In this document: piece after piece, positions 1-39,417 of the stretch | How the letters are laid out: every line of letters starts with the position of its first letter | Position numbering within the stretch: position 1 is the first letter of the stretch | Origin: a virus | Taxonomy: Duplodnaviria > Heunggongvirae > Uroviricota > Caudoviricetes | Virus record (IMG/VR): IMGVR_UViG_2671181055_000004 | Direction: 5' to 3' (one strand) | Length of the DNA stretch: 39,417 nucleotides | Program-made: the position numbers and the translations under genes | The notes under the pieces: generated by a model | Told to the model about the DNA's origin: nothing | Databases searched by the model: none | The model's input: the letters and a program-made list of their open reading frames with translations, nothing else

Positions 1-70
1 TCGGTTTACGGGAAACGGTAAACAGGGCGGCGAATGCTCTGCCATCGGACGGCACCGCCGTTGCCGCGAA
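1..70. repeat. Left inverted repeat of the invertible tail-fiber segment (window starts inside the crossover site)
   Basis: nt 1-70 is the reverse complement of 1250-1319 with one mismatch (position 38 vs 1282); weaker similarity continues to about 130 bp. Confidence 0.85.
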
Positions 71-362
71 TAGACTCGCCACCCCAAGAAATATTAATGG
101 GGTTCCCTTTGACGGGACGCAGGACATAAACATCACTTCTGGTATAACACAGCAGGATGCGGATTCCCGATATATCCAGGATATCAGGCTGGGAGCAGAG
201 AACAGGCAGGTAATGTACGGTGGGGCATATTACTCTGCGTACGGTAATGTTATGGCAGGCCTGCAGATTGACAGTAAAGTTGATGCTTCAAACGATTTTA
301 TAGCATTCAGACCCCTGCAAAAATTAGTCGGAGGTACATGGATTACGGTATCTCAGTTATAA
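1..362 (+). CDS. Tail fiber protein, variable C-terminal segment (Sv-like; 5' partial, fused to a constant part outside this contig)
   Basis: Open frame from position 3 to TAA at 360-362; translation ...ETVNRAANALPSDGTAVAANRLATPRNINGVPFDGTQDINI... shows tail-fiber repeat motifs; no start codon because the frame enters through the inverted repeat. Confidence 0.7.
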   Translation, partial: GLRETVNRAANALPSDGTAVAANRLATPRNINGVPFDGTQDINITSGITQQDADSRYIQDIRLGAENRQVMYGGAYYSAYGNVMAGLQIDSKVDASNDFIAFRPLQKLVGGTWITVSQL

Positions 363-413
363 ATAGTCAGTAAATAATATATTTTAAAACAGATTTATTT
401 CCAGGAGGATTTT

Positions 414-935
414 ATGGAACTAAAAAATATAACCCGTTATTATCCTGAAAATATGCCATATGGTAATAATGTTCAGTATTTCCAGAGTGAAGATGGTAAG
501 GATTTCTACGAATCCCTGCCATTATTCACCAAAAAATATAAACTTTGCATAACACCTGACAGCGGCGTTATCTGCTCAATATCACAGGACGCCTCGGCGC
601 TGTATCCTGCGGGGTTTTCTGTGGTTGAGGTCGATGAACTCCCTGAAGGCACGGATATTTCAGGAAACTGGAAGTTTGATAATGGCATAATCTCCCGTAT
701 TCCGGTTAACTACGCAAGAAAACTGGAAGCAATGCGCCAGTCATATCTTAATCAGGCATATGAAAAAATTAATGACTGGAGAACGGAGCTACAACTGGGC
801 ACCATCAGCGATGAAGACAGAGCAGCACTTACCCAATGGATGGCATACATCAGTCAGGTGAAGAAAATGGAACTACCCGCCATTAAAACAGAAGCTGAAT
901 TTAACGCCATTAAATGGCCTGAGCAGCCACAGTAA
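414..935 (+). CDS. Tail fiber assembly chaperone (Tfa / Mu U-like)
   Basis: 173-aa ORF directly after the tail-fiber C-terminus; C-terminal region resembles the Tfa family; lower GC than surrounding genes, typical of tfa. Confidence 0.8.
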   Translation: MELKNITRYYPENMPYGNNVQYFQSEDGKDFYESLPLFTKKYKLCITPDSGVICSISQDASALYPAGFSVVEVDELPEGTDISGNWKFDNGIISRIPVNYARKLEAMRQSYLNQAYEKINDWRTELQLGTISDEDRAALTQWMAYISQVKKMELPAIKTEAEFNAIKWPEQPQ

Positions 936-966
936 TAAAGAAGGCCGGAAGGCCTTCTGAATATCA

Positions 967-1317
967 TTATATACTTGCAGCCGTCACCCATGCTCCATTT
1001 AACAGATACTGCAACGGCCGGTAATACACGCCGCCGACGTTATCTGCCGTATTCTTACCGACATCCTGTACTTTAATTCCGGTAAGAACATTGCCGCCCC
1101 CCAGATTCAGATCCCAGCTTTCCCATGTTCCGGGCATATGTGCGGTCACCGACCCCAGTCTTATGGCGGTTACTGTTCCTGATGAGATAGTGATATCCTG
1201 CGTCCCGTCAAAGGGAACACCATTAATTGTGTGGGCATTTGCCAGCCTGTTCGCGGCAACGGCGGTGCCGTCCGATGGCAGGGCATTCGCCGCCCTGTTT
1301 ACCGTTTCCCGTAAACC
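967..1317 (-). CDS. Alternative tail-fiber C-terminal segment (Sv'-like), no own start codon, expressed only after inversion
   Basis: Minus-strand frame open from the inverted repeat (GLRETVNRAANALPSDGTAVAANRLANAHTINGVPFDGTQDITI...) to the stop at 967-969; N-terminal 23 aa are almost identical to the plus-strand Sv segment. Confidence 0.65.
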   Translation of the reverse strand, partial: GLRETVNRAANALPSDGTAVAANRLANAHTINGVPFDGTQDITISSGTVTAIRLGSVTAHMPGTWESWDLNLGGGNVLTGIKVQDVGKNTADNVGGVYYRPLQYLLNGAWVTAASI

Positions 1318-1319
1318 GA
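1250..1319. repeat. Right inverted repeat of the invertible tail-fiber segment
   Basis: Reverse complement of window 1-70. Confidence 0.85.
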
Positions 1320-1331
1320 GGTTTTCAGGAA
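1306..1331. promoter_or_regulatory. gix/hix-like recombination site (12-bp imperfect inverted half-sites flanking a 2-bp core at 1318-1319)
   Basis: TTCCCGTAAACC-GA-GGTTTTCAGGAA at the outer edge of the inverted repeat, next to the invertase gene; layout resembles Gin/Hin crossover sites (recalled, not aligned). Confidence 0.55.
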
Positions 1332-1396
1332 AGCCAGGATTAACTCTGTTTTATTCCTCATGCGACAATTCCGGCTTTTTATAATAAGGAAATCGT

Positions 1397-1969
1397 ATGC
1401 TGATTGGGTATATCAGGGTGTCAACAAATGACCAGAATACGGCGCTACAAAGAAATGCGCTGGAATGTGCAGGATGTGAGCTGTTTTTCGAAGACAGAAT
1501 AAGCGGTAAGACAAGGGAGCGTCCCGGACTTAAACGCGCATTAAAGCGACTCCGGCCAGGGGATACCCTGCTGGTCTGGAAACTGGATCGCCTTGGACGC
1601 AGTATGCAGCACCTTGTCCTTTTAACAGAAGAACTCCGGCAACGCGGCGTTAACTTCCGCAGCATTACGGACAATATTGATACATCCACTCCCATGGGAC
1701 GTTTCTTTTTCCATATAATGGGCGCGCTGGCGGAAATGGAGCGGGAACTCATTATTGAACGTACACGCGCGGGTCTTGCTGCTGCCCGTGCTCAGGGGCG
1801 TCATGGCGGCAGACCTCAGAAACTGACAGAGAAAGAGCGGGAGCAAATCGCCCGTTTGCTGGCTAATGGCGAGTCCCGTAAACAAATCGCACTGATATTT
1901 GATATTGGCCTTTCCACCCTTTATCGTTATTTTCCTGCCTCACCAGCTCCGTCACCAAAAGTACCGTGA
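1397..1969 (+). CDS. gin: Serine DNA invertase (Gin/Pin/Cin/Hin family)
   Basis: 190 aa, N-terminal MLIGYIRVSTNDQNTALQRNAL... with catalytic-serine region and C-terminal HTH (STLYRYF); close to my recall of Mu Gin; sits immediately outside the invertible segment. Confidence 0.9.
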   Translation: MLIGYIRVSTNDQNTALQRNALECAGCELFFEDRISGKTRERPGLKRALKRLRPGDTLLVWKLDRLGRSMQHLVLLTEELRQRGVNFRSITDNIDTSTPMGRFFFHIMGALAEMERELIIERTRAGLAAARAQGRHGGRPQKLTEKEREQIARLLANGESRKQIALIFDIGLSTLYRYFPASPAPSPKVP

Positions 1970-2054
1970 CGCTTTTTTGAATTTCCGCAAAACACATATT
2001 TTTCAGCGGTCGCTATTCTGACTCTGTTTAATTCAGAAACAGGCAGAAAAGACG

Positions 2055-4109
2055 ATGTCAGACTCCAAGTGGAAAATGCTCTCCGCCATGCCCGGAGAGT
2101 TTTCAGTCAAGGTTGCCGGTGGCACGGTGGCATTTATTGAAAGCCCTTTCCGCCCTTCGGGTAATAAAGGGGGGATCACCTTCGCAGACTGCGTGATCCG
2201 CTTCAGCACGAAAGAGCCATTATGGGTAATGCCGGTATCCGGTAATCCCAGTGCAGAAATCACCAGTTCAGGCGTGACTGGCATCATTCCAATCACATCT
2301 GACGTGGCCGGAACGCTCACGCCCTCCGACTGGAATGCACCGGATAACGCCGGGCCTTCCGGTAGCACGAATGGCAGCAGTTCAGAGCCGGAATATTACT
2401 TTGTTGTCATTCTCGCGGGTCAGTCAAATGGCATGGCCTACGGCGAGGGGCTGCCGTTACCGGATTCGTTTGACCGCCCGGACCCACGCATTAAGCAACT
2501 GGCACGCCGCAGTACGGTAACGCCCAACGGTACGTCGTGTACATACAACGACATCATTCCGGCAGACCACTGCCTGCATGATGTTCAGGATATGAGCGGG
2601 ATAAACCACCCGAAAGCTGATCTGGCAAAAGGCCAGTACGGGACTGTCGGTCAGGGGTTGCATATTGCCAAAAAACTGCTTCCCTATATCCCACAGAATG
2701 CCGGGATACTTCTGGTGCCCTGTTGTCGTGGCGGGTCAGCATTCACCACTGGAGCCGACGGCTCATTCAGTGAGGCCAGCGGTGCTTCCGCTGATTCTTC
2801 ACGCTGGGGGGCCGGTAAACCTCTGTATCAGGACCTGGTAAGCCGCACCAAAGTCGCGCTGGCGAAAAACCCGAAAAACAAACTTCTGGCTGTGGTCTGG
2901 ATGCAGGGAGAGGCAGACCTTGCCTCAGGAAGCCAGCAGCATAATAGTTTATTCACGGCCATGGTTCAGCAGTTCAGAACTGACCTGGCTCCGCTTGCTG
3001 CGCAGTGCGTGAGTGGAAATGCCACCACGGTGCCGTGGATTTGCGGTGATACCACGTATTACTGGAAAAACGCTGGCACCGATAAATATGAGGCAGTATA
3101 CGGTGGCTACAAAGGCAAGGAAGCACAGAAAATTTTCTTTGTACCGTTCCTGACGGATGAGAATGGACAGAGCACGCCAACGAATGCTCCGGCGGAAGAC
3201 CCGGATATTGTGGCTGTCGGGTATTACGGTGCAGCATCCCGAACCCAGGGCAGTTTTGTTTCGACACAGCGTGACAGCCATTTCAGCTCATGGGCACGCA
3301 GGGGCGTCATTTCAGACCGTCTGGCCTCAGCTATTATGCTCCATGCAGGGCGCACGGCTGAACTGATGCGTGGGCAGACCGTGACACCACCGGATGAGAA
3401 GCCGTCACCTGATACACCATCAAAACCGTCCACGCCACCCGCAGACACCACGACGATGAGTACGCTATTTGCTTACCGGGCATCTGAGTCTGAAGGACGG
3501 TTGACACCACAGGGTTGGGCTGCCGGAGGTGGCAAGGCTCAAATCGTGGATGATGCCGGAGCCAGCGGGGGTAAGGCAATGAAACTGACCAAGGAAACAG
3601 GAAGAGCCCCCTGGTACCTTGAGCATGATGCTGGTAATGGTGCGGACCTGCTGGGTAAAGGTGGTCTTGTCAGTTGTCGTTTTAAACTCGATGGCGCGCT
3701 TACGGCTAATCAGTACGCACTGGCGCTGTACTGGCCGGTTTCTGCCCTGCCGCAAGGGGTTACTCTGGAAGGAAATGCCGGTCATAACCTGCTGGCATCG
3801 TTCTACGTACAGAGCGATGCCACAGACCTTAACGTGATGTATCACAAAGGAAACACGGCGCAGAACACGAAGCTGGGGTCATTCGGCGCATTTAATAACG
3901 AATGGCATACGCTGGGCTTCCGTTTTGCCGGTAACAACAGTATTGAGGTGACGCCGGTCATTGATGGTAAGGACGGGACACCATTCATGCTGTCGCAGTC
4001 TCCGGTCGGCACGTTTACGGCAGACAAGTTGCGCGTGACCGATATCACTAAAAATGCGACTTACCCGGTACTGATTGACAGTATCGTGGTGGAAGTGAAT
4101 AACGCGTAA
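2055..4109 (+). CDS. SGNH/SASA-type carbohydrate O-acetylesterase with Pro/Thr-rich linker and C-terminal beta-sandwich-like domain (NanS-p-like sialate O-acetylesterase candidate)
   Basis: 684-aa ORF with RBS-like AGGCAGAAAAGACG before the ATG; motifs FVVILAGQSNGMAYGEG and VVWMQGEADLASG resemble sialate O-acetylesterase/DUF303 blocks; linker PPDEKPSPDTPSKPSTPPADTTT. Confidence 0.55.
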   Translation: MSDSKWKMLSAMPGEFSVKVAGGTVAFIESPFRPSGNKGGITFADCVIRFSTKEPLWVMPVSGNPSAEITSSGVTGIIPITSDVAGTLTPSDWNAPDNAGPSGSTNGSSSEPEYYFVVILAGQSNGMAYGEGLPLPDSFDRPDPRIKQLARRSTVTPNGTSCTYNDIIPADHCLHDVQDMSGINHPKADLAKGQYGTVGQGLHIAKKLLPYIPQNAGILLVPCCRGGSAFTTGADGSFSEASGASADSSRWGAGKPLYQDLVSRTKVALAKNPKNKLLAVVWMQGEADLASGSQQHNSLFTAMVQQFRTDLAPLAAQCVSGNATTVPWICGDTTYYWKNAGTDKYEAVYGGYKGKEAQKIFFVPFLTDENGQSTPTNAPAEDPDIVAVGYYGAASRTQGSFVSTQRDSHFSSWARRGVISDRLASAIMLHAGRTAELMRGQTVTPPDEKPSPDTPSKPSTPPADTTTMSTLFAYRASESEGRLTPQGWAAGGGKAQIVDDAGASGGKAMKLTKETGRAPWYLEHDAGNGADLLGKGGLVSCRFKLDGALTANQYALALYWPVSALPQGVTLEGNAGHNLLASFYVQSDATDLNVMYHKGNTAQNTKLGSFGAFNNEWHTLGFRFAGNNSIEVTPVIDGKDGTPFMLSQSPVGTFTADKLRVTDITKNATYPVLIDSIVVEVNNA

Positions 4110-4123
4110 GCAGGATAAAAAAA

Positions 4124-4158
4124 TGCCGCCGGTAAGGGAAAACAAGAAACCGGCGGCA
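4124..4158 (-). terminator. GC-rich hairpin with adjacent A/T tract (terminator-like when read on the minus strand)
   Basis: TGCCGCCGGT ... ACCGGCGGCA stem (10 bp) with a 15-nt loop, preceded on the plus strand by a run of A (a T-run 3' of the stem on the minus strand). Confidence 0.3.
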
Positions 4159-4253
4159 AAAAGATCGTTATATCCAAAGCAAAAAATGCAGTGCACCTTT
4201 TTACCTAACAGATATTACCGGTGTCAACACCATGTCAATAATTGGGAGGGATA

Positions 4254-4436
4254 ATGACATTTTTACAGCTTATTTTATTGTATTTCTGCACGGCAGTATG
4301 TGCGTTATATCTGGTGAGTGGTGGTTATAAGGCCATCAGAAATTATGTTCGCCGCAAAATTGAGGACGCAGCAGCTGAAAAACTCAGTAAAACAGCGCAG
4401 GTAACTCCGCTCCCAAAAGACCCGACCCAGCCCTGA
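4254..4436 (+). CDS. Small membrane protein (60 aa, one predicted TM helix, basic/charged tail)
   Basis: ATG at 4254 with GGGAGGG 4 nt upstream; MTFLQLILLYFCTAVCALYLVSGGYKAIRNYVRRK...; alternative TTG start at 4242. Confidence 0.4.
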   Translation: MTFLQLILLYFCTAVCALYLVSGGYKAIRNYVRRKIEDAAAEKLSKTAQVTPLPKDPTQP

Positions 4437-4471
4437 TTGCAGGGCTTTATTCCCGCATAAGGAGGATATAC

Positions 4472-4726
4472 ATGCCAGAAATTAAAGGCACCGTCACTGA
4501 AGACCTGGTAAAACAGGCACTGTATTCCGGTGAAGTAAATAAGTTGCTGAAAGCGCAGGTCCGCAAGGATTTTGAGGCACAAATCGACACTTACGTTGAT
4601 GAAGTGCTGGCAAAACTTATTGGGCCAGCAGTTGCGGCCAGTGATGCTGATAATGAGCCGAAAACCGACGCGCAGCCAGAGCAACCAGACCCGGCTCAGC
4701 CCGGAACTGACAGTACCATGATGTAA
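4472..4726 (+). CDS. Hypothetical 84-aa protein with acidic Pro-rich C-terminus
   Basis: Strong SD AAGGAGG 6 nt before ATG 4472; followed by a hairpin at 4733-4758. Confidence 0.5.
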   Translation: MPEIKGTVTEDLVKQALYSGEVNKLLKAQVRKDFEAQIDTYVDEVLAKLIGPAVAASDADNEPKTDAQPEQPDPAQPGTDSTMM

Positions 4727-4732
4727 CAATAC

Positions 4733-4758
4733 AAACCGGTGGTGTCCTCTGCCGGTTT
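4733..4758 (+). terminator. Hairpin after the 84-aa ORF (weak terminator candidate)
   Basis: AAACCGG-(12 nt)-CCGGTTT; the T-run is short. Confidence 0.3.
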
Positions 4759-4893
4759 GACACTAATGAAAACATCTTTGCCGCTATCCAGCCATATGTA
4801 ATCGCTGGATAGTATTTCGTATTCAGAAATATAGCTGCTTATGGAGCAGTCAATCCTGCTTCCCCATCCGGGCAGGCAAATGAACCGGTATCA

Positions 4894-5187
4894 TTAGTCC
4901 GATTCACGCTTTTGTAGAATCGTTCCCAGAATGCTATACAGCTCATTAGCCTGTTGCTCCATCATTGAGACGGAGGCTATACGGTGCAAAGTGATTTCAG
5001 GAGGTGGCACACCTCCATCTTCTTGCTGTGGAGGAAAAACATAAGATTTAATAAAAAAGTTGAAGCATATGAACTCTCCCGCACTCGAACTGTATTTGCA
5101 GGCATCTGAATAATCGGAAAAATAATCATTATAGATTTCCGCATTTTCAATCATTTTTCGATTTCTCGTCGTTACATGATTGTCCAT
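4894..5187 (-). CDS. Hypothetical 97-aa protein in a low-GC island, divergent from com/mom
   Basis: ATG at 5187 with AGAGG 6 nt upstream; surrounding 4740-5440 is visibly AT-rich compared with the phage backbone; no recognisable domain. Confidence 0.45.
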   Translation of the reverse strand: MDNHVTTRNRKMIENAEIYNDYFSDYSDACKYSSSAGEFICFNFFIKSYVFPPQQEDGGVPPPEITLHRIASVSMMEQQANELYSILGTILQKRESD

Positions 5188-5262
5188 AGCAGCCTCTTAC
5201 GCTGGCAATTAACCAATTGACTTCTATAAATTAGTTGATTTGTTTGCTTTGCGGTATTCAAA

Positions 5263-5270
5263 TGTACAAT
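5263..5270 (+). promoter_or_regulatory. Extended -10-like element (TGTACAAT) upstream of com/mom; possible Pmom-type promoter
   Basis: TGnTACAAT in the AT-rich intergenic region about 175 bp upstream of the com start; no good -35, as expected for an activator-dependent promoter. Confidence 0.25.
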
Positions 5271-5377
5271 CATTCAGCACTTATGCGTTACAGCACCGTT
5301 TAAAATTAGTGATCAAACTCATAAATTTTCGCTAATGACATTTCGTGTTATTTGTTGTATCAATTAAATAAATCAAA

Positions 5378-5400
5378 TCGATCGTTTTTGTCGATCGATT
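5378..5400. promoter_or_regulatory. Palindrome carrying two GATC (Dam) sites just upstream of com
   Basis: TCGATCG-tttttg-TCGATCGAT; GATC at 5380-5383 and 5393-5396. Confidence 0.4.
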
Positions 5401-5443
5401 GAGTGATAAAGATATCAACAACAAAGCAGGAGGTTATGCGGCC

Positions 5444-5644
5444 ATGTATCGAAACATACGGTGCCGACATTGTAACAAGCTACTGGCACGAGCCAGCTTC
5501 AGTTATCTGGAAGTTAAATGTCCGCGCTGTAAAACCCTCAATCAAATCACATCTCAGAGCGCCACAGAGCACCCCACATACACAAGGAAATCCTGTCGTG
5601 GGGAACAGAAAGCAAGTTACATCCCGTATCATCAGCACGCCTGA
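5444..5644 (+). CDS. com: Com-like zinc-finger translational activator of mom
   Basis: 66 aa, [34 protein letters not shown]... with CxxC...CxxC zinc finger; SD AGGAGG upstream; overlaps the downstream mom frame as in Mu. Confidence 0.75.
5572..5603 (+). promoter_or_regulatory. mRNA stem-loop sequestering the putative mom SD and GTG start (candidate Com-responsive translational switch)
   Basis: CCCCAC (5572-5577) pairs with GTGGGG (5598-5603); the loop contains AAGGA 9 nt upstream of GTG 5598. Confidence 0.45.
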
Positions 5645-6335
5645 ACTTATTCACTATAACGACAATATCGTCGGTTATGGCTCCCGTGAGTTACGGGTTG
5701 AGACAATAAGTTGCTGGCTGGCCCGGCTGGTCGTCGTCAATAAACATTACAGCCATCGTTTCGTAAATAATTCCTACCTTCATCTGGGCATATTTTCAGA
5801 ACGGGAGCTGGTTGGCGTAATGCAATGGGGTTATGCCCTTAATCCAAACAATGGTGCACGCGTCGTAACTGGCACGCAGAACCGCGAATATATGGAGCTT
5901 AACCGGTTATGGCTGCATGACTGTATGCCGAGAAACTCCGAATCAAGGGCAATCAGTTACGCGCTCAAACTAATCAGACAACTTTATCCGCAGGTGCAGT
6001 GGGTTCAGTCGTTTGCAGATGAGCGTTGTGGCTGTCTTGGTGTCGTGTACCAGGCAAGCAATTTTGATTATGTAGGCAGTCATGAAACAACATTCTATGA
6101 ACTTGATGGCGAGTGGTATCACGAGATTTGCAAGAATGCAATCAAACGAGGAGGACAGCGAGGTGAACATCTGCGGGCTAATATCGACAGAGCCAGTGTT
6201 CATAAATTCCGTCAGTTTCGTTACATCCGGTTTCTGGACAAGAGAGCCAGAAAACGCCTTAACACAAAGCTATTCAAAGTCCAGCCTTACCCAAAACCAC
6301 AAACAGTTAAAACTGGTTTGAAAGAGAGTGAATGA
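5598..6335 (+). CDS. mom: Mom-like DNA modification protein (start inferred at GTG 5598; the long upstream frame from 5403 is not a separate product)
   Basis: Long ORF ending at 6335 directly before the phage right end; overlaps the com 3' end in another frame; 245 aa from GTG 5598, close to my recalled size of Mu Mom (about 230-240 aa). Confidence 0.65.
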
Positions 6336-6370
6336 ACGCTTAAAAACTCATTCTAAAACTCAAAAGAAAA

Positions 6371-6411
6371 GCGCCGATTTAGTATCAAATAAGTTGCGTA
6401 TCGGCGTTTTT
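6371..6411 (+). terminator. Hairpin followed by T5 after mom (terminator candidate; the loop contains the innermost end repeat)
   Basis: GCGCCGAT ... ATCGGCG followed by TTTTT at 6407-6411; the loop is long (about 21 nt). Confidence 0.3.
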
Positions 6412-6463
6412 CAGCGGTATCAAATGAAATGCAAATCGGTATCAAAAAAATCGCCGCGCTATA
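6380..6463. repeat. Right-end terminal transposase-binding repeats (three GGTATCAAA-type sites) and phage terminus
   Basis: AGTATCAAATAAG (6381-6393), CGGTATCAAATGAAA (6414-6428), CGGTATCAAAAAAA (6437-6450); the same motif is repeated three times at the other phage end (38634-38797); terminal 27 bp align in register with the other end as an inverted repeat. Confidence 0.65.
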
Positions 6464-6548
6464 GACAGCCTAAGCGGCTGCTGACCTCCCTGACCATGCT
6501 GTAAATCTCTTTATCCTGGTTGTCACAGAATAAGCCCGGTAAAATACG
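6464..6548 (+). mobile_element. IS66-family element, 3' remnant of tnpB (host side of the insertion)
   Basis: 6466-6504 encodes QPKRLLTSLTML-stop, which joins in frame to the truncated TnpB ...GIDWR at 38810 once the shared GACA is counted once. Confidence 0.6.
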
Positions 6549-6798
6549 NNNNNNNNNNNNNNNNNNNNNNNNNNNNNNNNNNNNNNNNNNNNNNNNNNNN
6601 NNNNNNNNNNNNNNNNNNNNNNNNNNNNNNNNNNNNNNNNNNNNNNNNNNNNNNNNNNNNNNNNNNNNNNNNNNNNNNNNNNNNNNNNNNNNNNNNNNNN
6701 NNNNNNNNNNNNNNNNNNNNNNNNNNNNNNNNNNNNNNNNNNNNNNNNNNNNNNNNNNNNNNNNNNNNNNNNNNNNNNNNNNNNNNNNNNNNNNNNNN
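6549..6798. other. Assembly gap (250 N)
   Basis: Run of n characters. Confidence 1.
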
Positions 6799-7166
6799 AC
6801 GTCAGCGGGACCAAGACTGTTTTTTGTGGCAAGCGTCCCCAGACCAAGATAACCACGGGCCAGACGCTGGGCCTCCGCACCGGCATCAGCAATTTCTTTC
6901 AGGTTATTTTTCCGGGAAAAGGCATTCGCAGCGATAATGGCTTTAATGGACAGCGTAAGCTGGTTTAACTGCGCCTTATCCGGCTGAATACTGGCTTCAG
7001 CCAGAATATTCAGCAGTTCGGCCTGGAGAATATTCAGCCAGTCCTGACCAATCCAGCTGATACCTTTTTGTCCGTCACCTTCGGTAAACCAGGTGGTGGT
7101 ATTACTCTGCGCCGGTGCCAGCGCAGGCATATTCGCCACGCCGGAATTATTATCAACATGAAACAT
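6799..7166 (-). CDS. Tail fiber protein, N-terminal constant part (3' truncated by the gap)
   Basis: ATG at 7166; MFHVDNNSGVANMPALAPAQSNTTTWFTEGDGQKGISWIGQDWLNILQAELL... resembles tail-fiber N-terminal domains; the frame runs into the N gap. Confidence 0.7.
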
Positions 7167-17683: not shown

Positions 17684-18099
17684 ATAAAGCCCTTCTGGTT
17701 GCGCCCGAACACCGCCGCATCAGACTGCACCTGCGGTAAATCCCCGGATTCAGGGGCCGCACCGTCTGTATCCACGCCGACCGGCACGTTACCGTTCATG
17801 ACATCTTTCAGCCAGGCCAGCGCCTCACGGTAACGGTCACGCGCCTGATCGGATGCCCGCTGATCGCACAGGTAATAAAAGGCAATCGTGCAGCAATGCT
17901 GAACAAGGACCGCCGGAACCACCGCCAGCGGCAGCGTGTAACGGGAAGACAGATAGCTGTCGATAAGGGCAGACGCGTCCGTCAGTGCCCGGTTCAGCTT
18001 GCGCGTGTCCGGTTCATCCGAACGGGGCACGGCCAGTAATGGCCTGAGCAAATCCTCGCGGTAACGTGCCCGCATATCGGTTTCGGTGGCGTAATTCAT
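17680..18099 (-). CDS. Head-tail connector protein (Mu gp36-like)
   Basis: 139-aa ORF; stop/start overlap with neighbours. Confidence 0.55.
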   Translation of the reverse strand: MNYATETDMRARYREDLLRPLLAVPRSDEPDTRKLNRALTDASALIDSYLSSRYTLPLAVVPAVLVQHCCTIAFYYLCDQRASDQARDRYREALAWLKDVMNGNVPVGVDTDGAAPESGDLPQVQSDAAVFGRNQKGFI

Positions 18100-18455
18100 G
18101 CGCGCGCCTTTTTCGCCTGTCTGGCGTTATTGCCGGTCTTTTTCCGGGGAGCATCCTGTACGGTTTCGGCTTCGGCTAAATCTGCACCGGTCTCTGCATG
18201 AACCACACCCGCCACGGCTCCCGCATCATCACCAGGCGTCTGTAGTATTCGTACAGTGAGGCATGGCTCCGCTTCCAGTCGGGCAAGCTGCTCCGGGGTG
18301 ACGTCAACCTGCTGGCGTCCCCGCATGAACAGGAACCCCGCACGACGAAAATGCGTACGACTGCAACGCACTTCTGCCAGTACCGTGACAGGACTGTCAC
18401 CACTGACCTGAAGGCCTGAATCATCTGTTGCTGCCACAGTGTGATGTTCATTCAT
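18096..18455 (-). CDS. Hypothetical head-associated protein (119 aa, basic C-terminus)
   Basis: ATG 18455 with GGAGGG upstream; located between the major capsid gene and the connector gene. Confidence 0.45.
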   Translation of the reverse strand: MNEHHTVAATDDSGLQVSGDSPVTVLAEVRCSRTHFRRAGFLFMRGRQQVDVTPEQLARLEAEPCLTVRILQTPGDDAGAVAGVVHAETGADLAEAETVQDAPRKKTGNNARQAKKARA

Positions 18456-18498
18456 ATTTGCCCTCCGCAGGGGCCGGGCCGTAAGCCCGGCTCACCGT

Positions 18499-19446
18499 TT
18501 ACAGATAATCCGCGACAACCAGCTCCAGCTTGCCCTTCATCTCGTTAGAGACTGTGGCGTTACCGTCTGCGAACAGCTCGCGCTCCAGCAGCTGCACCGC
18601 CTGTTTTTCCAGCGAGGTGGGGACAACAATATGGGTGGGTTTGATGCCGAGTTTGCGGCCACCGTCAGCCTTAAAGTCACGCATGGCTGACCAGCCGTGC
18701 CACAGCGCATCCAGCGTCAGCGGTGACTGCATCATGTAGGCCATCTGCCAGAAGCCGTAGCCCACATTGCGACGGGCGGAAGCACCGAACACAAACTCGT
18801 TATCAGTAAACGCACGGCCTTCATCGACTTTTGTCTGGGCAACCAGTTCGGCTTTGCGGCGATCCTGATAAATCAGCGGTTTTACCGCGCGGGAGCAGTC
18901 AAGCAGATACCAGGCCGGGCCGCTGTAATCCGCCTGTGCACCGACAGAGCCGGTTTTTGCCACAAACATATTGCTGACCATCTGTGCATCACCGGAGCCA
19001 TCCACTTTGGGGTAAACAGGGTGTTCGGTATCAAAGAAGTTCTGGCCGTCATAGCAGGCCGCATTCAGACCATCACGCAGTGCAGCAAAGACCAGTTCAT
19101 CCGGTTGTGCCGCAGCGGCACGACCCATTTCCTGGAATAACGGGGAGTAGATGCCGAGATTGTCGTCTTCAAAGTCATCGCGGCTAATGGCAACGGTGCC
19201 TTCAAAGGTTTTGTTCACGATGGCGTAGCCATAGGCTTTCATCTTCTCGATGACGCGGGAGCCGATCCACTCACGGAACTGCGGGAACTGCCCCAGCCAG
19301 CCGTAGGTGTTGGATTTCGAGGTGGACGGCACGGTCATCGCAATTTTCTGGTACTGCGACGGAGCCATGGACATCCCGGCCTGAAAATCAGAACGGTAGC
19401 CCGTCATCAGGGCGGTGATCATCGCCGGTGTAATCGGGGTAGGCAT
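18499..19446 (-). CDS. Major capsid protein (Mu T-like)
   Basis: 315-aa ORF directly after the protease/scaffold gene. Confidence 0.85.
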   Translation of the reverse strand: MPTPITPAMITALMTGYRSDFQAGMSMAPSQYQKIAMTVPSTSKSNTYGWLGQFPQFREWIGSRVIEKMKAYGYAIVNKTFEGTVAISRDDFEDDNLGIYSPLFQEMGRAAAAQPDELVFAALRDGLNAACYDGQNFFDTEHPVYPKVDGSGDAQMVSNMFVAKTGSVGAQADYSGPAWYLLDCSRAVKPLIYQDRRKAELVAQTKVDEGRAFTDNEFVFGASARRNVGYGFWQMAYMMQSPLTLDALWHGWSAMRDFKADGGRKLGIKPTHIVVPTSLEKQAVQLLERELFADGNATVSNEMKGKLELVVADYL

Positions 19447-20579
19447 TATTGCATTTCCTCTTTCATTTTCAGGAACTCGGCTTCGGTTTTACCCAACAGA
19501 CGTGCGGCGGCGATATCTTCAGCCGACAGCACAGCGGTGGCGGTCTTTTTATCCGGCACGGTTACGGTGTCGGTCTGAAGAGTGGTCAGAGCCGCAACCG
19601 GCTGGCGGGCGTCAAGCTGTGCAGAAAGTGCCGCGACGCCAATCTGTTGTCCGAGTCCTTCCATGTATCCGCGTTCGCTTTTGAAAATGCGTCCTTCGGA
19701 CTCGGCCTTATCCAGCAACTGCTCCAGCGTGGTGCTGCCGTGTTGTGCCGACAGCGCGGCATATTCGGTACGCAGGGCGTTATACGTCTCAACGGGCACA
19801 TATTTCGTCAGATCAATAGTGCCGCCAGTTGGTGTGCCTTTTGCGGTTTCCAGTTCTGCCGACAGGCTGGCAACCTGCGTTTTCAGGGTGTCGTGCGCAT
19901 CCGCACGGGTTTTGATCCCGGTAAGGGCAGACAGCGCCGCCGTGCCCAGTTCCGGTGTAAATTCGTCACCGTCAGCCACGGTCAGACCGAGCGCCGTCAG
20001 CAACTGGCGTAATTGCTCATTCATGGGGGATTGCTCCTGAGAAGGGGAAACGACATAGAGATCATCAGCACTGAGTGCCGCGACAGGGTTCATACCCGTA
20101 ATACCCGGATCATTCGTCAGGGAAGCCATGCGCAACAGGTAGGGTTCCCCGGTGTCAGCGAAATAATGCATATATGCAGACAGATAGGCATATTCACGGT
20201 CATCAATATGTTTTTGTGCCTGTGGTGTCCATTCAGGTTTAATGAAAATCCCCTGACCCTCACGCCATTCGATGTTTTCCGGCTTAACCCATCCTGCAGC
20301 AATAGCCTTGAATCCGTTTTTCTGCGCATTCACGGAGTGATGGTCATAATCAATCAGTAACGGCTGATGCAGGGCGGAAAGCCCGGCTTTCATCCGGTTA
20401 CAGGCGGATTCGTTAATCAGCCAGCCTTCAGTCGGTTTTTCCGGGCGACCGTCACGGGCCTTTACCCGACCGGCTGGCAGTAACTGACACCATCCGTCGC
20501 CGGATGCAGTCAGCGAAGCTGAAAGCACGGCTAAACCGGAGGGGCGATTTGCGTCTTTTGGGTGATTTTCTGTCTTCAT
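19446..20579 (-). CDS. Head maturation protease / scaffold (Mu I-like)
   Basis: 377-aa ORF, MKTENHPKDANRPSGLAVLSASLTASGDGWCQLLPAG...; C-terminal half predicted coiled-coil, scaffold-like. Confidence 0.8.
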   Translation of the reverse strand: MKTENHPKDANRPSGLAVLSASLTASGDGWCQLLPAGRVKARDGRPEKPTEGWLINESACNRMKAGLSALHQPLLIDYDHHSVNAQKNGFKAIAAGWVKPENIEWREGQGIFIKPEWTPQAQKHIDDREYAYLSAYMHYFADTGEPYLLRMASLTNDPGITGMNPVAALSADDLYVVSPSQEQSPMNEQLRQLLTALGLTVADGDEFTPELGTAALSALTGIKTRADAHDTLKTQVASLSAELETAKGTPTGGTIDLTKYVPVETYNALRTEYAALSAQHGSTTLEQLLDKAESEGRIFKSERGYMEGLGQQIGVAALSAQLDARQPVAALTTLQTDTVTVPDKKTATAVLSAEDIAAARLLGKTEAEFLKMKEEMQ

Positions 20580-20756
20580 ACCGGCAGCATAAGCCGGGTA
20601 TTTTTGGGGCTGGTTTTGCGGGACTTCAGAAAGTGCTGACAGGGGGGGAATGAGAAAGGCGCTTCACGCAGATTTTAAAGCCCGTTAAATACAGGTTAGA
20701 AAATCACGACACGCGCCTGAAGGGGGTAAGGTAATACGTTTGCATACCTTAAACCA

Positions 20757-21230
20757 TTACGGCGTTTCTGTGGCCTTTTTAAAGCGTTTTCTGATTTCGT
20801 CCATGATCTCCTGTTCTGCCACCTGATCAAAGCCCATATACGGACGTGCGCCAATGGCCGCCGGTCCCGGTGGCATACCAGGCAGGCCACCCCACTGATG
20901 AATGGCTGCATAAGGTTCATTTGATCCAATCAGCGCCCAGGTATCGCCATAATCCGTGGTCAGGCGGCGGGCCAGATCGCCGTTCAGCGTCAGGATTTTG
21001 CCGGGCGTGTATCCCTTACGGGTACGCCACTCACGGTAAGGATCTGACCAGTCATGCCAGCGTTCACCATCCGGCTCTTTTTCCTGCTCAAACGCCATTT
21101 CTGACGATGACAGAAGACTCGCCGCCACACTGCGGGCCAGGTCTTTTCCGCCGCCCACAAACTGAAGCCGGGCAAACACTCGCTGGAGACGCGTAACGTC
21201 AACAACGACAGCTGCATCAATGGATGACAT
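20757..21230 (-). CDS. Virion morphogenesis protein (Mu G-like)
   Basis: 157-aa ORF between the F-like and I-like genes. Confidence 0.75.
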   Translation of the reverse strand: MSSIDAAVVVDVTRLQRVFARLQFVGGGKDLARSVAASLLSSSEMAFEQEKEPDGERWHDWSDPYREWRTRKGYTPGKILTLNGDLARRLTTDYGDTWALIGSNEPYAAIHQWGGLPGMPPGPAAIGARPYMGFDQVAEQEIMDEIRKRFKKATETP

Positions 21231-21351
21231 ATTGCCTCCGCATAAAGGATGAATATAAAATAAACAGGCGGTCAGTGTACGCTTAACTGGTAAAGTCGGT
21301 GCCTGCCTCCGGGTGGATCATGTATGCGGGTTCGACCCCCGCCACTGACCG

Positions 21352-22683
21352 TTAATCAATTTGTCCTTCCAGCACCTCAAGCATTCCGCCCCGGATATCC
21401 GATTTCAGCTTATCCATATTGATAACCCGGTAAGCATTCACAATCACATCCAGTTTGTCGGGCTGACGTTTCAGACTGTACGGTGCATTAACGGCAATCT
21501 GCACACTGCCATCCTGATTTTCCACGATATACATCAGATTGTTGTGCCGTTTGTCCCACAGTACCGCTTTTGGCCTTGCCAGCATTGCCGGTAAGCGCCC
21601 GAAGTCCTCCGGCGTCAGAGCGATGCCGTCATTCTGATGTTTCACACTGTCCGCATGGAGCACATTTTTACCGCTCATCGCCAGCAGGCGGGCCGGTGGC
21701 GTTCCCGTCCGGCTTTCCACTGCCTGCGCAATGCTTTCAGTCATAAAGCCCAGCGTGCGGATATCGTTACCACCTCGCCGGGTCTGCATGATGTTTTTTG
21801 CCCAGATGCGGAACGCCAGCTGCCGCTCCGGGCTGTTGTTCATCTCCTGAACCACCATTTCCCGTAACGCCGGGCTTTTCACCTCGATCAGTTTGCGGAT
21901 CAGCGCCTGGTCTGTGCCGAACGCTGCCGAGCCGGGGTTATATGACCAGCCCACATCCGGTGTCATGGTTCTGGCGCCATCTGAATATGTGGTCACCGGC
22001 ATTTCTCTGACTTCTCCGGTCTGTTTATCCACGCCAGCCTCAACATTGCGGGTGGAGAGATGATCCTCACCGGATGAAACGGATAACCCCATTGCATCCA
22101 GACGGGCCTGAGACAATGGCCGCACACGGCAGCGGCAGTTCCAGCCATTGGGCGGGTAGTGTGTTTTCCAGAACGGATCGTCATAGCGGAATACCAGACC
22201 GTTAAGGGCGGAATGCGACGGGCGGGTACGGCTGTCCATGACCGCCACATACTGCCAGAACGGATGCGTGTCCGTGTTGTTCATCATCTGCGTGTAACGC
22301 CCGGCATTGTAAGCCACACGGGTGTTCACGTTGTAAATCAGCGCCAGACGACGGGGACTGCCCTGCTGCACTTCTTCCGCGTTACCGTCGCTGTCCACCA
22401 CAATCTGCTTTCCCCACCATCCCAGCTTTTGCAGGCGTGGCGTCAGTGTGCGGATAAATTCTTTCTGTGAAATCCCCTCATCAATGGCCCGCTGCACTTC
22501 GGCCTGTAATGTGGTTACCACATCCAGCCGTGCCGTTTTTGCTGCCGTGAATGAGCGGGCATGAACATCCGCGTCTGTTTCGAACCAGTTCCAGCTGATA
22601 TGCGCCCCTTTGGCGCGGAAGTATGCCACCGTCTCTTTTGAGGGAAGCGTGGCGGCATAACCTAAATCAATCCCCTGAGCCAT
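21352..22683 (-). CDS. Minor head protein (Mu F-like head morphogenesis)
   Basis: 443-aa ORF directly after the portal gene. Confidence 0.8.
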   Translation of the reverse strand: MAQGIDLGYAATLPSKETVAYFRAKGAHISWNWFETDADVHARSFTAAKTARLDVVTTLQAEVQRAIDEGISQKEFIRTLTPRLQKLGWWGKQIVVDSDGNAEEVQQGSPRRLALIYNVNTRVAYNAGRYTQMMNNTDTHPFWQYVAVMDSRTRPSHSALNGLVFRYDDPFWKTHYPPNGWNCRCRVRPLSQARLDAMGLSVSSGEDHLSTRNVEAGVDKQTGEVREMPVTTYSDGARTMTPDVGWSYNPGSAAFGTDQALIRKLIEVKSPALREMVVQEMNNSPERQLAFRIWAKNIMQTRRGGNDIRTLGFMTESIAQAVESRTGTPPARLLAMSGKNVLHADSVKHQNDGIALTPEDFGRLPAMLARPKAVLWDKRHNNLMYIVENQDGSVQIAVNAPYSLKRQPDKLDVIVNAYRVINMDKLKSDIRGGMLEVLEGQID

Positions 22684-24256
22684 CCAGCATCCCCTTCATT
22701 TCCGCAGCAAACATGGCATCACTGAGCAGCGTCATCAGGCGGGAATCATCCATTTCACGGTAAAGGGCAGGCAGGTCTGCCAGTGCCTCCGCCAGCCCCC
22801 GCGTTCTGATGACATCAATGACCGGCTCCAGCACCGGATCGATGGCCTCCTGTAAGCGGCGGGCAGGCACCGCGTCCCCCATGTCGTCCAGTTCATCACG
22901 CGGCGTGTTTTTCGCTTCCGGCAGTCGGGCTGAAAGCGCCGTCTGTTCTGTCTTTTCCTGTTTTTCCGGTAGCGTTTCCCTGTCAGGCATGGCCGGTTCA
23001 TTACTGCTCTGACGGACACGGAATATGGCTTCACCGGGCGTGGGCTGTGGAATACCGGTCTGATCCCGTACCCAGGGATCAGGAATATCCATCCCCGCAC
23101 TGAGTTGCATCACCGCACTGGCTATTTTGGTGATATCCCCCGGTTCTTTGGTCTGGAAACAGATACGCGGCAGGCGACGGATATCAATGGCGTGGGCGGT
23201 GTTCAGGGCATACAGCGGATACACCAGATCGCGGTTCAGGGTTGCAGCCAGCTGGCGTAAATCAGAATCCCTGATTTCCCGGCGCACCTCGTTATGCACC
23301 TCACCCAGCGAGCGCGCGCCTTTGTCTCCGGCTTCTGTGGTCAGCGTGCCGCCGAGTATTGCTTTGGAGATGGAACGCTCACCCCACGAAATCATGGTTT
23401 CAAACGGATCGGCCTGACCGTTCGCTGCCGCCTGAAACTCCAGCGACATCCCGGCCGGGATGATCCCGCCTGTACGTCGCCCGATATCCATCACCGCCCG
23501 CATCAGGGCACTTTTCTGCTCCGGTGTTGCCCCGGACGGGTATTTCCCGACCTTCATTGGCAGGCCGTACACCTCCAGAAATTCCGCCAGATCGCGCACG
23601 GAATAGTTTTTGAAAATGAACGGCCAGATAAGCGTTCTGACAAGCCCCGTCGCACCACCGTAGCCGGTGCGTGAACGCGACTGATGCACTATCCAGCCAA
23701 AGGGCTGAAACGCCACCCCGGCATGGCTGCCGTCACGCAGCCGCAGTTCGCTCAAATCATCCGGGTTAAGGCAGAAATGCCCGCTGTCACGCCAGCGGAT
23801 GGCGCGGATGATGTGCATTTTACCGAGCATCCCGTGCTCAATTTCCATGCAGGAATAGCCCTTCAGGATGGCATCCGTGGCGTCAAACAGCATGGCATCA
23901 AACCAGTCTGCGGAATGCAGATATTCGTCGAGCATTTCCGCGTCCTTTTTCTCATTCGCGCTGGCGTTCGGTGGCGGCTCAATACTCCATGGCACCCCCT
24001 GAATGGCAAGACGTCGCTTGCCCAGCTCCGCAAAAAGGTGGGTGTCCTTTTCTTCAATATCAGCGGCCAGATCGGACTGGGCAATCAGATCGCCACGTTC
24101 AGCCCCGCGAAGGCACTGCGCCGCCCGGTTCGGGGTGATACCCGAAGCCGGATGTTCAATATAACGGCTGGCAATCTGCGGAATATCCAGCGCGGCACTC
24201 TGCATCTCCGGGTCAAAGGAGAAAGGTTTTCCGTCAGTATCAATGATGCGTCCCAC
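22667..24256 (-). CDS. Portal protein (Mu gp29-like)
   Basis: 529-aa ORF (GTG start) directly after the large terminase gene. Confidence 0.85.
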   Translation of the reverse strand: MGRIIDTDGKPFSFDPEMQSAALDIPQIASRYIEHPASGITPNRAAQCLRGAERGDLIAQSDLAADIEEKDTHLFAELGKRRLAIQGVPWSIEPPPNASANEKKDAEMLDEYLHSADWFDAMLFDATDAILKGYSCMEIEHGMLGKMHIIRAIRWRDSGHFCLNPDDLSELRLRDGSHAGVAFQPFGWIVHQSRSRTGYGGATGLVRTLIWPFIFKNYSVRDLAEFLEVYGLPMKVGKYPSGATPEQKSALMRAVMDIGRRTGGIIPAGMSLEFQAAANGQADPFETMISWGERSISKAILGGTLTTEAGDKGARSLGEVHNEVRREIRDSDLRQLAATLNRDLVYPLYALNTAHAIDIRRLPRICFQTKEPGDITKIASAVMQLSAGMDIPDPWVRDQTGIPQPTPGEAIFRVRQSSNEPAMPDRETLPEKQEKTEQTALSARLPEAKNTPRDELDDMGDAVPARRLQEAIDPVLEPVIDVIRTRGLAEALADLPALYREMDDSRLMTLLSDAMFAAEMKGMLDGSGD

Positions 24257-25923
24257 TACCAGCCCCCCCGATCAAATTCATGATATGCCTCATCGTCATC
24301 ACGATAACCGCCCTCCATTGCCCGCGACCGCTCCTGTAGCGCCTGACAGGCTGATTCATCCAGGATGAAGCCCTCCATGTATGACGCCCGGTTTGCCATA
24401 CAGAGCGCCACGGCAAAATCACCATGGCGGCGGGCGTTCGCAGCCGTTGCGTTCTGGTCCTTCGTGCGCCCCTTGTCGATTTGCGGGATACCATTCACTA
24501 CCTTCACATGGCGCAAATCATCAAGCGTGGTCTGATGGCGGGCGACGAGGATATTCTGATCTTCAAACTCGGCTTTCAGTTTTGGCATCCACTCGCCGTA
24601 CCACTTCGGCGACAACATCACGCAGTCGATGATGTCCGGGCCAAAGGCCAGCAGTGCGGCCTCTGCCAGATAGCCGCCGTTACCGGTGGCGTCGAACGCC
24701 GCACCGACCAGCGCCGGAACGCGGGTCAGGATGTACATCATCACCTGTTCCTGCTGGGCATACGGCAGGTTGCGCAGCTCCACGCGAAACACCTCGCGCT
24801 TTGCCAGGGATTCGGTGATTTCCAGCAGCACAAAGCAGGACAGGTCACCGGTGCGGGCAAAGTCTTCCCCGAAGCTGAAGCGGGAACGGGGATTTAATTT
24901 CTCTAAAAGCGGTTTTAAATGTTCTTCACACCAGGTTAAAACTTCCGATTCACGCAGCCATGCGGCACGGCTGATGAAGTTGTCCGGGGCTTCAAACGTC
25001 AGAATCGGGATGTCGCGGATCATCGCCATTTCAATAAGCGCGTGGGGGATATAGGCACCGCCGGATTTTTTCGGGATACAGCCGTATTCCTCGTCGGCAT
25101 CCTCACGGGTCGGGGCGTTTTTGTAGAGATCATCACGCCATTTCTGCTCGCTTTCCGGTGACCATTCCTGATCGGTGACGTAACAGATACGACGGTACAG
25201 CCCGTCCGCAATGGCATCATCCAGGGTTATGCGGTGGACGCTGTAATCCTTGCGCCCCTCGCGGGCTTCCTGAATGTACTGATTAAACAGATTATCGACG
25301 CCGTTATGCGTGGAGATAATACGCACGCGCGCGCCCCACATAGTGAGCGCCATTGCCGCCTTGAGAAGCTCATCCAGTGACTCGTGGAACGCGGCTTCAT
25401 CAATCACCACATCCCCCTGAAGGCCGCGCAGGTTTGACGGACGGGAAGACAATGCCTGAATTTTGAATCCACTGTTCGGAAAGCGGATCATGTAGGTCAA
25501 AATTTCTTCTTTTTTATCCCGATCCCAGAATGTCTGCTCATACACATCAGCATCTGCCAGCTGGTTAAAGGCACGGGAGAACAGCGCGCAGGCAGAAATA
25601 TATTCCAGCGCCATCTCCTGCTTTGATCCCACATAAAACACATTGCGGCCACCACGACGCTTCGGTTTTGCAGCAGTAATGACGTTACGCCCGGCTTCCG
25701 CCCAGGTAAGACCGGTGCGGCGGGATTTCTCCGCGATGCAGACCTGACTTTCATCTGCAAACCAGCGGGCCTGATAATCCAGAAACACCGGCATATCACC
25801 GGGCAAATCAAGGCTGTCCGGCACATCCACGCCCAGCAGGGCTTTTTCACCTGACAGATCAATTTTGCGGGGAGGCGTCATTTGCATCAGTGAAGGCGAC
25901 GTTTCTCTGGCTTTGTTCATCAT
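24256..25923 (-). CDS. Terminase large subunit
   Basis: 555-aa ORF following the small terminase gene. Confidence 0.9.
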   Translation of the reverse strand: MMNKARETSPSLMQMTPPRKIDLSGEKALLGVDVPDSLDLPGDMPVFLDYQARWFADESQVCIAEKSRRTGLTWAEAGRNVITAAKPKRRGGRNVFYVGSKQEMALEYISACALFSRAFNQLADADVYEQTFWDRDKKEEILTYMIRFPNSGFKIQALSSRPSNLRGLQGDVVIDEAAFHESLDELLKAAMALTMWGARVRIISTHNGVDNLFNQYIQEAREGRKDYSVHRITLDDAIADGLYRRICYVTDQEWSPESEQKWRDDLYKNAPTREDADEEYGCIPKKSGGAYIPHALIEMAMIRDIPILTFEAPDNFISRAAWLRESEVLTWCEEHLKPLLEKLNPRSRFSFGEDFARTGDLSCFVLLEITESLAKREVFRVELRNLPYAQQEQVMMYILTRVPALVGAAFDATGNGGYLAEAALLAFGPDIIDCVMLSPKWYGEWMPKLKAEFEDQNILVARHQTTLDDLRHVKVVNGIPQIDKGRTKDQNATAANARRHGDFAVALCMANRASYMEGFILDESACQALQERSRAMEGGYRDDDEAYHEFDRGGW

Positions 25924-26168
25924 GCTTTACCTGTCAGAATGCTTTTGATTCGGGACTCAAGCTCTTCAGTCATCACGTCCACGCCGCTCAACTCATCAGT
26001 GGCAGCCTCTGCCAGCAGCGAATGCAGTTGTTCCAGGGATATTTCCCCGGCAATGCTGAGTTCAGTCAACTCACGACATACCTTTATGGTTTCAGGAGGT
26101 AACTGTGTTGCAAGACTGAATGCTTTCTGATGGGCACTGCTCATCAGTGAGCGGTTATCTGTTGCCAT
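25920..26168 (-). CDS. 82-aa protein, paralog of the small-terminase C-terminus
   Basis: Strong SD GGAGGTG 5 nt upstream; C-terminus ATDELSGVDVMTEELESRIKSILTGKA parallels TerS VTDELRGVDGMSEQIEFRIRQMLLGKA; DNA similarity is also visible between 25925-25990 and 26179-26250. Confidence 0.55.
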   Translation of the reverse strand: MATDNRSLMSSAHQKAFSLATQLPPETIKVCRELTELSIAGEISLEQLHSLLAEAATDELSGVDVMTEELESRIKSILTGKA

Positions 26169-26178
26169 GATTCACCTC

Positions 26179-26760
26179 CTACGCCTTACCCAGCAGCATC
26201 TGCCTGATACGGAATTCGATCTGCTCGCTCATGCCATCCACGCCGCGCAACTCATCGGTGACCGCATTCGCCATCTCTTCAGCAAATGCGGCCCGGATTT
26301 CTTTTTCACGCTTAATGCTGCGCTCGGCGGCACTTTCTGCACGCTGTGCCGACAGGAGGATGTCCTTAATAAGGCGCATATCCACATCGCTGTCGCTGTT
26401 CAGGGATTCGGTGGCGGCACGCAGACGGCGGTACATCAGGGCACGGGACATCTCCAGAATCAGTGCCGTGGTTTCACCGGTCGGCTTATCCCCCAGTTCG
26501 GCCATCATGGCTTTTGTCTGCTCGCGTAAATCACGCAGATTACGGGCAATCAGCTCATTACGGGAGGCTTCCCGGCTGATGGCCGCCGGTGAGAGCTGCT
26601 GCTCTTCCGGCAGACCTGCTTCACGGATCAGACGGTTGATTTCCTCGCGGATCTGGACCTGCGTCAGACGTTTTTCACGCAGCATTTCCAGCAGCGGCTT
26701 ACGGATGCTGTCGGGGAGCAAATCCACCTTGCGTACACGGCCACGCGCTGGCTTATCCAT
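26179..26760 (-). CDS. Terminase small subunit (Mu gp27-like)
   Basis: 193-aa ORF with N-terminal HTH-like region, immediately upstream of the large terminase. Confidence 0.75.
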   Translation of the reverse strand: MDKPARGRVRKVDLLPDSIRKPLLEMLREKRLTQVQIREEINRLIREAGLPEEQQLSPAAISREASRNELIARNLRDLREQTKAMMAELGDKPTGETTALILEMSRALMYRRLRAATESLNSDSDVDMRLIKDILLSAQRAESAAERSIKREKEIRAAFAEEMANAVTDELRGVDGMSEQIEFRIRQMLLGKA

Positions 26761-26762
26761 CG

Positions 26763-27053
26763 TTACCCCCTTGCGCGTGGTTTCTTCACACCCGGAACGG
26801 TGGCGCGGCCTTCCGCCACATCCTGACCCCGGCCGGTCAGTTCAGCGATGAAATAACCGTTAACAAGCGTGCGCTTACGCACCAGTCCCTGCTCGGCAAG
26901 CCAGGCAATGTGGGTATGAACGGTGTCGCGGGACACGCGGTGACCGTAATCATCCAGGCAGTCCTGAAGCACGGATTCGCCCAGTTCGCCGTTGTAATCC
27001 GCCAGCGACCGCAGAATGACAAGACGCTGATCTTCAGTAATGAAATCACTCAT
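26763..27053 (-). CDS. Small winged-helix-like protein (Mu gp26-like)
   Basis: 96-aa ORF upstream of the small terminase gene. Confidence 0.45.
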   Translation of the reverse strand: MSDFITEDQRLVILRSLADYNGELGESVLQDCLDDYGHRVSRDTVHTHIAWLAEQGLVRKRTLVNGYFIAELTGRGQDVAEGRATVPGVKKPRARG

Positions 27054-27357
27054 TGTGTTTTTTCCTTACAGCCTGCTCCAGCAGCAGTTCGTTCTGATGG
27101 GAGACGGATTTCAGGGTGGCATTGGTGGCCTTAAGCTCACCGCGCAGGGTGGTGATTTCGATATTGAGTCTGTTCACCTCCTGCTGCGTGGGCAGGCCGG
27201 AAATCCGGCTCTCCACCCGCTCAACCCGGTCGGAGAGTTTTTCAAAGGCCTCGCGGGGGACAAAGGTTTTGCGCATCAGCGCCATGAAGATCCCCCCGGC
27301 TGTGGCCGTTGCCGACAGGATCGGCACGACATAATCTTTAACGATGCTGACCCACAT
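27046..27357 (-). CDS. Membrane protein with N-terminal TM helix and coiled coil (Mu gp25-like)
   Basis: 103 aa, MWVSIVKDYVVPILSATATAGGIFMALM... then a heptad-like region. Confidence 0.5.
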   Translation of the reverse strand: MWVSIVKDYVVPILSATATAGGIFMALMRKTFVPREAFEKLSDRVERVESRISGLPTQQEVNRLNIEITTLRGELKATNATLKSVSHQNELLLEQAVRKKHNE

Positions 27358-27565
27358 GACCGGCCTCCATGATGTTCTGGCAGTTCACACAACGGATGGC
27401 ATCCGGCACGGCAACCAGACGGGCAGCCGGAATGTCACCCCCGCAGTCCGCGCATACACGCCTGCCCGGTGTCTCCGCCACCCGGCGCTTACGTGTCAGC
27501 CGGTCACAAAGGGCGCGTTCTGTTGCACGCTCCATGACTGCCTGAGCACAATCTGAATCATCCAT
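27338..27565 (-). CDS. TraR/DksA-family C4 zinc-finger protein
   Basis: MDDSDCAQAVMERATERALCDRLTRKRRVAETPGRRVCADCGGDIPAARL...CVNC; start set at the internal ATG 27565. Confidence 0.7.
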   Translation of the reverse strand: MDDSDCAQAVMERATERALCDRLTRKRRVAETPGRRVCADCGGDIPAARLVAVPDAIRCVNCQNIMEAGHVGQHR

Positions 27566-27575
27566 ACCTTTTTCC

Positions 27576-27947
27576 TTACTTCGTCTTTCCTGCCGGAACA
27601 GCAGTCGTTCCGGCCATATCAGTAAATTCATGCTGTCGCTGTGTCTCCAGACGGCGGATGCTGGCCTTGTCCACGTTGCAGTTTTTAATCACCGCCAGCA
27701 GTTGCAGGTTGTAAGTGACCGATGCACCAAACGTGAACGGCTGCGGCGCGGGAGGGACCAGGCAGTCAGCCAGCCATTCAGCGGGGATCGGCACCGGCTT
27801 CACCGGCACGTATTTCACAGACGGCCCGCCGCACCCGGTCAGCCACATCATCAGGCACAGGCACAGCGGCAGCAGGCACCGTTGCCAGTGACCGGCGGAC
27901 AATGCTCTGCTGTTCCTCGCTGTGCTGCATGTTCTGCTGTTTTTCAT
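27576..27947 (-). CDS. o-spanin (Rz1-like outer-membrane lipoprotein), overlapping the i-spanin in another frame
   Basis: Lipobox LTGC after a hydrophobic stretch, Pro-rich mature region; start uncertain. Confidence 0.55.
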   Translation of the reverse strand: MKNSRTCSTARNSRALSAGHWQRCLLPLCLCLMMWLTGCGGPSVKYVPVKPVPIPAEWLADCLVPPAPQPFTFGASVTYNLQLLAVIKNCNVDKASIRRLETQRQHEFTDMAGTTAVPAGKTK

Positions 27948-28128
27948 TCGTGGCCGCCTTGCTGATTTGTGAAATGAGTTGCAGGGTGCGTTGCTGGTTT
28001 GCCAGCACCAGACGGGCTTCGTCCCGTTCACGCACAAGCACATGATTATTGTCCTCAAGGCGCTGCGTCTTCTGGTGCATTCCCCATACCACGGCAGCCA
28101 GCACGCTCATCACCCCCAGCGCCGCCAT
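27778..28128 (-). CDS. i-spanin (Rz-like)
   Basis: N-terminal TM (MAALGVMSVLAAVVWG) followed by coiled-coil; start uncertain (alternative upstream starts to 28299). Confidence 0.55.
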   Translation of the reverse strand: MAALGVMSVLAAVVWGMHQKTQRLEDNNHVLVRERDEARLVLANQQRTLQLISQISKAATNEKQQNMQHSEEQQSIVRRSLATVPAAAVPVPDDVADRVRRAVCEIRAGEAGADPR

Positions 28129-28240
28129 ACAGCCTCCGGCAATCAGGGCCGGTAAGGGATTGTTCACCGCAGACACAGCACACCCCGCAGCAGCACAACG
28201 GCACACAGCAGCGCAATCATGAGCGGTCGCCAGAAGCGGT

Positions 28241-28741
28241 TCAGACTTTCGGCAAATCGTAACGACATAACCATTCATCCGCCGAACGGCGGGCCTCAAG
28301 ACCGGGGAGTTTTACCCCCTTTGAATAAATCCAGCGGATATACTGCTTACAGGACGCGGGCATCTGCCCGGCATTGATAAGGCGCAGGAGCGTGGAGTTG
28401 CGAAAGTTCGTTTCACCGGCCCAGAAAATCCAGGAGGCCAGCGCCACCGTCTGACCACGGGTAAGCGGCACCTGAACATGACGATCGATAGCCGCAAAGG
28501 CCCATTTCATGTCCTTTTCCAGCAGCTCCAGACACTCTTCATCAGTTTTTGTCATCCCCGGTTTCACATCCGGGCCGGTATGGCCGTAACAGATGGTGGG
28601 GGTGCCGGTGGGATCAATGTACGTGGTGTTTTCTTTCCCTTCCCAGTAGCCGGTGTAGTGCGTGGCAATGGTGAACGTCCCGGCTCCGGCCAGAACAAGG
28701 GCAATCAGCTTTTTACGCAGGGGTGCGGGGAGTTTTGGCAT
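28241..28741 (-). CDS. Endolysin (GH24 lysozyme-like) with signal-anchor-like N-terminus
   Basis: 166 aa with ...YIDPTGTPTICYGHTGPDVKPGMTKTDEEC... motif typical of phage lysozymes; N-terminal LIALVLAGAGTFTIA is weakly hydrophobic. Confidence 0.85.
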   Translation of the reverse strand: MPKLPAPLRKKLIALVLAGAGTFTIATHYTGYWEGKENTTYIDPTGTPTICYGHTGPDVKPGMTKTDEECLELLEKDMKWAFAAIDRHVQVPLTRGQTVALASWIFWAGETNFRNSTLLRLINAGQMPASCKQYIRWIYSKGVKLPGLEARRSADEWLCRYDLPKV

Positions 28742-28812
28742 TGTTACGCTGTCTCATGGTGTTCTCTGAGTCAGCGTAACCGTGAGGAAAAGGGGGCAGG
28801 ATTTGCGGAATA

Positions 28813-29235
28813 TCAGAAAAGCCGTGGCTGCGTGCGTTCCTGATGCAGGCGACGCTGGTTGCGGATAACGGAGTAAATCTGCGTCTCTGACATCTGGTAG
28901 TGGCGGCGCAGGGTTTCAATTTTTTCGCCCTGGCTCCAGCGGGAAAAAATTTCATTATTGCGCAGTTCGGTGAAAAGGGATTCACCGACCGGGAGATAAT
29001 AACCACGCCCGCCCATGTACCCGGCCTGTGCGGCTGCAACCTTACGGGCAAGCATTCCCGCCTGAGCAGGTTCAATCCCCTGACGGTGCAGTTCAGCACT
29101 GATCACATCAACCAGGTCCCGCAGCGTGCCGGGCCAGTTCTTTTTCAGCTCATCATCAGGAATATCATCCAGACGGTCAATCAGCGCGTGCAGCTGTTCG
29201 CTGTCACCAAACATGCTCATCTGTGTTTCAGCCAT
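28813..29235 (-). CDS. Mor/C-family transcriptional activator (position directly upstream of lys suggests the late activator C)
   Basis: 140 aa with ...GGRGYYLPVGESLFTELRNNEIFSRW... and a C-terminal HTH, matching the Mor/C family pattern. Confidence 0.8.
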   Translation of the reverse strand: MAETQMSMFGDSEQLHALIDRLDDIPDDELKKNWPGTLRDLVDVISAELHRQGIEPAQAGMLARKVAAAQAGYMGGRGYYLPVGESLFTELRNNEIFSRWSQGEKIETLRRHYQMSETQIYSVIRNQRRLHQERTQPRLF

Positions 29236-29277
29236 ACCCGCCTCCGGTCATCATTACACAGGGCAAGTTTAAAATAA

Positions 29278-29301
29278 AAATCCCGCGCTGTGGCGGGATT
29301 T
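29278..29301 (-). terminator. Rho-independent terminator on the minus strand between the GemA-like gene and the activator gene
   Basis: 9-bp stem AAATCCCGC/GCGGGATTT with a 6-nt loop, followed on the minus strand by TTTTATTTTAAA. Confidence 0.55.
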
Positions 29302-29305
29302 GGGG

Positions 29306-29818
29306 TTAACGGGGGAATGATTTTTCATACAGCCTGCAAACACGCTCATAACTCATCACTGCACGTTCCGACATATCCAGGGCTGCCAGCATTTTGCGGC
29401 GGTGCCAGCGTTTGAGACGCTCCAGCACATCAGAGGCCAGCGCGGGTTGTTGCTCCAGCCACTGCCAGTTAGCCACACCTTCGCCGTCGTTCTGCGCGGC
29501 CGTCTGCGATTTCACCCAGCGGTTAAGGGCCGTTTCCCCGCCATCAGAGATAAATCCCTGCCGGTGCATCACTTTCCAGATGGCGCGAATTTTGGCGGTC
29601 ACCGTACCCGGTTTTAAGGCCCGGTTAACCGGCTTCTGACGCACTTTAAAACCGCGTTTTTTGAAAACATCCAGCACGCGGGATAACTCACCGGGTGACA
29701 TATCACGGCAACTGGATTTGCCGGTGGCTGCCAGCAGCGCGGATGTATAGGTATCATGGTCAAGCTGTAGATCGCGTTTTGCGACATGTATTAAGGTAAT
29801 CAGGGAAGCGCGATTCAT
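29306..29818 (-). CDS. GemA-like regulatory protein (Mu gp16 family)
   Basis: 170 aa, MNRASLITLIHVAKRDLQLDHDTYTSALLAATGKSSCRDMSPGELSRVLDVFKKRGF... matches my recall of the GemA/gp16 N-terminal pattern. Confidence 0.6.
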   Translation of the reverse strand: MNRASLITLIHVAKRDLQLDHDTYTSALLAATGKSSCRDMSPGELSRVLDVFKKRGFKVRQKPVNRALKPGTVTAKIRAIWKVMHRQGFISDGGETALNRWVKSQTAAQNDGEGVANWQWLEQQPALASDVLERLKRWHRRKMLAALDMSERAVMSYERVCRLYEKSFPR

Positions 29819-29888
29819 TATCGTGGCTCCATAAAAAATGGGCGGTGTTACCGCACCGCCATGTCAATTAACATAAAAGGAAAAATCT

Positions 29889-30128
29889 ATGTCAGATATA
29901 AAAAATGCACTTGATGTTGCCGCATTCACAATGGCTGGAAATCTTATGGTAACCCTGTTCGATAAGGGGCTGATTTCCCGTGAGGAGGCAATACATATTA
30001 TCAATCTCGCTCAAAAAAACTCTACCCCGGAAAATGCAGAAGATATCCAGGATGGCTCATATATTAATACCGACTGGCATTTCGACAATCTCCGGGCCTG
30101 TATGGGGATTACCGCTGAAAAAGATTAA
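29889..30128 (+). CDS. Hypothetical 79-aa protein, low GC, opposite strand to the early operon
   Basis: ATG 29889 with AAGGA 8 nt upstream; 3' end overlaps the convergent gene by 20 nt. Confidence 0.5.
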   Translation: MSDIKNALDVAAFTMAGNLMVTLFDKGLISREEAIHIINLAQKNSTPENAEDIQDGSYINTDWHFDNLRACMGITAEKD

Positions 30129-30396
30129 AAATTTTTGCATAATGTTCAGATGTAAGAATTGCTGAACCATCAACACCGAGCCTACGGCGAACGTATTCCT
30201 CGCGGGCTATTTTATTATCCAGAGATACAGCATCCTTAATCAGGTTAATCTCCCGCTCCATTATCAAAAGGGCTTCTCTGGCTGCAAGATTTTCTTTTAT
30301 CGCATATTCGATAATGTCCCGCATACGTTCAAGCATGCCGATTTTAGCCAGTTCTTCGTCGATAGATTTAGGCGCAAATTTGATTTCTTTTTCCAT
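30109..30396 (-). CDS. Hypothetical 95-aa protein (predicted helical), low GC
   Basis: ATG 30396 preceded by GAGGATGAATAAT; translationally coupled to the upstream zinc-ribbon ORF (TAATATGG). Confidence 0.5.
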   Translation of the reverse strand: MEKEIKFAPKSIDEELAKIGMLERMRDIIEYAIKENLAAREALLIMEREINLIKDAVSLDNKIAREEYVRRRLGVDGSAILTSEHYAKIFNLFQR

Positions 30397-30397
30397 A

Positions 30398-30541
30398 TTA
30401 TTCATCCTCACAATTTATACATGCAGTGTCGTCGCCCATATCGCAGTGGTTACATTTTATCTCACCACAATGTGGGCACTCTTTCAGATACTCCGGGTCC
30501 TCATTTCCACAGGTGGGACATTCAACAATTTGCTCATCCAT
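30398..30541 (-). CDS. 47-aa zinc-ribbon protein with four CxxC pairs (below the ORF-track size cutoff)
   Basis: MDEQIVECPTCGNEDPEYLKECPHCGEIKCNHCDMGDDTACINCEDE; ATG 30541 overlaps the stop of the upstream gene (ATGGATGA). Confidence 0.45.
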   Translation of the reverse strand: MDEQIVECPTCGNEDPEYLKECPHCGEIKCNHCDMGDDTACINCEDE

Positions 30542-30866
30542 TATGTATCCCCTGTAATTCCGGCAAGGCCGAAAGATGGCACCAGTGCGTCACCTGTCCG
30601 TCCTCATCTTCAAGGCAGGCTCCGGTTTCTTCATCAATAAAAAAGCCTTCATACCCCATATGGCCGATGCGCAGTTCCTGTTGGTCACCATACTGAACAA
30701 TCAGCACGACAGCCTCCATATCAGGCGGAAATGCGTCATCCAGTGAATGCCAGGGATAACCGCGCAAATCCCCGAAATAAACGCCGGTCAGCGTTCCGCC
30801 ACAGAGCGGCATTCCGGCGGCACACACAAGAGGTTCATCTGATTCAACAAATAAGGTCGTTATCAT
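30534..30866 (-). CDS. Hypothetical acidic 110-aa protein
   Basis: ATG 30866 overlaps the upstream stop (ATGA); Asp/Glu-rich (e.g. IDEETGACLEDEDGQ). Confidence 0.5.
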   Translation of the reverse strand: MITTLFVESDEPLVCAAGMPLCGGTLTGVYFGDLRGYPWHSLDDAFPPDMEAVVLIVQYGDQQELRIGHMGYEGFFIDEETGACLEDEDGQVTHWCHLSALPELQGIHNG

Positions 30867-31414
30867 GGCGTTAACTCCCGTAATACAGCGTCCTCGGCAG
30901 TCCGGCGACGGTAATAAACTGCGTGAGCAGAATGTTCAGATATTCCAAACTTTTCGCCAATTTCCCGGAATGACAGACGGCGTGGGTAATCGGAATCACG
31001 CAGCTCACGTATAAGACGTACATCATCATCAGATATGCGCGTGCCGGGGCGTAACTCTCCGCACTTTGTTAATCCAGCACCAATCATTCCTGCCCGACAT
31101 CTGACAGAATCTTTATTACGTCCGAGATATTCTCCCATTTGCTGGCAGGTCATTGTTCTGGCATTTTTTCGAATAAACTTATCTTCATCAGGTGTAAATC
31201 TTGGGTGTTTATATTTCAGTAACTCCGGGTATGAACTGCGCAATACACCAGTCCGGTTATATACAGCCCAGACAGTTCTTTTTATTCTGGCAGCAATATC
31301 CTTAACCGGGGTGGATGAATAAAGCGCAATCAGCAGCGCATCTTCTTCAGGTGTCCACGGACGGACATGAGCGGGGGCGCGACCTTTTAGTCCCATGGGT
31401 TGTAATTTCATCAT
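30863..31414 (-). CDS. Hypothetical DNA-binding protein with three helix-turn-helix-like repeats
   Basis: 183 aa; repeats WTPEEDALLIALY..., FTPDEDKFIRKNA..., ISDDDVRLIRELR... each followed by a basic helix. Confidence 0.45.
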   Translation of the reverse strand: MMKLQPMGLKGRAPAHVRPWTPEEDALLIALYSSTPVKDIAARIKRTVWAVYNRTGVLRSSYPELLKYKHPRFTPDEDKFIRKNARTMTCQQMGEYLGRNKDSVRCRAGMIGAGLTKCGELRPGTRISDDDVRLIRELRDSDYPRRLSFREIGEKFGISEHSAHAVYYRRRTAEDAVLRELTP

Positions 31415-31417
31415 GCA

Positions 31418-31933
31418 TCACCCCCTGACTCGCTTTTCAGCAGCATAAAACTCATCAGACAGTATTTCGGTCATTTTCTGTTTTGCGGGTTTTACGCCGC
31501 ACTGAAGGTAAATCACATCGTCAACGCAGAACCACTTCACAGGGCCAAACAGGATTGCCGAGAAATCAATACCCAACCAGAACAACAGCGCATCGGTTCT
31601 GGCATACGTGACGGGCGAATATTCACGCCACAGACTGTTCAGTTCATCAGAGGCAACACGCAGGGTTTTAGGGATACGTGATGTGCGCGGTGTGCAGCTC
31701 CAGCCATTCGACGCAGTCGGTTTTCGCCATAAGTCGCGATGAAAAGGATATTTGTCCTCCGTAAAACGCAGTCCCTTAAAGTAAAATCCACTGATACCGG
31801 ATACAAATACCGACCGGCACGCAACATTCAGCACGGCCTCAAGGCGTTTTGCCTCATCCTTAACTTTCTGGCAGTCCTGCTGGTATTTTTGCCACGCAGC
31901 CAGCGCGGAAGGGTTTGATGTTTTAAAGAACAT
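31418..31933 (-). CDS. Hypothetical early protein (171 aa)
   Basis: ORF with start overlapping the upstream stop (TAATG). Confidence 0.45.
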   Translation of the reverse strand: MFFKTSNPSALAAWQKYQQDCQKVKDEAKRLEAVLNVACRSVFVSGISGFYFKGLRFTEDKYPFHRDLWRKPTASNGWSCTPRTSRIPKTLRVASDELNSLWREYSPVTYARTDALLFWLGIDFSAILFGPVKWFCVDDVIYLQCGVKPAKQKMTEILSDEFYAAEKRVRG

Positions 31934-32466
31934 TACGCCACCTCCGCAGATATCCCGGCAGGCGCTGCTGTCCGGTCAACAATCAGGTAGCGCAGAACAT
32001 GTTCAGTGATATTCCAGCCGCTTAAACCGCAGATAATGACGCCCAGGCGTATGTCGATATACGCCATCACAAACTGGGGCACGCCTTCTTTCATGGCCTG
32101 CTCATCAACTTCAGCCACCACATAAACGGTTTCACAGGTCAGAACGCCCTGAGCAAATTCCCACGCCATCGACGGAATATCATGCCCCTCAATCCATGGC
32201 AGGGATTTTCTGAAGCCGCACCACTGAACATCATCAGCCGCAGATTCCTGGCTGCATTTGCGACGAACCGGCTGCACCGGGCGGGGACGCGGAATATCAT
32301 AAAAACCGTTACATTCCGTCAGCACGCCTGCATCAACCGCATCACGCAGAAAATAAACCATGGAGGATGGCGGCATATTCATTTTTTCAGCCAGTACACC
32401 GCAGGTCAGGCGGCCATAAATACACAGCCAGTTTTTAACCCCTTCAAGCACTTTTGCATCAATCAT
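31933..32466 (-). CDS. Hypothetical early protein (177 aa) with possible N-terminal winged helix
   Basis: ATG 32466; no recognised family. Confidence 0.45.
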   Translation of the reverse strand: MIDAKVLEGVKNWLCIYGRLTCGVLAEKMNMPPSSMVYFLRDAVDAGVLTECNGFYDIPRPRPVQPVRRKCSQESAADDVQWCGFRKSLPWIEGHDIPSMAWEFAQGVLTCETVYVVAEVDEQAMKEGVPQFVMAYIDIRLGVIICGLSGWNITEHVLRYLIVDRTAAPAGISAEVA

Positions 32467-32611
32467 GATTTATTTCCCCACCACATTATTAATGACGATA
32501 TAAACGTATTTCATATTTCTTAACCCTTATTTTCTGTTTTCAGGCGCAAGCAGTCCCCTGACGCGAGCGCCATAATTAAAATGAAGTGATATTTAATTGA
32601 TTAATGCGGTG

Positions 32612-33142
32612 TTATTTATTCAGTCCGGCGTCCTGTTCAAAAGGCTCGACATAAAAACTTTCAGCGCCTTTATTCACCTTGATACCGGCAATGCCTTTCA
32701 CAGCATCCGGCTCCGCCAGGACGGCTTCCTTGTTCACTTCCTCTTTCGTGCGGATGAAACGCTCAAGCCCCATACGGCGCAGCATTTCAATCACACCTTC
32801 CACATCACGGCTGACGCTGCATGATGGCGTTCCCAGCCGCCATGACACCGTTCCGGTGGTCAGATTGGCTGTTTTGGTTTTGCCGCCGTTCGTCAGCTCA
32901 TCACGGTTGGTTTTGCACCAGTCCTGAATCCCTTTAAAAAGCACTTTGATTTGCTTTTTAAGATTTTCAATCTGCGGCGTATAACGGGCGGTGATTTCTG
33001 CCACTTCGTCATTCATCGCCGTTTCCAGGCGCAGCGCCTCTCGCTGAATATCTCCCAGGGTGCGGATATCACGGCTGACTTCTTCCCGGGTCTGCGGTGC
33101 CGCCTCGGCTGCGGCCTTTAATTTTGTAACGCGTTTAGCCAT
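32612..33142 (-). CDS. gam: Gam-like host-nuclease inhibitor (DNA-end binding protein)
   Basis: 176 aa; ...RTLGDIQREALRLETAMNDEVAEI...CKTNRDELTNGGKTKTANLTTGTVSWRLGTP...LERFIRTKEEVNKEAVL... closely parallels Mu Gam as I recall it. Confidence 0.85.
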   Translation of the reverse strand: MAKRVTKLKAAAEAAPQTREEVSRDIRTLGDIQREALRLETAMNDEVAEITARYTPQIENLKKQIKVLFKGIQDWCKTNRDELTNGGKTKTANLTTGTVSWRLGTPSCSVSRDVEGVIEMLRRMGLERFIRTKEEVNKEAVLAEPDAVKGIAGIKVNKGAESFYVEPFEQDAGLNK

Positions 33143-33153
33143 TTTGTTTTTCC

Positions 33154-33447
33154 TTATTGCAGTGTGCCTGATGCTTTATGCACGCGGTGGCGTTTAATGA
33201 TGGCATCCGCTCCAAAAGACTGTGCAGATGCCTGAAATTCCGCTGAGAGAAACTGAATAATTGCAGGACTGTGATACTGGAGAATACTTGCATAAACGTC
33301 ACAGAGTGACGTCGGCCTGTTATCCGTATCACGTTCTGTTTTCACATCCACTCCAATCTTTTCATGCACTTCAACACAGTCATTGCCTGCCAACTTTTCG
33401 TCATGCGAAACATGATTAAATTCAAAAATAACGCGTACTTTGCTCAT
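33154..33447 (-). CDS. Small protein, paralog B of a tandem pair (start at the internal ATG 33447)
   Basis: MSKVRVIFEFNHVSHDEK... shares its N-terminus and overall pattern with the upstream gene. Confidence 0.5.
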   Translation of the reverse strand: MSKVRVIFEFNHVSHDEKLAGNDCVEVHEKIGVDVKTERDTDNRPTSLCDVYASILQYHSPAIIQFLSAEFQASAQSFGADAIIKRHRVHKASGTLQ

Positions 33448-33451
33448 GGAA

Positions 33452-33724
33452 TTACCCCTGTTGATTAAATTCATTACCGTTAATAACCCCGGAAGCCATG
33501 CCTCTGTCTTTCATGAATGCACTGGCTTTCATTGCCACAAACTCTGCGAAGTTTCTGCTTTCTGCCAGCATAACCACCCCAAAAATCATGGCGGGTCCAT
33601 TATCTTTCTTCTTTATTCCGGTTGAACGTATATCCAGACTTACCCCTCTGTGCGTGCTGCCATCAGAGTTTTTGCAGATAACATCTTCCTTGTATTCGAA
33701 AATAATGCGTACGACTTTACTCAT
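33452..33724 (-). CDS. Small protein, paralog A of a tandem pair
   Basis: MSKVVRIIFEYKEDVICKNSDGSTHRGVSLDIRSTG...; ATG overlaps the upstream stop (ATGA). Confidence 0.5.
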   Translation of the reverse strand: MSKVVRIIFEYKEDVICKNSDGSTHRGVSLDIRSTGIKKKDNGPAMIFGVVMLAESRNFAEFVAMKASAFMKDRGMASGVINGNEFNQQG

Positions 33725-34002
33725 CCTCTGGTCCTCGTTCTGTTTGGATAACTGACCCGGCGTCTAACCTCACGGCAGAACCGAATCATGGCATTAAAGG
33801 CTTCTTCCTCCGTCACCGCTTCCGGTATCCCCGGAACCAGTAACTGCTCCTGTTCATCACGTCCATGACGCGCCATAACCTCAATCACATGCCGTACCGT
33901 GGCAGGCTTTCCGGCAACTATCGGCAATGCACCTTCCGGCAGGACGTAACCAAACTCAATAAGACCACTCGACCACGCCCATGCAATGAGATTTTTTTTC
34001 AC
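33721..34002 (-). CDS. Hypothetical 93-aa early protein
   Basis: GTG 34002 with GGGAGG 7 nt upstream. Confidence 0.45.
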   Translation of the reverse strand: MKKNLIAWAWSSGLIEFGYVLPEGALPIVAGKPATVRHVIEVMARHGRDEQEQLLVPGIPEAVTEEEAFNAMIRFCREVRRRVSYPNRTRTRG

Positions 34003-34003
34003 C

Positions 34004-34258
34004 TCACACCTCCCAGTAAACCGTGCAGCCGCTGATGCGGGTGGCCTTCACACGGCGGCGCAGGCCGTTGGTCTGTATGGTGATTTCAATTTCACCGGTT
34101 CCCTGCACGTTGCCTACCGGCGGCGTGGTTTTCAGTGCAAAACGTTGCGGATAGCGCTTACTGCGTTCCAGTACCGCACCGGCAAGTTCGGTCAGACGGC
34201 GCGCGCTGTTCAGGGAGTCGAATAAATTCATTTTGTTACCGCAGGATTGCATATTCAT
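34004..34258 (-). CDS. Hypothetical small early protein (start uncertain: 34270, 34258 or 34252)
   Basis: Several in-frame ATGs; GAGGTG precedes ATG 34258. Confidence 0.4.
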   Translation of the reverse strand: MNMQSCGNKMNLFDSLNSARRLTELAGAVLERSKRYPQRFALKTTPPVGNVQGTGEIEITIQTNGLRRRVKATRISGCTVYWEV

Positions 34259-34270
34259 ATAACACCTCAT

Positions 34271-34492
34271 TTAGCTGACTTGTTTCGCACCAACAGAACG
34301 GCATATTCCGCTGTAAACTTCTGTCGCACCTTCGCGATCAAGTCCGGCAGATATCACCATTCGTGTGCGGTCATTAAATTCAAAAAGTAAATCGCCACAT
34401 TCTTTATTTTCGGCCAGTGAAATCACCTTCACGTTATCGAAATTAACCAGGTAAAAGCGTCCGTAAATATCAGGAATATTAAATACCGCCAT
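34271..34492 (-). CDS. Hypothetical 73-aa early protein directly after B
   Basis: ATG 34492 (or GTG 34498) overlaps the B stop codon. Confidence 0.45.
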   Translation of the reverse strand: MAVFNIPDIYGRFYLVNFDNVKVISLAENKECGDLLFEFNDRTRMVISAGLDREGATEVYSGICRSVGAKQVS

Positions 34493-34494
34493 AA

Positions 34495-35436
34495 TCACAC
34501 CTGTGAGAGTAATTCAGGGTTGGTATAAACCTCTTTAAAGGCCGCATTAATATGTTTTTCTGTCAGCGCCGCGCCTTCACCGCTGGCGGTGAGCCACGCC
34601 TGGTTAAGCGTATGTGTCAGAACGCGTAACGCTCCCGGCTTTTCAGCGATAGCCTGCATGACGGCCAGCTCGGCCTCACCACTGATCCCCCACGCCATGG
34701 CAATGGCCAGCACATCCGCCTTTTTGGCCTTGCGAAGTTGTTTTGTACGGGCAAGACGGCTGAACAGGCGCGATAAATCATCAAAGGCGCGGCGTCCACC
34801 TTTAAACAATCCGCGCGGGTTACCAATAAGCACCATCCCGATCCCCGTGGCGTCCTGAATTGCCCGGAGTTGCTCCAGACCGTCAATACCAAGATGATCC
34901 GCCTCATCCACAATCACCAGTCCACGCGTTCCCATCAGGCGACGGCGGATGGCGCGGGATAATGCCCCTTTGTTCGCGCGGGTGTAATCAATCCCCAGCG
35001 CATCGGCCAGCTCCAGCAGACACTCCGTGACGCTGGAGTGCGCGGGTGACAGGGTGATCATCCAGGTGTTTGGTTGCTCCTGGCAGTAATTACGGGCAGT
35101 GGCCGTTTTACCCACACCCGGTACGCCCACAATAACGTTAATACAGCCCATCAGGCGAACCGCCTGAAACAGTGCGCGCAGCTCCTGGACTGTCTGAGTT
35201 TCCACAAACTGCGGCGGTTCCGGCAGTGCGCTTTGTTTATTCCAGTTCTCATACCAGGAGCGCAGGGAAGCAGCCACAGCAGCGTTATCGCCTTTATATT
35301 TTCCCTTACGGAAAGCCGATAATGTGCCGTCGGAAATTCCCGCCTCTCTGGCGATGGCATACTGCGTCAGTACGCCGCCATCAATAAGTTCATCAATGGT
35401 CTTGATTACATCGTTAATATCGGTCATATTATTCAC
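34495..35436 (-). CDS. B: Transposition ATPase B (Mu B-like, AAA+)
   Basis: 313 aa with Walker A GVPGVGKT and N-terminal HTH; directly after the transposase. Confidence 0.85.
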   Translation of the reverse strand: MNNMTDINDVIKTIDELIDGGVLTQYAIAREAGISDGTLSAFRKGKYKGDNAAVAASLRSWYENWNKQSALPEPPQFVETQTVQELRALFQAVRLMGCINVIVGVPGVGKTATARNYCQEQPNTWMITLSPAHSSVTECLLELADALGIDYTRANKGALSRAIRRRLMGTRGLVIVDEADHLGIDGLEQLRAIQDATGIGMVLIGNPRGLFKGGRRAFDDLSRLFSRLARTKQLRKAKKADVLAIAMAWGISGEAELAVMQAIAEKPGALRVLTHTLNQAWLTASGEGAALTEKHINAAFKEVYTNPELLSQV

Positions 35437-35509
35437 CTCGCTTGAGACAGCATTCTCCGAGACTGAAACCTCAAATAACCTGAGTCACCCCTCGGGTTAT
35501 TTTTTTATT

Positions 35510-37597
35510 TCAGGCCAGCGGATCACTTTCTTTTAATTTCGCTTCGAGCAGTTGCAATCCCCGCTGGAAATTACGCTCGTATTCTTCATCAGGTTCATCG
35601 TCAGCGACCGGTTGCTGAACGGTCACCGTATTACCCACAGGGCGGTATATGTTTTCCAGCCAGGGCTCCTGCGGCTTGTGCTCCAGCACGTTGACAACCT
35701 CATCCTCGGCATCACGGATTTTTTCCTCTGCGCGTTTACGCATGCCTTTAAGGCGCTGCTGCTGTTTGTAGTATTCCGCGCTGACAGGGAAGGCTTCGCG
35801 TTTATTGCCGTCCCATACCGCCTCGCAAATCACGCTGCCATCCGGGCGGCGCACGGTAATTCGTTCGGCATCATGAATGTCATAGCTGATAAGTACCTTA
35901 CGGCCATGCTCGTCACGCAGCTCGGGCGCGTAGTAAATATTATTCAGCCAGCGTATTTCACAGCGTCTTACAGGGCGCTCCACCATCGGCCGGAACATAT
36001 CCCGCAGTTCAACATCGGACAGCCATTCAATTTCCGTGTCCTCTTCCGCCAGGCGTTTTTTTCTGAACTCCGCCGGGCTGTAATGTTTACCGTTCGGCTT
36101 CATGGGTAATTCATCGTGCGGCCGGTTGTTGTACCACTCAACACCGTCACGAATGGCATCAATCAGTTCAGACCAGGACGGTAAATCACGCATCGCTGAC
36201 TGCTGCCGGGCGTTCAGCCGTTTGCCCTGTTGCAGGGCACTGAATGCCGAGCGTAAATCGCGGTTGGTTTTACGTAACGTCTCGCGATCTGCTCCTTTCC
36301 CGAAATAGGTGCGGTATTTACGGGCTATGCGCATCGGTAATGTGCGGTTAAGCCGTTCGATAATGCCCCGTCCCTGCGGATTACCGGCAATCCCTGTCGG
36401 GTGATTAATCCCCAGTCGTGGCAGTATCCCCACAATCTCCTTATCCAGGACGTCGGCGGTTTCCCCGGAGCCATTATCCGAGTAATACAGAAACGGTTTG
36501 CCATGATGGCGAATACCGTGCTGTATGGCACCGGCTACGGCGAAAACATTTTCAGCCAGGTCAAGGCTCCAGCCCACCACAAAGCGCGTGCCACCGTCGA
36601 TAACAAAGGTCACTTCCGGTGCGAATGGCCGCCCGTGAACCGGGTGCGCGCATTTCAGCTTCATGCCGTGACCGTCACCAATCCAGACATAATTCACCGG
36701 CATTCTGGACCAGTCGCGGCGCGTGAATCCCTCAAGCTGACGGTATTCACTGCCAGTTACCCGGCCTTTTTGTTTCACCACTTCCGGCAGTTTCTTCATT
36801 GCGCGGCGAATGGTGTCATAAGAGGGCATGATATCGAGCATATAAGGCTCATCAGCGTGCCGGTGCTGCCATTCAGCAACAAAATCCTCGTAAGCCTCGG
36901 TCATTGGTCGGCCGTTTGACTGGCGATACTGCGCCAGAAATTCGGGCAGCCAGTTAATATCTTCGGCTTTTATTTCCTGGCGTTTACCCGGTGCCAGTAA
37001 AAGCAGGCGTTCAGCGGCGTTCTGTGCCTTGTTAAAGGCCGCAATCCAGCGTTTCAGCGTGATTTCACTCAACGCGCGGCTGTTTCCCTTTTTGGCGTTC
37101 GCCGTCTCAACCATTGCCACAATGCGCTCGTCCAGTTGTGATCGTGCCAGGCTGTTAACGAGGAACCGGATAGCTTTAGCGCAGCTGAAACCGGGTTGTT
37201 GCGTGAATTTCAGCACCTCACTGACGATCGCAATGCGTGCGTCTGCCACCTGGCGCTGGTTTTCAGTCAGGGCATTGAGGCGTTCGACCATCAGTTGTGG
37301 TGATCCGCGATATGCCTCCACCGCATCAACCACGGCAGACGAGCGTCTGGCCTTTGTCACCACCGGAGCCGGTGATTCATCGGCTTTTTGCGTCATCAGT
37401 TGCAGGGCATAACGTTCGCGTAATGCCTGCTGTGTCACTTCAGGTAAACAGTCAATGCTGTATTCAAAACCTTTAGCGCCTTTCTTGCGGCGTCTGCTGG
37501 TTTCGCTGGTTGCATACTTCCTGATTGAATAGCGAACGCCTTGCTCCGTTCCCGGCATCCCCGGTAATCCAACCAGTTCTTTAACTGAAGCAAACAT
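35510..37597 (-). CDS. A: DDE transposase A (Mu A-like)
   Basis: 695 aa between ner and B; size and position as in Mu. Confidence 0.85.
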   Translation of the reverse strand: MFASVKELVGLPGMPGTEQGVRYSIRKYATSETSRRRKKGAKGFEYSIDCLPEVTQQALRERYALQLMTQKADESPAPVVTKARRSSAVVDAVEAYRGSPQLMVERLNALTENQRQVADARIAIVSEVLKFTQQPGFSCAKAIRFLVNSLARSQLDERIVAMVETANAKKGNSRALSEITLKRWIAAFNKAQNAAERLLLLAPGKRQEIKAEDINWLPEFLAQYRQSNGRPMTEAYEDFVAEWQHRHADEPYMLDIMPSYDTIRRAMKKLPEVVKQKGRVTGSEYRQLEGFTRRDWSRMPVNYVWIGDGHGMKLKCAHPVHGRPFAPEVTFVIDGGTRFVVGWSLDLAENVFAVAGAIQHGIRHHGKPFLYYSDNGSGETADVLDKEIVGILPRLGINHPTGIAGNPQGRGIIERLNRTLPMRIARKYRTYFGKGADRETLRKTNRDLRSAFSALQQGKRLNARQQSAMRDLPSWSELIDAIRDGVEWYNNRPHDELPMKPNGKHYSPAEFRKKRLAEEDTEIEWLSDVELRDMFRPMVERPVRRCEIRWLNNIYYAPELRDEHGRKVLISYDIHDAERITVRRPDGSVICEAVWDGNKREAFPVSAEYYKQQQRLKGMRKRAEEKIRDAEDEVVNVLEHKPQEPWLENIYRPVGNTVTVQQPVADDEPDEEYERNFQRGLQLLEAKLKESDPLA

Positions 37598-37599
37598 AA

Positions 37600-37830
37600 T
37601 TACGCGACCTTACGAATGTAGCGGCTGGGCCAAATCTCCTCGGGCGGCACCCCCAGGCATTCCGCGATAATCCCCTCATACTTGGGAACATGGCGGTATA
37701 CCGCGTTGTACAGATTGTTCTGACCCACGCCAGCTTTACGGGCCAGCGCCCTCATGCTTCCTTCTCTGGCTCTGACTTCCCCCAAAATTCTTTGAGGATG
37801 CCAATCAGGCTTAACTTCATTTCTCGCCAT
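37600..37830 (-). CDS. ner: Ner-like DNA-binding regulator
   Basis: 76 aa; ...DWHPQRILGEVRAREGSMRALARKAGVGQNNLYNAVYRHVPKYEGIIAECLGVPPEEIWPSRY parallels Mu Ner. Confidence 0.85.
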   Translation of the reverse strand: MARNEVKPDWHPQRILGEVRAREGSMRALARKAGVGQNNLYNAVYRHVPKYEGIIAECLGVPPEEIWPSRYIRKVA

Positions 37831-37859
37831 GATTCATCTATCCTAAAAAGTTACGAAAT

Positions 37860-37883
37860 TTGATAACTAAACTTAGTTATCAA
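37860..37883. promoter_or_regulatory. Operator-like perfect palindrome in the divergent c/ner control region
   Basis: TTGATAACTAA-AC-TTAGTTATCAA (11-bp arms) followed by a further TTGATA half-site; a second inverted repeat TTGATCCAC/GTGGATCAA with GATC sites lies at 37897-37959. Confidence 0.5.
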
Positions 37884-38015
37884 GTTTGATATAAGTATTG
37901 ATCCACTTCTGCTTCATGTAAAGCAAAAAAAACATCTTTCTTTTGTCTATTGTGGATCAATGGTTGCTGACAACACTAAAAGTTAATAATTTCAAATTGA
38001 TAGGAAGAAAAGAAA

Positions 38016-38561
38016 ATGAACAAGCAAACAACAACATCTCTTTCTTTTCCTGGTGGTAGAAAAGAAAGCATTGCTGAGCGTCTGAAAAGGCTGATTGGCT
38101 CCCGCAGCGTCAGAGCTGCAGCAAGAGATTGGGGGCTTTCATTTTCAACACTAAACAATTATCTGTCTCGTGGCACTGAGCCATCCTTAAGTGTCGCCCT
38201 TCAGATTGCGTCTATCGAAGGAGTAAGTGTTGAGTGGCTATGTGGATTCAGTGATGCATCACAAGTGAATCGGTGTGAGATCAAGGAAAATCAAGATGAA
38301 AGCAAGAAGATAATTATGACGATTATCAGCGCACTTGATGAAAAAGACTTAGAGCAGCTATCGAAAAATTTGGTTCTGAATGGAGCCAAGTACTTAGCTC
38401 GGTTGTTAGAGCCTGAAAATCAAGATCTAATCCGCTTAGAAGGAAGGAAAAGAATAGCTGCATTACAGCTTGAAGGTATGTCTGACGAACGCGTCAGAGA
38501 GATTTTGGAAGAAACTGAGAGAAGTCGCAAATCTAACGCGGTAGAACCAAAAGCGGGTTAA
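38016..38561 (+). CDS. c: Prophage repressor (Mu c-like), transcribed toward the left end
   Basis: 181 aa, divergent from ner; N-terminal DNA-binding region, helical C-terminal part; position as in Mu. Confidence 0.7.
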   Translation: MNKQTTTSLSFPGGRKESIAERLKRLIGSRSVRAAARDWGLSFSTLNNYLSRGTEPSLSVALQIASIEGVSVEWLCGFSDASQVNRCEIKENQDESKKIIMTIISALDEKDLEQLSKNLVLNGAKYLARLLEPENQDLIRLEGRKRIAALQLEGMSDERVREILEETERSRKSNAVEPKAG

Positions 38562-38580
38562 TAGCATTAGCCCGCATTTT
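38553..38580 (+). terminator. Hairpin plus T-run at the end of the repressor gene (weak terminator candidate)
   Basis: GCGGG-(13 nt)-CCCGC followed by ATTTT; the stem spans the stop codon. Confidence 0.3.
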
Positions 38581-38633
38581 GCACTATATCGAGTATTTCG
38601 CATTGTTTGGAACGCCTTAAAAGACTAAAACCA

Positions 38634-38807
38634 CAGTATCAAATGAGTTGCCGATTTTATAATAAATGACTAATTATTGCACAATCGGTATCAAATAGAC
38701 CTTATCCGCACATCTAGCCATCACCTGTTTTATTTCAGTATCTTACAGGTGATTTCACCTCCTTTCACTAAACCCCTTGTCGGTATCAAATGATTCACCT
38801 GGTTATA
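38634..38807. repeat. Left-end terminal transposase-binding repeats (three GGTATCAAA-type sites), a 9-bp-stem inverted repeat, and the phage terminus
   Basis: CAGTATCAAATGAG (38634-38647), CGGTATCAAATAG (38685-38697), CGGTATCAAATGATTCA (38781-38797); inverted repeat ATCACCTGT/ACAGGTGAT at 38721-38753; terminus at 38807. Confidence 0.65.
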
Positions 38808-39118
38808 TGTCGCCAGTCGATACCTTCCAGCAGCATCGCCAGCTGCGCCTGTGTAAGGAACACTTTGCCATCACGGGCTGACGGCCAGGCGAAGCGCCCA
38901 CGCTCCAGCCGTTTGGTCAGGAGGCACAGTCCGTCACTGGTGGACCACAGCAGTTTAACCTGACTGCCGCTGCGGCCCCGGAAAATGAAAACATGGCCGG
39001 ACATGGGATCGTCTTTCAGCGCCGTCTGTACTTTCGCAGCCAGGCCGTTGAAGCCATTTCTCATATCGGTGATACCGGCAACCAGCCAAATTTTGATCCC
39101 GGAAGGTAACGGGATCAT
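38795..39118 (-). CDS. tnpB: IS66-family TnpB (orf2), 3' end disrupted: last four codons and stop come from phage DNA
   Basis: MIPLPSGIKIWLVAGITDMRNGFNGLAAKVQTALKDDPMSGHVFIFRGRSGSQVKLLWSTSDGLCLLTKRLERGRF... is a typical IS66 TnpB sequence (recall). Confidence 0.8.
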   Translation of the reverse strand: MIPLPSGIKIWLVAGITDMRNGFNGLAAKVQTALKDDPMSGHVFIFRGRSGSQVKLLWSTSDGLCLLTKRLERGRFAWPSARDGKVFLTQAQLAMLLEGIDWRHITR

Positions 39119-39417
39119 CGCTTCAGTTCCTGTATCAGCAGAGTCAGGAGCTTTTCGCTGACATTGCCATTGAAGCGGAGCGTCCCGTGCCGGAACGTTA
39201 CCTCACAGCTGATACTGAGGGTTTTCGGGTCCTCTGCGAGCGATTCTGGCTGTTCGGCAGCTGCATCGAGAGTCACAGGAAGTAGCTGGGGGCTCTCTGA
39301 AGAAGGTAATAGCTGAGGTGTACTGGCAATAGCGGACACTACCATTTGTTCTTTTTTTAAGCAGCCATCTGATGATATTTTTCCCTGAAGGCTGCCGGGG
39401 AGATATTCCCCAGACGA
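38808..39417 (-). mobile_element. IS66-family element (tnpA-tnpB), interrupted in tnpB by the prophage
   Basis: tnpA/tnpB pair with overlapping stop/start (ATGA); tnpB is cut at ...GIDWR and its 3' end is found beyond the other phage end at 6464-6504. Confidence 0.65.
39115..39345 (-). CDS. tnpA: IS66-family accessory protein TnpA (orf1), possibly N-terminally longer
   Basis: 76-aa ORF translationally coupled to tnpB; assigned by synteny rather than by a recognised motif. Confidence 0.5.
   Translation of the reverse strand: MVVSAIASTPQLLPSSESPQLLPVTLDAAAEQPESLAEDPKTLSISCEVTFRHGTLRFNGNVSEKLLTLLIQELKR

Follow-up and report, generated by a model that had tools for sequence, protein, structure and literature searches.

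Very probable mis-orientation of one contig in the record of a Mu-like Escherichia coli prophage inserted in ISEc8

Organisation of the window

The window, that is, the whole 39,417-nt stretch analysed here (IMG/VR record IMGVR_UViG_2671181055_000004), consists of two contigs, A and B, separated by its single run of N. It houses one 38.6-kb Mu-like transposable element inside tnpB of ISEc8, an insertion sequence of the IS66 family. The features are listed below, with strands as in the window.

1-6548: contig A, from the variable end of S to the prophage right end plus 85 nt of ISEc8
1-79: left arm of an inverted repeat, with the TC core of a gix site at 1-2
1-362, + strand: variable 3' end of tail-fibre gene S (Sv), stop codon at 360-362
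414-935, + strand: U-like tail-fibre assembly gene (Pfam Caudo_TAP, E = 4.8e-19)
967-1319, - strand: S'v, the alternative C-terminal part of S for the flipped segment
1241-1319: right arm of the inverted repeat, with a second gix-like site
1397-1969, + strand: gin-like serine DNA invertase, intact, 190 aa (Pfam Resolvase, 1.6e-51; HTH_7)
2055-4109, + strand: accessory gene with SASA esterase and DUF6645 domains (Pfam), between gin and com/mom
5444-5644, + strand: com (from annotation of identical proteins)
5598-6335, + strand: mom (Pfam Mom, 7.8e-78; annotation of identical proteins)
6381-6463, + strand: prophage right end, terminus at 6463, with GGTATCAAA-type repeats at 6381, 6416 and 6438 (+)
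6464-6548, + strand: ISEc8, last 41 nt of tnpB (6464-6504) and 44 nt downstream
6464-6467: target duplication, copy 1, GACA
6549-6798: run of exactly 250 N
6799-39417: contig B
6799-7166, - strand: constant 5' part of S, codons 1-122 and two bases of codon 123
7166-38807, - strand: rest of the prophage (baseplate, tail, head, lysis and early genes)
34495-35436, - strand: MuB (Pfam Phage-MuB_C)
35510-37597, - strand: MuA (Pfam Mu-transpos_C, HTH_Tnp_Mu_1)
37600-37830, - strand: ner-like gene
38016-38561, + strand: repressor
38635-38807: prophage left end, with GGTATCAAA-type repeats at 38635, 38687 and 38782 (+)
38808-38811: target duplication, copy 2, TGTC
38808-39313, - strand: ISEc8, first 311 nt of tnpB (38808-39118) and part of tnpA (Pfam TnpB_IS66, 5.9e-37)
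39314-39417: start of an IS3-family element interrupting tnpA of ISEc8 (from the IS3/IS600 annotation of its matches); probable end of contig B

The genes for a MuA-type transposase and a MuB-type ATPase adjoin the repressor and ner region at the left end, which is a Mu-like trait. The invertible segment is adjoined by the gene for a serine recombinase with a resolvase domain and a C-terminal HTH, the product of which is identical to Mu Gin at 137 of 191 residues. The SASA/DUF6645 accessory gene occupies the same position in relatives.

The tail-fibre gene S is divided between the contigs. In NZ_CP103972.1, S is intact and 891 nt long; its first 368 nt equal the reverse complement of 6799-7166 but for one mismatch, and its last 362 nt equal positions 1-362. 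An earlier note on this DNA had placed the constant part on the minus strand and the variable part on the plus strand, and this comparison bears it out. The gene is rebuilt only when contig A is flipped, in which case 368 nt, 161 missing nt and 362 nt give the full 891 nt; the missing stretch corresponds to 3516591-3516751 of NZ_CP103972.1. Flipping brings position 1 beside position 6799, and the true distance between them, 161 nt, is of the same order as the 250 N.

The arms of the inverted repeat are 95% complementary. Both recombination sites are 26 bp long, inverted, have the core TC and align with gixL and gixR of Mu, the outer half of the left site, which falls in the missing 161 nt, having been read from NZ_CP103972.1. 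In locus L003 and about 20 others the segment is inverted with respect to the window, giving an S gene of 882 nt (368 + 161 + 353). Overall, about 22 loci hold the segment in one state and 15 in the other, and one insertion site was found in both (L019 versus L048). The host-range switch of this prophage looks active.

Prophage ends, target site and relatives

The prophage termini at 6463 and 38807 are the bases at which similarity to complete E. coli genomes with the prophage inserted elsewhere comes to an end. The terminal sequences 6437-6463 (CGGTATCAAAAAAATCGCCGCGCTATA) and 38781-38807 (CGGTATCAAATGATTCACCTGGTTATA), both read on the plus strand, are direct copies of each other with 20 of 27 positions identical, and all six GGTATCAAA-type repeats, three per end, lie on the plus strand. 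The window holds 16 matches to this repeat type against 7.2 expected, and none of 100 shuffled sequences had 16 or more. A transposable element requires its ends to be inverted relative to each other. Inverted terminal repeats, the putative binding sites of the transposase, are absent from the window as written and present once contig A is flipped; in complete genomes carrying the prophage the two end pieces lie on opposite strands. The earlier observation that both phage ends face the same direction therefore stands, whereas its description of them as inverted-repeat copies was loose, since as written they are direct copies.

The DNA flanking the prophage tells the same way. The reverse complement of 6464-6548 overlaps the sequence from 38808 onward by TGTC, and the two together give an intact tnpB of IS66/ISEc8 with one mismatch, of 311 + 41 - 4 = 348 nt, which is the length of the intact gene; again, only the flip rebuilds it. 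That the halves of tnpB lie on opposite strands had been noted before, though with the left-hand half given as 38795-39118, of which 38795-38807 is in fact phage end. Only with contig A flipped do the IS flanks make up one target bearing a 4-bp duplication, so that a single insertion event links the two contigs. Both flanks are 99–100% identical to ISEc8 (tnpA, tnpB, tnpC), and that at 6464-6548 matches ISEc8 of Stx2 phages at 100%. The copy in the window differs from intact ISEc8 in being doubly disrupted, by the prophage in tnpB and by the IS3-family element in tnpA. The match of draft CWZC01000017.1 ends at 39313, whereas the closed genome CP176614.1 matches 39314-39417 to the last base.

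Related prophages were surveyed at 41 loci drawn from complete genomes, long contigs and two Stx phages, which include both states of the invertible segment and at least 22 different right-hand flanks; the element is thus found at many unrelated host sites. Look-ups by gin, the tape measure, the baseplate protein and the small ORF spanning the right gix site, in two forms, supplied 35 further collinear examples, all at other insertion sites. Probes for constant S and for gin and mom, all taken from the plus strand of the window, fell on opposite strands at every one of the 41 loci. At L003, for example, a collinear alignment of 32,013 nt at 99.69% identity was obtained, 6799-38810 matching on one strand and, beyond an interval of 161 nt, 1193-6469 matching on the opposite one, and the same opposite-strand relation of the two contigs' sequences is seen in the Stx1a phage LC727895. 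Positions 1-6463 are 100% identical to two complete genomes. Mu-like prophages of E. coli chromosomes (e.g. NZ_CM128582.1 at sgrR, NZ_CP136993.2 and NZ_CP145714.1) are 99.4–99.7% identical to the window prophage over nearly its whole length, and the inserts annotated as 'inserted Bacteriophage Mu-like phage' in Stx phages LC727895 and LC727881 about 92%. The chromosomal copies and the Stx-phage inserts have the same ends and the same genes as the window prophage, but they are collinear, as the window is not, and their insertion sites differ.

The insertion site in ISEc8 is common only to CP176614.1 and a set of draft assemblies. CP176614.1 is identical to the left-hand 10.6 kb of contig B, with no mismatches and one 1-nt gap, over a region covering both the IS junction and the second IS insertion. 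The ORF across the left junction (38795-39118) is matched in CP176614.1 and in about 108 draft contigs; no complete RefSeq E. coli genome record spans this junction. For the ORF across the right junction (6328-6504) there is no recorded match, and the exact junction patterns found no match in genome, viral or metagenome contig collections. If the prophage in CP176614.1 is collinear, it would end ...GCGCTATA/GACAGCCTAAGC.

Origin of the opposed orientation

With contig A flipped, the split genes become whole, the target duplication reappears and the prophage is collinear with every relative, and the proposal of the earlier note that reverse-complementing 1-6548 yields a collinear prophage holds for S, for tnpB and for the gene order alike. 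It is very probable that both contigs are pieces of one ordinary Mu-like E. coli prophage in which contig A is reversed relative to contig B, and we hold with equally high confidence that the orientation in the window is an artefact of assembly and not a biological rearrangement. We infer a normal arrangement in the source DNA and an error introduced at scaffolding. The corrected order would begin with the 3' part of ISEc8, the right end, mom, com, gin and the invertible tail-fibre segment, and would continue through the 161 missing bases of S, constant S, the tail, head and early genes and the left end to the 5' part of ISEc8. The element is then one complete and probably functional Mu-like prophage.

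This locus is hard to assemble: it contains an invertible segment of the Gin type, between 79-bp inverted repeats, and adjoins multi-copy IS elements. Three contig ends lie at repeat boundaries: one at the gix core, one 85 nt into ISEc8 and one 104 nt into the IS3-family element. Position 1 is the first base of the TC core of gix, and its counterpart in phage Mu (NC_000929) is the base labelled 'G-segment boundary', so that contig A does begin exactly at the crossover core, as had been suggested. The accompanying idea, that assembly broke at the inverted repeat, fits the start of contig A but not the end of contig B, which stops 161 nt short of it. Contig A, moreover, is broken at the left gix site but runs unbroken through the right arm and the right gix site. 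Given these two facts, the repeat alone fails to explain the breaks.

The end of contig B at 6799 lies at no known repeat. That the missing 161 nt might be a repeat common to the tail-fibre genes of other prophages was considered and rejected: of 5426 genomes, 223 contain them, the median copy number being one, and they are single-copy in almost all carriers, which leaves the break at 6799 without a clear cause. Were a co-resident defective copy responsible, the nearest sequence difference is 314 nt away. The same segment is also the site of a gap in the public scaffold KB732958.1, where 1705 N extend from within one repeat arm to within the other. There the flanks are correctly oriented and the whole segment is lost, whereas the window retains the segment, lacks 161 nt that lie outside it and has the 6.5-kb contig flipped. 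KB732958.1 exemplifies a general kind of artefact in which gaps or orientation errors arise at invertible segments and at copies of IS elements; the same prophage locus is broken there and in the window.

One alternative is a genuine inversion of about 6.6 kb, from the gix core in S to the flanking ISEc8, for which either Gin at a cryptic site or recombining IS copies could be responsible. In its favour, contig A has one of its ends precisely on the crossover core of Gin, gin is intact, and the invertible segment does flip in nature; if the 250 N stood for 161 nt of S and 89 nt of IS, the joint would fall about 174 nt into the IS. Yet in ISEc8 no gix-like site turned up within 1.25 kb past the insertion point, where the best candidate, which was rejected, matches at 15 of 26 positions (shuffled sequences average 14.5, with a maximum of 17). 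Contig B should also have crossed the unique 161 nt up to the joint, but it stops before them, and none of the 41 related loci shows such an arrangement. A genuine inversion is accordingly judged very unlikely. If it had happened, the tail-fibre gene would be split and the prophage put out of action, with host-side DNA rearranged by the invertase.

It is just as unlikely that contigs A and B derive from separate Mu-like elements of one genome, such as a full prophage and a defective copy of the common kind, and were wrongly joined, in which case flipping contig A would not restore the truth. Many E. coli strains do hold two such elements; in TOE17, for instance, a defective copy lies at ypdB and there is a left end by citD, and positions 1-6463 of contig A match the defective ypdB copies at a reported 100.0% identity. 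However, contig A is flanked by tnpB of ISEc8 and not by ypdB, and gin, intact in the window, is annotated as frameshifted in the defective copies, being one base shorter there. Furthermore, the flank of contig A joins that of contig B with no base out of place, given a 4-bp duplication, and yields a tnpB exactly as long as the intact gene, as independent elements would not. The idea that the N run merely masks 250 real bases of a contiguous record, whose orientation would then be that of a finished sequence, draws on the round length of the run and on the description of one sequence collection as N-masked in places, but is extremely unlikely, since 250 bases cannot join the two edges (85 nt into the IS and codon 123 of S) without a novel junction, positions 1 and 39417 lie at repeat boundaries as contig ends do, and the junction patterns are absent from the genome, viral and metagenome collections.

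Mis-orientation of contig A serves chiefly as a quality flag. Annotators of the window as written would call a truncated tail-fibre gene and same-direction prophage ends, and might describe two partial prophages, where the corrected record would be a 38.6-kb element with intact ends.

Comparison with phage Mu

The orientation finding is itself without new biology; its by-products are modest variations on Mu, namely a 4-bp target duplication, TATA termini and a minimal invertible segment with one assembly gene. Nucleotide similarity of the window prophage to Mu and SfMu is weak, but the gene order is that of Mu (NC_000929: S, U, U', S', gin, com, mom, right end), with com and mom adjoining the right end in both. 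In both, too, the crossover lies within S and switches the C-terminus of the tail fibre. The gix-like sites of the window, TTATCGATAACG-TC-GGTTTACGGGAA and TTCCTGAAAACC-TC-GGTTTACGGGAA, may be compared with TTATCCAAAACC-TC-GGTTTACAGGAA in Mu. The invertible segment of the window prophage is 1.3 kb long and has one assembly gene, against 3 kb and two in Mu. Unlike Mu, it has extra genes between gin and com (SASA/DUF6645, DUF1378 and DUF826), and its ends are TATA...TATA where those of Mu are TG...CA.

No relevant report of a 4-bp duplication in Mu-like prophages of E. coli came up in a search of the literature. The target duplication of Mu is 5 bp (PMC3325207), whereas in the family of the window prophage it was 4 bp in all five insertions considered, in agreement with the length of tnpB.

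Phage ends and orientation of the contigs

The window contains a single run of N, exactly 250 bases long (6549-6798), and the prophage genes are divided between the contigs on either side of it as follows.

Contig A (1-6548), plus strand: last 362 nt of the tail-fibre gene S; tail-fibre assembly gene (414-935); Gin-like invertase; SASA/DUF6645 gene; two small genes; com; mom; one phage end
Contig B (6799-39417), minus strand: first 368 nt of S; baseplate, tail, head and lysis genes; Mor; Gam; MuB-type ATPase; MuA-type transposase
Contig B, beyond the MuA-type transposase: divergent repressor gene, then the other phage end

An earlier note had proposed that contig A is placed backwards in the scaffold, and this is very probably correct. 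The phage termini lie at 6463 and 38807, where similarity breaks off to complete E. coli genomes with the prophage at other sites. The terminal 27 nt at these two positions are direct copies of one another on the window plus strand, and the GGTATCAAA-type repeats, three per phage end, are likewise all on the plus strand (6/6); the window holds 16 matches to this repeat against 7.2 expected by chance, a number not reached in any shuffle. As written, then, the ends do point the same way, as the note had claimed, and since a transposable element requires its terminal repeats to be inverted, the window in this form cannot represent a single element. Reverse-complementing contig A inverts the phage ends, restores the 891-nt S (with 161 nt still lacking), joins the flanks into one target site duplicated over 4 bp, and makes the prophage collinear with every relative compared. 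It also brings position 1 to face 6799, where the real spacing of 161 nt is near the 250 N written.

The prophage termini read 5'-TATA...TATA-3' (window 6460-6467 and 38804-38811; also related loci L003, L005, L006 and L007). With the flanks on either side read in the window and in four complete prophages, the target duplication was 4 bp in all five insertions (GACA, AACA, TACG, GACG and TAGA); no 1-nt shift of the ends gave a 5-bp duplication in these five insertions. This E. coli family thus differs from phage Mu, which has TG...CA ends that are transferred 5 bp apart (PMC3325207).

The tail-fibre gene and related loci

The intact S of NZ_CP103972.1 (locus L001) is 891 nt long. Reverse-complemented, 6799-7166 gives its first 368 nt with a single mismatch, and its last 362 nt are window 1-362, so that the two strands do carry two parts of one gene, as had been argued; the middle 161 nt (L001:5840-6000) are absent from the window. 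In the complete prophage of NZ_CM128582.1, which matches 6799-38810 on one strand over 32,013 nt at 99.69% identity and 1193-6469 on the opposite strand, the counterpart of 6799 is exactly 161 nt away from that of the repeat arm, and the 1.3-kb segment is inverted relative to the window. A Mu-like insert in the Stx1a phage LC727895 is ordered likewise, its two matches lying about 161 nt apart. We gathered 41 loci, each with the constant part of S plus gin or mom, from complete genomes, long contigs and metagenome contigs, with at least 22 different host flanks; probes from the window plus strand fell on opposite strands in every one, and the arrangement in the window was absent from all 41. 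What the note found is very probably an artefact of assembly; the prophage itself is an ordinary representative of a large family of such Mu-like elements in E. coli.

A relative of the prophage (about 92% identity) lies inside Stx1a- and Stx2c-converting phages (LC727895.1, LC727881.1), a prophage within a prophage. Between gin and com (2055-4726) the window encodes a 684-aa protein with a sialate-O-acetylesterase-like (SASA) domain and DUF6645, and two small proteins (DUF1378, DUF826); Mu has no counterpart at this place, and these genes may be accessory cargo. Relatives bear a 'tRNA-OTHER' annotation between two head-morphogenesis genes (L003 18474-18553, window about 21231-21351); ARAGORN found no tRNA anywhere in the window.

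The invertible segment and the contig break

The invertible segment (1-1319, 1319 bp) is bounded by inverted-repeat arms, 1-79 and 1241-1319, that are 95% complementary. Aligned with Mu, the left gix-like (Gin crossover) site is TTATCGATAACG-TC-GGTTTACGGGAA and the right TTCCTGAAAACC-TC-GGTTTACGGGAA, compared with TTATCCAAAACC-TC-GGTTTACAGGAA in Mu; the TC core is common to both window sites. Position 1 is the T of this core, homologous to the base annotated as the G-segment boundary in the Mu record. The segment encodes two alternative S C-termini and only one tail-fibre assembly gene; whereas Mu has S-U and S'-U' pairs, the alternative fibre of the flipped state here has no assembly gene downstream. 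The Gin-like invertase is intact (137/191 identical to Mu Gin). Among related loci about 22 have the segment in one state and 15 in the other, and one insertion site (right flank TTAGCCCCGCTA) occurs in both states in closed genomes (L019, CP023061.1; L048, CP016828.1), so the switch works in nature.

A genuine Gin-mediated inversion extending into the IS could also give the arrangement as written, but it is unlikely, as gix-like matches in the first 1.25 kb of ISEc8 past the insertion point do not exceed the chance level (best 15/26; shuffle mean 14.5, maximum 17). That two separate prophages were wrongly joined is very unlikely because the IS halves match.

The suggested assembler break at the inverted repeat can be only part of the story: contig A stops at the left gix core and reads through the right one, and contig B halts inside unique sequence, 161 nt short of the repeat. 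The missing 161 nt are single-copy in nearly all genomes with that piece, which leaves the break at 6799 without evident cause. If the genome also carried one of the common defective copies, the nearest difference would be 314 nt from the contig end, which misfits a short-read k-mer effect. In another public scaffold, KB732958.1, the entire segment is lost to a 1705-N gap (17744-19448) whose edges each lie 37 nt inside a repeat arm, one in the left and one in the right; the locus is therefore a recurrent trouble spot for assemblers.

Defective copies and the ISEc8 insertion

Two loci in complete genomes, L001 and L002 (NZ_CP069093.1), match contig A over its whole phage part (1-6463) at a reported 100.0% identity, gin differing by a 1-nt indel. 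Both prophages are defective and internally deleted, with early or head/tail genes directly abutting the tail-fibre region. All six defective copies inserted in ypdB (L002, L036, L037, L041, L044, L045) are in the same segment state as contig A, and gin, checked in all of them but L041, is mostly frameshifted or split. Such widespread remnants could confuse assembly of strains also carrying a full copy.

The halves of tnpB do lie on opposite strands, as the note claimed; of the ORF cited for this (38795-39118), 13 nt belong to the phage end. Joined through a TGTC overlap, the reverse complement of 6464-6548 and the window from 38808 rebuild ISEc8 tnpB with one mismatch and at the intact length (311 + 41 - 4 = 348 nt); several Stx2 phages carry ISEc8 sequence with 100% identity to 6464-6548. 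About 108 draft assemblies and one closed chromosome, CP176614.1, also contain the left-junction fusion ORF. Over the stretch compared, 28794-39417, the window and CP176614.1 differ by no mismatch and one 1-nt gap. Within that match a second IS, of the IS3 family, interrupts ISEc8 tnpA at 39313/39314, its beginning occupying the rest of the window to 39417; the draft CWZC01000017.1 has the same prophage insertion without it, so the IS3 insertion marks a sublineage.

Follow-up and report, generated by a model that had tools for sequence, protein, structure and literature searches.

Positions 1-1330 of the window, by which we mean the whole 39,417-nucleotide stretch of DNA analysed (IMG/VR record IMGVR_UViG_2671181055_000004), are a Gin-type invertible host-range segment ('mini-G') of a Mu-like E. 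coli/Shigella prophage. The invertible segment is 1.32 kb long and carries, in order, Sv, tfa and Sv', with gin lying outside it. It is bounded by 79-nt inverted repeats (left arm 1..79, right arm 1241..1319; 95% complementary), and a second pair of repeat blocks (93-142 versus 1178-1227) is 84% complementary; the 70-bp repeats with a single mismatch that were described in an earlier note on this DNA are found within 1-70, where position 38 is the sole mismatch. The right gix crossover site is complete (26 bp, 1305..1330; TTCCCGTAAACC-GA-GGTTTTCAGGAA). Of the left gix site, the window contains the TC core, with which it starts, and the inner half-site GGTTTACGGGAA (together positions 1-14), its edge having cut away the outer half-site; as read from relatives, the full left site is TTATCGATAACG-TC-GGTTTACGGGAA. 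Two inverted 26-bp crossover sites with a shared 2-bp core, the left one complete in relatives, are the arrangement of the Gin/Hin/Cin/Pin systems. The adjoining gin gene (1397..1969, plus strand) encodes a serine DNA invertase of 190 aa with 74% identity to Mu Gin (catalytic serine in the motif YIRVSTNDQ) and has the architecture of that enzyme class, with a Resolvase domain (Pfam match at 1.6e-51), a catalytic serine (Ser9, within MLIGYIRVSTNDQ) and a C-terminal HTH (HTH_7, 4.9e-15).

The two alternative C-terminal parts of the fibre protein S lie convergently within the segment. Sv (3..362, plus strand, frame 3; 119 aa, stop codon at 360-362) is a Mu-S-type tip and matches Mu S residues 435-502 (i-E 1e-4). 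Sv' (967..1317, minus strand; 116 aa and a stop codon) is a tip of the Mu-S' or phiTE-STF type that lacks its own tfa; a stop at 1351-1353 bounds the frame on its upstream side, Sv' matches the phiTE STF tip (9cuy_c) at 1.6e-9, and by tblastn it matches P1 (5e-19), SfMu (5e-16) and a P2-like phage (2e-15). The first 26 residues past the crossover are identical in both arms, which extends the near-identity over 23 residues noted earlier. Both tip open reading frames (ORFs) in the window are matched by the tip-family hidden Markov model (HMM), and both end in a C-terminal domain of about 70 aa with the motif RLG...G.V.TG...(F/Y)RP.Q....G.W, the terminal part of which, (F/Y)RPxQ...GxWxT, is common to Sv and Sv'. 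Judged from these matches, Sv and Sv' are paralogues within the Mu S/S', P2 H and P1 S family of distal tips.

Between the tips lies a single tail-fibre assembly gene, tfa (414..935, plus strand; 173 aa), whose product belongs to the family Caudo_TAP (PF02413; 4.8e-19, 69.2 bits against a cut-off of 22.1) and is a homologue of Mu U (5yvq_B; 4.2e-16 over residues 18-153). It is preceded by a spacer of 51 nt (363..413, plus strand; 78% A+T, with an AGGAGG Shine-Dalgarno sequence) that is unusually long for a fibre/Tfa pair of this type. The convergent tfa and Sv' share a GC-rich 8-bp hairpin (939..958; -14.8/-14.4 kcal/mol), a bidirectional terminator that is scored as such on the minus strand, behind Sv'. 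It occupies the 31-nt gap that separates the stop codons of tfa (935) and Sv' (967), and each of the five diverged relatives has a counterpart hairpin in this position. The gap leaves no room for a second tfa, as had been claimed, and when all ORFs of the window were scanned with HMMs, one tfa and two tips were the only matches, with a second tfa found nowhere in the prophage. The anatomy is that of a tail-fibre switch: an invertible segment that supplies either of two C-termini and carries one tfa, as the earlier note had it, with an invertase gene beside it.

The constant part of S is displaced in the window. Its 5' part, Sc, is found at 6799..7166 (minus strand), next to a run of 250 N (6549..6798) that separates two pieces of the prophage, and either the N-run conceals its last ~162 nt and the outer half of the left gix site, or these are absent. 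No Sc lies upstream of position 1, and in the window neither Sv nor Sv' is joined to it. With Sc displaced in this way, the layout is nonetheless that of Mu, with a constant N-terminal part outside the segment and two convergent C-terminal parts inside.

Comparison with known fibre switches

The closest known system is the Mu G segment (S-U / U'-S', gin). With Mu it has in common a gin gene directly on its right (74% identical at the protein level), a homologous Sc (Mu S residues 1-191, i-E about 1e-44), a crossover at the same point of the protein (NxGLxETVN), homologues of both the S and the S' tip, a Tfa homologous to U (4e-16), and com/mom at the prophage end. Unlike in Mu, the segment measures 1.3 kb rather than 3 kb, each variable part comprises about 117-119 aa rather than about 320-330 aa, the A+T-rich Sv-tfa spacer is 51 nt rather than 2 nt, a NanS-p-type esterase module stands between gin and com/mom, and there is one tfa only, with no equivalent of U'. 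The C segment of P1 (cin) is likewise a serine-invertase switch of fibre C-termini with tips of the same family (P1 tip versus Sv', 5e-19), and differs in having a tfa after each of its two convergent fibre ends. The earlier statement that each arm has its own tfa in Mu and P1 thus holds for both phages; such a gene after each C-terminal part is found neither here nor in five diverged relatives. The Min region of plasmid p15B is another serine-invertase switch of tail-fibre C-termini with the same tip family, and it has several crossover sites.

Two further invertase switches invite comparison. In the P segment (pinE) of the e14 element of E. coli K-12, an invertase of the Pin/Gin family flips a short segment and thereby gives a tail-fibre gene a different 3' end (PMC4272514). 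The element differs from the present one in being lambdoid and defective, with stf/tfa genes of another type. Two tfa genes, tfaP and tfaE, are annotated for e14 in K-12. In carotovoricin Er, inversion by Ein exchanges the C-terminus of the fibre on a contractile tail, and with it the target range (Nguyen et al. 2001, cited in PMC13195805 and PMC4272514). Carotovoricin Er differs in being a tailocin, not a phage, with a fibre of the P2 type. Its inverted fragment is reportedly about 0.8 kb, too small to hold a tfa for each arm.

A one-tfa locus also occurs beyond this group. A P2-like prophage of Siccibacter turicensis (locus L029) has perfect 27-bp inverted repeats around a 1.7-kb segment beside a Gin homologue (75% identity), with two convergent fibre ends and one Caudo_TAP ORF only; it differs in that its tips belong to other families and that the tip lacking a tfa is the one currently joined. 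The single tfa of this locus looks like a recent loss and not a conserved design, because a sister species (locus L028) still has two tfa genes. At the Gin-homologue loci of other genera the tip HMM gave no match, because the tips there belong to other families.

Within the tip family itself, Mu S, Mu S', a P2-like phage, P1, POP15 and Av-05 all have an annotated tfa directly downstream of the tip, and in phage 19-1-2 that place is taken by a 194-aa ORF without annotation. Every other phage examined thus has a tfa or a tfa-position ORF next to its tip, which suggests that members of this family normally need a Tfa. Among the papers searched, none discusses an invertible segment with one tfa. 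The Mu/P1-type fibre switch is known, and what is new here is one tfa for two tips, a refinement and not a new kind of system.

Inversion of the segment in natural populations

The segment inverts in nature and is a working DNA-inversion switch of the tail-fibre tip. The prophages of the sister strains FORC_043 and FORC_069 occupy the same elfC/PapC site with gin intact, and carry the segment in opposite orientations (Sc-Sv joined in FORC_043, Sc-Sv' joined in FORC_069). Strain DLI.5a contains two copies of this prophage type, one with each junction. Public E. coli and Shigella contigs with this prophage type number in the thousands; among complete genomes we counted 7 Sc-Sv and 24 Sc-Sv' junctions, and the exact joined proteins occur on 271 public contigs for Sc-Sv and on at least 997 for Sc-Sv', which is therefore the commoner joined form in the databases. 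A single orientation, the outcome that the earlier note regarded as fatal to its reading, is not what these genomes hold, since both joined forms occur.

These data also dispose of the suspicion that faulty assembly of an N-containing window produced the repeats and the segment. Such a suspicion is invited by the two pieces on either side of the 250 N, which have the opposite relative orientation to that in complete genomes (the window is not collinear with them), and by a window start that falls exactly at the crossover core. It is refuted by the presence of the segment at 99.4-100% identity inside complete, finished chromosomes in both orientations, and we give it next to no credence. The window start itself fits an assembly branch point better than inversion at a pseudo-site in ISEc8. 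A real Gin inversion via such a pseudo-site was considered and rejected as unlikely, the ISEc8 sequence at the required distance showing no gix-like site. For the attR-IS66 junction of the window, the exact pattern had 0 matches in the viral_contigs and genome_contigs collections, its fusion ORF is not on record, and BLAST against complete E. coli genomes returned no full-length match. The fusion protein of the attL side is on record in many assemblies, including the complete genome CP176614.1.

Selection on Sv' and the one-tfa layout

We compared the locus with five diverged loci, all of which retain the layout S-tfa-><-Sv'-gin with one tfa. Among the Sv' alleles of L017-L020, dN/dS is 0.09-0.12 at a pS of 0.48-0.77, that is, over near-saturated synonymous divergence, and the freedom of Sv' from internal stops and frameshifts on which the earlier note had made its reading depend extends to all five diverged alleles. 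These values show that Sv' is functional and kept by purifying selection rather than decaying. The arrangement of one tfa with two tips is itself conserved and under selection. Of the earlier interpretation, then, the switch, the single tfa and the lack of space for another stand, and the option that Sv' is a decaying module falls, both on dN/dS and on the prevalence of the Sc-Sv' junction.

A related proposal is that joining Sv' switches infectivity OFF or leaves it low, or that Sv' is a remnant decaying after loss of a second tfa. Loss of tfa does seem to be recurrent: the Siccibacter turicensis locus has one tfa where its sister has two, Enterobacter loci retain only an N-terminal fragment (84-86 aa) of one tfa, and a truly decayed copy of the locus exists in AST46 (L016). 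However, the Sv' ORFs are intact and constrained to the degree just given, the terminator is correctly positioned after Sv', and the window's own Sv' allele is the one joined to Sc on the 997 or more contigs counted above. We regard this proposal as very improbable.

Possible supply of Tfa to two tips

In the Sv-joined form tfa comes next, and in the Sv'-joined form only a terminator does; the question is how a fibre ending in Sv' would obtain a Tfa, if it uses one. Residues 1-85 of Tfa are 73-98% identical across loci, and against this near-constant N-domain the tips vary widely (identity 26-47% for Sv and 43-85% for Sv'). In Mu U, residues 1-85 form the fibre-binding domain (PMC9608196). Conservation of the N-domain could have other causes. 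With its N-domain conserved while the tips vary, Tfa looks like a generalist.

The explanation that we tentatively favour, and to which we would give a little less than an even chance, is a Gin-flipped segment with Sv' under selection and one generalist Tfa that serves both tips and is made in either orientation. Gin recombines the two inverted 26-bp gix sites and thereby joins Sc to Sv or to Sv', and the single Tfa would fold or cap whichever tip is joined. Tfa would be produced whichever way the segment lies because tfa may be uncoupled from the fibre gene, through a spacer of 51-120 nt that includes a ribosome-binding site for tfa and, probably, a promoter of low strength. Weak transcription would suffice because replicative transposition could yield about 100 copies of tfa, enough to supply the few hundred Tfa molecules that would be needed. 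Tfa proteins are treated as obligatory, fibre-specific partners, which limits the swapping of tips in phage and tailocin engineering; a Tfa that did serve both tips, and many alleles too, would make this clade the source of a portable generalist chaperone.

The spacer is the feature on which uncoupling would depend. It is 51-120 nt long across five alleles, against -1 to 17 nt in the fibre-tfa gaps of seven comparison pairs from six phages, and its A+T content is 57% in L019 and 75-78% in the other four alleles; the whole segment has 54%. A lenient scan found a -10-like hexamer 26-41 nt 5' of the tfa ATG in five of five alleles; the matches are weak (3/6 and 5/6), and weak -10/-35-like matches are expected by chance in A+T-rich DNA such as this spacer. 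A promoter here is thus possible and, by consensus, weak. In the consensus promoter scan of the tfa strand upstream of tfa none reached threshold, the segment contains no match to the late-promoter motif CCGCAAAnCCnGCCCC (taken from the DNA that precedes the lysis and head operons), and the terminator hairpin stands between Sv' and tfa, so that read-through cannot yield sense tfa RNA; these observations count against a shared Tfa, as does the silence of the genes in the off orientation in Mu.

The same observations are what a tip independent of Tfa would lead one to expect. On this account, which is possible but the weaker candidate, Sv' folds and works without any Tfa, and the switch alternates between a Tfa-capped Sv fibre and a chaperone-free Sv' fibre. 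With Sv' joined, tfa is antisense and behind a terminator, with no convincing promoter found; among L017-L020 the Sv' alleles are 68-85% identical and constitute a separate conserved type, which in this clade is never accompanied by a tfa; and lysogens more often have Sc joined to Sv' than to Sv, which suggests that Sv' particles infect successfully. Against it, the tips most closely related to the Sv' type, those of POP15 (phiTE group), Av-05 and 19-1-2, have a tfa or a tfa-position ORF, Mu S' has its own tfa, and the C-terminal motif of Sv' is shared with Tfa-dependent tips. Sv' could be the first tip of the Mu S / P2 H / P1 S family to assemble without a Tfa, although this is less likely than not. 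If Sv' needs no Tfa, it shows how a tip fold escapes chaperone dependence: the switch would toggle both the receptor specificity and the Tfa cap at the fibre tip, and capped and uncapped paralogous tips side by side would reveal the residues responsible for that dependence.

Returning to fibres that do use a Tfa, the protein could instead be supplied in trans, by other prophages or by a second, oppositely oriented copy of the same one. There are several tfa genes per E. coli genome, DLI.5a carries both orientations in its two prophage copies, and the C-domain of Tfa is conserved across phages (PMC9608196). We consider this source unlikely to explain the locus, in that reliance on the chance content of a host would not hold Sv' at a dN/dS of 0.1 across lineages, and the fibre-binding N-domains differ among unrelated Tfa proteins.

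Anatomy of the invertible segment

The window opens with an invertible segment (1-1330) bounded by inverted-repeat arms at 1-79 and 1241-1319 that are 95% complementary; over their first 70 nt we found a single mismatch, at position 38, in agreement with the earlier note, which had described 70-bp repeats with one mismatch. A second, weaker inverted-repeat block pairs 93-142 with 1178-1227. The right crossover site is complete (26 bp, TTCCCGTAAACC-GA-GGTTTTCAGGAA, 1305-1330), and window position 1 is exactly the TC core of the left site, which in relatives reads in full TTATCGATAACG-TC-GGTTTACGGGAA. Within the segment, Sv, one variable C-terminal part of tail fiber gene S, is an open reading in frame 3 from position 3 to the stop at 360-362 (plus strand); tfa, the tail fiber assembly (chaperone) gene, is a 173-amino-acid open reading frame (ORF) at 414-935 (plus strand; match to the Pfam family Caudo_TAP, 4.8e-19); and the alternative part, Sv', runs on the minus strand from 1317 down to the stop at 967-969, in a frame that a stop at 1351-1353 closes on the upstream side. 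The invertase gene gin (1397-1969) encodes a 190-amino-acid serine recombinase with 74% identity to Mu Gin. The tfa and Sv' stops lie 31 nt apart, across an 8-bp GC hairpin (-14.8/-14.4 kcal/mol) that has a terminator score on the Sv' strand, and an HMM scan of all window ORFs found one tfa and two tips. Repeats, ORFs and scan thus confirm the note's principal claim, a segment with two alternative C-termini, one tfa and no space for a second.

For Sc, the constant part of S, the match is to Mu S residues 1-191 (i-E about 1e-44), and for the Sv tip it is to the Mu S tip (435-502; i-E 1e-4). The Sv' tip hits the phiTE short tail fiber at its C-terminus (9cuy_c; 1.6e-9), more weakly the Mu S' tip and, by tblastn, the fiber ends of P1 (5e-19), SfMu (5e-16) and P2-like phages (2e-15). 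The two tips are about 35% identical and have in common the motif RLG...G.V.TG...(F/Y)RP.Q...G.W.T, so that, together with these matches, they are paralogues in the classical Mu/P2/P1 tip family. Because the window Tfa matches Mu U across both domains (4.2e-16), the chaperone is a U homologue.

Inversion and recurrence of the one-tfa layout

The segment inverts in nature, and the switch is real and active. The earlier note had proposed looking for both orientations, and both are present: copies 99.4-100% identical to the segment occur either way round in complete Escherichia coli chromosomes, with Sc joined to Sv and gin intact in FORC_043, and Sc joined to Sv' in FORC_069, whose prophage occupies the same elfC/PapC site. 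Junction probes found Sc-Sv in 7 and Sc-Sv' in 24 of 5426 complete genomes, and the exact proteins occur in 271 (Sc-Sv, 296 amino acids) and at least 997 (Sc-Sv', 293 amino acids) public contigs. gin is frameshifted in three Sc-Sv genomes. Several Sc-Sv prophage copies (DLI.5a, TOE17 and AST46) combine a frameshifted gin with large deletions inside the late region, such as those that fuse DUF2730, or else the sheath gene, to part of gp48; in DLI.5a there is a second copy as well, in which Sc is joined to Sv'.

The window's layout (S of 296-299 amino acids, tfa of 173 amino acids, terminator hairpin, convergent Sv', gin) recurs at 76-94% DNA identity in four further loci, namely CI5, STEC2018-553, CP55_Sichuan and a Mu-like element inside Stx phages. 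Among these four, Sv' alleles have dN/dS of 0.09-0.12 (pS 0.48-0.77), and in comparisons with the window allele, from which 9 residues are deleted, the ratio is 0.24-0.36. The interpretation in the earlier note is supported in part; its option of a decaying Sv' is ruled out by these ratios. One copy, in AST46, has truly decayed; that the Sv' orientation is an OFF or decaying state is very improbable. The single tfa is a conserved design, with a functional Sv'. In CP55_Sichuan (L019), the 120-nt Sv-tfa spacer (L019:2388-2507) holds a relic of another Sv allele's 3' end, which aligns to the ...GSWITVSQL-stop of the window type and indicates replacement of the tip cassette by recombination.

A Gin query recovered 37 enterobacterial loci, of which the 20 having 4 kb or more of upstream sequence were classed: 10 have two convergent Caudo_TAP ORFs, seven have only one detectable, and three are not phage-like. 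The sole survey locus verified in detail, a Siccibacter turicensis P2-like prophage, has perfect 27-bp repeats, a 1.7-kb segment and one tfa (a sister species has two), and three Enterobacter P2-like prophages (L039, L044 and L048) have one full tfa plus an N-terminal fragment of another (84-86 amino acids). Loss of one tfa from invertible fiber segments therefore recurs. The Mu-like clade is distinct in that its single-tfa arrangement is of long standing, has been conserved and is under selection. The Enterobacter fragment (...NENGEPILVD..., about 4920-5180) lies beside the tail fiber end, resembles the N-terminal portion of a lambda-type Tfa and lacks the conserved C-domain. We found no discussion of a one-tfa invertible fiber segment in the searchable literature, and the switch is common in public genomes but seemingly unremarked. 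The carotovoricin Er inversion, reportedly described by Nguyen et al. in 2001, may be a precedent. The one-tfa switch is of value chiefly because it offers a natural system in which the specificity of Tfa can be tested.

Possible chaperoning of Sv'

An annotated tfa follows the fiber gene in Mu (S and S'), a P2-like phage, P1, POP15 and Av-05, and 19-1-2 has an unannotated 194-amino-acid ORF in that position, with gaps of -1 to 17 nt throughout; the note was right that each alternative fiber of Mu and P1 has its own chaperone. Because a tfa or candidate tfa follows the fiber gene in every other phage checked that has a tip of the Mu/P2/P1 family, the comparison argues that this fold needs Tfa. 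Assembly of Sv' independently of Tfa is, in our estimation, less likely than use of a shared Tfa, and chaperoning by help in trans more doubtful still.

We tentatively favor a single Tfa that would be shared by both tips and made in either orientation. The N-terminal fiber-binding domain of Mu U, as a passage of PMC9608196 citing North et al. 2019 describes it, corresponds to window Tfa residues 1-85. Across the window and the four further loci (L017-L020) these residues are 73-98% identical, whereas the adjacent Sv tips are 26-47% and the Sv' tips 43-85% identical; the domain therefore does not track a particular tip. With this constancy and the C-terminal motif common to both tips, a single Tfa could serve both. 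The Sv-tfa spacer (51-120 nt; A+T content 75-78% in four alleles and 57% in the fifth, L019) carries a Shine-Dalgarno sequence of its own and, in all five, a -10-like hexamer 26-41 nt before the ATG, an uncoupling of tfa from Sv that argues one Tfa could suffice for both tips. Against a shared Tfa, however, the tfa promoter candidates are weak (none passes a standard scan), the late-promoter motif of the lysis and head genes has no match in the segment, and the terminator blocks read-through.

Perfect copies of CCGCAAAnCCnGCCCC, probably late-activator boxes (C/Mor family), precede the lysozyme gene and the protease/head genes (28793-28808 and 20606-20621, both minus strand), with no further perfect copy in the window. 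The C-terminal part of Tfa is 45-92% identical among the five alleles, less conserved than the N-terminal part, opposite to what is described for the Tfa family. Between the window and L018, Sv tips are 99% but Tfa C-domains 45% identical; tfa is therefore itself mosaic.

Prophage context and window assembly

The window is a Mu-like prophage that has inserted into tnpB of an ISEc8/IS66 element (flanks at 6464-6548 and 38798-39417). Its genes for repressor, transposase A and B, head, tail and baseplate extend along the minus strand from about 38.8 kb to gp48 (7166-7726). The truncated 107-amino-acid TnpB fusion that the insertion produced (38795-39118, minus strand) occurs in about 110 blocks of public assemblies, and the insertion is therefore the mark of a lineage that has been sequenced many times. 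The prophage is split by 250 consecutive N (6549-6798) into pieces 1-6548 and 6799-39417; the 5' part of Sc begins at 7166 (minus strand) and runs into this block, so that about 162 nt of its 3' end are missing. Everything in 1-6463 (segment, gin, esterase module, com/mom and right phage end) reads from the plus strand, opposite to the late genes, whereas every complete genome examined has gp48, S, segment, gin, esterase, com/mom and phage end in one-strand order. The flank at 6464-6548 is on the opposite strand to that from 38798 onward, which fits the first piece having been turned round. Mis-scaffolding is, in our view, much the more likely cause, a real 6.5-kb inversion much the less. With 1-6463 flipped and Sc behind the N block, neither Sv nor Sv' is joined to Sc in the window as given.

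Because the outer half-sites of the two crossover sites are unlike each other, window position 1 is precisely where reads from a mixed-orientation culture would begin to differ and where an assembly graph would end a contig; the window starts exactly at the gix core, as expected of a contig that stops at an inversion branch point. In other enterobacteria, about a dozen draft contigs have their first base 70-190 nt upstream of a Gin homologue, at the crossover site (L030, L035, L037, L038, L040, L043, L046, L047, L049, L050, L052, L056 and L060), and it appears that contigs are commonly broken by invertible segments.

The esterase module between gin and com/mom is lambdoid-type cargo in a Mu-like prophage: a 684-amino-acid SASA + DUF6645 protein (2055-4109, plus strand), with 63-68% identity to the Stx-phage yjhS/NanS-p 9-O-acetyl-N-acetylneuraminic acid deacetylase, is followed by DUF1378 and DUF826 genes and small ORFs to about 4730.

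Follow-up and report, generated by a model that had tools for sequence, protein, structure and literature searches.

The DNA between DUF826 and com at the right end of this Escherichia coli Mu-like prophage is, as far as can be read from its sequence, a known regulatory logic in a compact arrangement, with a Dam/OxyR gate on the com-mom operon placed beside a swappable slot for accessory genes. The DNA-modification protein Mom is toxic, and the layers that regulate it (Dam, OxyR, C, Fis and Com) make it a textbook example of multi-layered regulation. The two-part reading that we favour, a moron slot followed by a Mu-type Dam/OxyR gate, is probable. The GATC-N9-GATC/OxyR module is the most widely conserved part of mom control across genera, and the compact layout without Mu's C site is found in a large clade to which the Sp18-type prophages common in STEC belong. 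This layout offers a direct test of which layers of mom control are essential.

Organisation of the prophage right end

The stretch of DNA analysed (39,417 nt, referred to as the window) is an E. coli Mu-like prophage of the Sp18 type. Genes for Mu-like A, B, GemA, C, I and P were found in it, and its canonical right end occupies positions 1-6464 on the plus strand, in the order gin-DUF6645-DUF1378-DUF826-slot-com-mom known from complete genomes. It starts with the invertible G segment, delimited by inverted repeats at 1-127 and 1196-1335, and continues with genes for a Gin-type invertase (1397-1969, plus strand), a DUF6645/SASA protein (2055-4109, plus), DUF1378 (4242-4436, plus) and DUF826 (4472-4726, plus). 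Beyond the slot, com (5444-5644, plus; PF10122, E = 7.5e-13) encodes a zinc-ribbon translational activator and lies directly 5' of mom (5598-6335, plus; GTG start; PF25680, E = 1.6e-77), which overlaps its 3' end; both are annotated by PGAP. This is a Mu-type com-mom operon and, as in Mu, where the com zinc-ribbon gene likewise overlaps mom, it is found at the right end of a transposable phage. The end of the phage (6382-6464, plus) contains three GTATCAAA repeats and finishes with ...GCGCTATA. This terminus, at 6464, recurs in the window and in loci L001, L002 and L003, with a different flank in each of the four, and is annotated in GenBank record LC727881 as the end of the inserted Mu-like phage. 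The three GTATCAAA-containing repeats (6382-6454) sit just inside the terminus and are likely transposase end-binding sites, analogous to R1-R3.

Sp18-type Mu-like prophages of E. coli O157/STEC have the same gin-DUF6645-DUF1378-DUF826 module as the window, and their com, mom and control block are 94-96% identical to those found here. They differ in a 12-nt patch (5401-5412) and in the slot, which in them holds another minus-strand gene, often frameshifted, in place of the gene of the window, which we call orf97. The DUF6645/SASA esterase-like, DUF1378 and DUF826 genes (2055-4726) are homologues of genes typical of the late regions of Stx phages; we considered them as a lambdoid flank and rejected this, since complete genomes place them in the Mu-like phage family. 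The G segment (1-1335) is inverted relative to that of strain HH35, consistent with active Gin inversion. The whole right-end module (1-6464, from the G segment to attR) lies on the strand opposite to the remainder of the prophage (6799-39417), separated from it by 85 nt of non-phage DNA (6465-6548) and exactly 250 N (6549-6798); the two parts are collinear in complete genomes, for example in HH35. This strand flip looks like a mis-oriented scaffold join or masked stretch, not biology.

The accessory slot and orf97

On the left, the slot is bordered by a hairpin, AAACCGG-N12-CCGGTTT (4733-4760), just 3' of the DUF826 stop codon. The hairpin is kept in the types represented by L007 and L003, similarity is lost beyond it in the alignment, and it is possibly a bidirectional terminator. 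On the right, similarity to the window begins at 5349 in 215 of the 233 E. coli genomes with a match to com/mom, and the whole of 4700-6450 is present in 18. The swappable cassette (about 4761-5348, 39.5% GC) consists of orf97 and its upstream region. In prophages of the O157, FORC_029 and 90-3040 types (L003, L030, L031) the slot is filled by unrelated minus-strand genes, often frameshifted, in which tblastn with orf97 gives no match. GC content is 39.8% in orf97 and 34.4% in the 256-bp intergenic region between it and com (5188-5443), compared to 50% in DUF826, 48% in com, 46% in mom and 54.8% in the phage body. The preliminary description had reported a 97-aa gene in a visibly AT-rich block, separated from com by 256 bp, and proposed a separately acquired moron; its composition and distances agree with ours. 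The presence/absence polymorphism among otherwise collinear phages (18/233), together with the deviant base composition of the cassette (39.5% against 54.8% GC), supports the moron reading, as does the occurrence of the orf97 family in other types of prophage. The accessory slot defined in this way appears to be delimited by recombination, at ~4760 on the left and 5349 on the right, and can be mined for prophage cargo genes, orf97 being one uncharacterised family in it.

Is orf97 a real gene then? The ORF exists (4894-5187, minus strand, 97 aa) and has, as had been noted, a good ribosome-binding site, the Shine-Dalgarno sequence AAGAGG (5194-5199, minus) 6 nt before the ATG, which reads GAGAGG at the same place in L007. 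A 100-aa homologue with 78% identity, P0010, is found in the same slot, in prophages at different host sites, and comparison of the two genes gives a dN/dS of 0.37. The start at 5187 is better supported than the 86-aa call of PGAP because P0010 lacks a Met at position 12 and the Salmonella homologue described below aligns from residue 8. A terminator-like hairpin (4835-4849, minus; 5-bp stem, T-rich tail) was picked up by the consensus scan 45 nt 3' of the stop codon, which is weak evidence. No convincing conserved minus-strand promoter was found for orf97: TTGCCA-18-GACAAT, which overlaps the start codon, does not persist in L007.

The protein has no match in Pfam, PHROG or PADLOC, an exhaustive phmmer search returned close relatives only, and its fold matches, in comparisons with the PC4/PUR/Whirly and COMM-domain beta-beta-beta-alpha modules, are below significance. 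Among the ORFs upstream of a Salmonella com (L057) there is, however, a 108-aa homologue (29% identical over 95 aa, E = 1e-11), and profile searches then gave a small orf97 family in Salmonella, with prophage homologues 28-57% identical. Members of the family are found as terminal genes of transposable prophages without com/mom. In L114-L117 (3001-3312) the terminal gene belongs to Salmonella transposable prophages sitting beside cas1/cas2 and other host genes, while the family member in L112 (3001-3680) belongs to a P2-like element of Salmonella and precedes a 126-aa gene in the same orientation. On comparative sequence evidence, orf97 is a genuine, independently oriented gene. It encodes a small protein of acidic character (pI 4.7, net charge -6), for which a sheet of three strands, a C-terminal helix and a cytoplasmic location are predicted, and whose family is scattered through enterobacterial prophages. 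Most likely it is a prophage-expressed moron that acts by binding another protein, a role that is a guess.

The GATC pair upstream of com

Between 4167 and 7935, GATC occurs at 5311, 5380 and 5393 only. The first (5311-5314) is present in orf97-type cassettes only, while the other two (5380-5383 and 5393-5396), 13 nt apart, form a GATC-N9-GATC pair of Dam targets (5380-5396), a pattern that occurs once in the 39.4-kb window. The pair is embedded in a palindrome (5376-5400) that reads AATCGATCG / TTTTTGT / CGATCGATT, its 9-nt arms enclosing a 7-nt loop. The palindrome with two GATCs that had been described at 5378-5400 is therefore real, but slightly longer, and the GATC at 5311 had been overlooked. 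Could all this be chance in AT-rich DNA, with orf97 a spurious ORF? Three GATCs in 256 bp appear in 2.8% of dinucleotide shuffles, a 9-nt perfect inverted repeat in 2.5% of 2000 such shuffles of the intergenic region, and orf97 matches no family in the databases searched, all of which would be compatible with chance. The 13-nt pair, however, appears in only 0.1% of the same 2000 shuffles (twice) and recurs upstream of com in related phages as described below, while orf97 has a dN/dS of 0.37 and distant homologues, and we regard this explanation as very improbable.

We compared 37 distinct 150-nt regions upstream of com from genome and viral collections. The identity of the Mom proteins spans 62-100%, so the loci are not one recent clone. 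A 13-nt GATC pair is present in 30 of these regions and nowhere else in these loci (113 kb); the loci without GATCs upstream of com are those of non-enteric hosts. Measured from the com start, the proximal GATC has a bimodal position, with a long class at -71 to -83 (Mu, Symbiopectobacterium and others) and a short class at -51 to -57, comprising the E. coli group of the window, L012 from Edwardsiella, and L057-L059, of which at least L057 is apparently from Salmonella. The GATCs had been remarked to be unusually close to com, and indeed they stand at -64/-51 from its ATG compared to -91/-78 in Mu, 27 bp nearer, yet this is a conserved alternative layout. An alignment of the five E. coli upstream types needs no gaps and shows 5349-5400 to be near-invariant, 5401-5412 hypervariable and 5413-5443 invariant. 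In phages that do not differ in the flanking 50 nt, the hypervariable patch diverges by about 50%, yet its length is always 12 nt.

The palindrome could instead act as RNA, as a hairpin in a long com leader that controls stability or translation, with incidental GATCs and a transcription start further upstream (from 5335-5363 or from TACAAT at 5265-5270). A stem of 9 bp is possible, and all five E. coli upstream types retain the element ATGAC(A/T)-17-TATCAA although its flanks and spacer have diverged. However, ATGAC and TATCAA are not kept in L057, L059 and L012, there is no Rfam match, and the folding of the leader is ordinary (z = -1.13, with 26 of 200 shuffles folding as well). Outside the E. 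coli group the arms lose their complementarity without compensatory changes, while the GATC cores persist at unchanged spacing, which favours a function in DNA methylation over one in RNA. We consider the RNA hairpin to be quite unlikely.

In length, the conserved block at 5349-5400 roughly matches an OxyR tetramer site, conservation begins at its edge, and we propose that OxyR would bind here. The candidate proximal half-site, ATCGTTTTTGTCGAT (5381-5395), lies inside the palindrome, and the candidates for the distal one are at 5359-5373 (22-nt spacing) and at 5350-5364 (31-nt spacing), the latter starting approximately at the edge of the block. The match to the OxyR consensus at 5359-5395 is 13/20, a score exceeded at none of the 39,381 positions in the window; it is modest, in AT-rich DNA, and two unrelated positions reach the same score. 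The GATCs are thus found within an OxyR-consensus site upstream of com, as in the Mu Pmom module, and the pair fits within one OxyR dimer half-site of the GATCG-N7-CGATC form, as in the known OxyR/Dam epigenetic switches (agn43, gtr, opvAB).

Comparison with Mu mom and P22 gtr

In Mu, GATC2 and GATC3 are 13 nt apart like the pair in the window, and the two pairs align. The strings ATCAATTAAAT, AAATCGATCG and GATCGATT are common to both sequences upstream of com, and the best OxyR-consensus site of Mu ends on the last GATC in exactly the same register as 5359-5395. Both phages have a short leader with a strong Shine-Dalgarno sequence, and both encode C, or in the window its orthologue, just before lys. 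We consider it likely that the GATC pair is a homologue of the Dam/OxyR module of Mu, and somewhat less certain, but still probable, that it works as a Dam/OxyR switch in this phage.

There are clear differences as well. With the Mu +1 placed from the -58 to +20 oligonucleotide (PMC4461284) and from PMC3378877, Mu GATC1-3 are at -87, -69 and -56, and the C site, TTAT-N6-ATAA, at -50 to -37, ahead of a poor -35 element. The three GATCs of Mu are spaced by 18 and 13 nt, whereas the window has the 13-nt pair alone; at the position of GATC1 it reads TATC, with 4 extra nt. In the 47 nt between the last GATC and the com ATG we found no TTAT-N6-ATAA dyad, TAAGAT -10 or T6 run, all of which follow the GATCs in Mu. 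With the pair 27 bp nearer to com, there is no room for the C-activator site of Mu, and this applies to the short class as a whole. The upstream neighbour also differs, being the divergent cassette gene in the window and gin in Mu.

The closest parallel for the form of the site is found at P22 gtr, where each 13-nt GATC pair lies within one OxyR dimer half-site and Dam methylation abolishes binding (PMC2909390). GATC-N9-GATC occurs in the P22 genome as two pairs only, and both are these methylation-sensitive OxyR half-sites, GATCGCTTGTATCGATC and GATCGGTAACAACGATC. The window reads GATCGTTTTTGTCGATC, the same palindromic GATCG-N7-CGATC form with 13-nt GATC spacing, and is identical to the OxyR(C) half-site GATCGCTTGTATCGATC at 14 of 17 positions. 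The promoter-proximal pair probably overlaps the -35 region in both: it is at -46/-33 in gtr and would be at about -45/-32 in the window if the -10 is at 5413-5418, with an offset from the second GATC to the -10 of 21 nt in P22 and 20 nt to this candidate here. In contrast to the two GATC pairs and three half-sites of gtr, which allow alternative ON and OFF binding states, the window has one pair, and therefore a bistable switch is not evident. Even for Mu mom, phase-variable expression is not established (PMC2909390). The suggestion in the preliminary description that a Mu-like, Dam-dependent switch is plausible here gains from the alignment with Mu GATC2/3, the P22 gtr form and the retention of the pair across genera, all of which point to such a switch.

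Promoter candidates and the C orthologue

Where would transcription of com and mom start? An extended -10-like element had been indicated at 5263-5270 (plus strand). The sequence, TGTACAAT, is there, but it is not an extended -10, because the TG directly adjoins TACAAT without the intervening base of TGnTATAAT. No -35 hexamer with more than 3/6 matches precedes it, and it was not reported by the consensus scan. It is specific to the cassette, outside the conserved com control region, and is missing from O157-type relatives and from most relatives with the same com/mom. With a poor -35, wrong TG spacing and a location within the variable cassette, it finds no support as the com/mom promoter.

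Three other candidates are worth considering. A relaxed scan gives a weak candidate -10 at TATCAA (5413-5418, plus; TATCAT or CATCAA in relatives). Together with TTGTCG (5388-5393) it could form a promoter with a 19-bp spacer (5388-5418), the spacer length of the weak Mu promoter, in which case the hypervariable patch, whose length does not change and which has an invariant block on either side, would be a promoter spacer. Alternatively, a degenerate -10 could lie within the patch (5401-5412) itself, where L057-L059 have TATACT or TATAGT; the Salmonella relatives thus have a good -10 (TATACT) at the place that is hypervariable in E. coli. The third candidate, ATGACA-17-TATCAA (5335-5363), is conserved in E. 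coli and not beyond; if it is used, the GATCs are transcribed and the occlusion picture that we propose below changes. The Shine-Dalgarno sequence of com, AGGAGG (5428-5433, plus), is invariant among the five E. coli types.

The single C orthologue (28813-29235) shares 40% identity with Mu C, and we saw no separate gene for Mor. The lys (28793-28808) and I (20606-20621) late promoters, both on the minus strand, have CCGCAAAWCCWGCCCC-14 nt-TAYGCT in common, which is probably the recognition element of this C orthologue. This bears on another explanation of the palindrome, as the operator of a dimeric regulator encoded by the phage, either the C orthologue or another protein, which would replace the C site of Mu. 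The dyad is indeed at the place of the Mu C site relative to com, the phage does encode a C orthologue, and the candidate -35 elements are poor, suggesting a need for an activator. However, the late-promoter motif CCGCAAAWCCWGCCCC-14 nt-TAYGCT is absent near com, no further copy of the dyad or its half-site is found in the phage above chance, and the extended arms are not kept in other genera, and this reading seems unlikely to us. For the same reasons, that no C site fits and that the phage's own late-promoter motif is absent, the Mu-style role for a C-like activator implied previously finds no support in the region.

Proposed mechanism

Returning to the two-part reading, we propose that the cassette (4761-5348) is an accessory-gene slot between DUF826 and the com control region, holding orf97 in this phage, and that the palindrome would be the promoter-proximal half of an OxyR binding site, with its two GATCs as the Dam targets. 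As long as these are unmethylated or hemimethylated, OxyR would bind and com-mom would be off. Full Dam methylation would block OxyR and allow transcription, and Com would then permit the translation of mom. We infer the Dam and OxyR steps by homology, as they are those of the Mu mechanism. The OxyR-like site appears to occupy the place taken in Mu by the C-activator site and the -35 element. A site at this place would imply that OxyR itself blocks access to the core promoter, in the manner of OxyR(BC) at P22 gtr, and that activation by the C orthologue must differ or be absent.

A more speculative extension, to which we give little weight, is that in the short class the OxyR/Dam pair displaced the C site and sits on the core promoter, so that mom is gated without C, and that the same block may drive a leftward promoter, analogous to momP2, into the slot gene. 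A candidate for such a momP2 analogue is TCGACA-18-TATTTA (5394-5365, minus strand). If true, a single epigenetic operator would serve the anti-restriction operon and an exchangeable moron, possibly heterogeneously among lysogens.

Variation of the com-mom operon in related loci

Several related loci show departures from the standard operon. In L049 (IMG/VR 2654587996_000001) an expanded CAA repeat, CAACAACAACAACAAAG, is found between the palindrome and the com Shine-Dalgarno sequence, and this shifts the GATC pair to -70/-57. In L031 (2596-3802; E. coli 90-3040) and in SW070917, com and the control block are followed by a DNA cytosine methyltransferase gene that replaces mom; com-X operon swaps of this kind are reported for FluMu and B3 (PMC3299994). 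Finally, the Mom homologues in L078-L111, L011, L014, L019-L022 and L025 have no recognisable Com zinc ribbon upstream. Their Mom identity is about 62-70%, with 77-79% in L011 and L014, and mom without com is common in some lineages.

What the first reader, a model, noticed from the sequence alone, without database searches (positions are those of the whole stretch)
5444..6335. com/mom module with a predicted translational stem-loop; the annotated 310-aa ORF is really two overlapping genes
The ORF track reports one frame from 5403 to 6335, but frame 2 (5444-5644) encodes a Com-like zinc-finger protein and frame 0 carries a GTG at 5598 preceded by AAGGA. Both the SD and the GTG lie inside a hairpin (CCCCAC 5572-5577 pairing with GTGGGG 5598-5603), the arrangement by which Com is known to unlock mom translation in Mu. 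The host may therefore carry Mom-type adenine modification capacity, which is lethal when unregulated.
Basis: partly seen in the sequence, partly recalled or inferred. Interest (0 to 1): 0.45.

Follow-up and report, generated by a model that had tools for sequence, protein, structure and literature searches.

The report
Mu-type com/mom DNA-modification operon

Summary
The genes overlap by 47 nt in the same +1 frame relation as in Mu. The GTG forms the 3' arm of a 6-bp stem (CCCCAC 5572-5577 / GTGGGG 5598-5603). AAGGA lies in the enclosed loop, and the experimentally defined Com RNA motif CC(N)3GAG (5562-5569) sits at the same 10-nt offset as in Mu. The upstream part of the 310-aa ORF is not coding. 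In ~94%-identical E. coli variants a stop lies 84 nt before the GTG, with no other start between. Substitutions there fall on com third codon positions. RefSeq annotates exactly these two genes in 100%-identical prophages, and 233 of 5,426 complete E. coli genomes carry the module. Side observations: the same com/hairpin/GTG cassette is fused to a cytosine-5 methyltransferase in sister prophages, and the hairpin architecture recurs in com-linked mom genes across Proteobacteria. The right-end 6.5 kb of the prophage is inverted in this window next to a 250-N run.

The parts
5376..5400 (.). Perfect 9-bp inverted repeat AATCGATCG-N7-CGATCGATT carrying two GATC (Dam) sites (5380, 5393). Homologous to the GATC-bearing region upstream of Mu com.
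   Evidence: repeat and GATC positions; unique in the window; about 25 of 34 positions match Mu's AATCAATTAAATCGATCGGTAATACAGATCGATT. Its role in Dam/OxyR control is inferred from Mu (PMC3378877).
5428..5433 (+). Shine-Dalgarno AGGAGG for com, 10 nt before ATG 5444. An out-of-frame ATG at 5436 lies only 2 nt after it.
   Evidence: Read directly from the sequence. Mu has AGGAGG at the equivalent place.
5444..5644 (+). com: 66-aa zinc-ribbon translational activator (CxxC-N16-CxxC, Cys 7/10/27/30).
   Evidence: Pfam PF10122 E=7.5e-13. 45% identity to Mu Com. PGAP CDS WP_014334043.1 at identical coordinates in L003/L004. 6 of 7 (L090) and 8 of 8 (L092) substitutions at com third codon positions.
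5559..5570 (+). Weak 2-bp hairpin presenting the Com recognition motif CC(N)3GAG (CCACAGAG, 5562-5569), immediately 5' of the translation inhibition stem.
   Evidence: Fold. Motif definition 5'-CC(N)2-3GAG-3' from SELEX/SHAPE in PMC6483171. Same 10-nt offset as in Mu.
5572..5603 (+). Translation inhibition structure: stem CCCCAC (5572-5577) / GUGGGG (5598-5603) and a 20-nt loop. An inner helix in the loop pairs part of the SD.
   Evidence: MFE and centroid. Identical in the O157-type variants; one loop substitution, at 5596, in the methyltransferase variant. Homologous to Mu CCCAC/GUGGG.
5584..5588 (+). mom Shine-Dalgarno AAGGA, 9 nt before the GTG, inside the hairpin loop.
   Evidence: GG 5586-5587 pair with CC 5592-5593 in the predicted inner helix.
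5598..6335 (+). mom: 245-aa tRNA(Gly)-dependent adenine aminoacyltransferase (GNAT fold), GTG start, overlapping com by 47 nt in the +1 frame.
   Evidence: Pfam PF25680 E=7.8e-78. PDB 8bv8 E=2.4e-123. Essential residues conserved. PGAP CDS WP_000528246.1. 27 of 38 substitutions at mom third positions.
6336..6463 (+). Right end of the transposable prophage. Homology to other insertions stops at about 6463-6469, followed by ISEc8 (IS66-family) flank 6464-6548.
28813..29235 (-). The only detectable Mor/C-family transcription activator of the prophage. Candidate trans-activator of late genes, possibly including com/mom (inferred).
   Evidence: Pfam PF08765 E=6.7e-31. No paralogue found by tblastn.

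Best explanation
Window 5444-6335 is the com/mom operon at the right end of a Mu-like (Sp18-type) transposable E. coli prophage. One mRNA carries both genes. The mom ribosome-binding site and GUG start are locked in a hairpin: 5572-5603, start codon in the 3' arm, SD in the enclosed loop and partly paired. com is translated first from its own strong SD. The zinc-ribbon protein Com binds the CC(N)3GAG motif in the small hairpin just 5' of the lock (5559-5570) and destabilises it, allowing ribosomes to start at GUG 5598. Mom then transfers glycine from Gly-tRNA(Gly) to N6 of adenine in double-stranded DNA. The glycyl group rearranges to N6-carbamoylmethyl-adenine, which protects phage DNA from restriction. 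Shown here: gene identities, start codon, overlap, hairpin, binding motif, catalytic residues, purifying selection in the two frames. Inferred from Mu: Com binding, unlocking, enzymatic activity, and late-lytic, Dam-sensitive transcription.
For: Family assignments. Same start and gene boundaries in RefSeq for 100%- and ~94%-identical copies. Mu comparison: com 419-607, GUG 558 in CCCAC/GUGGG, 50-nt overlap, same +1 frame offset. Two-hairpin fold like Mu's. Start codon: in variants L090/L091/L092 an in-frame stop lies 84 nt upstream of the GTG and no ATG/GTG/TTG lies between. Substitutions switch from com third positions (6 of 7) to mom third positions (27 of 38) across the junction. In sister prophages, homology to the cassette persists through GTG GGG AAC A and then switches to a different gene whose ORF begins at that GTG. 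Across 80 species-representative mom loci, 49 have a Com-like ORF overlapping the mom start. In 36 com-linked loci the predicted pairing probability of the start codon is 0.80, against 0.65 with shuffled upstream sequence (Wilcoxon 5e-5) and 0.60 in 11 com-less mom genes (Mann-Whitney 0.006). The base opposite the first start nucleotide tracks AUG versus GUG: 9 C-G, 7 U-A, 3 C/A mismatches, 1 U-G; Fisher 0.02. CC(N)2-3GAG lies within 40 nt upstream of the 5' arm in 20 of 25 loci, against 3.1 expected. Mechanism literature: PMC6483171 (Com motif, hairpin next to the inhibition structure, GUG in the stem), PMC3378877 (toxicity, Dam/OxyR/C control), PMC13219725 (Mom chemistry, essential residues).
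Against: No experiment on this phage. The hairpin is not thermodynamically exceptional (z -1.76 for 58 nt, -0.13 for 101 nt). The Com-presenting hairpin is only 2 bp here, against 4 bp in Mu. The 5' arm and the Com site lie inside com coding sequence (codons for A-T-E-H-P-T), so RNA-level and protein-level conservation are confounded. The cross-species statistics use heuristic start choice, mononucleotide shuffles and phylogenetically related loci. The stretch that holds Mu's C-activator site in the comparison is absent here, leaving 44 nt rather than 71 nt between the GATC repeat and the com ATG. A motif shared by two likely late promoters of this phage is not found upstream of com. Transcriptional control may therefore differ from Mu. 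In this window the prophage right end is inverted relative to the rest, so the element may be defective here.
Confidence: 0.9

Rival explanations
1. Mom is made as a longer protein from an upstream start in the same frame (GTG 5403, 310 aa, or ATG 5436, 299 aa), so there is one gene, not two overlapping ones.
For: The frame is open from 5403 in this window. ATG 5436 lies just after a strong AGGAGG.
Against: In ~94%-identical E. coli variants and in the methyltransferase variant the frame has a stop 84 nt before the GTG. Substitutions in 5444-5597 fall on second positions of this frame and third positions of the com frame. ATG 5436 is only 2 nt from the SD. The Pfam Mom profile starts at residue 96 of the 310-aa product, and nothing matches its N-terminal part. 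Removing the 10 residues upstream of the GUG from Mu Mom is well tolerated (PMC13219725).
Confidence: 0.02
2. The hairpin is a by-product of coding constraints (Com 'EHPT' codons opposite Mom 'M-G' codons). It has no regulatory role in this phage, and mom is translated constitutively once transcribed.
For: Both arms are coding. Stability is not beyond shuffles at 101 nt. The Com-site hairpin is weak.
Against: The same architecture is experimentally regulatory in Mu (PMC6483171). The His codon third base covaries with the AUG/GUG choice. Start codons of com-linked mom genes are more often predicted paired than in com-less ones. The cassette is retained intact when the downstream gene is swapped. 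The C-terminal tail of Com that encodes the arm is dispensable for RNA binding (PMC6483171), so its conservation is more easily explained at the RNA level.
Confidence: 0.05
3. The module is an inert relic of a defective prophage: intact in sequence but never expressed, because the element is rearranged in this genome.
For: The right-end 6.5 kb, including com/mom, is inverted relative to the rest of the prophage. This separates the tail-fibre constant part from its variable part, with a 250-N run at the junction.
Against: Identical copies sit at different chromosomal sites in other genomes in the canonical order, indicating recent transposition. com/mom and its upstream region are unaffected by the rearrangement. 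The rearrangement may be a scaffolding artefact.
Confidence: 0.1

Closest known systems
Bacteriophage Mu com/mom operon (NC_000929 35768-36602)
   Same: The gene order, the +1-frame overlap (47 nt here, 50 nt in Mu), the GUG start in the 3' arm of a CCCAC/GUGGG-type stem, and CC(N)3GAG 10 nt upstream of the arm all match. So do the position at the right end of a transposable phage and the GATC-bearing repeat upstream. Mom is 78% identical with all essential residues, and Com is 45% identical with four Cys.
   Different: The loop is 20 nt with an inner helix, against 11 nt in Mu. The stem is 6 bp (5 G-C), against 6-8 bp. The Com-presenting hairpin is 2 bp, against 4 bp. There is no upstream in-frame ATG equivalent to Mu's annotated ATG. 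The stretch that holds Mu's C-binding site in the comparison is missing. gin is not adjacent: four extra genes (SASA/DUF6645, DUF1378, DUF826, one hypothetical) lie between gin and com.
Mu-like prophages of E. coli O157:H7 and other STEC (Sp18-type), e.g. NZ_CP104309 locus L090
   Same: About 94.5% nucleotide identity over com-mom. The hairpin, SD, GTG and Com motif are identical. The same PGAP annotation applies. PMC3299994 already cites Sp18 as encoding Mom and its regulator.
   Different: A few amino-acid changes (Com Q38P and Y59H; eight in the L090 Mom). These variants carry the in-frame stop that this window lacks upstream of the GTG. That L090 is an Sp18-type prophage is my assumption; Sp18 itself was not compared.
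Com-linked non-Mom DNA methyltransferases (Pseudomonas phage B3 Com + adenine MTase; FluMu HI1522.1/hin1523; Pnm1 nma1821)
   Same: A com gene is retained upstream of a DNA-modification gene at the mom position (PMC3299994). Sister prophages of this window carry the identical com/hairpin/GTG cassette fused to a C5-cytosine methyltransferase.
   Different: The cargo in this window is a true Mom, not a methyltransferase.

Membership tests
Com (Mu translational activator, Pfam PF10122) | About 60-aa protein with an N-terminal four-cysteine zinc ribbon (Cys6/9/26/29 in Mu) | tested here: met
   66 aa with Cys7/10/27/30. PF10122 E=7.5e-13, above the gathering score. 45% identity to Mu Com.
Com (Mu translational activator, Pfam PF10122) | Gene lies immediately upstream of, and overlaps in another frame, the start of the regulated DNA-modification gene | tested here: met
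   47-nt overlap with mom in the +1 frame, as in Mu.
Com (Mu translational activator, Pfam PF10122) | [quoted passage not shown] | tested here: met
   CCACAGAG at 5562-5569, at the same offset as in Mu. The predicted presenting hairpin is only 2 bp, so the structural part is weak.
Com (Mu translational activator, Pfam PF10122) | [quoted passage not shown] | not testable with these tools
   Needs EMSA and reporter fusions.
mom translation inhibition structure (TIS) | Stem-loop that includes the mom start codon in its stem and encloses the SD | tested here: met
   Stem 5572-5577/5598-5603, GUG in the 3' arm, AAGGA in the loop. It is the MFE and centroid structure. It is unchanged in the ~94%-identical O157-type variants; the methyltransferase variant has one loop change, at 5596. 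The architecture recurs across Proteobacteria.
Mom (Pfam PF25680; tRNA(Gly)-dependent adenine aminoacyltransferase) | Full-length match to the Mom family and to the solved Mu Mom structure | tested here: met
   PF25680 E=7.8e-78, profile positions 1-202 of 202. PDB 8bv8 E=2.4e-123.
Mom (Pfam PF25680; tRNA(Gly)-dependent adenine aminoacyltransferase) | Residues shown to matter in Mu Mom (W48, H58, Y59, R111, S124, D149, R151, Y159, W181; 241-aa numbering) and the HTH-like insertion 175-209 | tested here: met
   All are conserved, at W40, H50, Y51, R103, S116, D141, R143, Y151 and W173. The insertion is present without gaps.
Mom (Pfam PF25680; tRNA(Gly)-dependent adenine aminoacyltransferase) | Converts adenine in dsDNA to N6-carbamoylmethyl-adenine | not testable with these tools
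   Needs LC-MS of DNA after expression.
Mu-type mom transcriptional control (Dam/OxyR + activator C) | Cluster of GATC sites upstream of the promoter | tested here: met
   Two GATC sites in a perfect 9-bp inverted repeat (5376-5400), homologous to Mu's region. A third GATC is at 5311.
Mu-type mom transcriptional control (Dam/OxyR + activator C) | C-activator binding site between the GATC region and the -10 element | tested here: not met
   The corresponding ~27-nt Mu stretch is absent in the alignment. No sigma-70-like promoter is detected. A motif shared by two putative late promoters is not upstream of com. A Mor/C-family gene exists. The location of Mu's C site is taken from my own knowledge, not from a paper read here.

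The most novel reading that the evidence does not exclude
The com gene, Com-binding motif, inhibitory hairpin and start codon form a portable translational lock. In this Sp18-like lineage it has been recombined, within about 10-30 nt after the GTG, onto at least two unrelated DNA-modifying enzymes (Mom here, a C5-cytosine methyltransferase in sister prophages). The same lock is maintained across Gamma-, Alpha- and Deltaproteobacterial mom loci, with a synonymous His-codon base in com covarying with the AUG/GUG choice of the downstream gene. In this lineage the lock would be combined with a promoter that lacks Mu's C-site and places the Dam-site repeat next to the -10 region.
Probability: 0.55. 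Interest if true: 0.3.

Novelty: already known. Interest (0 to 1): 0.1.

Why it matters
The host strain carries an apparently functional anti-restriction DNA-hypermodification gene under a translational lock. That is relevant to phage host range and to the cloning toxicity of this region. The mechanism, the gene pair and even these exact protein sequences are already in the literature and in RefSeq. The practical value is as a check that a tool-less reading of raw sequence recovered a correct overlapping-gene call, start codon and regulatory hairpin.

Tried and rejected
- Rfam scan of 5200-6500: no family. The only hit was a sub-threshold IS102 match (E=0.59), taken as chance.
- PDB sequence search with Com: no hit.
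- 101-nt fold: not more stable than shuffles, so stability alone cannot carry the claim.
- Longest-stem comparison around candidate starts in com-linked versus com-less loci: uninformative (6.4 versus 6.1 bp) because the search space was too large. It was replaced by base-pair probabilities and by a register defined without the first start nucleotide.
- Test of whether the GATC repeat is a general late-promoter element: it occurs once in the window.
- Search for motifs shared between the com upstream region and putative late promoters: none found. CCGCAAAnCCnGCCCC is shared by two other sites only.
- Attempt to resolve the inverted right-end segment: blocked by the 250-N run.
- Upstream starts at 5403 and 5436 for Mom: considered and rejected.

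Full report
**What is in the sequence.**
- The mechanical ORF list gives 5403..6335 (310 aa, GTG).
- ATG 5444 opens a 66-aa ORF in another frame that ends at 5644.
- GTG 5598 is in the 310-aa frame, preceded by AAGGA (5584-5588) at a 9-nt spacing.
- CCCCAC 5572-5577 is the exact reverse complement of GTGGGG 5598-5603.

Folding 5553-5610 as RNA gives, as both MFE and centroid, two hairpins. The first is a weak 2-bp hairpin at 5559-5570. The second is the 6-bp stem 5572-5577/5598-5603. Its 20-nt loop contains a small inner helix that pairs GG of the SD with CC 5592-5593.

Stability alone is unremarkable: z = -1.76 for 58 nt (8 of 200 shuffles), and z = -0.13 for 101 nt. The experimentally validated Mu structure scores the same under the same test (z = -1.60).

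**Gene identities.** The 66-aa product hits Pfam Zn_ribbon_Com (PF10122, E=7.5e-13). The 245-aa product read from the GTG hits Pfam Mom (PF25680, E=7.8e-78) over the whole profile. The N-terminal 95 residues of the 310-aa ORF match nothing.
- Com is 45% identical to Mu Com, with cysteines at 7, 10, 27 and 30.
- Mom is 78% identical to Mu Mom and matches the solved structure 8bv8 at E=2.4e-123.
- Every residue reported to matter in Mu Mom is conserved: W48, H58, Y59, R111, S124, D149, R151, Y159 and W181 in 241-aa numbering (PMC13219725). The HTH-like insertion is conserved too.

**The start codon and the 'two genes, not one' claim.** In Mu the com ORF (L001 419-607) overlaps mom. The GUG at L001 558 lies in the 3' arm of CCCAC/GUGGG. 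[quoted passage not shown] Window GTG 5598 is positionally homologous, with the same +1 frame offset (154 nt here, 139 nt in Mu; both 3n+1) and a similar overlap (47 versus 50 nt).

Independent comparative evidence comes from E. coli variants about 94% identical (L090, L091) and from a cargo-swapped variant (L092), all.
- In all three, the mom frame has a stop 84 nt upstream of the GTG. No ATG, GTG or TTG lies between the stop and the GTG.
- In 5444-5597, 6 of 7 (L090) and 8 of 8 (L092) substitutions are at com third codon positions, which are second positions of the mom frame.
- In 5645-6335, 27 of 38 substitutions are at mom third positions.

The upstream part of the 310-aa ORF is therefore an accident of this allele. 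NCBI PGAP annotates exactly com (201 nt) and mom (738 nt, same GTG) in 100%-identical prophages: WP_014334043.1 and WP_000528246.1, the latter named 'tRNA(Gly)-dependent adenine aminoacyltransferase Mom'.

[quoted passage not shown] The window has CCACAGAG at 5562-5569. It sits 10 nt before the 5' arm, the same offset as CCUGCGAG in Mu. The presenting hairpin is weaker here: 2 bp against 4 bp.

**Context.** The window is a Mu-like transposable prophage.
- It encodes a Mu-type transposase, GemA, one Mor/C-family activator, a lysozyme and a Gin-type invertase.
- Identical copies sit in different chromosomal genes in other E. coli genomes, and homology ends at about 6463-6469, the right end.
- The com-mom module occurs in 233 of 5,426 complete E. 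coli genomes, mostly at ~94.5% identity in O157:H7 and other STEC.
- PMC3299994 already cites Sp18 as a Mu-like phage encoding Mom and its regulator.

**Mechanism.** The best-supported account is that of Mu.
1. com is translated from its own AGGAGG.
2. Com binds the motif-bearing hairpin and destabilises the adjacent stem.
3. Ribosomes then reach the SD and GUG 5598.
4. Mom transfers glycine from Gly-tRNA(Gly) to N6 of adenine in dsDNA, and the glycyl group rearranges to N6-carbamoylmethyl-adenine (PMC13219725).

Untimely expression is cytotoxic, which explains the layered control (PMC3378877). Shown here: anatomy, homology, frames and conservation. Inferred: binding, unlocking and chemistry.

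**Transcription is less certain.** A perfect inverted repeat, AATCGATCG-N7-CGATCGATT (5376-5400), carries two GATC sites. It is homologous to Mu's GATC region (about 25 of 34 positions) and is unique in the window. The ~27-nt stretch of Mu that follows it is missing. By my own knowledge, not from a paper read here, that stretch holds the C-activator site. Only 44 nt separate the repeat from the com ATG. No sigma-70-like promoter is found. A motif shared by two putative late promoters (20606-20621 and 28793-28808, minus strand) is absent upstream of com.

**Comparative extension.** A scan of one genome per species returned 80 mom loci. Of these, 49 have a Com-like CxxC...CxxC ORF overlapping the mom start, in Gamma-, Alpha- and Deltaproteobacteria.
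- With the start chosen by SD strength, the mean predicted probability that the start codon is paired is 0.80 in 36 com-linked loci. It is 0.65 with shuffled upstream sequence (Wilcoxon 5e-5) and 0.60 in 11 com-less loci (Mann-Whitney 0.006).
- With the register defined only from start positions +2 to +5, the base opposite the first start nucleotide forms a standard pair in 19 of 25 loci. C goes with GUG (9) and U with AUG (7); there are 3 C/A mismatches and 1 U-G (Fisher 0.02). That base is typically the third position of a His codon in com.
- CC(N)2-3GAG lies within 40 nt upstream of the 5' arm in 20 of 25 loci, against 3.1 expected.

These numbers come from related sequences and heuristic choices. 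They support conservation of the lock but do not prove it.

**Cargo swap.** In a Mu-like phage inserted in Stx phages (L002) and in E. coli SW070917 (L092), the com gene, Com motif, hairpin, AAGGA and GTG are about 92-94% identical to the window. Identity runs through GTG GGG AAC A. The downstream gene is then a 350-aa C5-cytosine DNA methyltransferase (PF00145, E=1.6e-42) whose ORF starts at that GTG. Replacement of mom by adenine methyltransferases behind a retained com is already known for B3, FluMu and Pnm1 (PMC3299994). This case is a further example rather than a new principle.

**Window architecture.** The prophage is inserted in ISEc8 (IS66 family) tnpB.
- The left flank and most of the phage lie on the minus strand (39313 down to 6799).
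- The G segment, gin, four cargo genes, com, mom, the right end and 85 nt of ISEc8 flank lie on the plus strand (1-6548). That block is therefore inverted relative to the canonical order seen in L004.
- Window position 1 lies at or within a base or two of the centre of a gix-type site, and its partner is at about 1300-1330.
- The junction on the other side is hidden by 250 Ns (6549-6798).

This is either a real inversion or a misoriented scaffold piece bounded by repeats. I could not decide between them. It does not touch the com/mom cis elements.

**Verdict.** The feature is a textbook system that is already correctly annotated in public databases, so interest is low.

Noticed in passing
window 1-6548 versus 6799-39313; N-run 6549-6798: The right-end 6.5 kb of the prophage (G segment, gin, cargo genes, com, mom, right end and 85 nt of ISEc8 flank) is inverted relative to the rest of the prophage and its left ISEc8 flank. 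Window position 1 lies at or within a base or two of the centre of a gix-type recombination site. The other junction is hidden by 250 Ns. This is either a real inversion or a scaffold misorientation.
   Followed up: partly
window 6464-6548 and 38808-39313: The Mu-like prophage is inserted in the tnpB gene of an ISEc8 (IS66-family) element. The two flanks overlap by 4 nt (GACA) on the intact element L089.
   Followed up: yes
L002 4065-5316; L092 1596-2802: Sister Mu-like prophages keep the same com, Com motif, hairpin, SD and GTG (92-94% identical). The cassette is fused to a C5-cytosine DNA methyltransferase instead of mom, and homology switches just after GTG GGG AAC A.
   Followed up: yes
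L007 378-590; L008 372-590: Pseudomonas phages JD024 and PAN70 carry Com-family ORFs (PF10122, E=1e-14 to 1e-17) overlapping the mom start. These ORFs are not annotated in the records. Aeromonas phage pAEv1818 has mom without com, downstream of an antiterminator Q-like gene.
   Followed up: partly
window 5376-5443 versus Mu L001 324-418: The GATC-bearing inverted repeat is homologous to Mu's. The following ~27 nt of Mu, which I take from my own knowledge to hold the C-activator site, are absent. The repeat therefore abuts a -10-like GATAAAGAT, and the promoter organisation probably differs from Mu's Pmom.
   Followed up: partly
window 20606-20621 (-) and 28793-28808 (-): The motif CCGCAAAnCCnGCCCC occurs exactly twice: upstream of the lysozyme gene and upstream of a structural operon. 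Including two weaker sites there are four matches, and 0 of 100 shuffles reach four. It is a candidate late-promoter (Mor/C) site and is not present upstream of com.
   Followed up: partly
window 2055-4109 (+): A 684-aa protein with a SASA carbohydrate-esterase domain and DUF6645 lies between gin and com, together with DUF1378, DUF826 and one hypothetical gene. Mu has no genes at this position.
   Followed up: no
window 5436-5438: An ATG in the mom frame lies 2 nt after the com SD and 8 nt before the com ATG. It is open to the mom stop in this allele only; variants have a stop in this frame. Initiation there is unlikely, but it would yield a Com-independent 299-aa Mom fusion.
   Followed up: partly
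L003/L004/L090 annotation of window 5444-5644: RefSeq names Com a 'DNA-binding transcriptional regulator', whereas the experimental literature describes an RNA-binding translational activator.
   Followed up: no
window 28813-29235 (-): Only one Mor/C-family activator gene is detectable in this prophage, between gemA and the lysozyme gene. By my own knowledge Mu has two (Mor and C).
   Followed up: partly

Follow-up and report, generated by a model that had tools for sequence, protein, structure and literature searches.

The small gene ORF82, placed between the two terminase genes of a Mu-like E. coli prophage, encodes a chimeric protein. Its N-terminal 51–56 residues represent a small uncharacterized family, consisting of phrog_30922 and Salmonella open reading frames of 65 and 87 residues, and the final 31 residues copy, in diverged form, the C-terminal tail of the small terminase gp27. 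We hold, with slightly better than even confidence, that ORF82 is a real, dispensable accessory gene in which the tail is a relic of recombination and the coupling to the large terminase (TerL) has been kept. It is more likely that the tail is such a relic than that it constitutes a new packaging regulator.

The features of the locus within the window, the whole stretch of 39,417 nucleotides that was analysed, are listed in Table 1. An earlier note on this DNA had described an extra gene between the terminase subunits, with a strong Shine-Dalgarno (SD) sequence of its own and translational coupling to TerL, and on all of these points we concur. The SD sequence and the TAG stop codon of gp27 have one base in common, the last of the codon, and 4 nt separate the SD sequence from the ATG start (26166–26168), whilst the TGA stop (25920–25922) overlaps the tandem ATGATG at which TerL begins. 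The same gp27-stop/SD junction is present in forms B, C and D of the locus, discussed below. Consensus scans, which are of limited power, gave no sigma-70-like promoter in 25700–26900 and no terminator-like site on the coding strand between ORF82 and TerL. There is no credible Rfam match around the locus and a hairpin near the start of the reading frame is significant in a single related locus (L008), not in the window. In RefSeq ORF82 is a hypothetical protein.

Table 1. Features of the terminase locus, in window coordinates.
Feature	Position	Strand	Basis
gp27, Mu Gp27-family protein annotated small terminase, 193 aa	26179..26760	-	PF11985 and phrog_426 profile matches
Genuine gp27 C-terminal tail, aa 163–193, MANAVTDELRGVDGMSEQIEFRIRQMLLGKA	26182..26274	-	Source motif of the duplication
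Shine-Dalgarno sequence GGAGGTG of ORF82	26173..26179	-	Sequence reading
ORF82, chimeric accessory gene, 82 aa plus stop	25920..26168	-	phrog_30922 match
ORF82 N-domain, aa 1–51	26016..26168	-	Homology to small-gene family of the slot
ORF82 tail, aa 52–82, diverged copy of the gp27 C-terminal tail	25923..26015	-	BLASTP and tail HMM
Large terminase (TerL)	24256..25923	-	phrog_2, E 5e-43
Variable cassette: about 18 last gp27 codons, SD, ORF82, about 17 first TerL codons	25870..26236		Identity drop, 259-bp polymorphism

The product of the upstream gene matches PF11985 (Phage_Mu_Gp27, E 3e-33) and phrog_426, annotated 'terminase small subunit' (E 2e-54), and shares 56.5% identity with Mu gp27. No sequence relatives of gp27 were found in the PDB, and the AF2 model, with a pLDDT of 55, is too low in confidence to be used in a structure search. 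The claim that the tail of this protein is duplicated in ORF82 proved correct. BLASTP aligns residues 52–82 of ORF82 with residues 163–193 of gp27 without gaps, with 18 of the 31 positions identical (58%) and 24 positive (E 3e-10), and residues 53–82 of ORF82 score 28.8 bits against an HMM of 44 distinct gp27 tails (single-target E 4e-11). Low complexity, which the note had named as a possible refutation, and chance both fail as explanations given these scores; the shared segment is not of low complexity and corresponds to the best-conserved motif of the gp27 C-terminus in Mu, Vibrio, Shewanella and enterobacterial relatives. Common to both tails is A.TDEL.GVD.M.E.LE.RI..IL.GKA, in which GKA directly precedes the TerL start. 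Duplication of the whole C-terminal half of gp27 was also considered and rejected, as BLASTP aligns the last 31 residues only and profile-profile comparison found nothing. At E≤1 ORF82 does not match PF11985, a full family profile of about 173 positions, and phrog_426 is not among its profile matches.

The two tails have nevertheless diverged. In the genuine tails (44 distinct sequences) Gly-18, Ile-9 and Gly-3, numbered back from the C-terminus, are invariant. Of the 12 residues that do not vary among GKA-type gp27 tails, nine are found in every ORF82 allele, and ORF82 keeps Leu-13, Ile-9, Ile-6 and Leu-5, all of them hydrophobic positions. ORF82 also has, adjoining TerL, the conserved tail motif that in the gp27 family ends in LG[KI]A, though Gly-18 and Leu-4 are replaced. 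In the hinge motif RG.DGMS, Arg-22, Gly-18 and Ser-16 are altered in every allele and Gly-21 in some. The ORF82 tail carries valine at -18, threonine at -4 and serine at -22, none of which was seen in a gp27 tail, and the residues that they replace never or rarely vary there. The AF2 models place both tails in a helix-loop-helix, with low confidence. The ORF82 tail is less similar to the tail of the gp27 encoded next to it (58% protein, 67% DNA identity) than to the gp27 tail of the insert-free form A (71% and 77%), with which it has Ser-11 and Lys-8 in common.

The remainder of ORF82 is of different origin. The protein matches phrog_30922 over residues 2–82 of 82 (E 6.9e-52), an exhaustive search detects homology of the N-domain to ORF67 (P0012, E 2e-7) and a profile search gathers a family of 41 E. 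coli and Salmonella proteins. This family occupies the slot between gp27 and TerL in each of the seven sets of loci that were examined (L008–L013, L041, L042, L097–L101). In each member an SD sequence of its own follows the gp27 stop directly, the stop codon of most overlaps the TerL ATG, and all are fast-evolving. By the tail HMM a significant gp27 tail is found in ORF82 only; in the 87-residue Salmonella form a gp27-like tail is unsupported, at 1.5 bits and with no DNA similarity. An hhalign comparison between the N-domain and gp27 families gave a probability of 0.3%, with no match to the N-terminal DNA-binding or central oligomerisation regions. The Salmonella homologues retain a frame of 65 codons with an invariant cysteine and isoleucine. 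For Salmonella ORF65 pN/pS is 0.30, compared with 0.06–0.08 for the neighbouring genes, at a pS of 0.31; this ratio and the conserved length indicate that the N-domain family is genuinely coding. AF2 predicts three helices for the N-domain (mean pLDDT 62–83 over 10-residue blocks). The model of complete ORF82 (pLDDT 67) has no BFVD match at E≤0.001, the PDB contains no detectable sequence relatives, and no match in Pfam, NCBIfam, PDB or BFVD suggests an activity. Literature searches turned up neither this gene nor a small-terminase (TerS) tail encoded on its own.

ORF82 is a minority allele. Of 230 complete E. coli genomes with this prophage type it is carried by 25, and the other 205 lack exactly 259 bp. 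It is absent from Mu, D108, SfMu, the Mu-like elements of Vibrio and Shewanella and most of the 79 IMG/VR loci, which excludes a universal Mu-family gene, and from all 50,697 phage records and the GTDB representative genomes. In the IMG/VR loci that lack the gene the gp27 stop codon adjoins the TerL ATG or overlaps it. The statement in the earlier note that Mu has no such gene agrees with the arrangement there, where gp28 takes the TerL position and the Mup27–Mup28 gap is only 7 nt, and in the other Mu-like genomes compared the gene is mostly absent. In the 13 form-B loci examined the ORF82 frame is intact in every case. The start codon alternates between ATG and GTG, in-frame deletions of 2–3 residues occur at the joint in P0003 and P0004, and form D (L022) has lost the small gene and retained the SD sequence with the first four codons. 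The loss in form D and the deletions at the joint indicate that the gene tolerates both loss and remodelling. Efficient DNA packaging is on record for Sp18, a Mu-like prophage of O157 Sakai (PMC2669165), and every O157:H7 genome among those listed is insert-free.

The polymorphism is confined to a sharply bounded cassette, from about codon 175 of gp27 to about codon 17 of TerL. In sliding-window comparisons of forms A, B and C the flanks are 90–100% identical and the cassette 59–78%. The form-A tail is a mosaic with respect to the gp27 tail of form B, 92% identical and then 72%, and its identity to the ORF82 tail stays about even from end to end (77–78%). The alternative offered in the earlier note, a remnant of modular exchange, fits these results: the cassette is mosaic, the tail is nearer to that of insert-free relatives and an unrelated N-domain family occupies the slot. 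The note overlooked that the N-terminal two thirds belong to a gene family of their own and that the gene is a minority allele.

Constraint on ORF82 is relaxed. Polymorphisms number 42 synonymous and one nonsynonymous in gp27 and 74 and 25 in TerL; in ORF82 there are 16 and 27, giving an omega of about 0.5 that is marginally below neutral (P 0.03), and neither half of the gene is significant when tested separately. The tail of ORF82 has five synonymous and six nonsynonymous changes against ten and none in the gp27 tail (Fisher P 0.012). Its omega of 0.39 is compatible with neutrality or moderate constraint as only 11 substitutions are involved. One of eight polymorphic tail positions falls on an invariant residue (P 0.09), and this, with the nine of 12 invariant residues kept, allows for some residual constraint on the tail.

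How might such a gene have arisen? The first 51–56 or so residues would derive from the family of small, fast-evolving genes found in the gp27/TerL slot. Recombination between an insert-bearing, form-C-like phage and an insert-free, form-A-like phage may have made an in-frame join, with the resident small-terminase tail, now the last 31 residues, staying joined to TerL. It is just as likely that form A arose from form B by a deletion between the tail repeats. The final codons, GGT AAA GCA TGA-TG, would supply an SD-like sequence and the stop/start overlap for translation of TerL, and we suggest that the presence of these elements in its last codons is the main reason for the survival of the tail copy. 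If TerL depends on this overlap then a frameshift or early stop would uncouple it. As a protein segment the tail would be decaying or drifting and probably unneeded for packaging, and any function of ORF82 would reside in the three-helix N-domain, made with the terminase late in infection. The tail copy extends over 31 codons, compared to the approximately 15 nt needed for TerL initiation, a point against this explanation.

Might the frame be no more than a coupling leader to the TerL start that makes no functional protein? The near-neutral omega, the switching start codon, the tolerated in-frame indels and the loss of the gene in forms A and D are what a leader would give, but we afford this little credence. 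A strong SD sequence and 82 codons are unnecessary for coupling, and the Salmonella homologues keep their frame, cysteine and isoleucine at considerable synonymous divergence. Moreover form C keeps ORF67 although a 120-nt spacer follows it, and at that distance ORF67 is unable to serve TerL coupling. A role for the N-domain family in anti-defence or other host interaction, with the terminase position incidental and the tail irrelevant, appears more doubtful still. The genes are small, helical and fast-evolving, and show presence/absence and allelic replacement between near-identical phages. In the distant Mu-like loci L078 and L079 the slot is filled by an unrelated small ORF (phrog_1761/5120), and that of L079 (ORF68) matches the Acb2_Tad1_hairpin family PF24729 at E 0.061. 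At 14 bits, against a cut-off of 27, this match is sub-threshold, the L079 ORF has no PDB sequence match to a solved Acb2/Tad1 sponge chain and ORF82 gives no Acb2/Tad1 match at all, so an Acb2/Tad1 identity for the other occupants was set aside. The database searches with ORF82 point to no activity of this kind. Anti-defence genes generally act early and late-operon timing would be unusual for them. Such a role is in any case compatible with the relic explanation of the tail rather than an alternative to it.

The least unlikely of the alternatives, though still improbable, is that ORF82 is a functional mimic of the small-terminase tail, docking the N-domain on TerL or on a partner of the gp27 tail, either as an adaptor through which an accessory activity would reach the packaging motor or as a competitor that would tune TerS:TerL assembly. 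Nowhere is the gp27 C-terminus better conserved than in the copied segment, most of its invariant residues and the hydrophobic positions survive, both tails are modelled, at low confidence, with the same helix-loop-helix, and ORF82 has a strong SD sequence and is translated together with TerL. Binding of TerL requires the last 22–40 TerS residues in lambda and P22 (PMC9026076, PMC7672466). Against this, binding of TerL by the gp27 tail in Mu-like phages is argued by analogy and PaP3 and SPP1 break the rule. The hinge residues and Leu-4 are altered, replacements accumulate in the ORF82 tail and none in the genuine one, the N-domain homologues in Salmonella and form C lack a gp27 tail, and most related E. 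coli prophages (205 of 230) are without the gene. That ORF82 is a free-standing TerS-tail module which tethers the three-helix domain to the packaging motor is accordingly a proposition in which we place scant confidence. Were it true, the module would alter the initiation of packaging, the stoichiometry of TerS and TerL or the competition among Mu-like prophages that share a host, and the cassette of gp27 tail, small ORF and TerL N-terminus would be an exchangeable module of terminase-assembly specificity.

If the relic explanation holds, the locus offers a clean, well-bounded case of a chimeric ORF and a partial gene duplication produced by recombination at a gene junction, and indicates that translational coupling is able to hold a relic frame open. 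If instead the tail binds TerL, the TerS–TerL interface of the Mu family would have been dissected by nature in ORF82, which would also be a rare case of a phage mimicking its own small-terminase tail. The results are also of use in annotation, since ORF82 and the adjacent TerL are called 'hypothetical' in Mu-like prophages, and they define an uncharacterized family of small genes that, in enterobacterial Mu-like prophages, always separates the two terminase genes.

Comparisons with known systems place ORF82 in context. Residues 52–82 are homologous to the last 31 residues of Mu gp27 (PF11985, DUF3486, phrog_426), whereas the other 160 residues of that protein, with the N-terminal helices and long central helices, have no counterpart. 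The phrog_30922 proteins and Salmonella relatives (P0012, P0015–P0044) have a homologous N-domain and the identical slot, but the 82-residue E. coli form alone ends in a recognizable gp27 tail. In lambda gpNu1 and P22 gp3 a short TerS C-terminal tail encoded just upstream of TerL is the functional analogue of the copied segment; there is no sequence relationship to the gp27 tail, and TerL binding by the latter is an analogy. We know of no free-standing copy of a TerS tail in lambda or P22. The PICI protein Rpp and the SaPI protein Ppi are small proteins acting on the TerS–TerL system that resemble or bind a terminase subunit. Rpp, a TerS homologue, binds TerS and is without the TerL-binding tail (PMC9026076). 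In ORF82 the situation is reversed, with the tail present and the TerS body missing; ORF82 is also phage-encoded and has no sequence similarity to either protein. Finally, like morons and the ORFs of mosaic junctions, ORF82 is inserted between conserved neighbours with sharp boundaries and is polymorphic among near-identical phages (25 of 230 genomes, flanks 95–100% identical). It differs from morons in having no detected promoter or terminator of its own, in being embedded in a late operon and translationally linked to its neighbour, and in that part of it is duplicated from the upstream gene.

The small-terminase-like gene gp27, the 82-codon ORF82 and the large terminase gene TerL are three consecutive genes on the minus strand. 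The earlier note had described ORF82 as an extra gene between the terminase subunits, with its own Shine-Dalgarno (SD) sequence and a stop codon overlapping the TerL start, and our reading of the sequence agrees: the TGA of ORF82 overlaps the TerL start ATGATG. No Pfam-A (E<=1) or NCBIfam match was obtained for TerL, named 'hypothetical protein' in RefSeq; its identity comes only from PHROGs and synteny with Mu gp28. The gp26 homologue, with weak winged-helix or ArsR-like matches (E 3e-4 to 1e-2), is the immediate upstream neighbour of gp27 in all these phages. P0046, a 291-residue protein of a form-A relative from a Logan assembly, is a gp26-gp27 fusion that may reflect a lost gp26 stop or an assembly error.

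Features of the gp27-TerL region; coordinates refer to the window unless a locus is named
Feature	Position	Strand or frame	Assignment and remarks
Mu gp26 homologue	26763-27053	-	phrog_436, 'VpaChn25_0724 family'
gp27, 193 aa	26179-26760	-	PF11985 Phage_Mu_Gp27, E 3e-33; phrog_426 'terminase small subunit', E 2e-54
Shine-Dalgarno GGAGGTG	26173-26179	-	overlaps gp27 TAG stop; 4 nt before ORF82 ATG
ORF82, 82 codons	25920-26168	-	phrog_30922, function unknown (PHROGs); hypothetical protein (RefSeq)
TerL	24256-25923	-	phrog_2, E 5e-43
Hypervariable TerL start, first ~17 codons	25870-25920	-	same region of L007, L008 and L022
Perfect palindrome GGGCGCTGA-TTA-TCAGCGCCC	L008 5016-5038	ORF67 codons 6-12	fold z = -4.2

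The end of ORF82 was also said to duplicate the gp27 C-terminus. Residues 163-193 of gp27 and 52-82 of ORF82 align without gaps, 18 of 31 being identical (E 3e-10), and a profile of 44 distinct gp27 tails scores the ORF82 tail at 28.8 bits; this part of the note is thus borne out, far above chance level. The note had conceded that a low-complexity tail would undo the similarity. The shared segment is not of low complexity; no other motif of the gp27 C-terminus is as well conserved between Mu and Vibrio phages.

Nor is ORF82 a general Mu-family gene, the other possibility that the note had allowed. Mu indeed has no gene here, with 7 nt between Mup27 and Mup28, and in Vibrio and Shewanella Mu-likes the stop and start codons overlap at this junction. 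A gp27 stop abutting or overlapping the TerL ATG is the rule in 79 IMG/VR loci. ORF82 is missing from all 50,697 phage records and from the GTDB species representatives, and when 1.8 billion representatives were scanned exhaustively with HMMER only a few near-identical proteins and one 67-residue relative emerged. The gp27-TerL region is present in 230 of 5,426 complete E. coli genomes, 25 of which carry ORF82 while the remainder lack exactly 259 bp. Up to four copies of the region occur per genome (e.g. strain 48, JE86-ST05), so co-resident Mu-like prophages are common and offer ample chance for the recombination inferred below.

The window (form B) was compared with an insert-free locus (form A, L007) and with form C (L008). 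Identity is 90-100% in gp27 up to about nt 510-525 and 92-100% in TerL from codon 18, at PPRKIDL, but only 59-78% between these points. On these alignments, the gp27 end to the TerL start is a bounded variable cassette, seen in four forms. In form A gp27 ends in EQLESRIKGILLGKA and a stop, overlapping TerL; form B carries ORF82. Form C has the gp27 end and SD of form B, then a 67-codon gene (ORF67), the first ~56 residues of which are homologous to ORF82 and the end unrelated, followed by a 120-nt spacer and a TerL whose N-terminus differs. Form D (L022) departs from form C by a deletion that removes the small ORF beyond its fourth codon. The first ~17 TerL codons, in three unrelated versions (A; B; C/D) with pN/pS ~0.6, share one exchangeable cassette with the gp27 tail. 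The antisense strand of the L008 palindrome looks terminator-like, and the form-D deletion starts 3-4 nt upstream of the palindrome site; for the counterpart in the window (26136-26155) the fold z is a non-significant -0.44.

By profile comparison, the N-terminal two thirds of ORF82 (the N-domain) constitute a gene family of their own. An N-domain profile finds 41 proteins, the E. coli 82- and 67-residue and Salmonella 65- and 87-residue forms, encoded between gp27 and TerL at every locus inspected; the N-domain shows no profile similarity to gp27, and only the 82-residue form has a significant gp27 tail. In the Salmonella 65-codon gene length is conserved and pN/pS is 0.30 (gp27 0.06, TerL 0.08) at a synonymous divergence of 0.31, which argues that the family is truly coding yet fast-evolving. 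An AF2 model of ORF82 has four helices (5-21, 25-39, 45-60, 67-79; mean pLDDT 67), and Foldseek, PDB, Pfam and NCBIfam gave no functional lead. Several alleles (L004, L018, L024-L026) start with GTG. Two highly divergent versions of the first ~17 codons, MATDNRSLMSSAHQKAF and MEKNIRALIISARHEAF, point to further micro-mosaicism within the gene. Two metagenomic proteins from ENA assemblies (P0003, P0004) have in-frame deletions of 2-3 residues precisely where the N-domain joins the tail (LAEA--EELSG, LL---VTDELSG). Distant Mu-likes have an unrelated 63- or 68-residue ORF in this slot (L078 3061-3252; L079 about 2093-2300; phrog_1761/phrog_5120, unknown function); its only match is a sub-threshold one to Acb2_Tad1_hairpin (E 0.061), and PDB sequences gave none.

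How did the tail copy arise, and does it still work? We lean, with some reserve, towards ORF82 being a real, dispensable, chimeric accessory gene whose tail, a relic of recombination, stays open for the sake of TerL translation. A new gp27 end, SD and N-terminal domain would have arrived by recombination, leaving the resident tail attached to TerL. With 71% protein and 77% DNA identity, and with Ser-11 and Lys-8 in common (counting from the tail end), the form-A gp27 tail resembles the ORF82 tail more than the adjoining gp27 tail does (58% and 67%). The right half of this adjoining tail, IEFRIRQM, is a derived version that accompanies the insert across forms B, C and D. This pattern would be expected of a resident tail, although form A could equally derive from form B by deletion between repeats. 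The last tail codons would supply an SD-like GGTAAAGC and the stop/start overlap for TerL translation, keeping the frame open. We infer this coupling because ORFs preceding TerL in these phages all end in similar sequence, frame-preserving indels are tolerated and no promoter was found for ORF82. Relatives lacking the insert seem to be fully functional: DNA is packaged efficiently by the O157 Sakai Mu-like prophage Sp18 (PMC2669165), which is probably form A, as are all the O157:H7 genomes listed.

In the main rival reading, which we consider rather unlikely, ORF82 would be an adaptor or competitor whose tail has kept the ability to dock on TerL. By analogy, the last 22-40 TerS residues of lambda and P22 bind TerL (PMC9026076, PMC7672466), but this fails for PaP3 and SPP1, and docking of the Mu gp27 tail is itself putative. 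A low-confidence AF2 model of gp27 (pLDDT 55) shows simply a terminal helix set off by a Gly-containing loop. Synonymous to nonsynonymous polymorphisms within form B number 42 to 1 in gp27, 74 to 25 in TerL and 16 to 27 in ORF82 (omega ~0.5, P 0.03 against neutrality); the ORF82 tail has 5 to 6 against 10 to 0 in the genuine tail (Fisher P 0.012). Every ORF82 allele has Val at invariant Gly-18, Thr at Leu-4 and Ser at Arg-22, and Gly-21 is polymorphic. Since 9 of 12 subfamily-invariant residues are retained and polymorphisms tend to spare them (1 of 8 on them, P 0.09), some residual constraint is possible.

We rate ORF82 as a mosaic-junction accessory ORF of modest significance, which would be substantially greater only if the tail does bind TerL. 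Our literature search found no account of the gene, nor of any TerS tail encoded on its own. Its sequence places ORF82 in phrog_30922 and the wider slot family but, as the match is limited to the tail, outside the Gp27/TerS family. Its distribution is moron-like, yet it lacks autonomous expression signals, and it is the conceptual inverse of PICI Rpp, a TerS body without the tail.

Follow-up and report, generated by a model that had tools for sequence, protein, structure and literature searches.

The small-gene block ahead of gemA in an Escherichia coli Mu-like prophage corresponds to the gp13-gp14-gp15 end of the phage Mu early region, with one additional acidic gene

Introduction

The semi-essential early (SEE) region comprises poorly conserved small genes whose function is uncharacterised (PMC8705779). 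In phage Mu, the order of genes at this end is gp12, gp13, gp14, the reverse-oriented gp15 and gemA. The relevant products are gp13 (Mup13, NP_050617; phrog_5584), gp14 (Mup14, NP_050618; phrog_6075) and gp15 (Mup15, NP_050619; ‘F-134’ of M64097), and a search of the literature yielded no functional study of any of the three. In the GenBank record of Mu, a ‘semi-early promoter’ is marked over the interval equivalent to the one considered here, and a passage of PMC3820752 cites constitutive expression of the gem operon in the prophage. A comparable arrangement is described in the Pseudomonas transposable phage Fc02, in which olg1/olg2 and gene 10 overlap on opposite strands of the early/regulatory region, with one read in the lysogenic state, the other in the lytic (PMC9936078).

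The DNA analysed here (hereafter, the window) is the 39,417-nucleotide IMG/VR record IMGVR_UViG_2671181055_000004, a tailed-phage genome matched at 100% by E. coli HH35, where the annotated names include Mor, gp16 (GemA), Gam and Mu transposase. An initial annotation, made from the letters alone, had flagged positions 29,889 to 30,866 as a low-GC island of small genes belonging to no recognisable family. By homology and gene order, the flagged block is the E. coli Mu-like prophage’s version of the small early genes gp13, gp14 and backward-facing gp15 of phage Mu, plus an extra acidic gene. The block is thus real and already known from Mu, with function not assigned by homology for any of the four genes.

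Gene order and comparative scope

The four open reading frames, their couplings and the convergent overlap proposed in the initial annotation are all present (Table 1). Mu has homologues of the zinc-ribbon, helical and opposite-strand genes, namely gp13, gp14 and gp15, in the same order and orientation, and all four proteins match PHROG families, contrary to the view that no family could be recognised. Homology, gene order and orientation therefore agree with Mu. On the early strand, the 110-aa, gp13-like and gp14-like genes show the close junctions of translational coupling: the 110-aa gene overlaps the 47-aa gene by 8 nt (ATGGATGA), and the TAA of the latter is followed, after 1 nt, by the ATG of the 95-aa gene. 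The best explanation overall is probably that the block forms the distal end of the SEE region, with orthologues of Mu gp13, gp14 and gp15 standing behind a lineage-specific 110-aa protein and with accessory roles for the products. The initial annotation rightly anticipated that the genes are real, small and non-structural and that they occupy the variable, distal portion of the early region of a transposable phage.

Table 1. Features of the block and its flanks, in window coordinates
Feature	Position	Strand	Length or basis
GemA (gp16) gene, flank	29306..29818	-	Pfam GemA, E 1.8e-28
GC-rich hairpin GGCGGTG-CGGTAA-CACCGCC, then CATTTTTTAT	29831..29860	-	terminator scan and RNA fold
AT-rich swap cassette (gp13-like, gp14-like and gp15-like genes plus hairpin)	29838..30550		713 bp; blastn against sister prophage L002
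79-aa protein, diverged Mu gp15 (Mup15) family member	29889..30128	+	HMM, position, phrog_32893 (E 1e-45)
A7 homopolymer run inside the 79-aa gene	30013..30019	+	database variants frameshift at or near the run
Convergent 3'-end overlap of gp14-like and gp15-like genes	30109..30128	both	20 nt
95-aa helical protein, Mu gp14/E15 homologue	30396..30109	-	tblastn; phrog_6075, E 5e-44
47-aa double zinc ribbon, Mu gp13/E14 homologue	30541..30398	-	BLASTP; phrog_5584, E 3e-26
110-aa acidic protein	30866..30534	-	ORF list; phrog_6925, E 2e-51
183-aa SANT/Myb-like HTH protein, flank	30863..31414	-	phrog_323, E 5e-53; PGAP name

The GemA gene served as the anchor of the comparative survey, with which 80 related loci were recovered; the co-occurrence tally spans 84 gemA-anchored loci. 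Scans of a one-genome-per-species contig set, first using GemA and later the gp13 alignment, gave no relevant loci, because this set does not contain the prophage type concerned. Word-indexed searches with the 79-, 110- and 95-aa proteins recovered close enterobacterial relatives only.

The lineage-specific 110-aa protein

Relative to Mu, the window carries an insertion of two genes, those of the SANT/Myb-like and 110-aa proteins (overlapping each other as ATGA), between the gp12-like and gp13-like genes. The 110-aa protein was correctly described as acidic (pI 4.05; 19 D+E against 2 K+R), but the label fits the 47-aa protein equally (pI 4.05). Its relatives fall into 17 close clusters, from E. 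coli or Salmonella only. From these comparisons, the gene is best described as a lineage-specific accessory early gene of a narrow E. coli/Salmonella prophage family, without counterpart in Mu and outside the exchangeable cassette described below.

Residues 39-102 bear a weak likeness to DUF551 proteins (YfdS, Stx-phage Ea22 V2; PMC10834534), which are likewise small prophage early-region proteins. Nevertheless, the score for PF04448 (14.6 bits, E 0.062) is below the gathering cut-off of 22, the fold is not confirmed by the poor AF2 model, and membership was rejected. Weak PHROG matches were also seen to phrog_7704 (E 0.0014) and phrog_924 (E 0.009). The AF2 model is all-beta and of low confidence (pLDDT 57.5), and a fold search with this poor model returned zero matches.

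The gp13-like zinc ribbon

The 47-aa frame was said to hold four CxxC pairs, and these are CPTC, CPHC, CNHC and CINC. In BLASTP the protein is identical to Mu gp13 at 36 of 41 residues (88%, E 2e-27), and all eight cysteines are invariant in the gp13 alignment. Both proteins share the slot between the gp12-like and gp14 genes and a 41-residue core with the four CxxC pairs, whereas Mu gp13 is 60 aa long with a 19-residue N-terminal extension that the window protein does not have. The gene lies upstream of gp14 in the early operon in Mu, in the window and in the surveyed loci, and a gp13-like gene occurs in 49 of 5426 complete E. coli genomes; no CDS is called by PGAP at the 47-aa frame in NZ_CP136993.2. 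Elsewhere, the gp13 domain is found as a C-terminal fusion on a protein of ~190 aa in other prophages (phrog_6418).

Comparison of the core with Mu gave dN 0.067, dS of about 2.1 and omega of about 0.03, with synonymous sites saturated. Such substitution ratios show purifying selection on this short frame and, as set out below, on the 79-aa frame, and the extreme conservation of gp13 points to a conserved target. A Lar-type restriction-alleviation zinc ribbon was considered and rejected as generic CxxC similarity (PF14354, 11.3 bits against a cut-off of 28.6, E 0.43; TIGR03655, 12 bits against 39.6, E 0.2). The best PDB match of the 47-aa protein, the RadA zinc finger (E 0.02), was also counted as generic.

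The gp14-like protein and its convergent partner

With tblastn, the 95-aa protein is 49% identical to Mu gp14 over 94 of 95 residues (E 5e-21), a full-length match, and 47-57% identical to the proteins of Mu, SfMu and D108 (E about 1e-21). An exhaustive profile search of 1.84 billion proteins placed the family in 19 representative clusters, all of about 95-121 aa and none with a domain fusion. Sequence and profile searches of the PDB with gp14 returned coiled-coil noise only. As in Mu, a convergent opposite-strand gene directly follows, the overlap being 62 nt in Mu and 20 nt in the window.

The presence/absence survey advised in the initial annotation was made on the 84 gemA-anchored loci: gp14 and gp15 occur together in 37 and are both absent from 46; a single locus has gp14 only, its gp15 having been deleted, and gp15 alone was found in 0. 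In every lineage examined, the two genes overlap convergently by 20-74 nt. Thus, the two genes form an obligatory pair in inheritance, their 3' ends always overlapping convergently.

This pairing raises the possibility, which we regard as rather unlikely, that gp14 and gp15 form a two-state module, gp14 (with gp13) acting in the lytic state and gp15 in lysogeny, as in the Fc02 olg1/gene 10 arrangement. The two products would then be mutually antagonistic or would perform a single exclusion or anti-defence task in both states; with the same low probability, the module would either protect through exclusion or counter-defence or gate gemA-mor through the adjacent hairpin. The perfect co-occurrence is consistent with such an arrangement, as is retention of the 3' overlap across lineages down to about 25-35% identity, and convergent transcription would render expression of gp14 and gp15 mutually exclusive. 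Furthermore, Fc02 is itself a transposable phage in which overlapping genes of opposite orientation have exclusion activity, and so provides a precedent (PMC9936078). Nevertheless, the proposed expression states are read from gene arrangement, no gp15 promoter was found across lineages, and physical overlap by itself enforces part of the linkage. The Fc02 genes are unrelated in sequence, adjoin the repressor and ner instead of gemA, and overlap extensively instead of at the 3' ends only; their exclusion phenotype is demonstrated, whereas gp14 and gp15 are known here from sequence. Frameshifted copies of gp15 also stand beside intact gp14 with no sign of harm. Neither Pfam nor NCBIfam gave a toxin-antitoxin family match for the pair.

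Identity of the opposite-strand gene

Assignment of the 79-aa protein to the gp15 family is indirect. Pairwise BLASTP with Mu gp15 is not significant; therefore, the homology runs via intermediates, together with position, and concerns only the N-terminal ~45 aa. An HMM built from the opposite-strand frames of other Mu-like phages, with the window type left out, detects the protein at 38 bits (E 7e-8 at Z=1e6). The reciprocal profile gives 27 bits for the L049 type, itself 54% identical to Mu gp15, and 14 bits for Mu gp15, while tblastn identities with two further types (L030 and L042) are 45-53%. The conserved part is an N-terminal two-helix region of about 45 aa, where the window protein and Mu gp15 have the motif DVA(A/G)(F/Y)..A..L...L..K..I..EE in common; their C-terminal halves are unrelated. 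Both phages carry the gene in opposite orientation, with a start some 70 nt ahead of the gemA ATG and a 3' end that overlaps gp14 convergently. The 79-aa gene was described as the sole plus-strand gene in the early operon, and in an identical E. coli genome PGAP indeed calls no other opposite-strand CDS from ner to the late genes. Being homologous to Mu gp15 in Mu’s order and orientation, it is therefore a canonical Mu-like feature and no peculiarity of this prophage. The window type of gp15 (phrog_32893) is nevertheless rare, with 14 occurrences in 5426 complete E. coli genomes.

The current GenBank record of Mu (AF083977) takes another view of this interval, annotating a forward 55-aa frame, ‘Mu_54’, in place of gp15. 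On that view, the 79-aa frame would be an antisense shadow that codes for nothing, and any real gene would be found on the early strand; the Mu_54 antisense frame is open in the L049 type too. We consider this extremely improbable. The window has no early-strand ATG frame of comparable length opposite the 79-aa gene, and the HMM detects conservation at the protein level across lineages. Among the six frames, that of the 79-aa protein has the lowest dN/dS (0.17-0.36), and between Mu and the L049 type the reverse frame gives 0.37-0.40 against about 0.6 for the Mu_54 frame; on these frame-wise ratios, in the window and in the Mu comparison, a spurious antisense frame was rejected. A Shine-Dalgarno sequence precedes the gp15 ATG in every gp15 lineage, and RefSeq, PGAP and the SfMu record each annotate the reverse gene.

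The AF2 model of the protein is of moderate confidence (pLDDT 70.7), with helices at 2-25, 31-45 and 61-71. Searched against BFVD it has no significant match, although Mu ‘F-134’, the longer version of gp15, is among the top TM-scores of 0.63-0.64 (E 3). For the N-terminal domain, Pfam gave the window protein no match to the SHOCT-like motif PF22746. As a separate lead, the L049-type relative scores 17.5 bits (E 0.003) with this family, under its cut-off of 27. Several database copies of the gene (P0005, P0007-P0010) switch to the +1 frame, at three different positions, so the phage may be able to do without the C-terminal half or the entire gene. Upstream of the gp15-like gene, no convincing sigma-70 promoter is consistent across lineages.

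An exchangeable AT-rich cassette

The low-GC character noted for the island holds for positions 29838-30550 (41.8% GC when taken as 29819-30533), but not for the 110-aa gene, which at 51.4% lies outside the AT-rich part. Individually, the gp15-like, gp14-like and gp13-like genes have 42.1%, 39.9% and 43.8% GC, against 50.3% for the early region and 57.1% for the late region. In blastn comparison with the sister prophage L002, the flanks are ~95% identical, this identity ending at 30551 and resuming at 29837, with zero similarity between, which puts the breakpoints at 30551/30550 and 29838/29837. L002 replaces the cassette with unrelated 116-aa and 102-aa genes (x116/x102) and an opposite-strand DUF2513 gene. 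Hence the gp13-gp14-gp15 block and the hairpin are exchanged as one AT-rich cassette among sister prophages.

The DUF2513 genes of sister Mu-like prophages occupy the same slot as gp15, in the same orientation directly upstream of gemA, and converge on the preceding early gene. They were never found paired with gp14, however, and show no detectable homology to gp15; the two families are therefore handled as unrelated, the hhalign probability being 5%.

Such exchange bears on a reading along the lines of the initial annotation, by which this prophage alone would have gained the block by horizontal transfer, as an anti-defence or superinfection-exclusion island not seen before. A low GC content, swapping between prophages otherwise 95% identical, small acidic proteins in the early region near Gam, the moron-like orientation of one gene and the filling of its slot elsewhere by an unrelated DUF2513 gene would all suit that account. 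We nevertheless judge it unlikely. Mu itself has three of the four genes, as the homologues gp13, gp14 and gp15 in the same order, all four proteins belong to existing PHROG families, and PADLOC matches are zero. Synonymous sites of gp13 are saturated relative to Mu, so the content is ancient and vertical, not a recent import.

The hairpin ahead of gemA

Between the gp15-like start and the gemA ribosome-binding site, and directly ahead of the latter, sits a GC-rich hairpin with a 7-bp stem (6 GC) and a 6-nt loop, followed by CATTTTTTAT. On the early-sense strand it looks like an intrinsic terminator, in agreement with the sequence pattern of such terminators on the transcribed strand. The hairpin or dyad is found in 32 of 32 gp15-family loci. 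Across 16 distinct relatives, 100% of the alignment cells in the stem are paired, with compensatory change in two of the seven pairs, and the G.U pairs work on the early-sense strand only. In Mu the following U-tract is weak (CCCTTTCC), so terminator activity may be low or lineage-specific. In early-sense RNA, the hairpin and U-tract would form a leaky terminator, the stem at the 5' end of the gemA-mor (‘gem’) transcript, or both. Nothing relevant came from scans of this stretch for Rfam families and repeats.

The same dyad, GGCGGTG-N6-CACCGCC, could instead be a DNA operator through which the gp15-like protein regulates the divergent gemA-mor operon. A small gene divergent from gemA and only about 70 nt away would be well placed for this, the dyad accompanies gp15-family genes at all 32 loci, and the semi-early promoter of Mu is annotated there. 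We hold this to be very unlikely. The dyad is kept where gp15 is deleted (L072, L076 and L090) and in 8 of 18 DUF2513 loci, while compensatory variation and G.U pairs that fit one strand are a signature of RNA. Moreover, the 79-aa protein is acidic (pI 4.5), has no HTH match and is predicted to form a long helical hairpin.

Possible functions and expression

The profile and structure searches advised for the four proteins supplied PHROG families for all and Mu homology for three, but no functional lead from Pfam, NCBIfam, PADLOC, the PDB or AlphaFold/Foldseek. Pfam, NCBIfam and PADLOC scans that took in the neighbours as well were equally without a lead, and nothing exceeded curated cut-offs for the four. 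Scans of the same Pfam/NCBIfam type with the gp15-family and gp14-family alignments gave noise only, and single-sequence and profile searches of the PDB gave nothing or generic matches only. None of the four proteins has a match in PADLOC-DB at E<=1; PADLOC covers defence and not anti-defence, so this null bears mainly on the exclusion idea. The proposed anti-defence or exclusion module consequently found no positive evidence among PADLOC, Pfam, NCBIfam, PDB or fold matches. An anti-defence function may still apply to the gp13-15 families in general. Membrane proteins were considered and rejected, the maximal KD19 hydrophobicity being 1.27-1.45, with no transmembrane segment.

Under the preferred SEE-region reading, the 110-aa, gp13-like and gp14-like proteins would be made from the Pe early transcript and would be dispensable factors, for host takeover or accessory tasks, that bind proteins of the host or the phage. 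We infer that these small, acidic, non-enzymatic proteins most likely act by protein binding, a role suggested by their size, charge and absent enzyme or DNA-binding signatures. The gp15-like gene would be transcribed on its own, against the early operon; transcription from Pe and of gp15 would interfere mutually, and gp15 would be favoured under Pe repression.

Significance

The main value of this analysis is a correction: what was flagged is the usual end of a Mu early region, with gp13, gp14 and gp15, and no new island. For annotators, the strongly conserved 47-aa gp13 zinc ribbon is absent from PGAP calls in these prophages. Furthermore, of the two annotations of this interval in Mu, the comparative evidence favours the opposite-strand gp15 (RefSeq) and not the forward ‘Mu_54’ that GenBank gives at present. 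To these are added the obligatory convergent overlapping pair of gp14 and gp15, the alternation of the gemA-adjacent slot between gp14/gp15 and unrelated DUF2513 genes, and a covarying hairpin ahead of gemA. The Mu genes concerned have been without an assigned function for decades in a model phage, and there is as yet no pointer to a new kind of system. If true, the two-state module would provide the first function for a block that Mu has carried since its genome sequencing.

Gene layout and genomic context

The window is an E. coli prophage of the transposable, Mu-like kind whose genes run on the minus strand. Several complete E. coli chromosomes, e.g. HH35 (NZ_CP136993.2), match the 1.3 kb around the four small ORFs at 100% identity. 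In HH35 the neighbouring genes carry the PGAP names Mor, gp16 (GemA), Gam, AAA ATPase (B), Mu transposase and HTH (Ner-like) protein; the repressor is encoded on the other strand. All four ORFs placed by the initial annotation coincide exactly with the ORF calls, and the couplings and convergent overlap it described were seen at the positions claimed: an ATGA overlap joins the upstream SANT/Myb gene to the 110-aa gene, 8 nt (ATGGATGA) are shared by the 110-aa and 47-aa genes, 1 nt separates the 47-aa stop from the ATG of the 95-aa gene, and the 79-aa and 95-aa genes converge over 20 nt (30109-30128). PGAP calls the 79-, 95- and 110-aa genes in the identical E. coli genomes and leaves the 47-aa ORF without annotation; in its annotation the 79-aa gene is the sole opposite-strand CDS from ner to the late genes.

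Features of the small-gene region and its flanks
Feature	Coordinates	Strand	Source or detail
SANT/Myb-like HTH protein, 183 aa	30863-31414	-	phrog_323, 'transcriptional regulator, D5-like'
110-aa ORF	30866..30534	-	ORF call
47-aa ORF	30541..30398	-	ORF call; CPTC, CPHC, CNHC, CINC
95-aa ORF	30396..30109	-	ORF call
79-aa ORF	29889..30128	+	ORF call
A7 run inside 79-aa gene	30013-30019	+
GC-rich hairpin	29860..29831	-	terminator scan; GGCGGTG-CGGTAA-CACCGCC then CATTTTTTAT
Second terminator-like hairpin, between gemA and Mor-family gene	29278-29301	-	AAATCCCGC...GCGGGATTT then TTATTTT

Relative to Mu, the SANT/Myb-like and 110-aa genes form an insertion between the gp12-like and gp13-like genes; in sister prophages the SANT/Myb slot holds a version only ~72% identical, or a gene that PGAP names AsnC family protein or DNA-binding protein. 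A single Mor/C-family gene lies directly upstream of the lysozyme gene.

Family membership of the minus-strand proteins

While no recognised family had been assigned at first, all four proteins match PHROG families, each of unknown function (110-aa, phrog_6925; 47-aa, phrog_5584; 95-aa, phrog_6075; 79-aa, phrog_32893), and three are homologues of Mu gp13, gp14 and gp15. The initial annotation was therefore sound as observation (ORFs, couplings, overlap) and holds only in part as interpretation, these being Mu families in their canonical arrangement. The region is the end of a Mu-type early region that carries gp13, gp14 and gp15, preceded by an acidic gene specific to this lineage.

The 47-aa protein is identical to Mu gp13/E14 at 36/41 positions (E 2e-27), and the 41-codon zinc-ribbon core gives dN 0.067, dS ~2.1 and omega ~0.03 against Mu. 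Saturated synonymous sites together with 88% protein identity in this core imply long-term purifying selection rather than recent transfer, and the ORF is a real gene under very strong purifying selection; its protein is much better conserved than its neighbours, whose amino-acid identities to Mu are 49% for gp14 and 42% for GemA. A novel acquired anti-defence island is contradicted by this saturation of dS and by the Mu homology of gp13, gp14 and gp15; the gp13-15 families at large may still act in anti-defence. In some prophages (L054, L057, L058 and similar comparison loci) the whole zinc ribbon is fused in frame as the C-terminus of a ~190-aa early protein (cf. phrog_6418), giving a 252-aa ORF in the gp12 position that ends ~720 nt upstream of gemA; this fusion suggests that gp13 and the ~190-aa protein act together.

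With gp14/E15 of Mu, D108, SfMu and Yersinia Mu-like phages the 95-aa protein shares 47-57% identity; a gp14 profile picked up just 19 representative clusters from 1.84 billion proteins, every one single-domain. Mu lacks a counterpart of the 110-aa protein, whose family is narrow, with members only in E. coli and Salmonella. Its similarity to DUF551 (14.6 bits) falls below the cut-off of 22, and its AlphaFold2 model is poor (pLDDT 57.5), with no match in a fold search.

The opposite-strand gene and its pairing with gp14

Among natural variants of the 79-aa gene, dN/dS is 0.17-0.36, the lowest of the six reading frames, and remains lowest even for a pair at 53% amino-acid identity. In RefSeq Mu (NC_000929), gp15 (Mup15) lies on the opposite strand (7896..8162), starts 71 nt upstream of gemA, and meets gp14 convergently, overlapping its end; the 79-aa gene is arranged likewise. 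Pairwise BLASTP between the 79-aa protein and Mu gp15 was not significant. Opposite-strand ORFs adjoining gemA were therefore taken from 80 GemA-anchored IMG/VR loci, and a profile built from them with the window type left out scored the 79-aa protein at 38 bits (E 7e-8, database size 1e6) over residues 6-46. The reciprocal profile without Mu types gave 27 bits for the L049 type, which is 54% identical to Mu gp15, and 14 bits for Mu gp15 itself; tblastn also gave direct matches of the window type to the L030 and L042 types (45-53% identity). Taken with the shared slot, orientation and overlap, these links make the 79-aa protein a diverged gp15-family member.

The current GenBank Mu record AF083977 (L004) carries a forward 55-aa 'Mu_54' at 3761-3928 (+), where RefSeq has the opposite-strand gp15 (3697-3963 (-) in L004 coordinates). 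The 79-aa ORF could accordingly be regarded as a spurious antisense ORF, a reading argued against by the selection analysis favouring the 79-aa frame, by the conserved Shine-Dalgarno sequence before the opposite-strand gene and by the window having no forward ORF there. In Mu too, dN/dS (0.37-0.40 reverse, ~0.6 forward), cross-lineage protein conservation and the conserved Shine-Dalgarno favour reverse gp15 over Mu_54. The 79-aa ORF is a real gene.

The conserved part of the family is N-terminal (~45 residues, motif DVA(A/G)(F/Y)..(A/G)..L...L..K..I..EE), and members are unrelated in their C-terminal halves. The AlphaFold2 model of the 79-aa protein is moderate (pLDDT 70.7; helices 2-25, 31-45 and 61-71) and has no significant BFVD matches, Mu 'F-134' (the long gp15 form) being among the highest TM-scores (0.63). 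A sub-threshold SHOCT-like match in one gp15 relative is compatible with an oligomerisation hairpin, and is only a lead. Among database variants, P0005 and P0007-P0010 carry frameshifts, at three different positions; P0005, P0008, P0009 and P0010 enter one alternative frame with a common, different C-terminus (...RMAHILIPTGISTISGP...). Decay, sequencing error and slippage are all conceivable causes. Across lineages, no conserved gp15 promoter was identified.

A presence/absence survey, proposed at the outset, found gp14 and gp15 together in 37/84 loci and neither in 46/84; gp15 never occurred alone, and the sole gp14-only locus (L072) has gp15 deleted. The two genes converge with a 20-74 nt overlap in every lineage, even though identity drops to ~30% (gp14) and 20-25% (gp15), and form an obligatory convergent pair. 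A two-state gp14/gp15 module like olg1/gene 10 of Fc02 (PMC9936078), a less likely reading, would fit this co-occurrence and overlap.

Base composition and cassette exchange

The AT-rich block noted initially is borne out for the 79-, 95- and 47-aa genes (42.1%, 39.9% and 43.8% GC; 41.8% over 29819-30533, vs 50.3% in the early and 57.1% in the late region), but not for the 110-aa gene (51.4%). The flanks match the sister prophage JKHS016 (L002) at ~95% identity, with the match running down to window position 30551 and resuming at 29837; the 713-bp block between these breakpoints comprises gp13, gp14, gp15 and the hairpin, and 116-aa, 102-aa and DUF2513 genes stand in its place in L002. This AT-rich block is thus swapped as one unit between sister prophages, and gp13 occurs with either cassette type in the surveyed loci.

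The 102-aa gene preceding DUF2513 (L002 3556-3864 (-)) has ~35% identical homologues between gp13 and gp14 in SfMu-type phages (SfMu, L007 896-1204 (+)), and in other prophages such a gene lies directly upstream of gemA without an opposite-strand gene. It is a small-gene cassette that moves independently.

Where enough sequence upstream was available (78 IMG/VR loci), the slot beside gemA holds a gp15-family gene (32/78), an opposite-strand DUF2513 gene (18/78) or no opposite-strand gene (28/78); hhalign indicated no relationship between the gp15 family and DUF2513 (probability 5%). In one DUF2513 lineage (L043, L048, L054 and similar), only 30 nt separate the start of the opposite-strand gene from the gemA ATG; the GGCGG hairpin is missing there, its place taken by a short AT-rich dyad (TCTCAT..ATGAGA).

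The hairpin before gemA

The stretch from the start of gp15 to the ribosome-binding site of gemA contains a hairpin whose 7-bp stem is paired in every cell across 16 distinct sequences, with compensatory changes at two pairs (U-A to C-G; G-C to U-A) and three G.U cells that pair on the early-sense strand only. It occurs in 32/32 gp15-family loci, 8/18 DUF2513 loci and deletion derivatives without gp15. That gp15 is a regulator and this GC dyad its operator is disfavoured by the RNA-type covariation, the survival of the dyad in loci that lack gp15, and the acidic, non-HTH character of the gp15-like protein. A 'semi-early promoter' is annotated over the equivalent interval in the Mu GenBank record, the Mu U-tract after the hairpin is poor, and PMC3820752 cites constitutive prophage expression of the gem operon. 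With the second terminator-like hairpin, gemA is bracketed by two hairpins in this prophage.

Functional prospects and significance

The semi-essential early (SEE) region is described as a set of small, functionally uncharacterised genes (PMC8705779), and no study of Mu gp13, gp14 or gp15 was found in the searchable literature. The profile and structure searches initially proposed gave the four PHROG matches and, from Pfam, NCBIfam, PADLOC, PDB and fold searches, no functional lead: neither the four proteins nor the gp15 and gp14 family alignments matched Pfam, NCBIfam or PADLOC above cut-off, and PDB sequence searches yielded nothing meaningful, the match of gp13 to the RadA zinc finger (E 0.02) being only the generic resemblance of zinc ribbons.

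All four proteins are predicted to be soluble, and three are distinctly acidic (pI 4.05, 4.05 and 4.49). The three minus-strand genes would be translated by coupling from the transcript of the early promoter Pe, and their products most likely bind host or phage proteins, because they are small, acidic and without an enzyme or DNA-binding signature; the omega of gp13 suggests a conserved partner. The gp15-like gene would have to be transcribed separately, against the early operon, and convergent transcription with the 3' antisense overlap would set expression of gp14 and of gp15 against each other and favour gp15 while Pe is repressed. On the early-sense RNA the hairpin probably works as a leaky terminator, as the 5' stem of the gem transcript, or as both.

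The feature is a further member of the known families Mu gp13, gp14 and gp15 in canonical arrangement. Its added value is comparative: an unannotated yet extremely conserved zinc-ribbon gene, an obligatory gp14/gp15 pair that converges, a swap cassette alternating with DUF2513, and a covarying hairpin ahead of gemA.

Follow-up and report, generated by a model that had tools for sequence, protein, structure and literature searches.

Among the members of the protein family analysed here, D5 (T5.118) of the strictly lytic phage T5 is the only one with a described phenotype. D5 is a 255-aa early protein whose gene neighbours those for the T5 helicase, primase and polymerase; according to its GenBank note it binds DNA and is required for both DNA replication and late transcription, the title of the 1979 report by McCorquodale likewise names DNA binding, replication and late expression, and the protein is very abundant in T5 and BF23 lysates (PMC10644984). 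The transposable phage Mu encodes a smaller relative, gp9 (E8; 99 aa), upstream of gam in its semi-essential early (SEE) region, which is made up of small, largely uncharacterised genes (PMC3820752, PMC8705779). In our literature search, no publication turned up that dealt with gp9, gp11 or gp12 of Mu, or with Myb-like proteins of phages. Regulators of the Mor/C family (PF08765) dimerise through an N-terminal domain, which is followed by a beta-strand linker and a single C-terminal HTH, and act as dimers or tetramers on dyad sites (PMC4390567; bioRxiv 10.1101/2025.05.02.651988).

Three early genes after gam

The window, by which we mean the whole stretch of 39,417 nucleotides analysed, holds a Mu-like prophage in its complete form, integrated in sgrR of E. 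coli. Three tightly coupled ORFs lie at 30863-32466 on the minus strand, just where the sequence-only reading had put them, in the SEE region after gam. The features that matter for what follows are:

31933-32466, minus strand: 177-aa Mu gp11 homologue (Pfam PF25754 Gp11_C, phrog_1949)
31418-31933, minus strand: 171-aa Mu gp12 homologue (tblastn to Mu/D108, phrog_2314)
30863-31414, minus strand: 183-aa three-HTH protein (Myb/SANT-like, T5 D5-like), predicted to bind DNA (phrog_323, c-Myb R2R3 profile, hhalign to T5 D5, AlphaFold2, PGAP)
31238-31366, minus strand: repeat 1 of the 183-aa protein (residues about 17-59), a Myb-like three-helix bundle (AlphaFold2, Pfam, hhalign)
31085-31207, minus strand: repeat 2 of the 183-aa protein (residues about 70-110), a Myb-like three-helix bundle (AlphaFold2, hhalign, c-Myb R3)
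30872-31048, minus strand: repeat 3 and C-terminal helix of the 183-aa protein (residues about 123-181), a divergent HTH (AlphaFold2, sub-cut-off Pfam matches)
30534-30866, minus strand: 110-aa ORF coupled to the 183-aa gene (phrog_6925, 2e-51; DUF551 only 0.062)
28813-29235, minus strand: Mor/C-family activator of the prophage (Pfam Mor, 6.7e-31)

The three look like ordinary accessory genes of the early region in a Mu-like prophage and form one translationally coupled unit, with a TAATG at the gp11/gp12 junction, a 3-nt gap between the gp12-like ORF and the start of the 183-aa ORF, and an ATGA overlap leading from the latter into the 110-aa ORF. This 110-aa ORF is a conserved partner of the 183-aa gene in Mu-like relatives, where the order is the same in E. 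coli and Salmonella. In E. coli 600029, a prophage 100% identical to this one carries RefSeq annotations for the three CDS; NCBIfam and PADLOC yielded nothing useful for the seven early ORFs submitted to them.

The 177-aa and 171-aa proteins correspond to gp11 and gp12 of Mu, which are conserved accessory early proteins. The former matches Gp11_C over residues 90-167 (5.7e-41; 139 bits, cut-off 27) and phrog_1949 (4e-105), is 67% identical to a protein (P0238) with the UniRef name 'Uncharacterized protein 11', which we read as Mu gp11, and has 222 homologues, all those listed being from E. coli, Salmonella or Enterobacterales; its gene follows gam in the same order as in Mu. The latter aligns by tblastn to Mu 6954-7460 (55% identity over 99% of its length, 6e-57) and also to D108 gene 12, matches phrog_2314 (1e-84), and is encoded after gp11, as is Mu gp12. 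Homologues 94% identical to it carry Pfam PF26885 (Phage_Mu_Gp12), an assignment that comes to the 171-aa protein through these homologues and not through its own score. Its AlphaFold2 model is poor (pLDDT 64, from a 19-sequence alignment); sequence, profile and Foldseek fold searches returned no PDB match for it, and a single-sequence search returned none for the 177-aa protein. All three products had been called uncharacterised from the letters alone, a description that holds only in part: two of the three belong to these named Mu families, and the third is already named by PGAP and PHROGs.

Repeats, fold and family of the 183-aa protein

The 183-aa protein carries the motifs WTPEED, FTPDED and ISDDD at residues 20, 73 and 127. 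Its AlphaFold2 model (pLDDT 84.6) is all-helical, with no strands, and shows three consecutive three-helix bundles (helices 22-32, 37-43 and 48-59 in repeat 1; 75-84, 90-97 and 101-110 in repeat 2; 129-140, 149-156 and 160-169 in repeat 3) followed by a C-terminal helix (173-181); only 16 residues stand before repeat 1. Judged by profile-profile comparison, the triple repeat that had been proposed is borne out for its first two members, which are a true Myb-like duplication, beyond chance (hhalign probability 98%, E 1e-13). The third is a divergent HTH of the same three-helix architecture, whose status as a copy of repeats 1 and 2 cannot be shown (hhalign E about 1e-3, probability 12-24%; pairwise shuffle p 0.02-0.45).

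The proposed resemblance to Myb/SANT proteins proved sound. Over residues 18-106, which take in both repeats, the family profile aligns with c-Myb R2R3 (1h88; E 1.2e-6) and with B-Myb (9.6e-5), repeat 2 pairing with c-Myb R3; the two sides have in common the W/F-T-x-E-E-D motif that opens helix 1, the three-helix bundle and the two tandem repeats. Pfam scores for the protein itself lie below the gathering thresholds (PF00249, 19.7 vs 24.4 bits; PF13921, 16.5 vs 22.9; the Myb_DNA-binding match on repeat 1, at 9.5e-4, is under the curated cut-off), and some other family members (P0028, P0044) do exceed the Pfam Myb threshold. Of the Trp triad, the protein seems by eye to retain just the first aromatic (W20 and F73 at the first position and V or T at the second, the alignment in helix 3 being too uncertain to score the third). 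It departs from the eukaryotic pattern in having a third module that is not Myb-like, and in being a bacterial-virus protein with no further domains, unlike eukaryotic Myb/SANT proteins. The suggested likeness to sigma region 4 fell below threshold with both models (Sigma70_r4 PF04545, E 0.14, 12.2 bits vs a cut-off of 24.1; NCBIfam TIGR02937, E 0.094, 12.3 bits vs 42.9), and repeat 3 has weak Pfam matches of HTH_AsnC-type, HTH_10 and Sigma70_r4, all of them under cut-off.

A Foldseek search of the PDB with the whole model gave weak matches because the bundles are flexibly linked, and this result therefore backs the architecture only. The best is Sulfolobus Cbp1 (2lvs; E 0.034, probability 0.99), which also gives a sequence-profile match at E 5e-4. 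Cbp1 is a small CRISPR-repeat-binding protein that consists only of tandem HTH bundles and binds DNA as a monomer; it is archaeal, its similarity to the 183-aa protein is weak, and the latter has no link to CRISPR repeats. The best neighbours as a group are multi-HTH DNA binders, with the Myb repeats of SNAPc4, tandem homeodomains, Tc3, Pax and T. vaginalis Myb2 alongside Cbp1. A fold search of BFVD gave 25 phage proteins at E <= 1e-3, among them proteins named 'Myb-like domain-containing protein', 'AsnC family protein' and 'D5 protein'. These sequence and model comparisons point to a protein that is probably a Myb/SANT-like, multi-HTH DNA binder.

The protein was already annotated by PGAP (WP_000977059.1, 'SANT/Myb-like DNA-binding domain-containing protein') and by PHROGs ('transcriptional regulator, D5-like'), and it joins the known T5 D5/Mu gp9 family. 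It matches phrog_323 at E 5.3e-53 (residues 2-182 on profile positions 80-256 of 319), and the same PHROG takes in T5 D5 (1.2e-71), Mu gp9 (5.2e-29) and homologues from Citrobacter and Salmonella P2-like prophages; the family profile collects 12,863 hits, many of which are long multi-repeat HTH proteins. Sister alleles are named 'AsnC family protein' by PGAP. This label looks like a misnomer, because the HTH_AsnC-type match is sub-threshold (18.8 bits vs 27, residues 130-164) and the model has no beta structure; AsnC/Lrp proteins join an N-terminal HTH to a C-terminal alpha/beta effector (RAM) domain, which the 183-aa protein lacks.

Direct comparison with T5 D5 (hhalign 96.4%, E 1.1e-9, residues 18-171 vs 71-232; local hmmsearch E 1.3e-6) aligned all three HTH repeats of two early proteins, at an identity of only about 29% in the aligned part. 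D5 differs in its extra N-terminal region of ~70 residues, which is absent from the 183-aa protein (the match starts at D5 residue 71), in its longer C-terminus and in its near-neutral pI (6.3 vs 9.9). Because the similarity is remote and the N-terminal region is missing, the D5 phenotype cannot simply be transferred. As a separate observation, the record of D5 as needed for late transcription leaves room for some early-to-late role of the 183-aa protein. Mu gp9 is a two-repeat version (BLASTP 27%, E 2e-7, to residues 66-168), in which residues 5-50 align to repeat 2 and 58-96 to repeat 3. The Mu gene lies upstream of gam and the 183-aa gene after gp12, at the position held in Mu by gp13 (60 aa); this prophage has no gp9-type gene at the gp9 position, and the 183-aa ORF is the only D5-like one in the window.

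D5-like homologues occur in three unrelated types of Enterobacteriaceae temperate phage, namely Mu-like, P2-like and an integrase-carrying prophage. In P2-like prophages, which carry Ogr and no Mor/C, a full-length homologue lies directly upstream of gpA and overlaps its start, a replication-gene neighbourhood in common with that of D5 in T5.

Allelic variation and the role of the 183-aa protein

Variability in the family is greatest in the recognition helices, which differ strongly even between alleles in the same host species. In repeat 3, column entropy is 0.47 and 0.20 bits for helices 1 and 2, which are nearly invariant across the family, vs 1.93 bits for helix 3; the conserved surface of this repeat is DDDVRLIRELRD...FREIGEKF. 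Within the 183-aa gene the allele difference takes the form of an intragenic mosaic patch. Positive selection on this gene was rejected, as its dN/dS of 0.27 denotes purifying selection; dS is raised at the same time (0.6 vs about 0.2 in the flanks), and the divergence is therefore that of an older allele brought in by recombination. Since variation peaks in the recognition helices and the allele differences fall in a mosaic patch, these results suggest that different alleles read different DNA sequences; we found no candidate binding site for the 183-aa protein.

We hold with moderate confidence that the 183-aa protein is an accessory, multi-HTH, dsDNA-binding early helper, and not one dedicated to activating the Mor/C gene or late promoters. 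DNA binding is here a prediction from the modelled fold and from homology. The three genes would be transcribed in the SEE operon on the minus strand, after gam, and the 183-aa protein would be made early and would bind dsDNA as a monomer, with the third helix of each bundle entering successive major-groove positions over roughly 20-30 bp, in the manner of c-Myb R2R3, Tc3, Pax and Cbp1. Such binding would modulate phage DNA transactions, be it replication or transposition and/or the early-to-late switch, and the protein would act in them as a dispensable helper.

The same protein could be directed at the host, binding specific chromosomal sites and reprogramming transcription of the host, either in lytic growth or, by way of a low level of early transcription, in the lysogen, a role that had also been suggested for it. 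The presence of a mobile accessory gene in three unrelated temperate phage types fits a shared host target, and host-modulating genes are found elsewhere in the SEE region (kil, gam and gemA), whose genes have been proposed to act on the host (PMC3820752). We nonetheless consider this unlikely: recognition helices that vary so strongly within one host species are unexpected for a conserved host site, no host target can be named, and the relative in lytic T5 acts on phage replication and expression.

A sequence-independent architectural protein comparable to T5 D5 would be abundant, would coat or organise dsDNA and aid replicative transposition, and would indirectly shut off early and favour late expression. 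The homology to D5 over all three repeats, the abundance of D5 in lysates of T5 and BF23 (PMC10644984), its effect on replication and late expression as given in the record and title cited above, the strongly basic character of the 183-aa protein (pI 9.9) and the adjoining replication genes in P2-like phages all speak for such a role. Set against them, D5 itself is longer and not basic, and variable recognition helices on a conserved scaffold are more typical of sequence-specific binders, which leaves this explanation decidedly doubtful in our view.

The Mor/C gene and the proposed middle regulator

A six-frame scan with a Mor/C HMM built here found 28813-29235 to be the sole match in the window, in agreement with the single activator counted by the sequence-only reading. 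Its product shares 41% identity with Mu C and 30% with Mu Mor, and the gene stands directly upstream of the lysozyme gene (lys). Between gemA and the Mor/C gene lies a conserved, terminator-like hairpin (29278-29301), separated from the Mor start by only 42 nt that are not conserved between relatives and have no recognisable promoter. We considered this intergenic region as a Mu Pm-like promoter on the strength of the shared hairpin and a 'CCTGTG' -10-like stretch, and dropped the idea, the downstream stretch being unconserved in relatives. The motif AAATCC[CT]GCC, of which four exact copies occur, all on the minus strand (two in the intergenic regions flanking Mor and two inside structural genes with no common downstream -10), was likewise set aside as a Mor/C site. 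The conserved hairpin before the Mor/C gene may also mean that something is needed for its expression.

From this single Mor/C gene had come the proposal that the 183-aa protein may be the missing middle regulator. Produced from the early transcript, it would then take the place of Mor in activating a promoter before the Mor/C gene, or some of the late promoters. A Mor/C gene downstream of a conserved terminator-like hairpin may indeed need its own activation or antitermination, and the remote homologue D5 is recorded as required for late transcription in the sources cited above. However, the occurrence of the D5-like family does not follow how many Mor/C genes a phage has. It is present in Mu (as gp9, with both Mor and C), in P2-like prophages (which have Ogr but not Mor/C) and in T5 (no Mor/C), and at E <= 1 no D5-like ORF is seen in D3112, BcepMu or Klebsiella ST405-OXA48phi1.1, each of them a single-Mor phage; three of the six Mor/C-carrying phages sampled have a D5-like gene and three do not, with no association with single-Mor genomes. 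In the Mu-like phages that we checked, having just one Mor/C activator is common and calls for no substitute.

Other results argue against the proposal as well. Mor/C proteins share with the 183-aa protein that they are small phage HTH proteins expressed before the late genes in Mu-like phages; the latter has three tandem HTH bundles, no predicted strands and no sequence match to them (no Pfam Mor match at E <= 1), and lacks the Mor/C fold. The 42-nt stretch between hairpin and Mor is unconserved and has no recognisable promoter, the gene lies in a region that is dispensable in Mu (PMC3820752, PMC8705779), and D5-like alleles reassort freely with two Mor alleles among E. coli prophages; co-inheritance of the two was rejected on strain SJ7, which combines D5-like allele A, the one in the window, with Mor allele 2. 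Strain SCU-106 has D5-like allele B. We therefore judge a middle-regulator role very unlikely. Scarcely credible is a non-regulatory protein, either a stand-alone module that targets DNA, akin to the N-terminal domains of HNH endonucleases or methylases of phages, or an anti-defence protein acting by occupation of DNA or of a defence protein: tblastn does match it to N-terminal parts of mycobacteriophage 'HNH endonuclease' and 'DNA methylase' genes (35% identity, 2e-7), there are weak PHROG matches to HNH endonuclease families and endonucleases among the BFVD fold matches, and one homologue adjoins a 'Sequestin' and an HNH gene, but the 183 residues hold no catalytic domain, PADLOC gave no hit, and no nuclease or methylase gene is adjacent in the Mu-like context.

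With the 183-aa protein as an accessory early helper, the regulatory cascade would need no extra activator: the C-like Mor/C gene, situated behind the hairpin after gemA and before lys, would be reached by read-through from the early promoter, which we put forward as a proposal, and its product would then act on the late promoters. A bolder idea, and a long shot, is that T5 D5, Mu gp9, the 183-aa protein and the gpA-coupled homologues of P2-like prophages might form a widespread, unrecognised class of early proteins that time the switch to replication and late expression through allele-specific phage sites, here possibly by helping RNA polymerase to pass, or to restart after, the hairpin before the Mor/C gene.

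For a Mu-like prophage lineage that is common in E. coli and Salmonella, these results tidy the annotation, the three genes now standing as gp11-like, gp12-like and D5-like three-HTH. The picture of Mu-type regulation is unchanged by them. They also link gp9 of Mu, the best-studied transposable phage, to T5 D5, and so offer a concrete hypothesis for Mu genetics.

Genomic setting of the three early genes

The window (39,417 bp) is 100% identical to positions 3724606-3764022 of E. coli strain 600029 (NZ_CM128582.1) and constitutes a complete Mu-like prophage that reads forward along the - strand. Fragments of sgrR, the host sugar-stress regulator gene, occur at both window ends (1-610 and 39246-39417), indicating that the prophage has integrated into this gene and thereby disrupts it. 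In RefSeq, its genes run from a repressor, a Ner-like gene, MuA, MuB, a series of small early genes and gam through the 177-, 171- and 183-aa genes, further small genes, gemA (gp16), one Mor-family gene and lysozyme to head and tail genes, an invertase, Com and Mom. This order places our three genes in the semi-essential early (SE/SEE) region, which the Mu literature describes as poorly conserved, its small genes having for the most part no known function (PMC3820752; PMC8705779). The features that matter most here are:

31933-32466, - strand, 177-aa gene (gp11-like)
31418-31933, - strand, 171-aa gene (gp12-like)
30863-31414, - strand, 183-aa gene (D5-like, three HTH modules, R1 to R3)
30534-30866, - strand, 110-aa ORF
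29278-29301, - strand, terminator-like hairpin
28813-29235, - strand, the only gene of the Mor/C (Mu middle/late activator) family

The three ORFs exist exactly where the sequence-only reading had placed them, with identical annotation in RefSeq, and their junctions are those of translationally coupled genes: the gp11-like stop overlaps the gp12-like start (TAATG), a 3-base gap follows the gp12-like stop before the 183-aa gene begins with ATGATG, and the stop of the latter overlaps the start of the 110-aa ORF (ATGA). For the 177-aa protein, the Pfam match is PF25754 ('Phage Mu Gp11 C-terminal domain', 5.7e-41), and identity to the UniRef entry 'Uncharacterized protein 11', taken to be Mu gp11, is 67%. 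Along its full length the 171-aa protein shares 55% identity with gp12 of Mu and of D108, and its close homologues carry PF26885 (Phage_Mu_Gp12). Mu has the same order of gp11 and gp12 after gam. Structure searches returned no solved relative for either protein, and the gp12-like AlphaFold model (pLDDT 64) was too poor to give fold matches. Both belong to the conserved accessory proteins of Mu, whose function is unknown; neither gene is new.

Several further features of the prophage were recorded. Between gam and the gp11-like gene lies a 145-bp AT-rich gap (32467-32611, GC 0.36), the position of an additional DUF5420 gene in related prophages (~190 aa; L004, 5971-6549; L005, 5924-6502; Salmonella L008, 6368-6946), marking this spot as an insertion/deletion hot spot. 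A 47-aa ORF with CxxC pairs (30398-30541, - strand; zinc-ribbon-like; phrog_5584 at 3e-26), unannotated in RefSeq, is probably a small gene of the low-GC stretch that annotation has missed. Immediately after the lysis genes, a 75-aa TraR/DksA-type C4 zinc-finger protein (27338-27565, - strand; Pfam zf-dskA_traR, 8e-12) is potentially another small regulator, unmentioned in the sequence-only reading. RefSeq lists a 'tRNA-OTHER' at 21271-21350, between the head-morphogenesis and virion-morphogenesis genes; ARAGORN found no tRNA anywhere in the window. Finally, a 684-aa cargo gene between the invertase and com/mom (2529-4583, - strand; SASA carbohydrate-esterase domain, 1.5e-13; DUF6645, 7e-68), which Mu lacks at that position, could be a surface-polysaccharide-modifying moron.

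Repeat architecture and family of the 183-aa protein

The motifs from which a triple HTH-like repeat had been proposed are present (WTPEED at residue 20, FTPDED at 73, then ISDDD at 127), and an AlphaFold2 model built from a 22-sequence alignment (mean pLDDT 84.6) comprises a disordered N-terminus, three successive three-helix bundles (R1, residues 22-32, 37-43 and 48-59; R2, 75-84, 90-97 and 101-110; R3, 129-140, 149-156 and 160-169) and a C-terminal helix (173-181). In profile-profile comparisons R1 and R2 match each other with 98% probability (E 1e-13), which shows them to be a genuine duplication, whereas R3 is only marginally similar to either (E ~1e-3, probability 12-24%); a better description than 'triple repeat' is therefore a pair of Myb-like repeats followed by a divergent HTH. 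Over R1 and R2, the family profile aligns with c-Myb R2R3 (PDB 1h88, E 1.2e-6; B-Myb, 9.6e-5). When the 183-aa sequence alone is searched, its Pfam matches to Myb, Sigma70_r4, HTH_AsnC-type and HTH_10 each score below the curated threshold.

Foldseek against the PDB returned a weak but coherent list, namely Cbp1 (a tandem-HTH CRISPR-repeat binder), the SNAPc4 Myb repeats, tandem homeodomains, the Tc3 bipartite domain, Pax paired domains and Trichomonas Myb2, and weak scores are expected from the beads-on-a-string layout of the model. Predicted viral structures yielded 25 matches (E <= 1e-3); jumbo phage Goslar contributed several, and the remainder include a 'Myb-like domain-containing protein', an 'AsnC family protein' and a 'D5 protein'. 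The protein is strongly basic (pI 9.9) and, judging from its sequence and predicted fold, very probably binds DNA.

The 183-aa protein falls in phrog_323, 'transcriptional regulator, D5-like' (PHROGs, 5e-53), named after phage T5 protein D5 (T5.118), which matches the model at 1e-71; Mu gp9 matches it at 5e-29. By hhalign, the family alignment matches D5 with 96.4% probability (E 1.1e-9) across all three repeats (residues 18-171 vs. D5 71-232), D5 having the same three plus an N-terminal extension, whereas the two repeats of Mu gp9 (99 aa) match residues 66-168, that is R2 and R3 (BLASTP, 27% identity, E 2e-7). These alignments indicate that the family has versions differing in repeat number. 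The classical reference for T5 D5 is McCorquodale et al. The T5 GenBank note describes D5 as DNA-binding, with DNA replication and late transcription dependent on it and a role in expression shutoff. D5 is highly abundant in lysates of T5 and BF23 (PMC10644984).

A profile search of 1.84 billion representatives (E <= 1e-3) gave 12,863 matches, many of them long proteins with five to nine repeats and one with multiple repeats fused to a helicase; this HTH-repeat architecture is very common in phages and bacteria. P0030, a helicase with multiple Myb repeats, was among the matches. In T5 itself, the 928-aa 'replication origin binding' protein T5.108 (L014, 4546-7332) is noted in GenBank as having a helicase domain (IPR001410) and IPR001005, which we take to be SANT/Myb.

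The single Mor/C gene and the middle-regulator idea

It had been argued that, with a single recognisable Mor/C gene where Mu has two, the 183-aa protein may act as the middle regulator. The premise was upheld: a Mor/C HMM built here, used in six-frame scans of the window and comparison phages, matched solely 28813-29235 in the window, and PGAP likewise annotates one gene. In favour of the idea, T5 D5 is linked to late expression, and the conserved terminator-like hairpin (AAATCCCGCCACAGCGCGGGATTT followed by a T-rich run) lies right after the gemA stop, 42 nt before the Mor/C gene, separating the two. In Mu the corresponding hairpin follows mor; the sole activator here thus lies beyond the early terminator. 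The hairpin occupies this place in all relatives examined and is kept almost base for base in those from E. coli and Salmonella, whereas the 42 nt downstream show no conservation among relatives and no recognisable promoter, making read-through the simplest answer for Mor/C expression.

The idea fails, however, on the distribution of D5-like genes, whose presence does not follow Mor/C copy number. The same scan found two Mor/C genes plus a D5-like gene in Mu, and D5-like genes but no Mor/C in P2-like prophages and T5; conversely, D3112, BcepMu and Klebsiella ST405-OXA48phi1.1, single-Mor Mu-like phages readily met in a small sample, have no D5-like ORF at E <= 1. The 183-aa protein has neither the sequence nor the architecture of Mor/C. 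Moreover, its allele A accompanies Mor allele 1 in the window and TOE17 but Mor allele 2 in SJ7 (all E. coli prophages), which shows that these genes do not form a co-adapted pair. We therefore consider it highly likely that the 183-aa protein is not the Mor substitute. With 41% identity to Mu C and 30% to Mu Mor, the Mor/C protein itself resembles C more, and its gene, like that of Mu C, immediately precedes the lysozyme gene. Between its two E. coli alleles dS is ~1.6, far above that of flanking genes.

Close full-length homologues of the 183-aa protein occur in two settings. Mu-like prophages of E. coli and Salmonella keep the order gp11, gp12, homologue and 108/110-aa ORF; their only Mor gene lies between gemA and lysozyme. 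In the P2-like prophages of Salmonella and of Citrobacter (phage Shae_phiSM) the gene lies in the early operon after a Dam methylase; in those of Salmonella, which encode Ogr and no Mor/C, it overlaps the start of replication endonuclease gpA. An integrase-carrying prophage has a more distant family member in its early-right operon, and T5 D5 lies between ligase and helicase/primase/polymerase genes. Given these settings, the gene is a mobile accessory gene of early operons, repeatedly found near replication functions. In the same early region of Salmonella relatives, a few genes after the D5-like gene, is a dATP/dGTP pyrophosphohydrolase-family gene (PF04447; L008, 9040-9987; L010, 2624-3700) that is absent from the window.

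Allele variation and probable role

Across the family, variability is highest in helix 3 of every bundle (column entropy 1.54, 1.68 and 1.93 bits), which in Myb and other HTH domains serves as the recognition helix, whereas helices 1 and 2 of R3 are almost invariant (0.47 and 0.20 bits). Compared with strain SCU-106, flanking genes share 92-98% protein identity and the 183-aa gene only 72% (dS 0.62 vs. 0.14-0.25; dN/dS 0.27). A sliding window confines the mosaic patch to this gene (30880-31300, - strand): the first ~120 nt are ~95% identical, identity then falls to 55-85%, and it returns above 90% exactly at the 3' end. Such divergence reflects recombinational allele replacement under purifying selection; positive selection is ruled out by the dN/dS and raised dS. 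The pattern fits a DNA-reading surface that differs between alleles, and the conserved R3 surface is perhaps kept for a partner.

On balance, we lean towards the 183-aa protein being a member of the T5 D5/Mu gp9 family that is made early, is accessory and binds double-stranded DNA through several HTH modules. Most likely acting as a monomer on an extended site contacted by three recognition helices, it would modulate transactions on phage DNA, be they replication or transposition or the early-to-late switch, and would not serve as the dedicated activator of either the Mor/C gene or the late promoters. Rival readings make it a regulator aimed at the host, a non-specific architectural protein like D5, the middle regulator considered above, or a targeting or anti-defence module. 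The protein is already recognised by PGAP and PHROGs, and Pfam families exist for gp11 and gp12; what is new is modest, namely the explicit link of the 183-aa protein with Mu gp9 and T5 D5, the series of repeat numbers across the D5-like family, and the finding that D5-like genes show no link to Mor/C copy number.

Follow-up and report, generated by a model that had tools for sequence, protein, structure and literature searches.

The closest characterised relative of the proteins described here is Gnarl2 of phage Mu, encoded by gnarl2 (orf63; NP_050611.1) and identical to Mu gp7, also listed as E6 and Mup07 (Silas et al., Nat Commun 2025; PMC12373910). When gnarl2 is expressed, the O-antigen bands of strains ECOR1 and ECOR22 shift down and T5 infection of wild E. 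coli rises 10^5-10^6-fold; AP-MS of Gnarl2 gave no clear partner, and binding to an enzyme of the LPS pathway is the paper's own hypothesis (PMC12373910). A preprint screen placed gnarl2 among accessory genes that are lethal in some hosts and not in all. Gnarl2 is a recent example of how a very small phage protein can alter the O-antigen barrier, and we compare it here with two small genes of a Mu-like E. coli prophage.

The early operon between B and gam

The window, by which we mean the whole stretch of 39,417 nucleotides that was analysed, carries the early operon of this prophage on the minus strand in the order B, O1, kil (O2), O3, O4, O5, gam. The pair of interest consists of the divergent upstream paralog O4 (33452..33724, minus strand; 90 aa, beginning MSKVVRIIFEYKE) and the downstream paralog O5 (33154..33447, minus strand; 97 aa, beginning MSKVRVIFEFNH). 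The block is bounded upstream by the transposition protein B, an AAA ATPase (34495..35436, minus strand; 'AAA family ATPase' in RefSeq), and downstream by Gam (32612..33142, minus strand; PF07352, E 5.5e-42), which is 57% identical to Mu Gam. First after B comes O1 (34271..34492, minus strand; 73 aa; phrog_3375, E 1.2e-46), which replaces gp6 in some Mu-type loci. O2 (34004..34258, minus strand; phrog_2679, E 7.8e-46) is 84 aa long from the RefSeq start, or 88 aa from an alternative ATG at 34270; RefSeq names it 'Kil protein family', it shares 33% identity with Mu Kil in the C-terminal portion of the latter, and PF26843 is recorded for its homolog in the related locus L112. O3 (33721..34002, minus strand; 93 aa, GTG start) matches phrog_1518 (E 3.8e-43), a PHROG that bears the label 'host nuclease inhibitor', has no match in Pfam, NCBIfam or PDB, and is missing from several related loci.

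The packing is tight throughout: 2 nt separate the B stop from the ATG of O1, the TAA of O1 directly adjoins an ATG, 1 nt lies between the TGA of O2 and the GTG of O3, the O3 stop and O4 start overlap (ATGA), 4 nt separate the TAA of O4 from the ATG of O5, and 11 nt separate the TAA of O5 from the ATG of gam. No promoter-like site was found within the block on the coding strand. The original prediction of two adjacent minus-strand genes, part of a chain in which five small genes follow B at close spacing, at the position of kil and the semi-essential region of Mu, is upheld on each point: both open reading frames are present, and RefSeq annotates the same two coding sequences in E. coli genomes; the gaps of 1-4 nt and the abutting or overlapping starts and stops confirm the chain; and O2 belongs to the Kil family.

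Of the 5426 complete E. coli genomes, 232 (~4%), O157:H7 strains included, contain O4 and O5, and about 40 loci of the window's type carry both. A tblastn search with both proteins against 50,697 phage records returned only two Stx phage records, each with an inserted Mu-like element. The comparison with Gnarl2 offers a functional lead for these two 'hypothetical' genes.

Paralogy, copy number and divergence of O4 and O5

Both proteins begin with the motif M-S-K-V..(I/V)-I-F-E-(Y/F), and their similarity exceeds chance: BLASTP aligns 76 aa at 22% identity (E 6e-4 for this one comparison). The full-length local score was reached by 1 of 5000 shuffles; with the first 10-11 residues removed, the score of the remainder was reached by 228 of 5000 in local and 15 of 5000 in semi-global alignment, so that the pairwise signal is weak. 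Comparison of the O4 family with the O5 family by hhalign gives 89% (E 2e-6) in an alignment that ends at residue 45, a score that 9 of 200 shuffles reached when the first 12 columns were kept in place. What secures the paralogy is that both proteins match the profile of a wider family. O5 is a full-length member of phrog_2230 (E 1.8e-38, residues 3-97), to which four further subfamilies, here called b, c, d and f, also belong (E 4e-13 to 7e-40), and it matches the merged b+c+d+f profile at 98.9% (hhalign, E 2.6e-17). The best PHROG for O4 is phrog_4107 (E 1.7e-54) and it has no phrog_2230 HMM match; against the profile of b, c, d, f and O5, O4 reaches 92.9% (hhalign, E 3.7e-7 over 71 columns), a score attained by 0 of 200 column shuffles with the N terminus either fixed or free. 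Leaving O5 out of the profile still gives 75.9% (E 2.3e-5, 0 of 200 shuffles), and unrelated small neighbours, used as a control, stay below 1% probability.

The weak direct similarity beyond residue 45 (228 of 5000 shuffles in local alignment, 9 of 200 with the N terminus fixed) would be expected if the resemblance were due to chance or limited to the N terminus, or if one of the two were not a real gene. We consider this very improbable: with the N terminus fixed, O4 matches the family profile at z 10.3 (0 of 200 shuffles) even when O5 is absent from it, both reading frames are intact with dN/dS of ~0.33 over 19 loci, and the pair is present in the 232 genomes and annotated by RefSeq. The earlier claim of paralogy is thereby borne out, and judged by sequence O4 and O5 are true, anciently diverged tandem paralogs.

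Two copies are confined to the O4+O5 lineage, while relatives are single-copy: there is one copy in Mu-type, Kluyvera and MGYG loci and in the sister lineage (L106-L111). Since the sister lineages have one copy, tandem duplication, as first proposed, is the simplest origin of the pair; the second copy may instead be an allele gained through unequal recombination, and to that extent the proposal is qualified.

The related loci were gathered with Gam as the anchor and not with an alignment of the O4/O5 family. A combined HMM detects members in other Enterobacteriaceae as well, one per locus and immediately before gam, with E-values better than those of any single-family HMM, and a search of the combined profile against 1.84e9 representative proteins gave only 16 matches; three of these (P0097, P0102 and P0103) are long repetitive proteins that we judged spurious. 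Three small open reading frames between kil and gam of a Pantoea prophage (L015) look similar by eye, and with a best value of 3.5% (E 0.012) they are not detectably related. Together these proteins, 85-97 aa long, make up a single hypervariable phage family whose place in the early operon, between kil and gam, is constant among Mu-like phages of Enterobacteriaceae; the hosts are E. coli, Shigella, Salmonella and Kluyvera. Identity between subfamilies is at most 35%; only the first ~10 residues are near-invariant, and the hairpin tip, the loops and the C-terminal part vary most.

The original prediction also read the divergence of the two genes as a sign of diversifying pressure. In the 19 loci that have all seven genes ungapped, dN is 0.061 for O4 and 0.10 for O5, compared with 0.003 for B and 0.011 for gam, so the pair does change far faster than its neighbours. 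Gene-wide dN/dS is 0.33 for O4 and 0.34 for O5, both below 1, compared with 0.056 (B), 0.076 (gam), 0.084 (O3), 0.14 (gp11), 0.17 (gp12) and 0.28 (O1), and positive selection is not demonstrated. Because dN/dS is below 1 yet above that of the neighbours, and because dS of O4 and O5 is also raised, the data fit relaxed or site-limited diversifying selection together with recombinational allele swapping. The O4 and O5 alleles are swapped independently: in L112, O4 is only 57% identical, yet O5 differs at just a few residues.

Probable relationship to Mu gp7

Direct comparison of the pair with Mu gp7 reveals no significant similarity: hhalign gives 2.6% for O4 and 0.6% for O5, BLASTP of O4 and O5 against the Mu proteins does not match gp7 at E<=10, and Foldseek of either model against BFVD does not retrieve it. 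The merged profile of b, c, d, f and O5 aligns with gp7 at 91.7% (hhalign, E 7.9e-7 over 70 columns). We regard gp7 as probably related to O4 and O5, and only transitively, through the intermediate subfamilies as seen in profile comparison.

Most of the gp7 score comes from its first 12 residues. Against b or d singly, local hhalign extends no further than residues 1-13 (59%) and 1-11 (70%), respectively, and once the first 12 columns are fixed, the local score against b+c+d has a z of 1.7 and is reached by 12 of 200 shuffles. These results, and the BFVD searches from which Mu gp7 is absent, would suit a gp7 whose body is unrelated to the phrog_2230 types and which has just a conserved 5' end in common with them, serving as a joint for recombination or a module for translation start; O4 and O5 would then form an uncharacterised family with no functional lead. 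We think this improbable, given that the alignments of gp7 to merged profiles span 70-75 columns and that gp7 aligns to phrog_2230 over residues 1-78 (E 0.009). In global alignment with the N terminus fixed, gp7 beats 200 of 200 shuffles against both b+c+d and b+c+d+f and 199 of 200 against b+c+d+f+O5; for this last profile, again with the N terminus fixed, the score is reached by 1 of 200 shuffles in local and 0-1 of 200 in global alignment. The length of gp7 also matches (87 aa, compared with 88-89 aa for the compared types), and a C-terminal His is common to gp7, b, c, f and one of the two d sequences. Finally, the phrog_2230 types sit in the exact gp7 slot of Mu-type phages, between gp6 and gp8, in loci ordered B, kil, gp6, then gp7, b or c, then gp8, gp9 and gam. 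With gp7 as a relative, Gnarl2 is now placed in a wider family of at least seven subfamilies.

Candidate function and comparison with known systems

The AF2 model of O4 (pLDDT 80) has a long beta-hairpin (residues 6-35) followed by a helix (44-73), and the O5 model (pLDDT 72) has the same hairpin-helix order, a common topology that is not independent evidence, as the models were built on the combined alignment. Scans of O1-O5 against Pfam, NCBIfam and PADLOC gave no match, and in Pfam, PDB and BFVD, which are general libraries, neither O4 nor O5 matched a characterised anti-restriction or anti-CRISPR inhibitor in sequence or fold. The superfamily profile also aligns with a strand-loop-helix segment of 8jzq_A, a GT1 glycosyltransferase from a plant; at E 0.0018 this match is borderline and probably due to chance. 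The pair also departs from a toxin-antitoxin architecture with unrelated partners, as O4 and O5 are homologous to each other and their relatives are single-copy. The guess that the two genes counter restriction or CRISPR thus finds no support, the one characterised relative, Mu gp7, altering the O-antigen surface barrier; the broader expectation of a host-interaction role survives in part, in that gp7 does act on the host, but on O-antigen and not on host defence. Membership of a known structural family, which would have spoken against the prediction, was not seen, there being no known fold, Pfam or NCBIfam match for either protein.

Our leading reading, held tentatively, is that O4 and O5 are diverged tandem paralogs of the gp7/phrog_2230 family that may act as Gnarl2-like, non-enzymatic effectors of the host envelope, a function to which only remote homology points. 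On the model of Gnarl2, each would most likely be a small protein that acts in the cytoplasm without enzymatic activity: produced from the early promoter upon induction or infection, it would bind a host protein that makes or modifies LPS or O-antigen, and would thereby alter the cell surface. Having two diverged versions might extend the range of host variants or targets. The Mu early operon is expressed from Pe; as repression keeps early-operon genes silent in a lysogen, seroconversion of lysogens is unlikely, which weighs against this reading. For O4 and O5 themselves, we infer expression from Pe, the link to the Gnarl2 phenotype and any target.

The same family could also perform different jobs, each subfamily having drifted to another host or phage protein, such as one of intracellular defence or a DNA-metabolism factor, in which case the O-antigen phenotype of Gnarl2 would say little about O4 and O5. 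The low identity between subfamilies, the cassette-like exchange of alleles, the variability of everything but the first residues, the slot among host-takeover genes (kil and gam) and the host-dependent lethality of gnarl2 in the preprint screen all agree with this. It is somewhat unlikely in our judgement: PADLOC, Pfam, NCBIfam and PDB hold no defence or anti-defence match, the sole tested member points to the envelope, and the restriction of the family to E. coli, Shigella, Salmonella and Kluyvera, whose O-antigens are highly diverse, fits a surface-polysaccharide target. The envelope-effector reading can be extended to a more speculative and rather doubtful model, in which gp7, the phrog_2230 proteins and O4 would be allele-swapping effector cassettes built on one conserved N-terminal strand, each tuned to a variant of the LPS/O-antigen machinery; the O4+O5 lineage would carry a doubled cassette (with two targets, or forming a heterodimer), and the effectors would, during lytic growth, strip or mask the LPS receptor on which Mu-type phages themselves depend. 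The variation within the family, with its invariant strand, variable loops and tail and two-copy lineage, can be used for mapping the target-binding surface, and its alleles allow one to ask whether different alleles act on different serotypes.

Among described proteins, Gnarl2 resembles O4 and O5 in being small (87 aa, compared with 90 and 97 aa, the range in the Gnarl paper being 40-90 aa), stand-alone and devoid of an enzymatic domain, in its early-operon slot between kil and gam, and in an N-terminal strand motif, M-(A/S)-K-V..I-(I/F)-E, followed by a colinear hydrophobic pattern. It differs in sharing at most 25% identity with them, in belonging to PHROG 10252 rather than 2230 and 4107, and in ending with a C-terminal His that is absent from O4 and O5; in Mu a single copy precedes gp8 and gp9, whereas here two copies stand immediately before gam, and the O-antigen phenotype has been reported only for Mu gp7 (NP_050611.1). 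At identities of 25% or below, function may fail to carry over among hypervariable accessory proteins, a general consideration that weighs against a Gnarl2-like function. A paper on the Mu prophage domain holds nothing on the O4 and O5 genes.

Gnarl1 and Gnarl3 are likewise small, stand-alone proteins that alter O-antigen, proposed to perturb LPS or O-antigen via a host enzyme (Gnarl3 binds GalU); they come from lytic phages and other genomic contexts, and are likened to O4 and O5 by proposed activity, not by sequence. Mu Kil and Gam share the operon and the class of dispensable host-takeover genes, but their sequences and functions are unrelated to those of O4 and O5, and the Kil-family gene here is O2. 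The phrog_2230 types b, c, d and f fill the slot of O4 and O5 in single copy, both in prophages of Mu type and in other Mu-like prophages of enterobacteria; O5 belongs to their group over its full length, whereas O4 (phrog_4107) lies outside it and is reached only by profile-profile comparison.

The gene block between B and gam

The early region of the Mu-like prophage comprises a repressor c gene on the plus strand (38016-38561) followed on the minus strand by ner (37600-37830), transposase A (35510-37597), B (34495-35436) and, beyond five small genes (O1, kil, O3, O4 and O5, in that order), Gam (32612-33142; PF07352, E 5.5e-42), past which lie relatives of Mu gp11, gp12 and gp14. O4 (33452-33724, 90 aa) and O5 (33154-33447, 97 aa), also on the minus strand, begin MSKVVRIIFEY and MSKVRVIFEF, respectively, confirming the shared N-terminus of the original prediction. 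The chain of five small genes that it described after B is likewise present and tightly packed: the spacers among the five genes are 0-4 nt or a 4-nt overlap, and 11 nt separate O5 from Gam. No promoter-like site was found on the coding strand inside the block. The Mu early genes form one transcript from Pe, and the packing together with the absence of an internal promoter-like site fits what would be a single early Pe transcript, as in Mu. Of 5426 complete E. coli genomes, 232 carry the 1.45-kb block, nearly always on the chromosome, and RefSeq records place five CDS across it, four or five of them "hypothetical" and one in some records a "Kil protein family" member.

The second gene, O2, encodes a Kil-family protein. 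O1 matches phrog_3375 and O3 matches phrog_1518 (E 3.8e-43), labelled "host nuclease inhibitor"; neither has a match in Pfam, NCBIfam or PADLOC, and O3 has no significant match among PDB sequences. A homolog of O3 (33721-34002, minus strand) stands directly before gam in locus L003 and another after gam in L014 (Ectopseudomonas toyotomiensis), and the gene is gone from several E. coli loci. O1 (34271-34492, minus strand) stands in for gp6 in some Mu-type loci (L087-L089); a stretch of its product (residues 35-72) is similar to residues 31-69 of Mu Mor, at 38% over 39 aa and E 2e-4 against a database of 15 proteins, which may be chance.

Two features of the surroundings were also recorded. An IS66-family Orf2/TnpB (38795-39118, minus strand; PF05717, E 1.2e-37), with a further small ORF upstream of it (39115-39345, minus strand), places an IS element about 230 bp past the repressor gene, flanking the left end of the prophage. 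A 183-aa SANT/Myb-like protein (30863-31414, minus strand) is a relative of Mu gp9 (27% identity, E 3e-6); its gene lies downstream of gp12 here, whereas in Mu gp9 lies just before gam.

Kinship of O4, O5 and phage Mu gp7

Compared directly, O4 and O5 share 22% identity over 76 aa (BLASTP, E 6e-4), and their full-length score is equalled by 1 of 5000 shuffles; with the first 10-11 residues removed it is equalled by 228 of 5000 local and 15 of 5000 semi-global shuffles. Alignment of the two family alignments, both shallow, with hhalign gives 85-89% probability over residues 1-45 only. From these comparisons alone, a likeness limited to the N-terminus, which would refute the original prediction, could not be dismissed.

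Word-indexed database searches returned narrow families essentially limited to E. coli, Shigella and Salmonella, and a full HMMER search of 1.84 billion representative proteins gave only 16 hits, among them a divergent 97-aa type, f (MSNKVQVIFTFE). At the equivalent location phage Mu carries gp7 (E6/Mup07), an 87-aa protein starting MAKVIIEIKN that matches phrog_2230, to which O5 belongs, at E 0.009. Using Gam as an anchor, we retrieved 23 genome loci and 80 viral loci, in which an HMM of the three families finds a single member in each locus of Mu-type phages, Kluyvera and other Enterobacteriaceae: subfamilies b (MAKVIFEFN start, 89 aa), c (MAKVIFEFT start, 89 aa) and d (MAKVIIE(I/L)TRDF start). 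Like O5, types b, c, d and f match phrog_2230.

Profile-profile comparison places O5 with b+c+d+f (98.9%, E 2.6e-17, 77 columns) and O4 with the family profile b+c+d+f+O5 (92.9%, E 3.7e-7, 71 columns), or with b+c+d+f lacking O5 (75.9%, E 2.3e-5, 71 columns); six unrelated small proteins of the same regions score below 1%. When columns were shuffled, none of 200 trials reached the observed score of O4 against the family (z 12.8), nor did any with the first 12 columns held fixed (z 10.3). The likeness thus extends beyond the N-terminal identity, and O4 is a genuine family member over most of its length; because of this, O4 and O5 are paralogs, as originally proposed. The AlphaFold2 models, built from combined alignments, predict for O4 (pLDDT 80) a long beta-hairpin formed by 6-18 and 24-35 and a helix of 30 residues (44-73); in the O5 model (pLDDT 72) the elements follow in the same order.

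Mu gp7 also matches the family profile (91.7%, E 7.9e-7, 70 columns; shuffle z 12.8, 0/200). With the first 12 columns fixed, local mode gives z 4.2 (1/200) against the family and z 1.7 (12/200) against bcd alone, and global mode z 2.8-3.2 (0-1/200). Kinship of gp7 is probable; most of the case for it comes from the N-terminal strand, the identical position, the equal length and a C-terminal His that gp7 shares with b, c, f and one of two d sequences.

Two other candidate relationships were rejected. The best PDB sequence match of the superfamily profile A7 is the GT1 glycosyltransferase 8jzq_A (residues 367-422, a strand-loop-helix segment; related entries follow at E 0.67), curious given the O-antigen link of the family; at a borderline E of 0.0018 it is probably chance. 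In a Pantoea Mu-like prophage (L015, 3885-4511), three consecutive ORFs of 61-75 aa between kil and gam each show an N-terminal hydrophobic strand and then a helix-like pattern; no relationship to the O4/O5 family could be detected (best hhalign 3.5%).

Copy number, gene loss and evolutionary rate

Mu-type loci have the order B-kil-gp6-X-gp8-gp9-gam, where X is gp7, b or c, and b and c are therefore positional alleles of gp7. The order B-O1-kil-O3-O4-O5-gam occurs in about 40 window-type loci, and a sister lineage whose B is about 75% identical has B-O1-kil-O3 followed by a single f copy. Since Mu-type and sister loci carry one copy, the two-copy state is particular to the lineage of the window; O5 stands closer to the single-copy proteins, O4 being more derived. 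In this single-f lineage (L106, 4303-5603; also L109-L111), blastp finds no Gam between the f gene and gp11, and in L106 that interval encodes a DUF3164 protein (PF11363, E 6e-79) together with one of DUF5420 (E 9e-13).

Loss of each gene is possible, as natural variants show: one locus has O5 only, a clean loss of O3 and O4 having joined the upstream context of O4 to the O5 start (L036, 3597-3989), L035-type loci lack O3, another has an in-frame O1::O3 fusion without kil (L061, 3171-3422), and the protein P0030 is an O4(1-49)::O5(78-97) deletion chimera. The block region is a deletion hotspot.

Across 19 loci with all seven genes ungapped, Nei-Gojobori dN and dN/dS are highest for O5 (0.101 and 0.34) and O4 (0.061 and 0.33); the others, in order of dN, are O1 (0.044 and 0.28), gp12 (0.022 and 0.17), gp11 (0.018 and 0.14), gam (0.011 and 0.076), O3 (0.004 and 0.084), B (0.003 and 0.056) and kil (0 and 0). 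dS, too, is raised in both O4 and O5, suggesting imported alleles; the O4 of L112, just 57% identical to that of the window, has as its neighbour an O5 with only a few residue differences. Variable positions cluster at the tip of the hairpin, in the loops and in the C-terminal portion, while the first ten residues are near-constant. O4 and O5 evolution is fast and mosaic with purifying selection still visible; of the diversifying pressure originally suggested, the rapid mosaic change stands and positive selection is not demonstrated.

A possible link to Gnarl2

Of the wider family only Mu gp7, a probable member, has been tested: NP_050611.1, assayed as orf63 and named gnarl2 by Silas et al. 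(Nat Commun 2025; PMC12373910; preprint 10.1101/2023.04.06.535777), is exactly this protein. Its expression in wild ECOR1 and ECOR22 shifts the O-antigen ladder downward and raises T5 infection 10^5-10^6-fold, an effect phenocopied by O-antigen gene disruption; AP-MS gave no clear partner (PMC12373910). In the preprint screen gnarl2 was among the accessory genes lethal in some, not all, hosts (10.1101/2023.04.06.535777), and for gnarl genes generally the authors suggest protection of progeny from debris or a superinfection block.

Because Mu gp7 is gnarl2, with its O-antigen and T5 phenotype, we propose that O4 and O5 are small effectors of the Gnarl2 kind that act on the synthesis of envelope polysaccharide. 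The LPS core is the adsorption site of Mu, and for this reason an LPS change in lytic growth could shield progeny from debris or block superinfection. Drawn from remote homology, this explanation as a whole is tentative, its chances falling slightly short of even; the original observation holds, and its interpretation is partly supported. The pair is a new, duplicated member of the recently characterised, mechanistically still unsettled group of phage accessory proteins that includes Gnarl2 of Mu.
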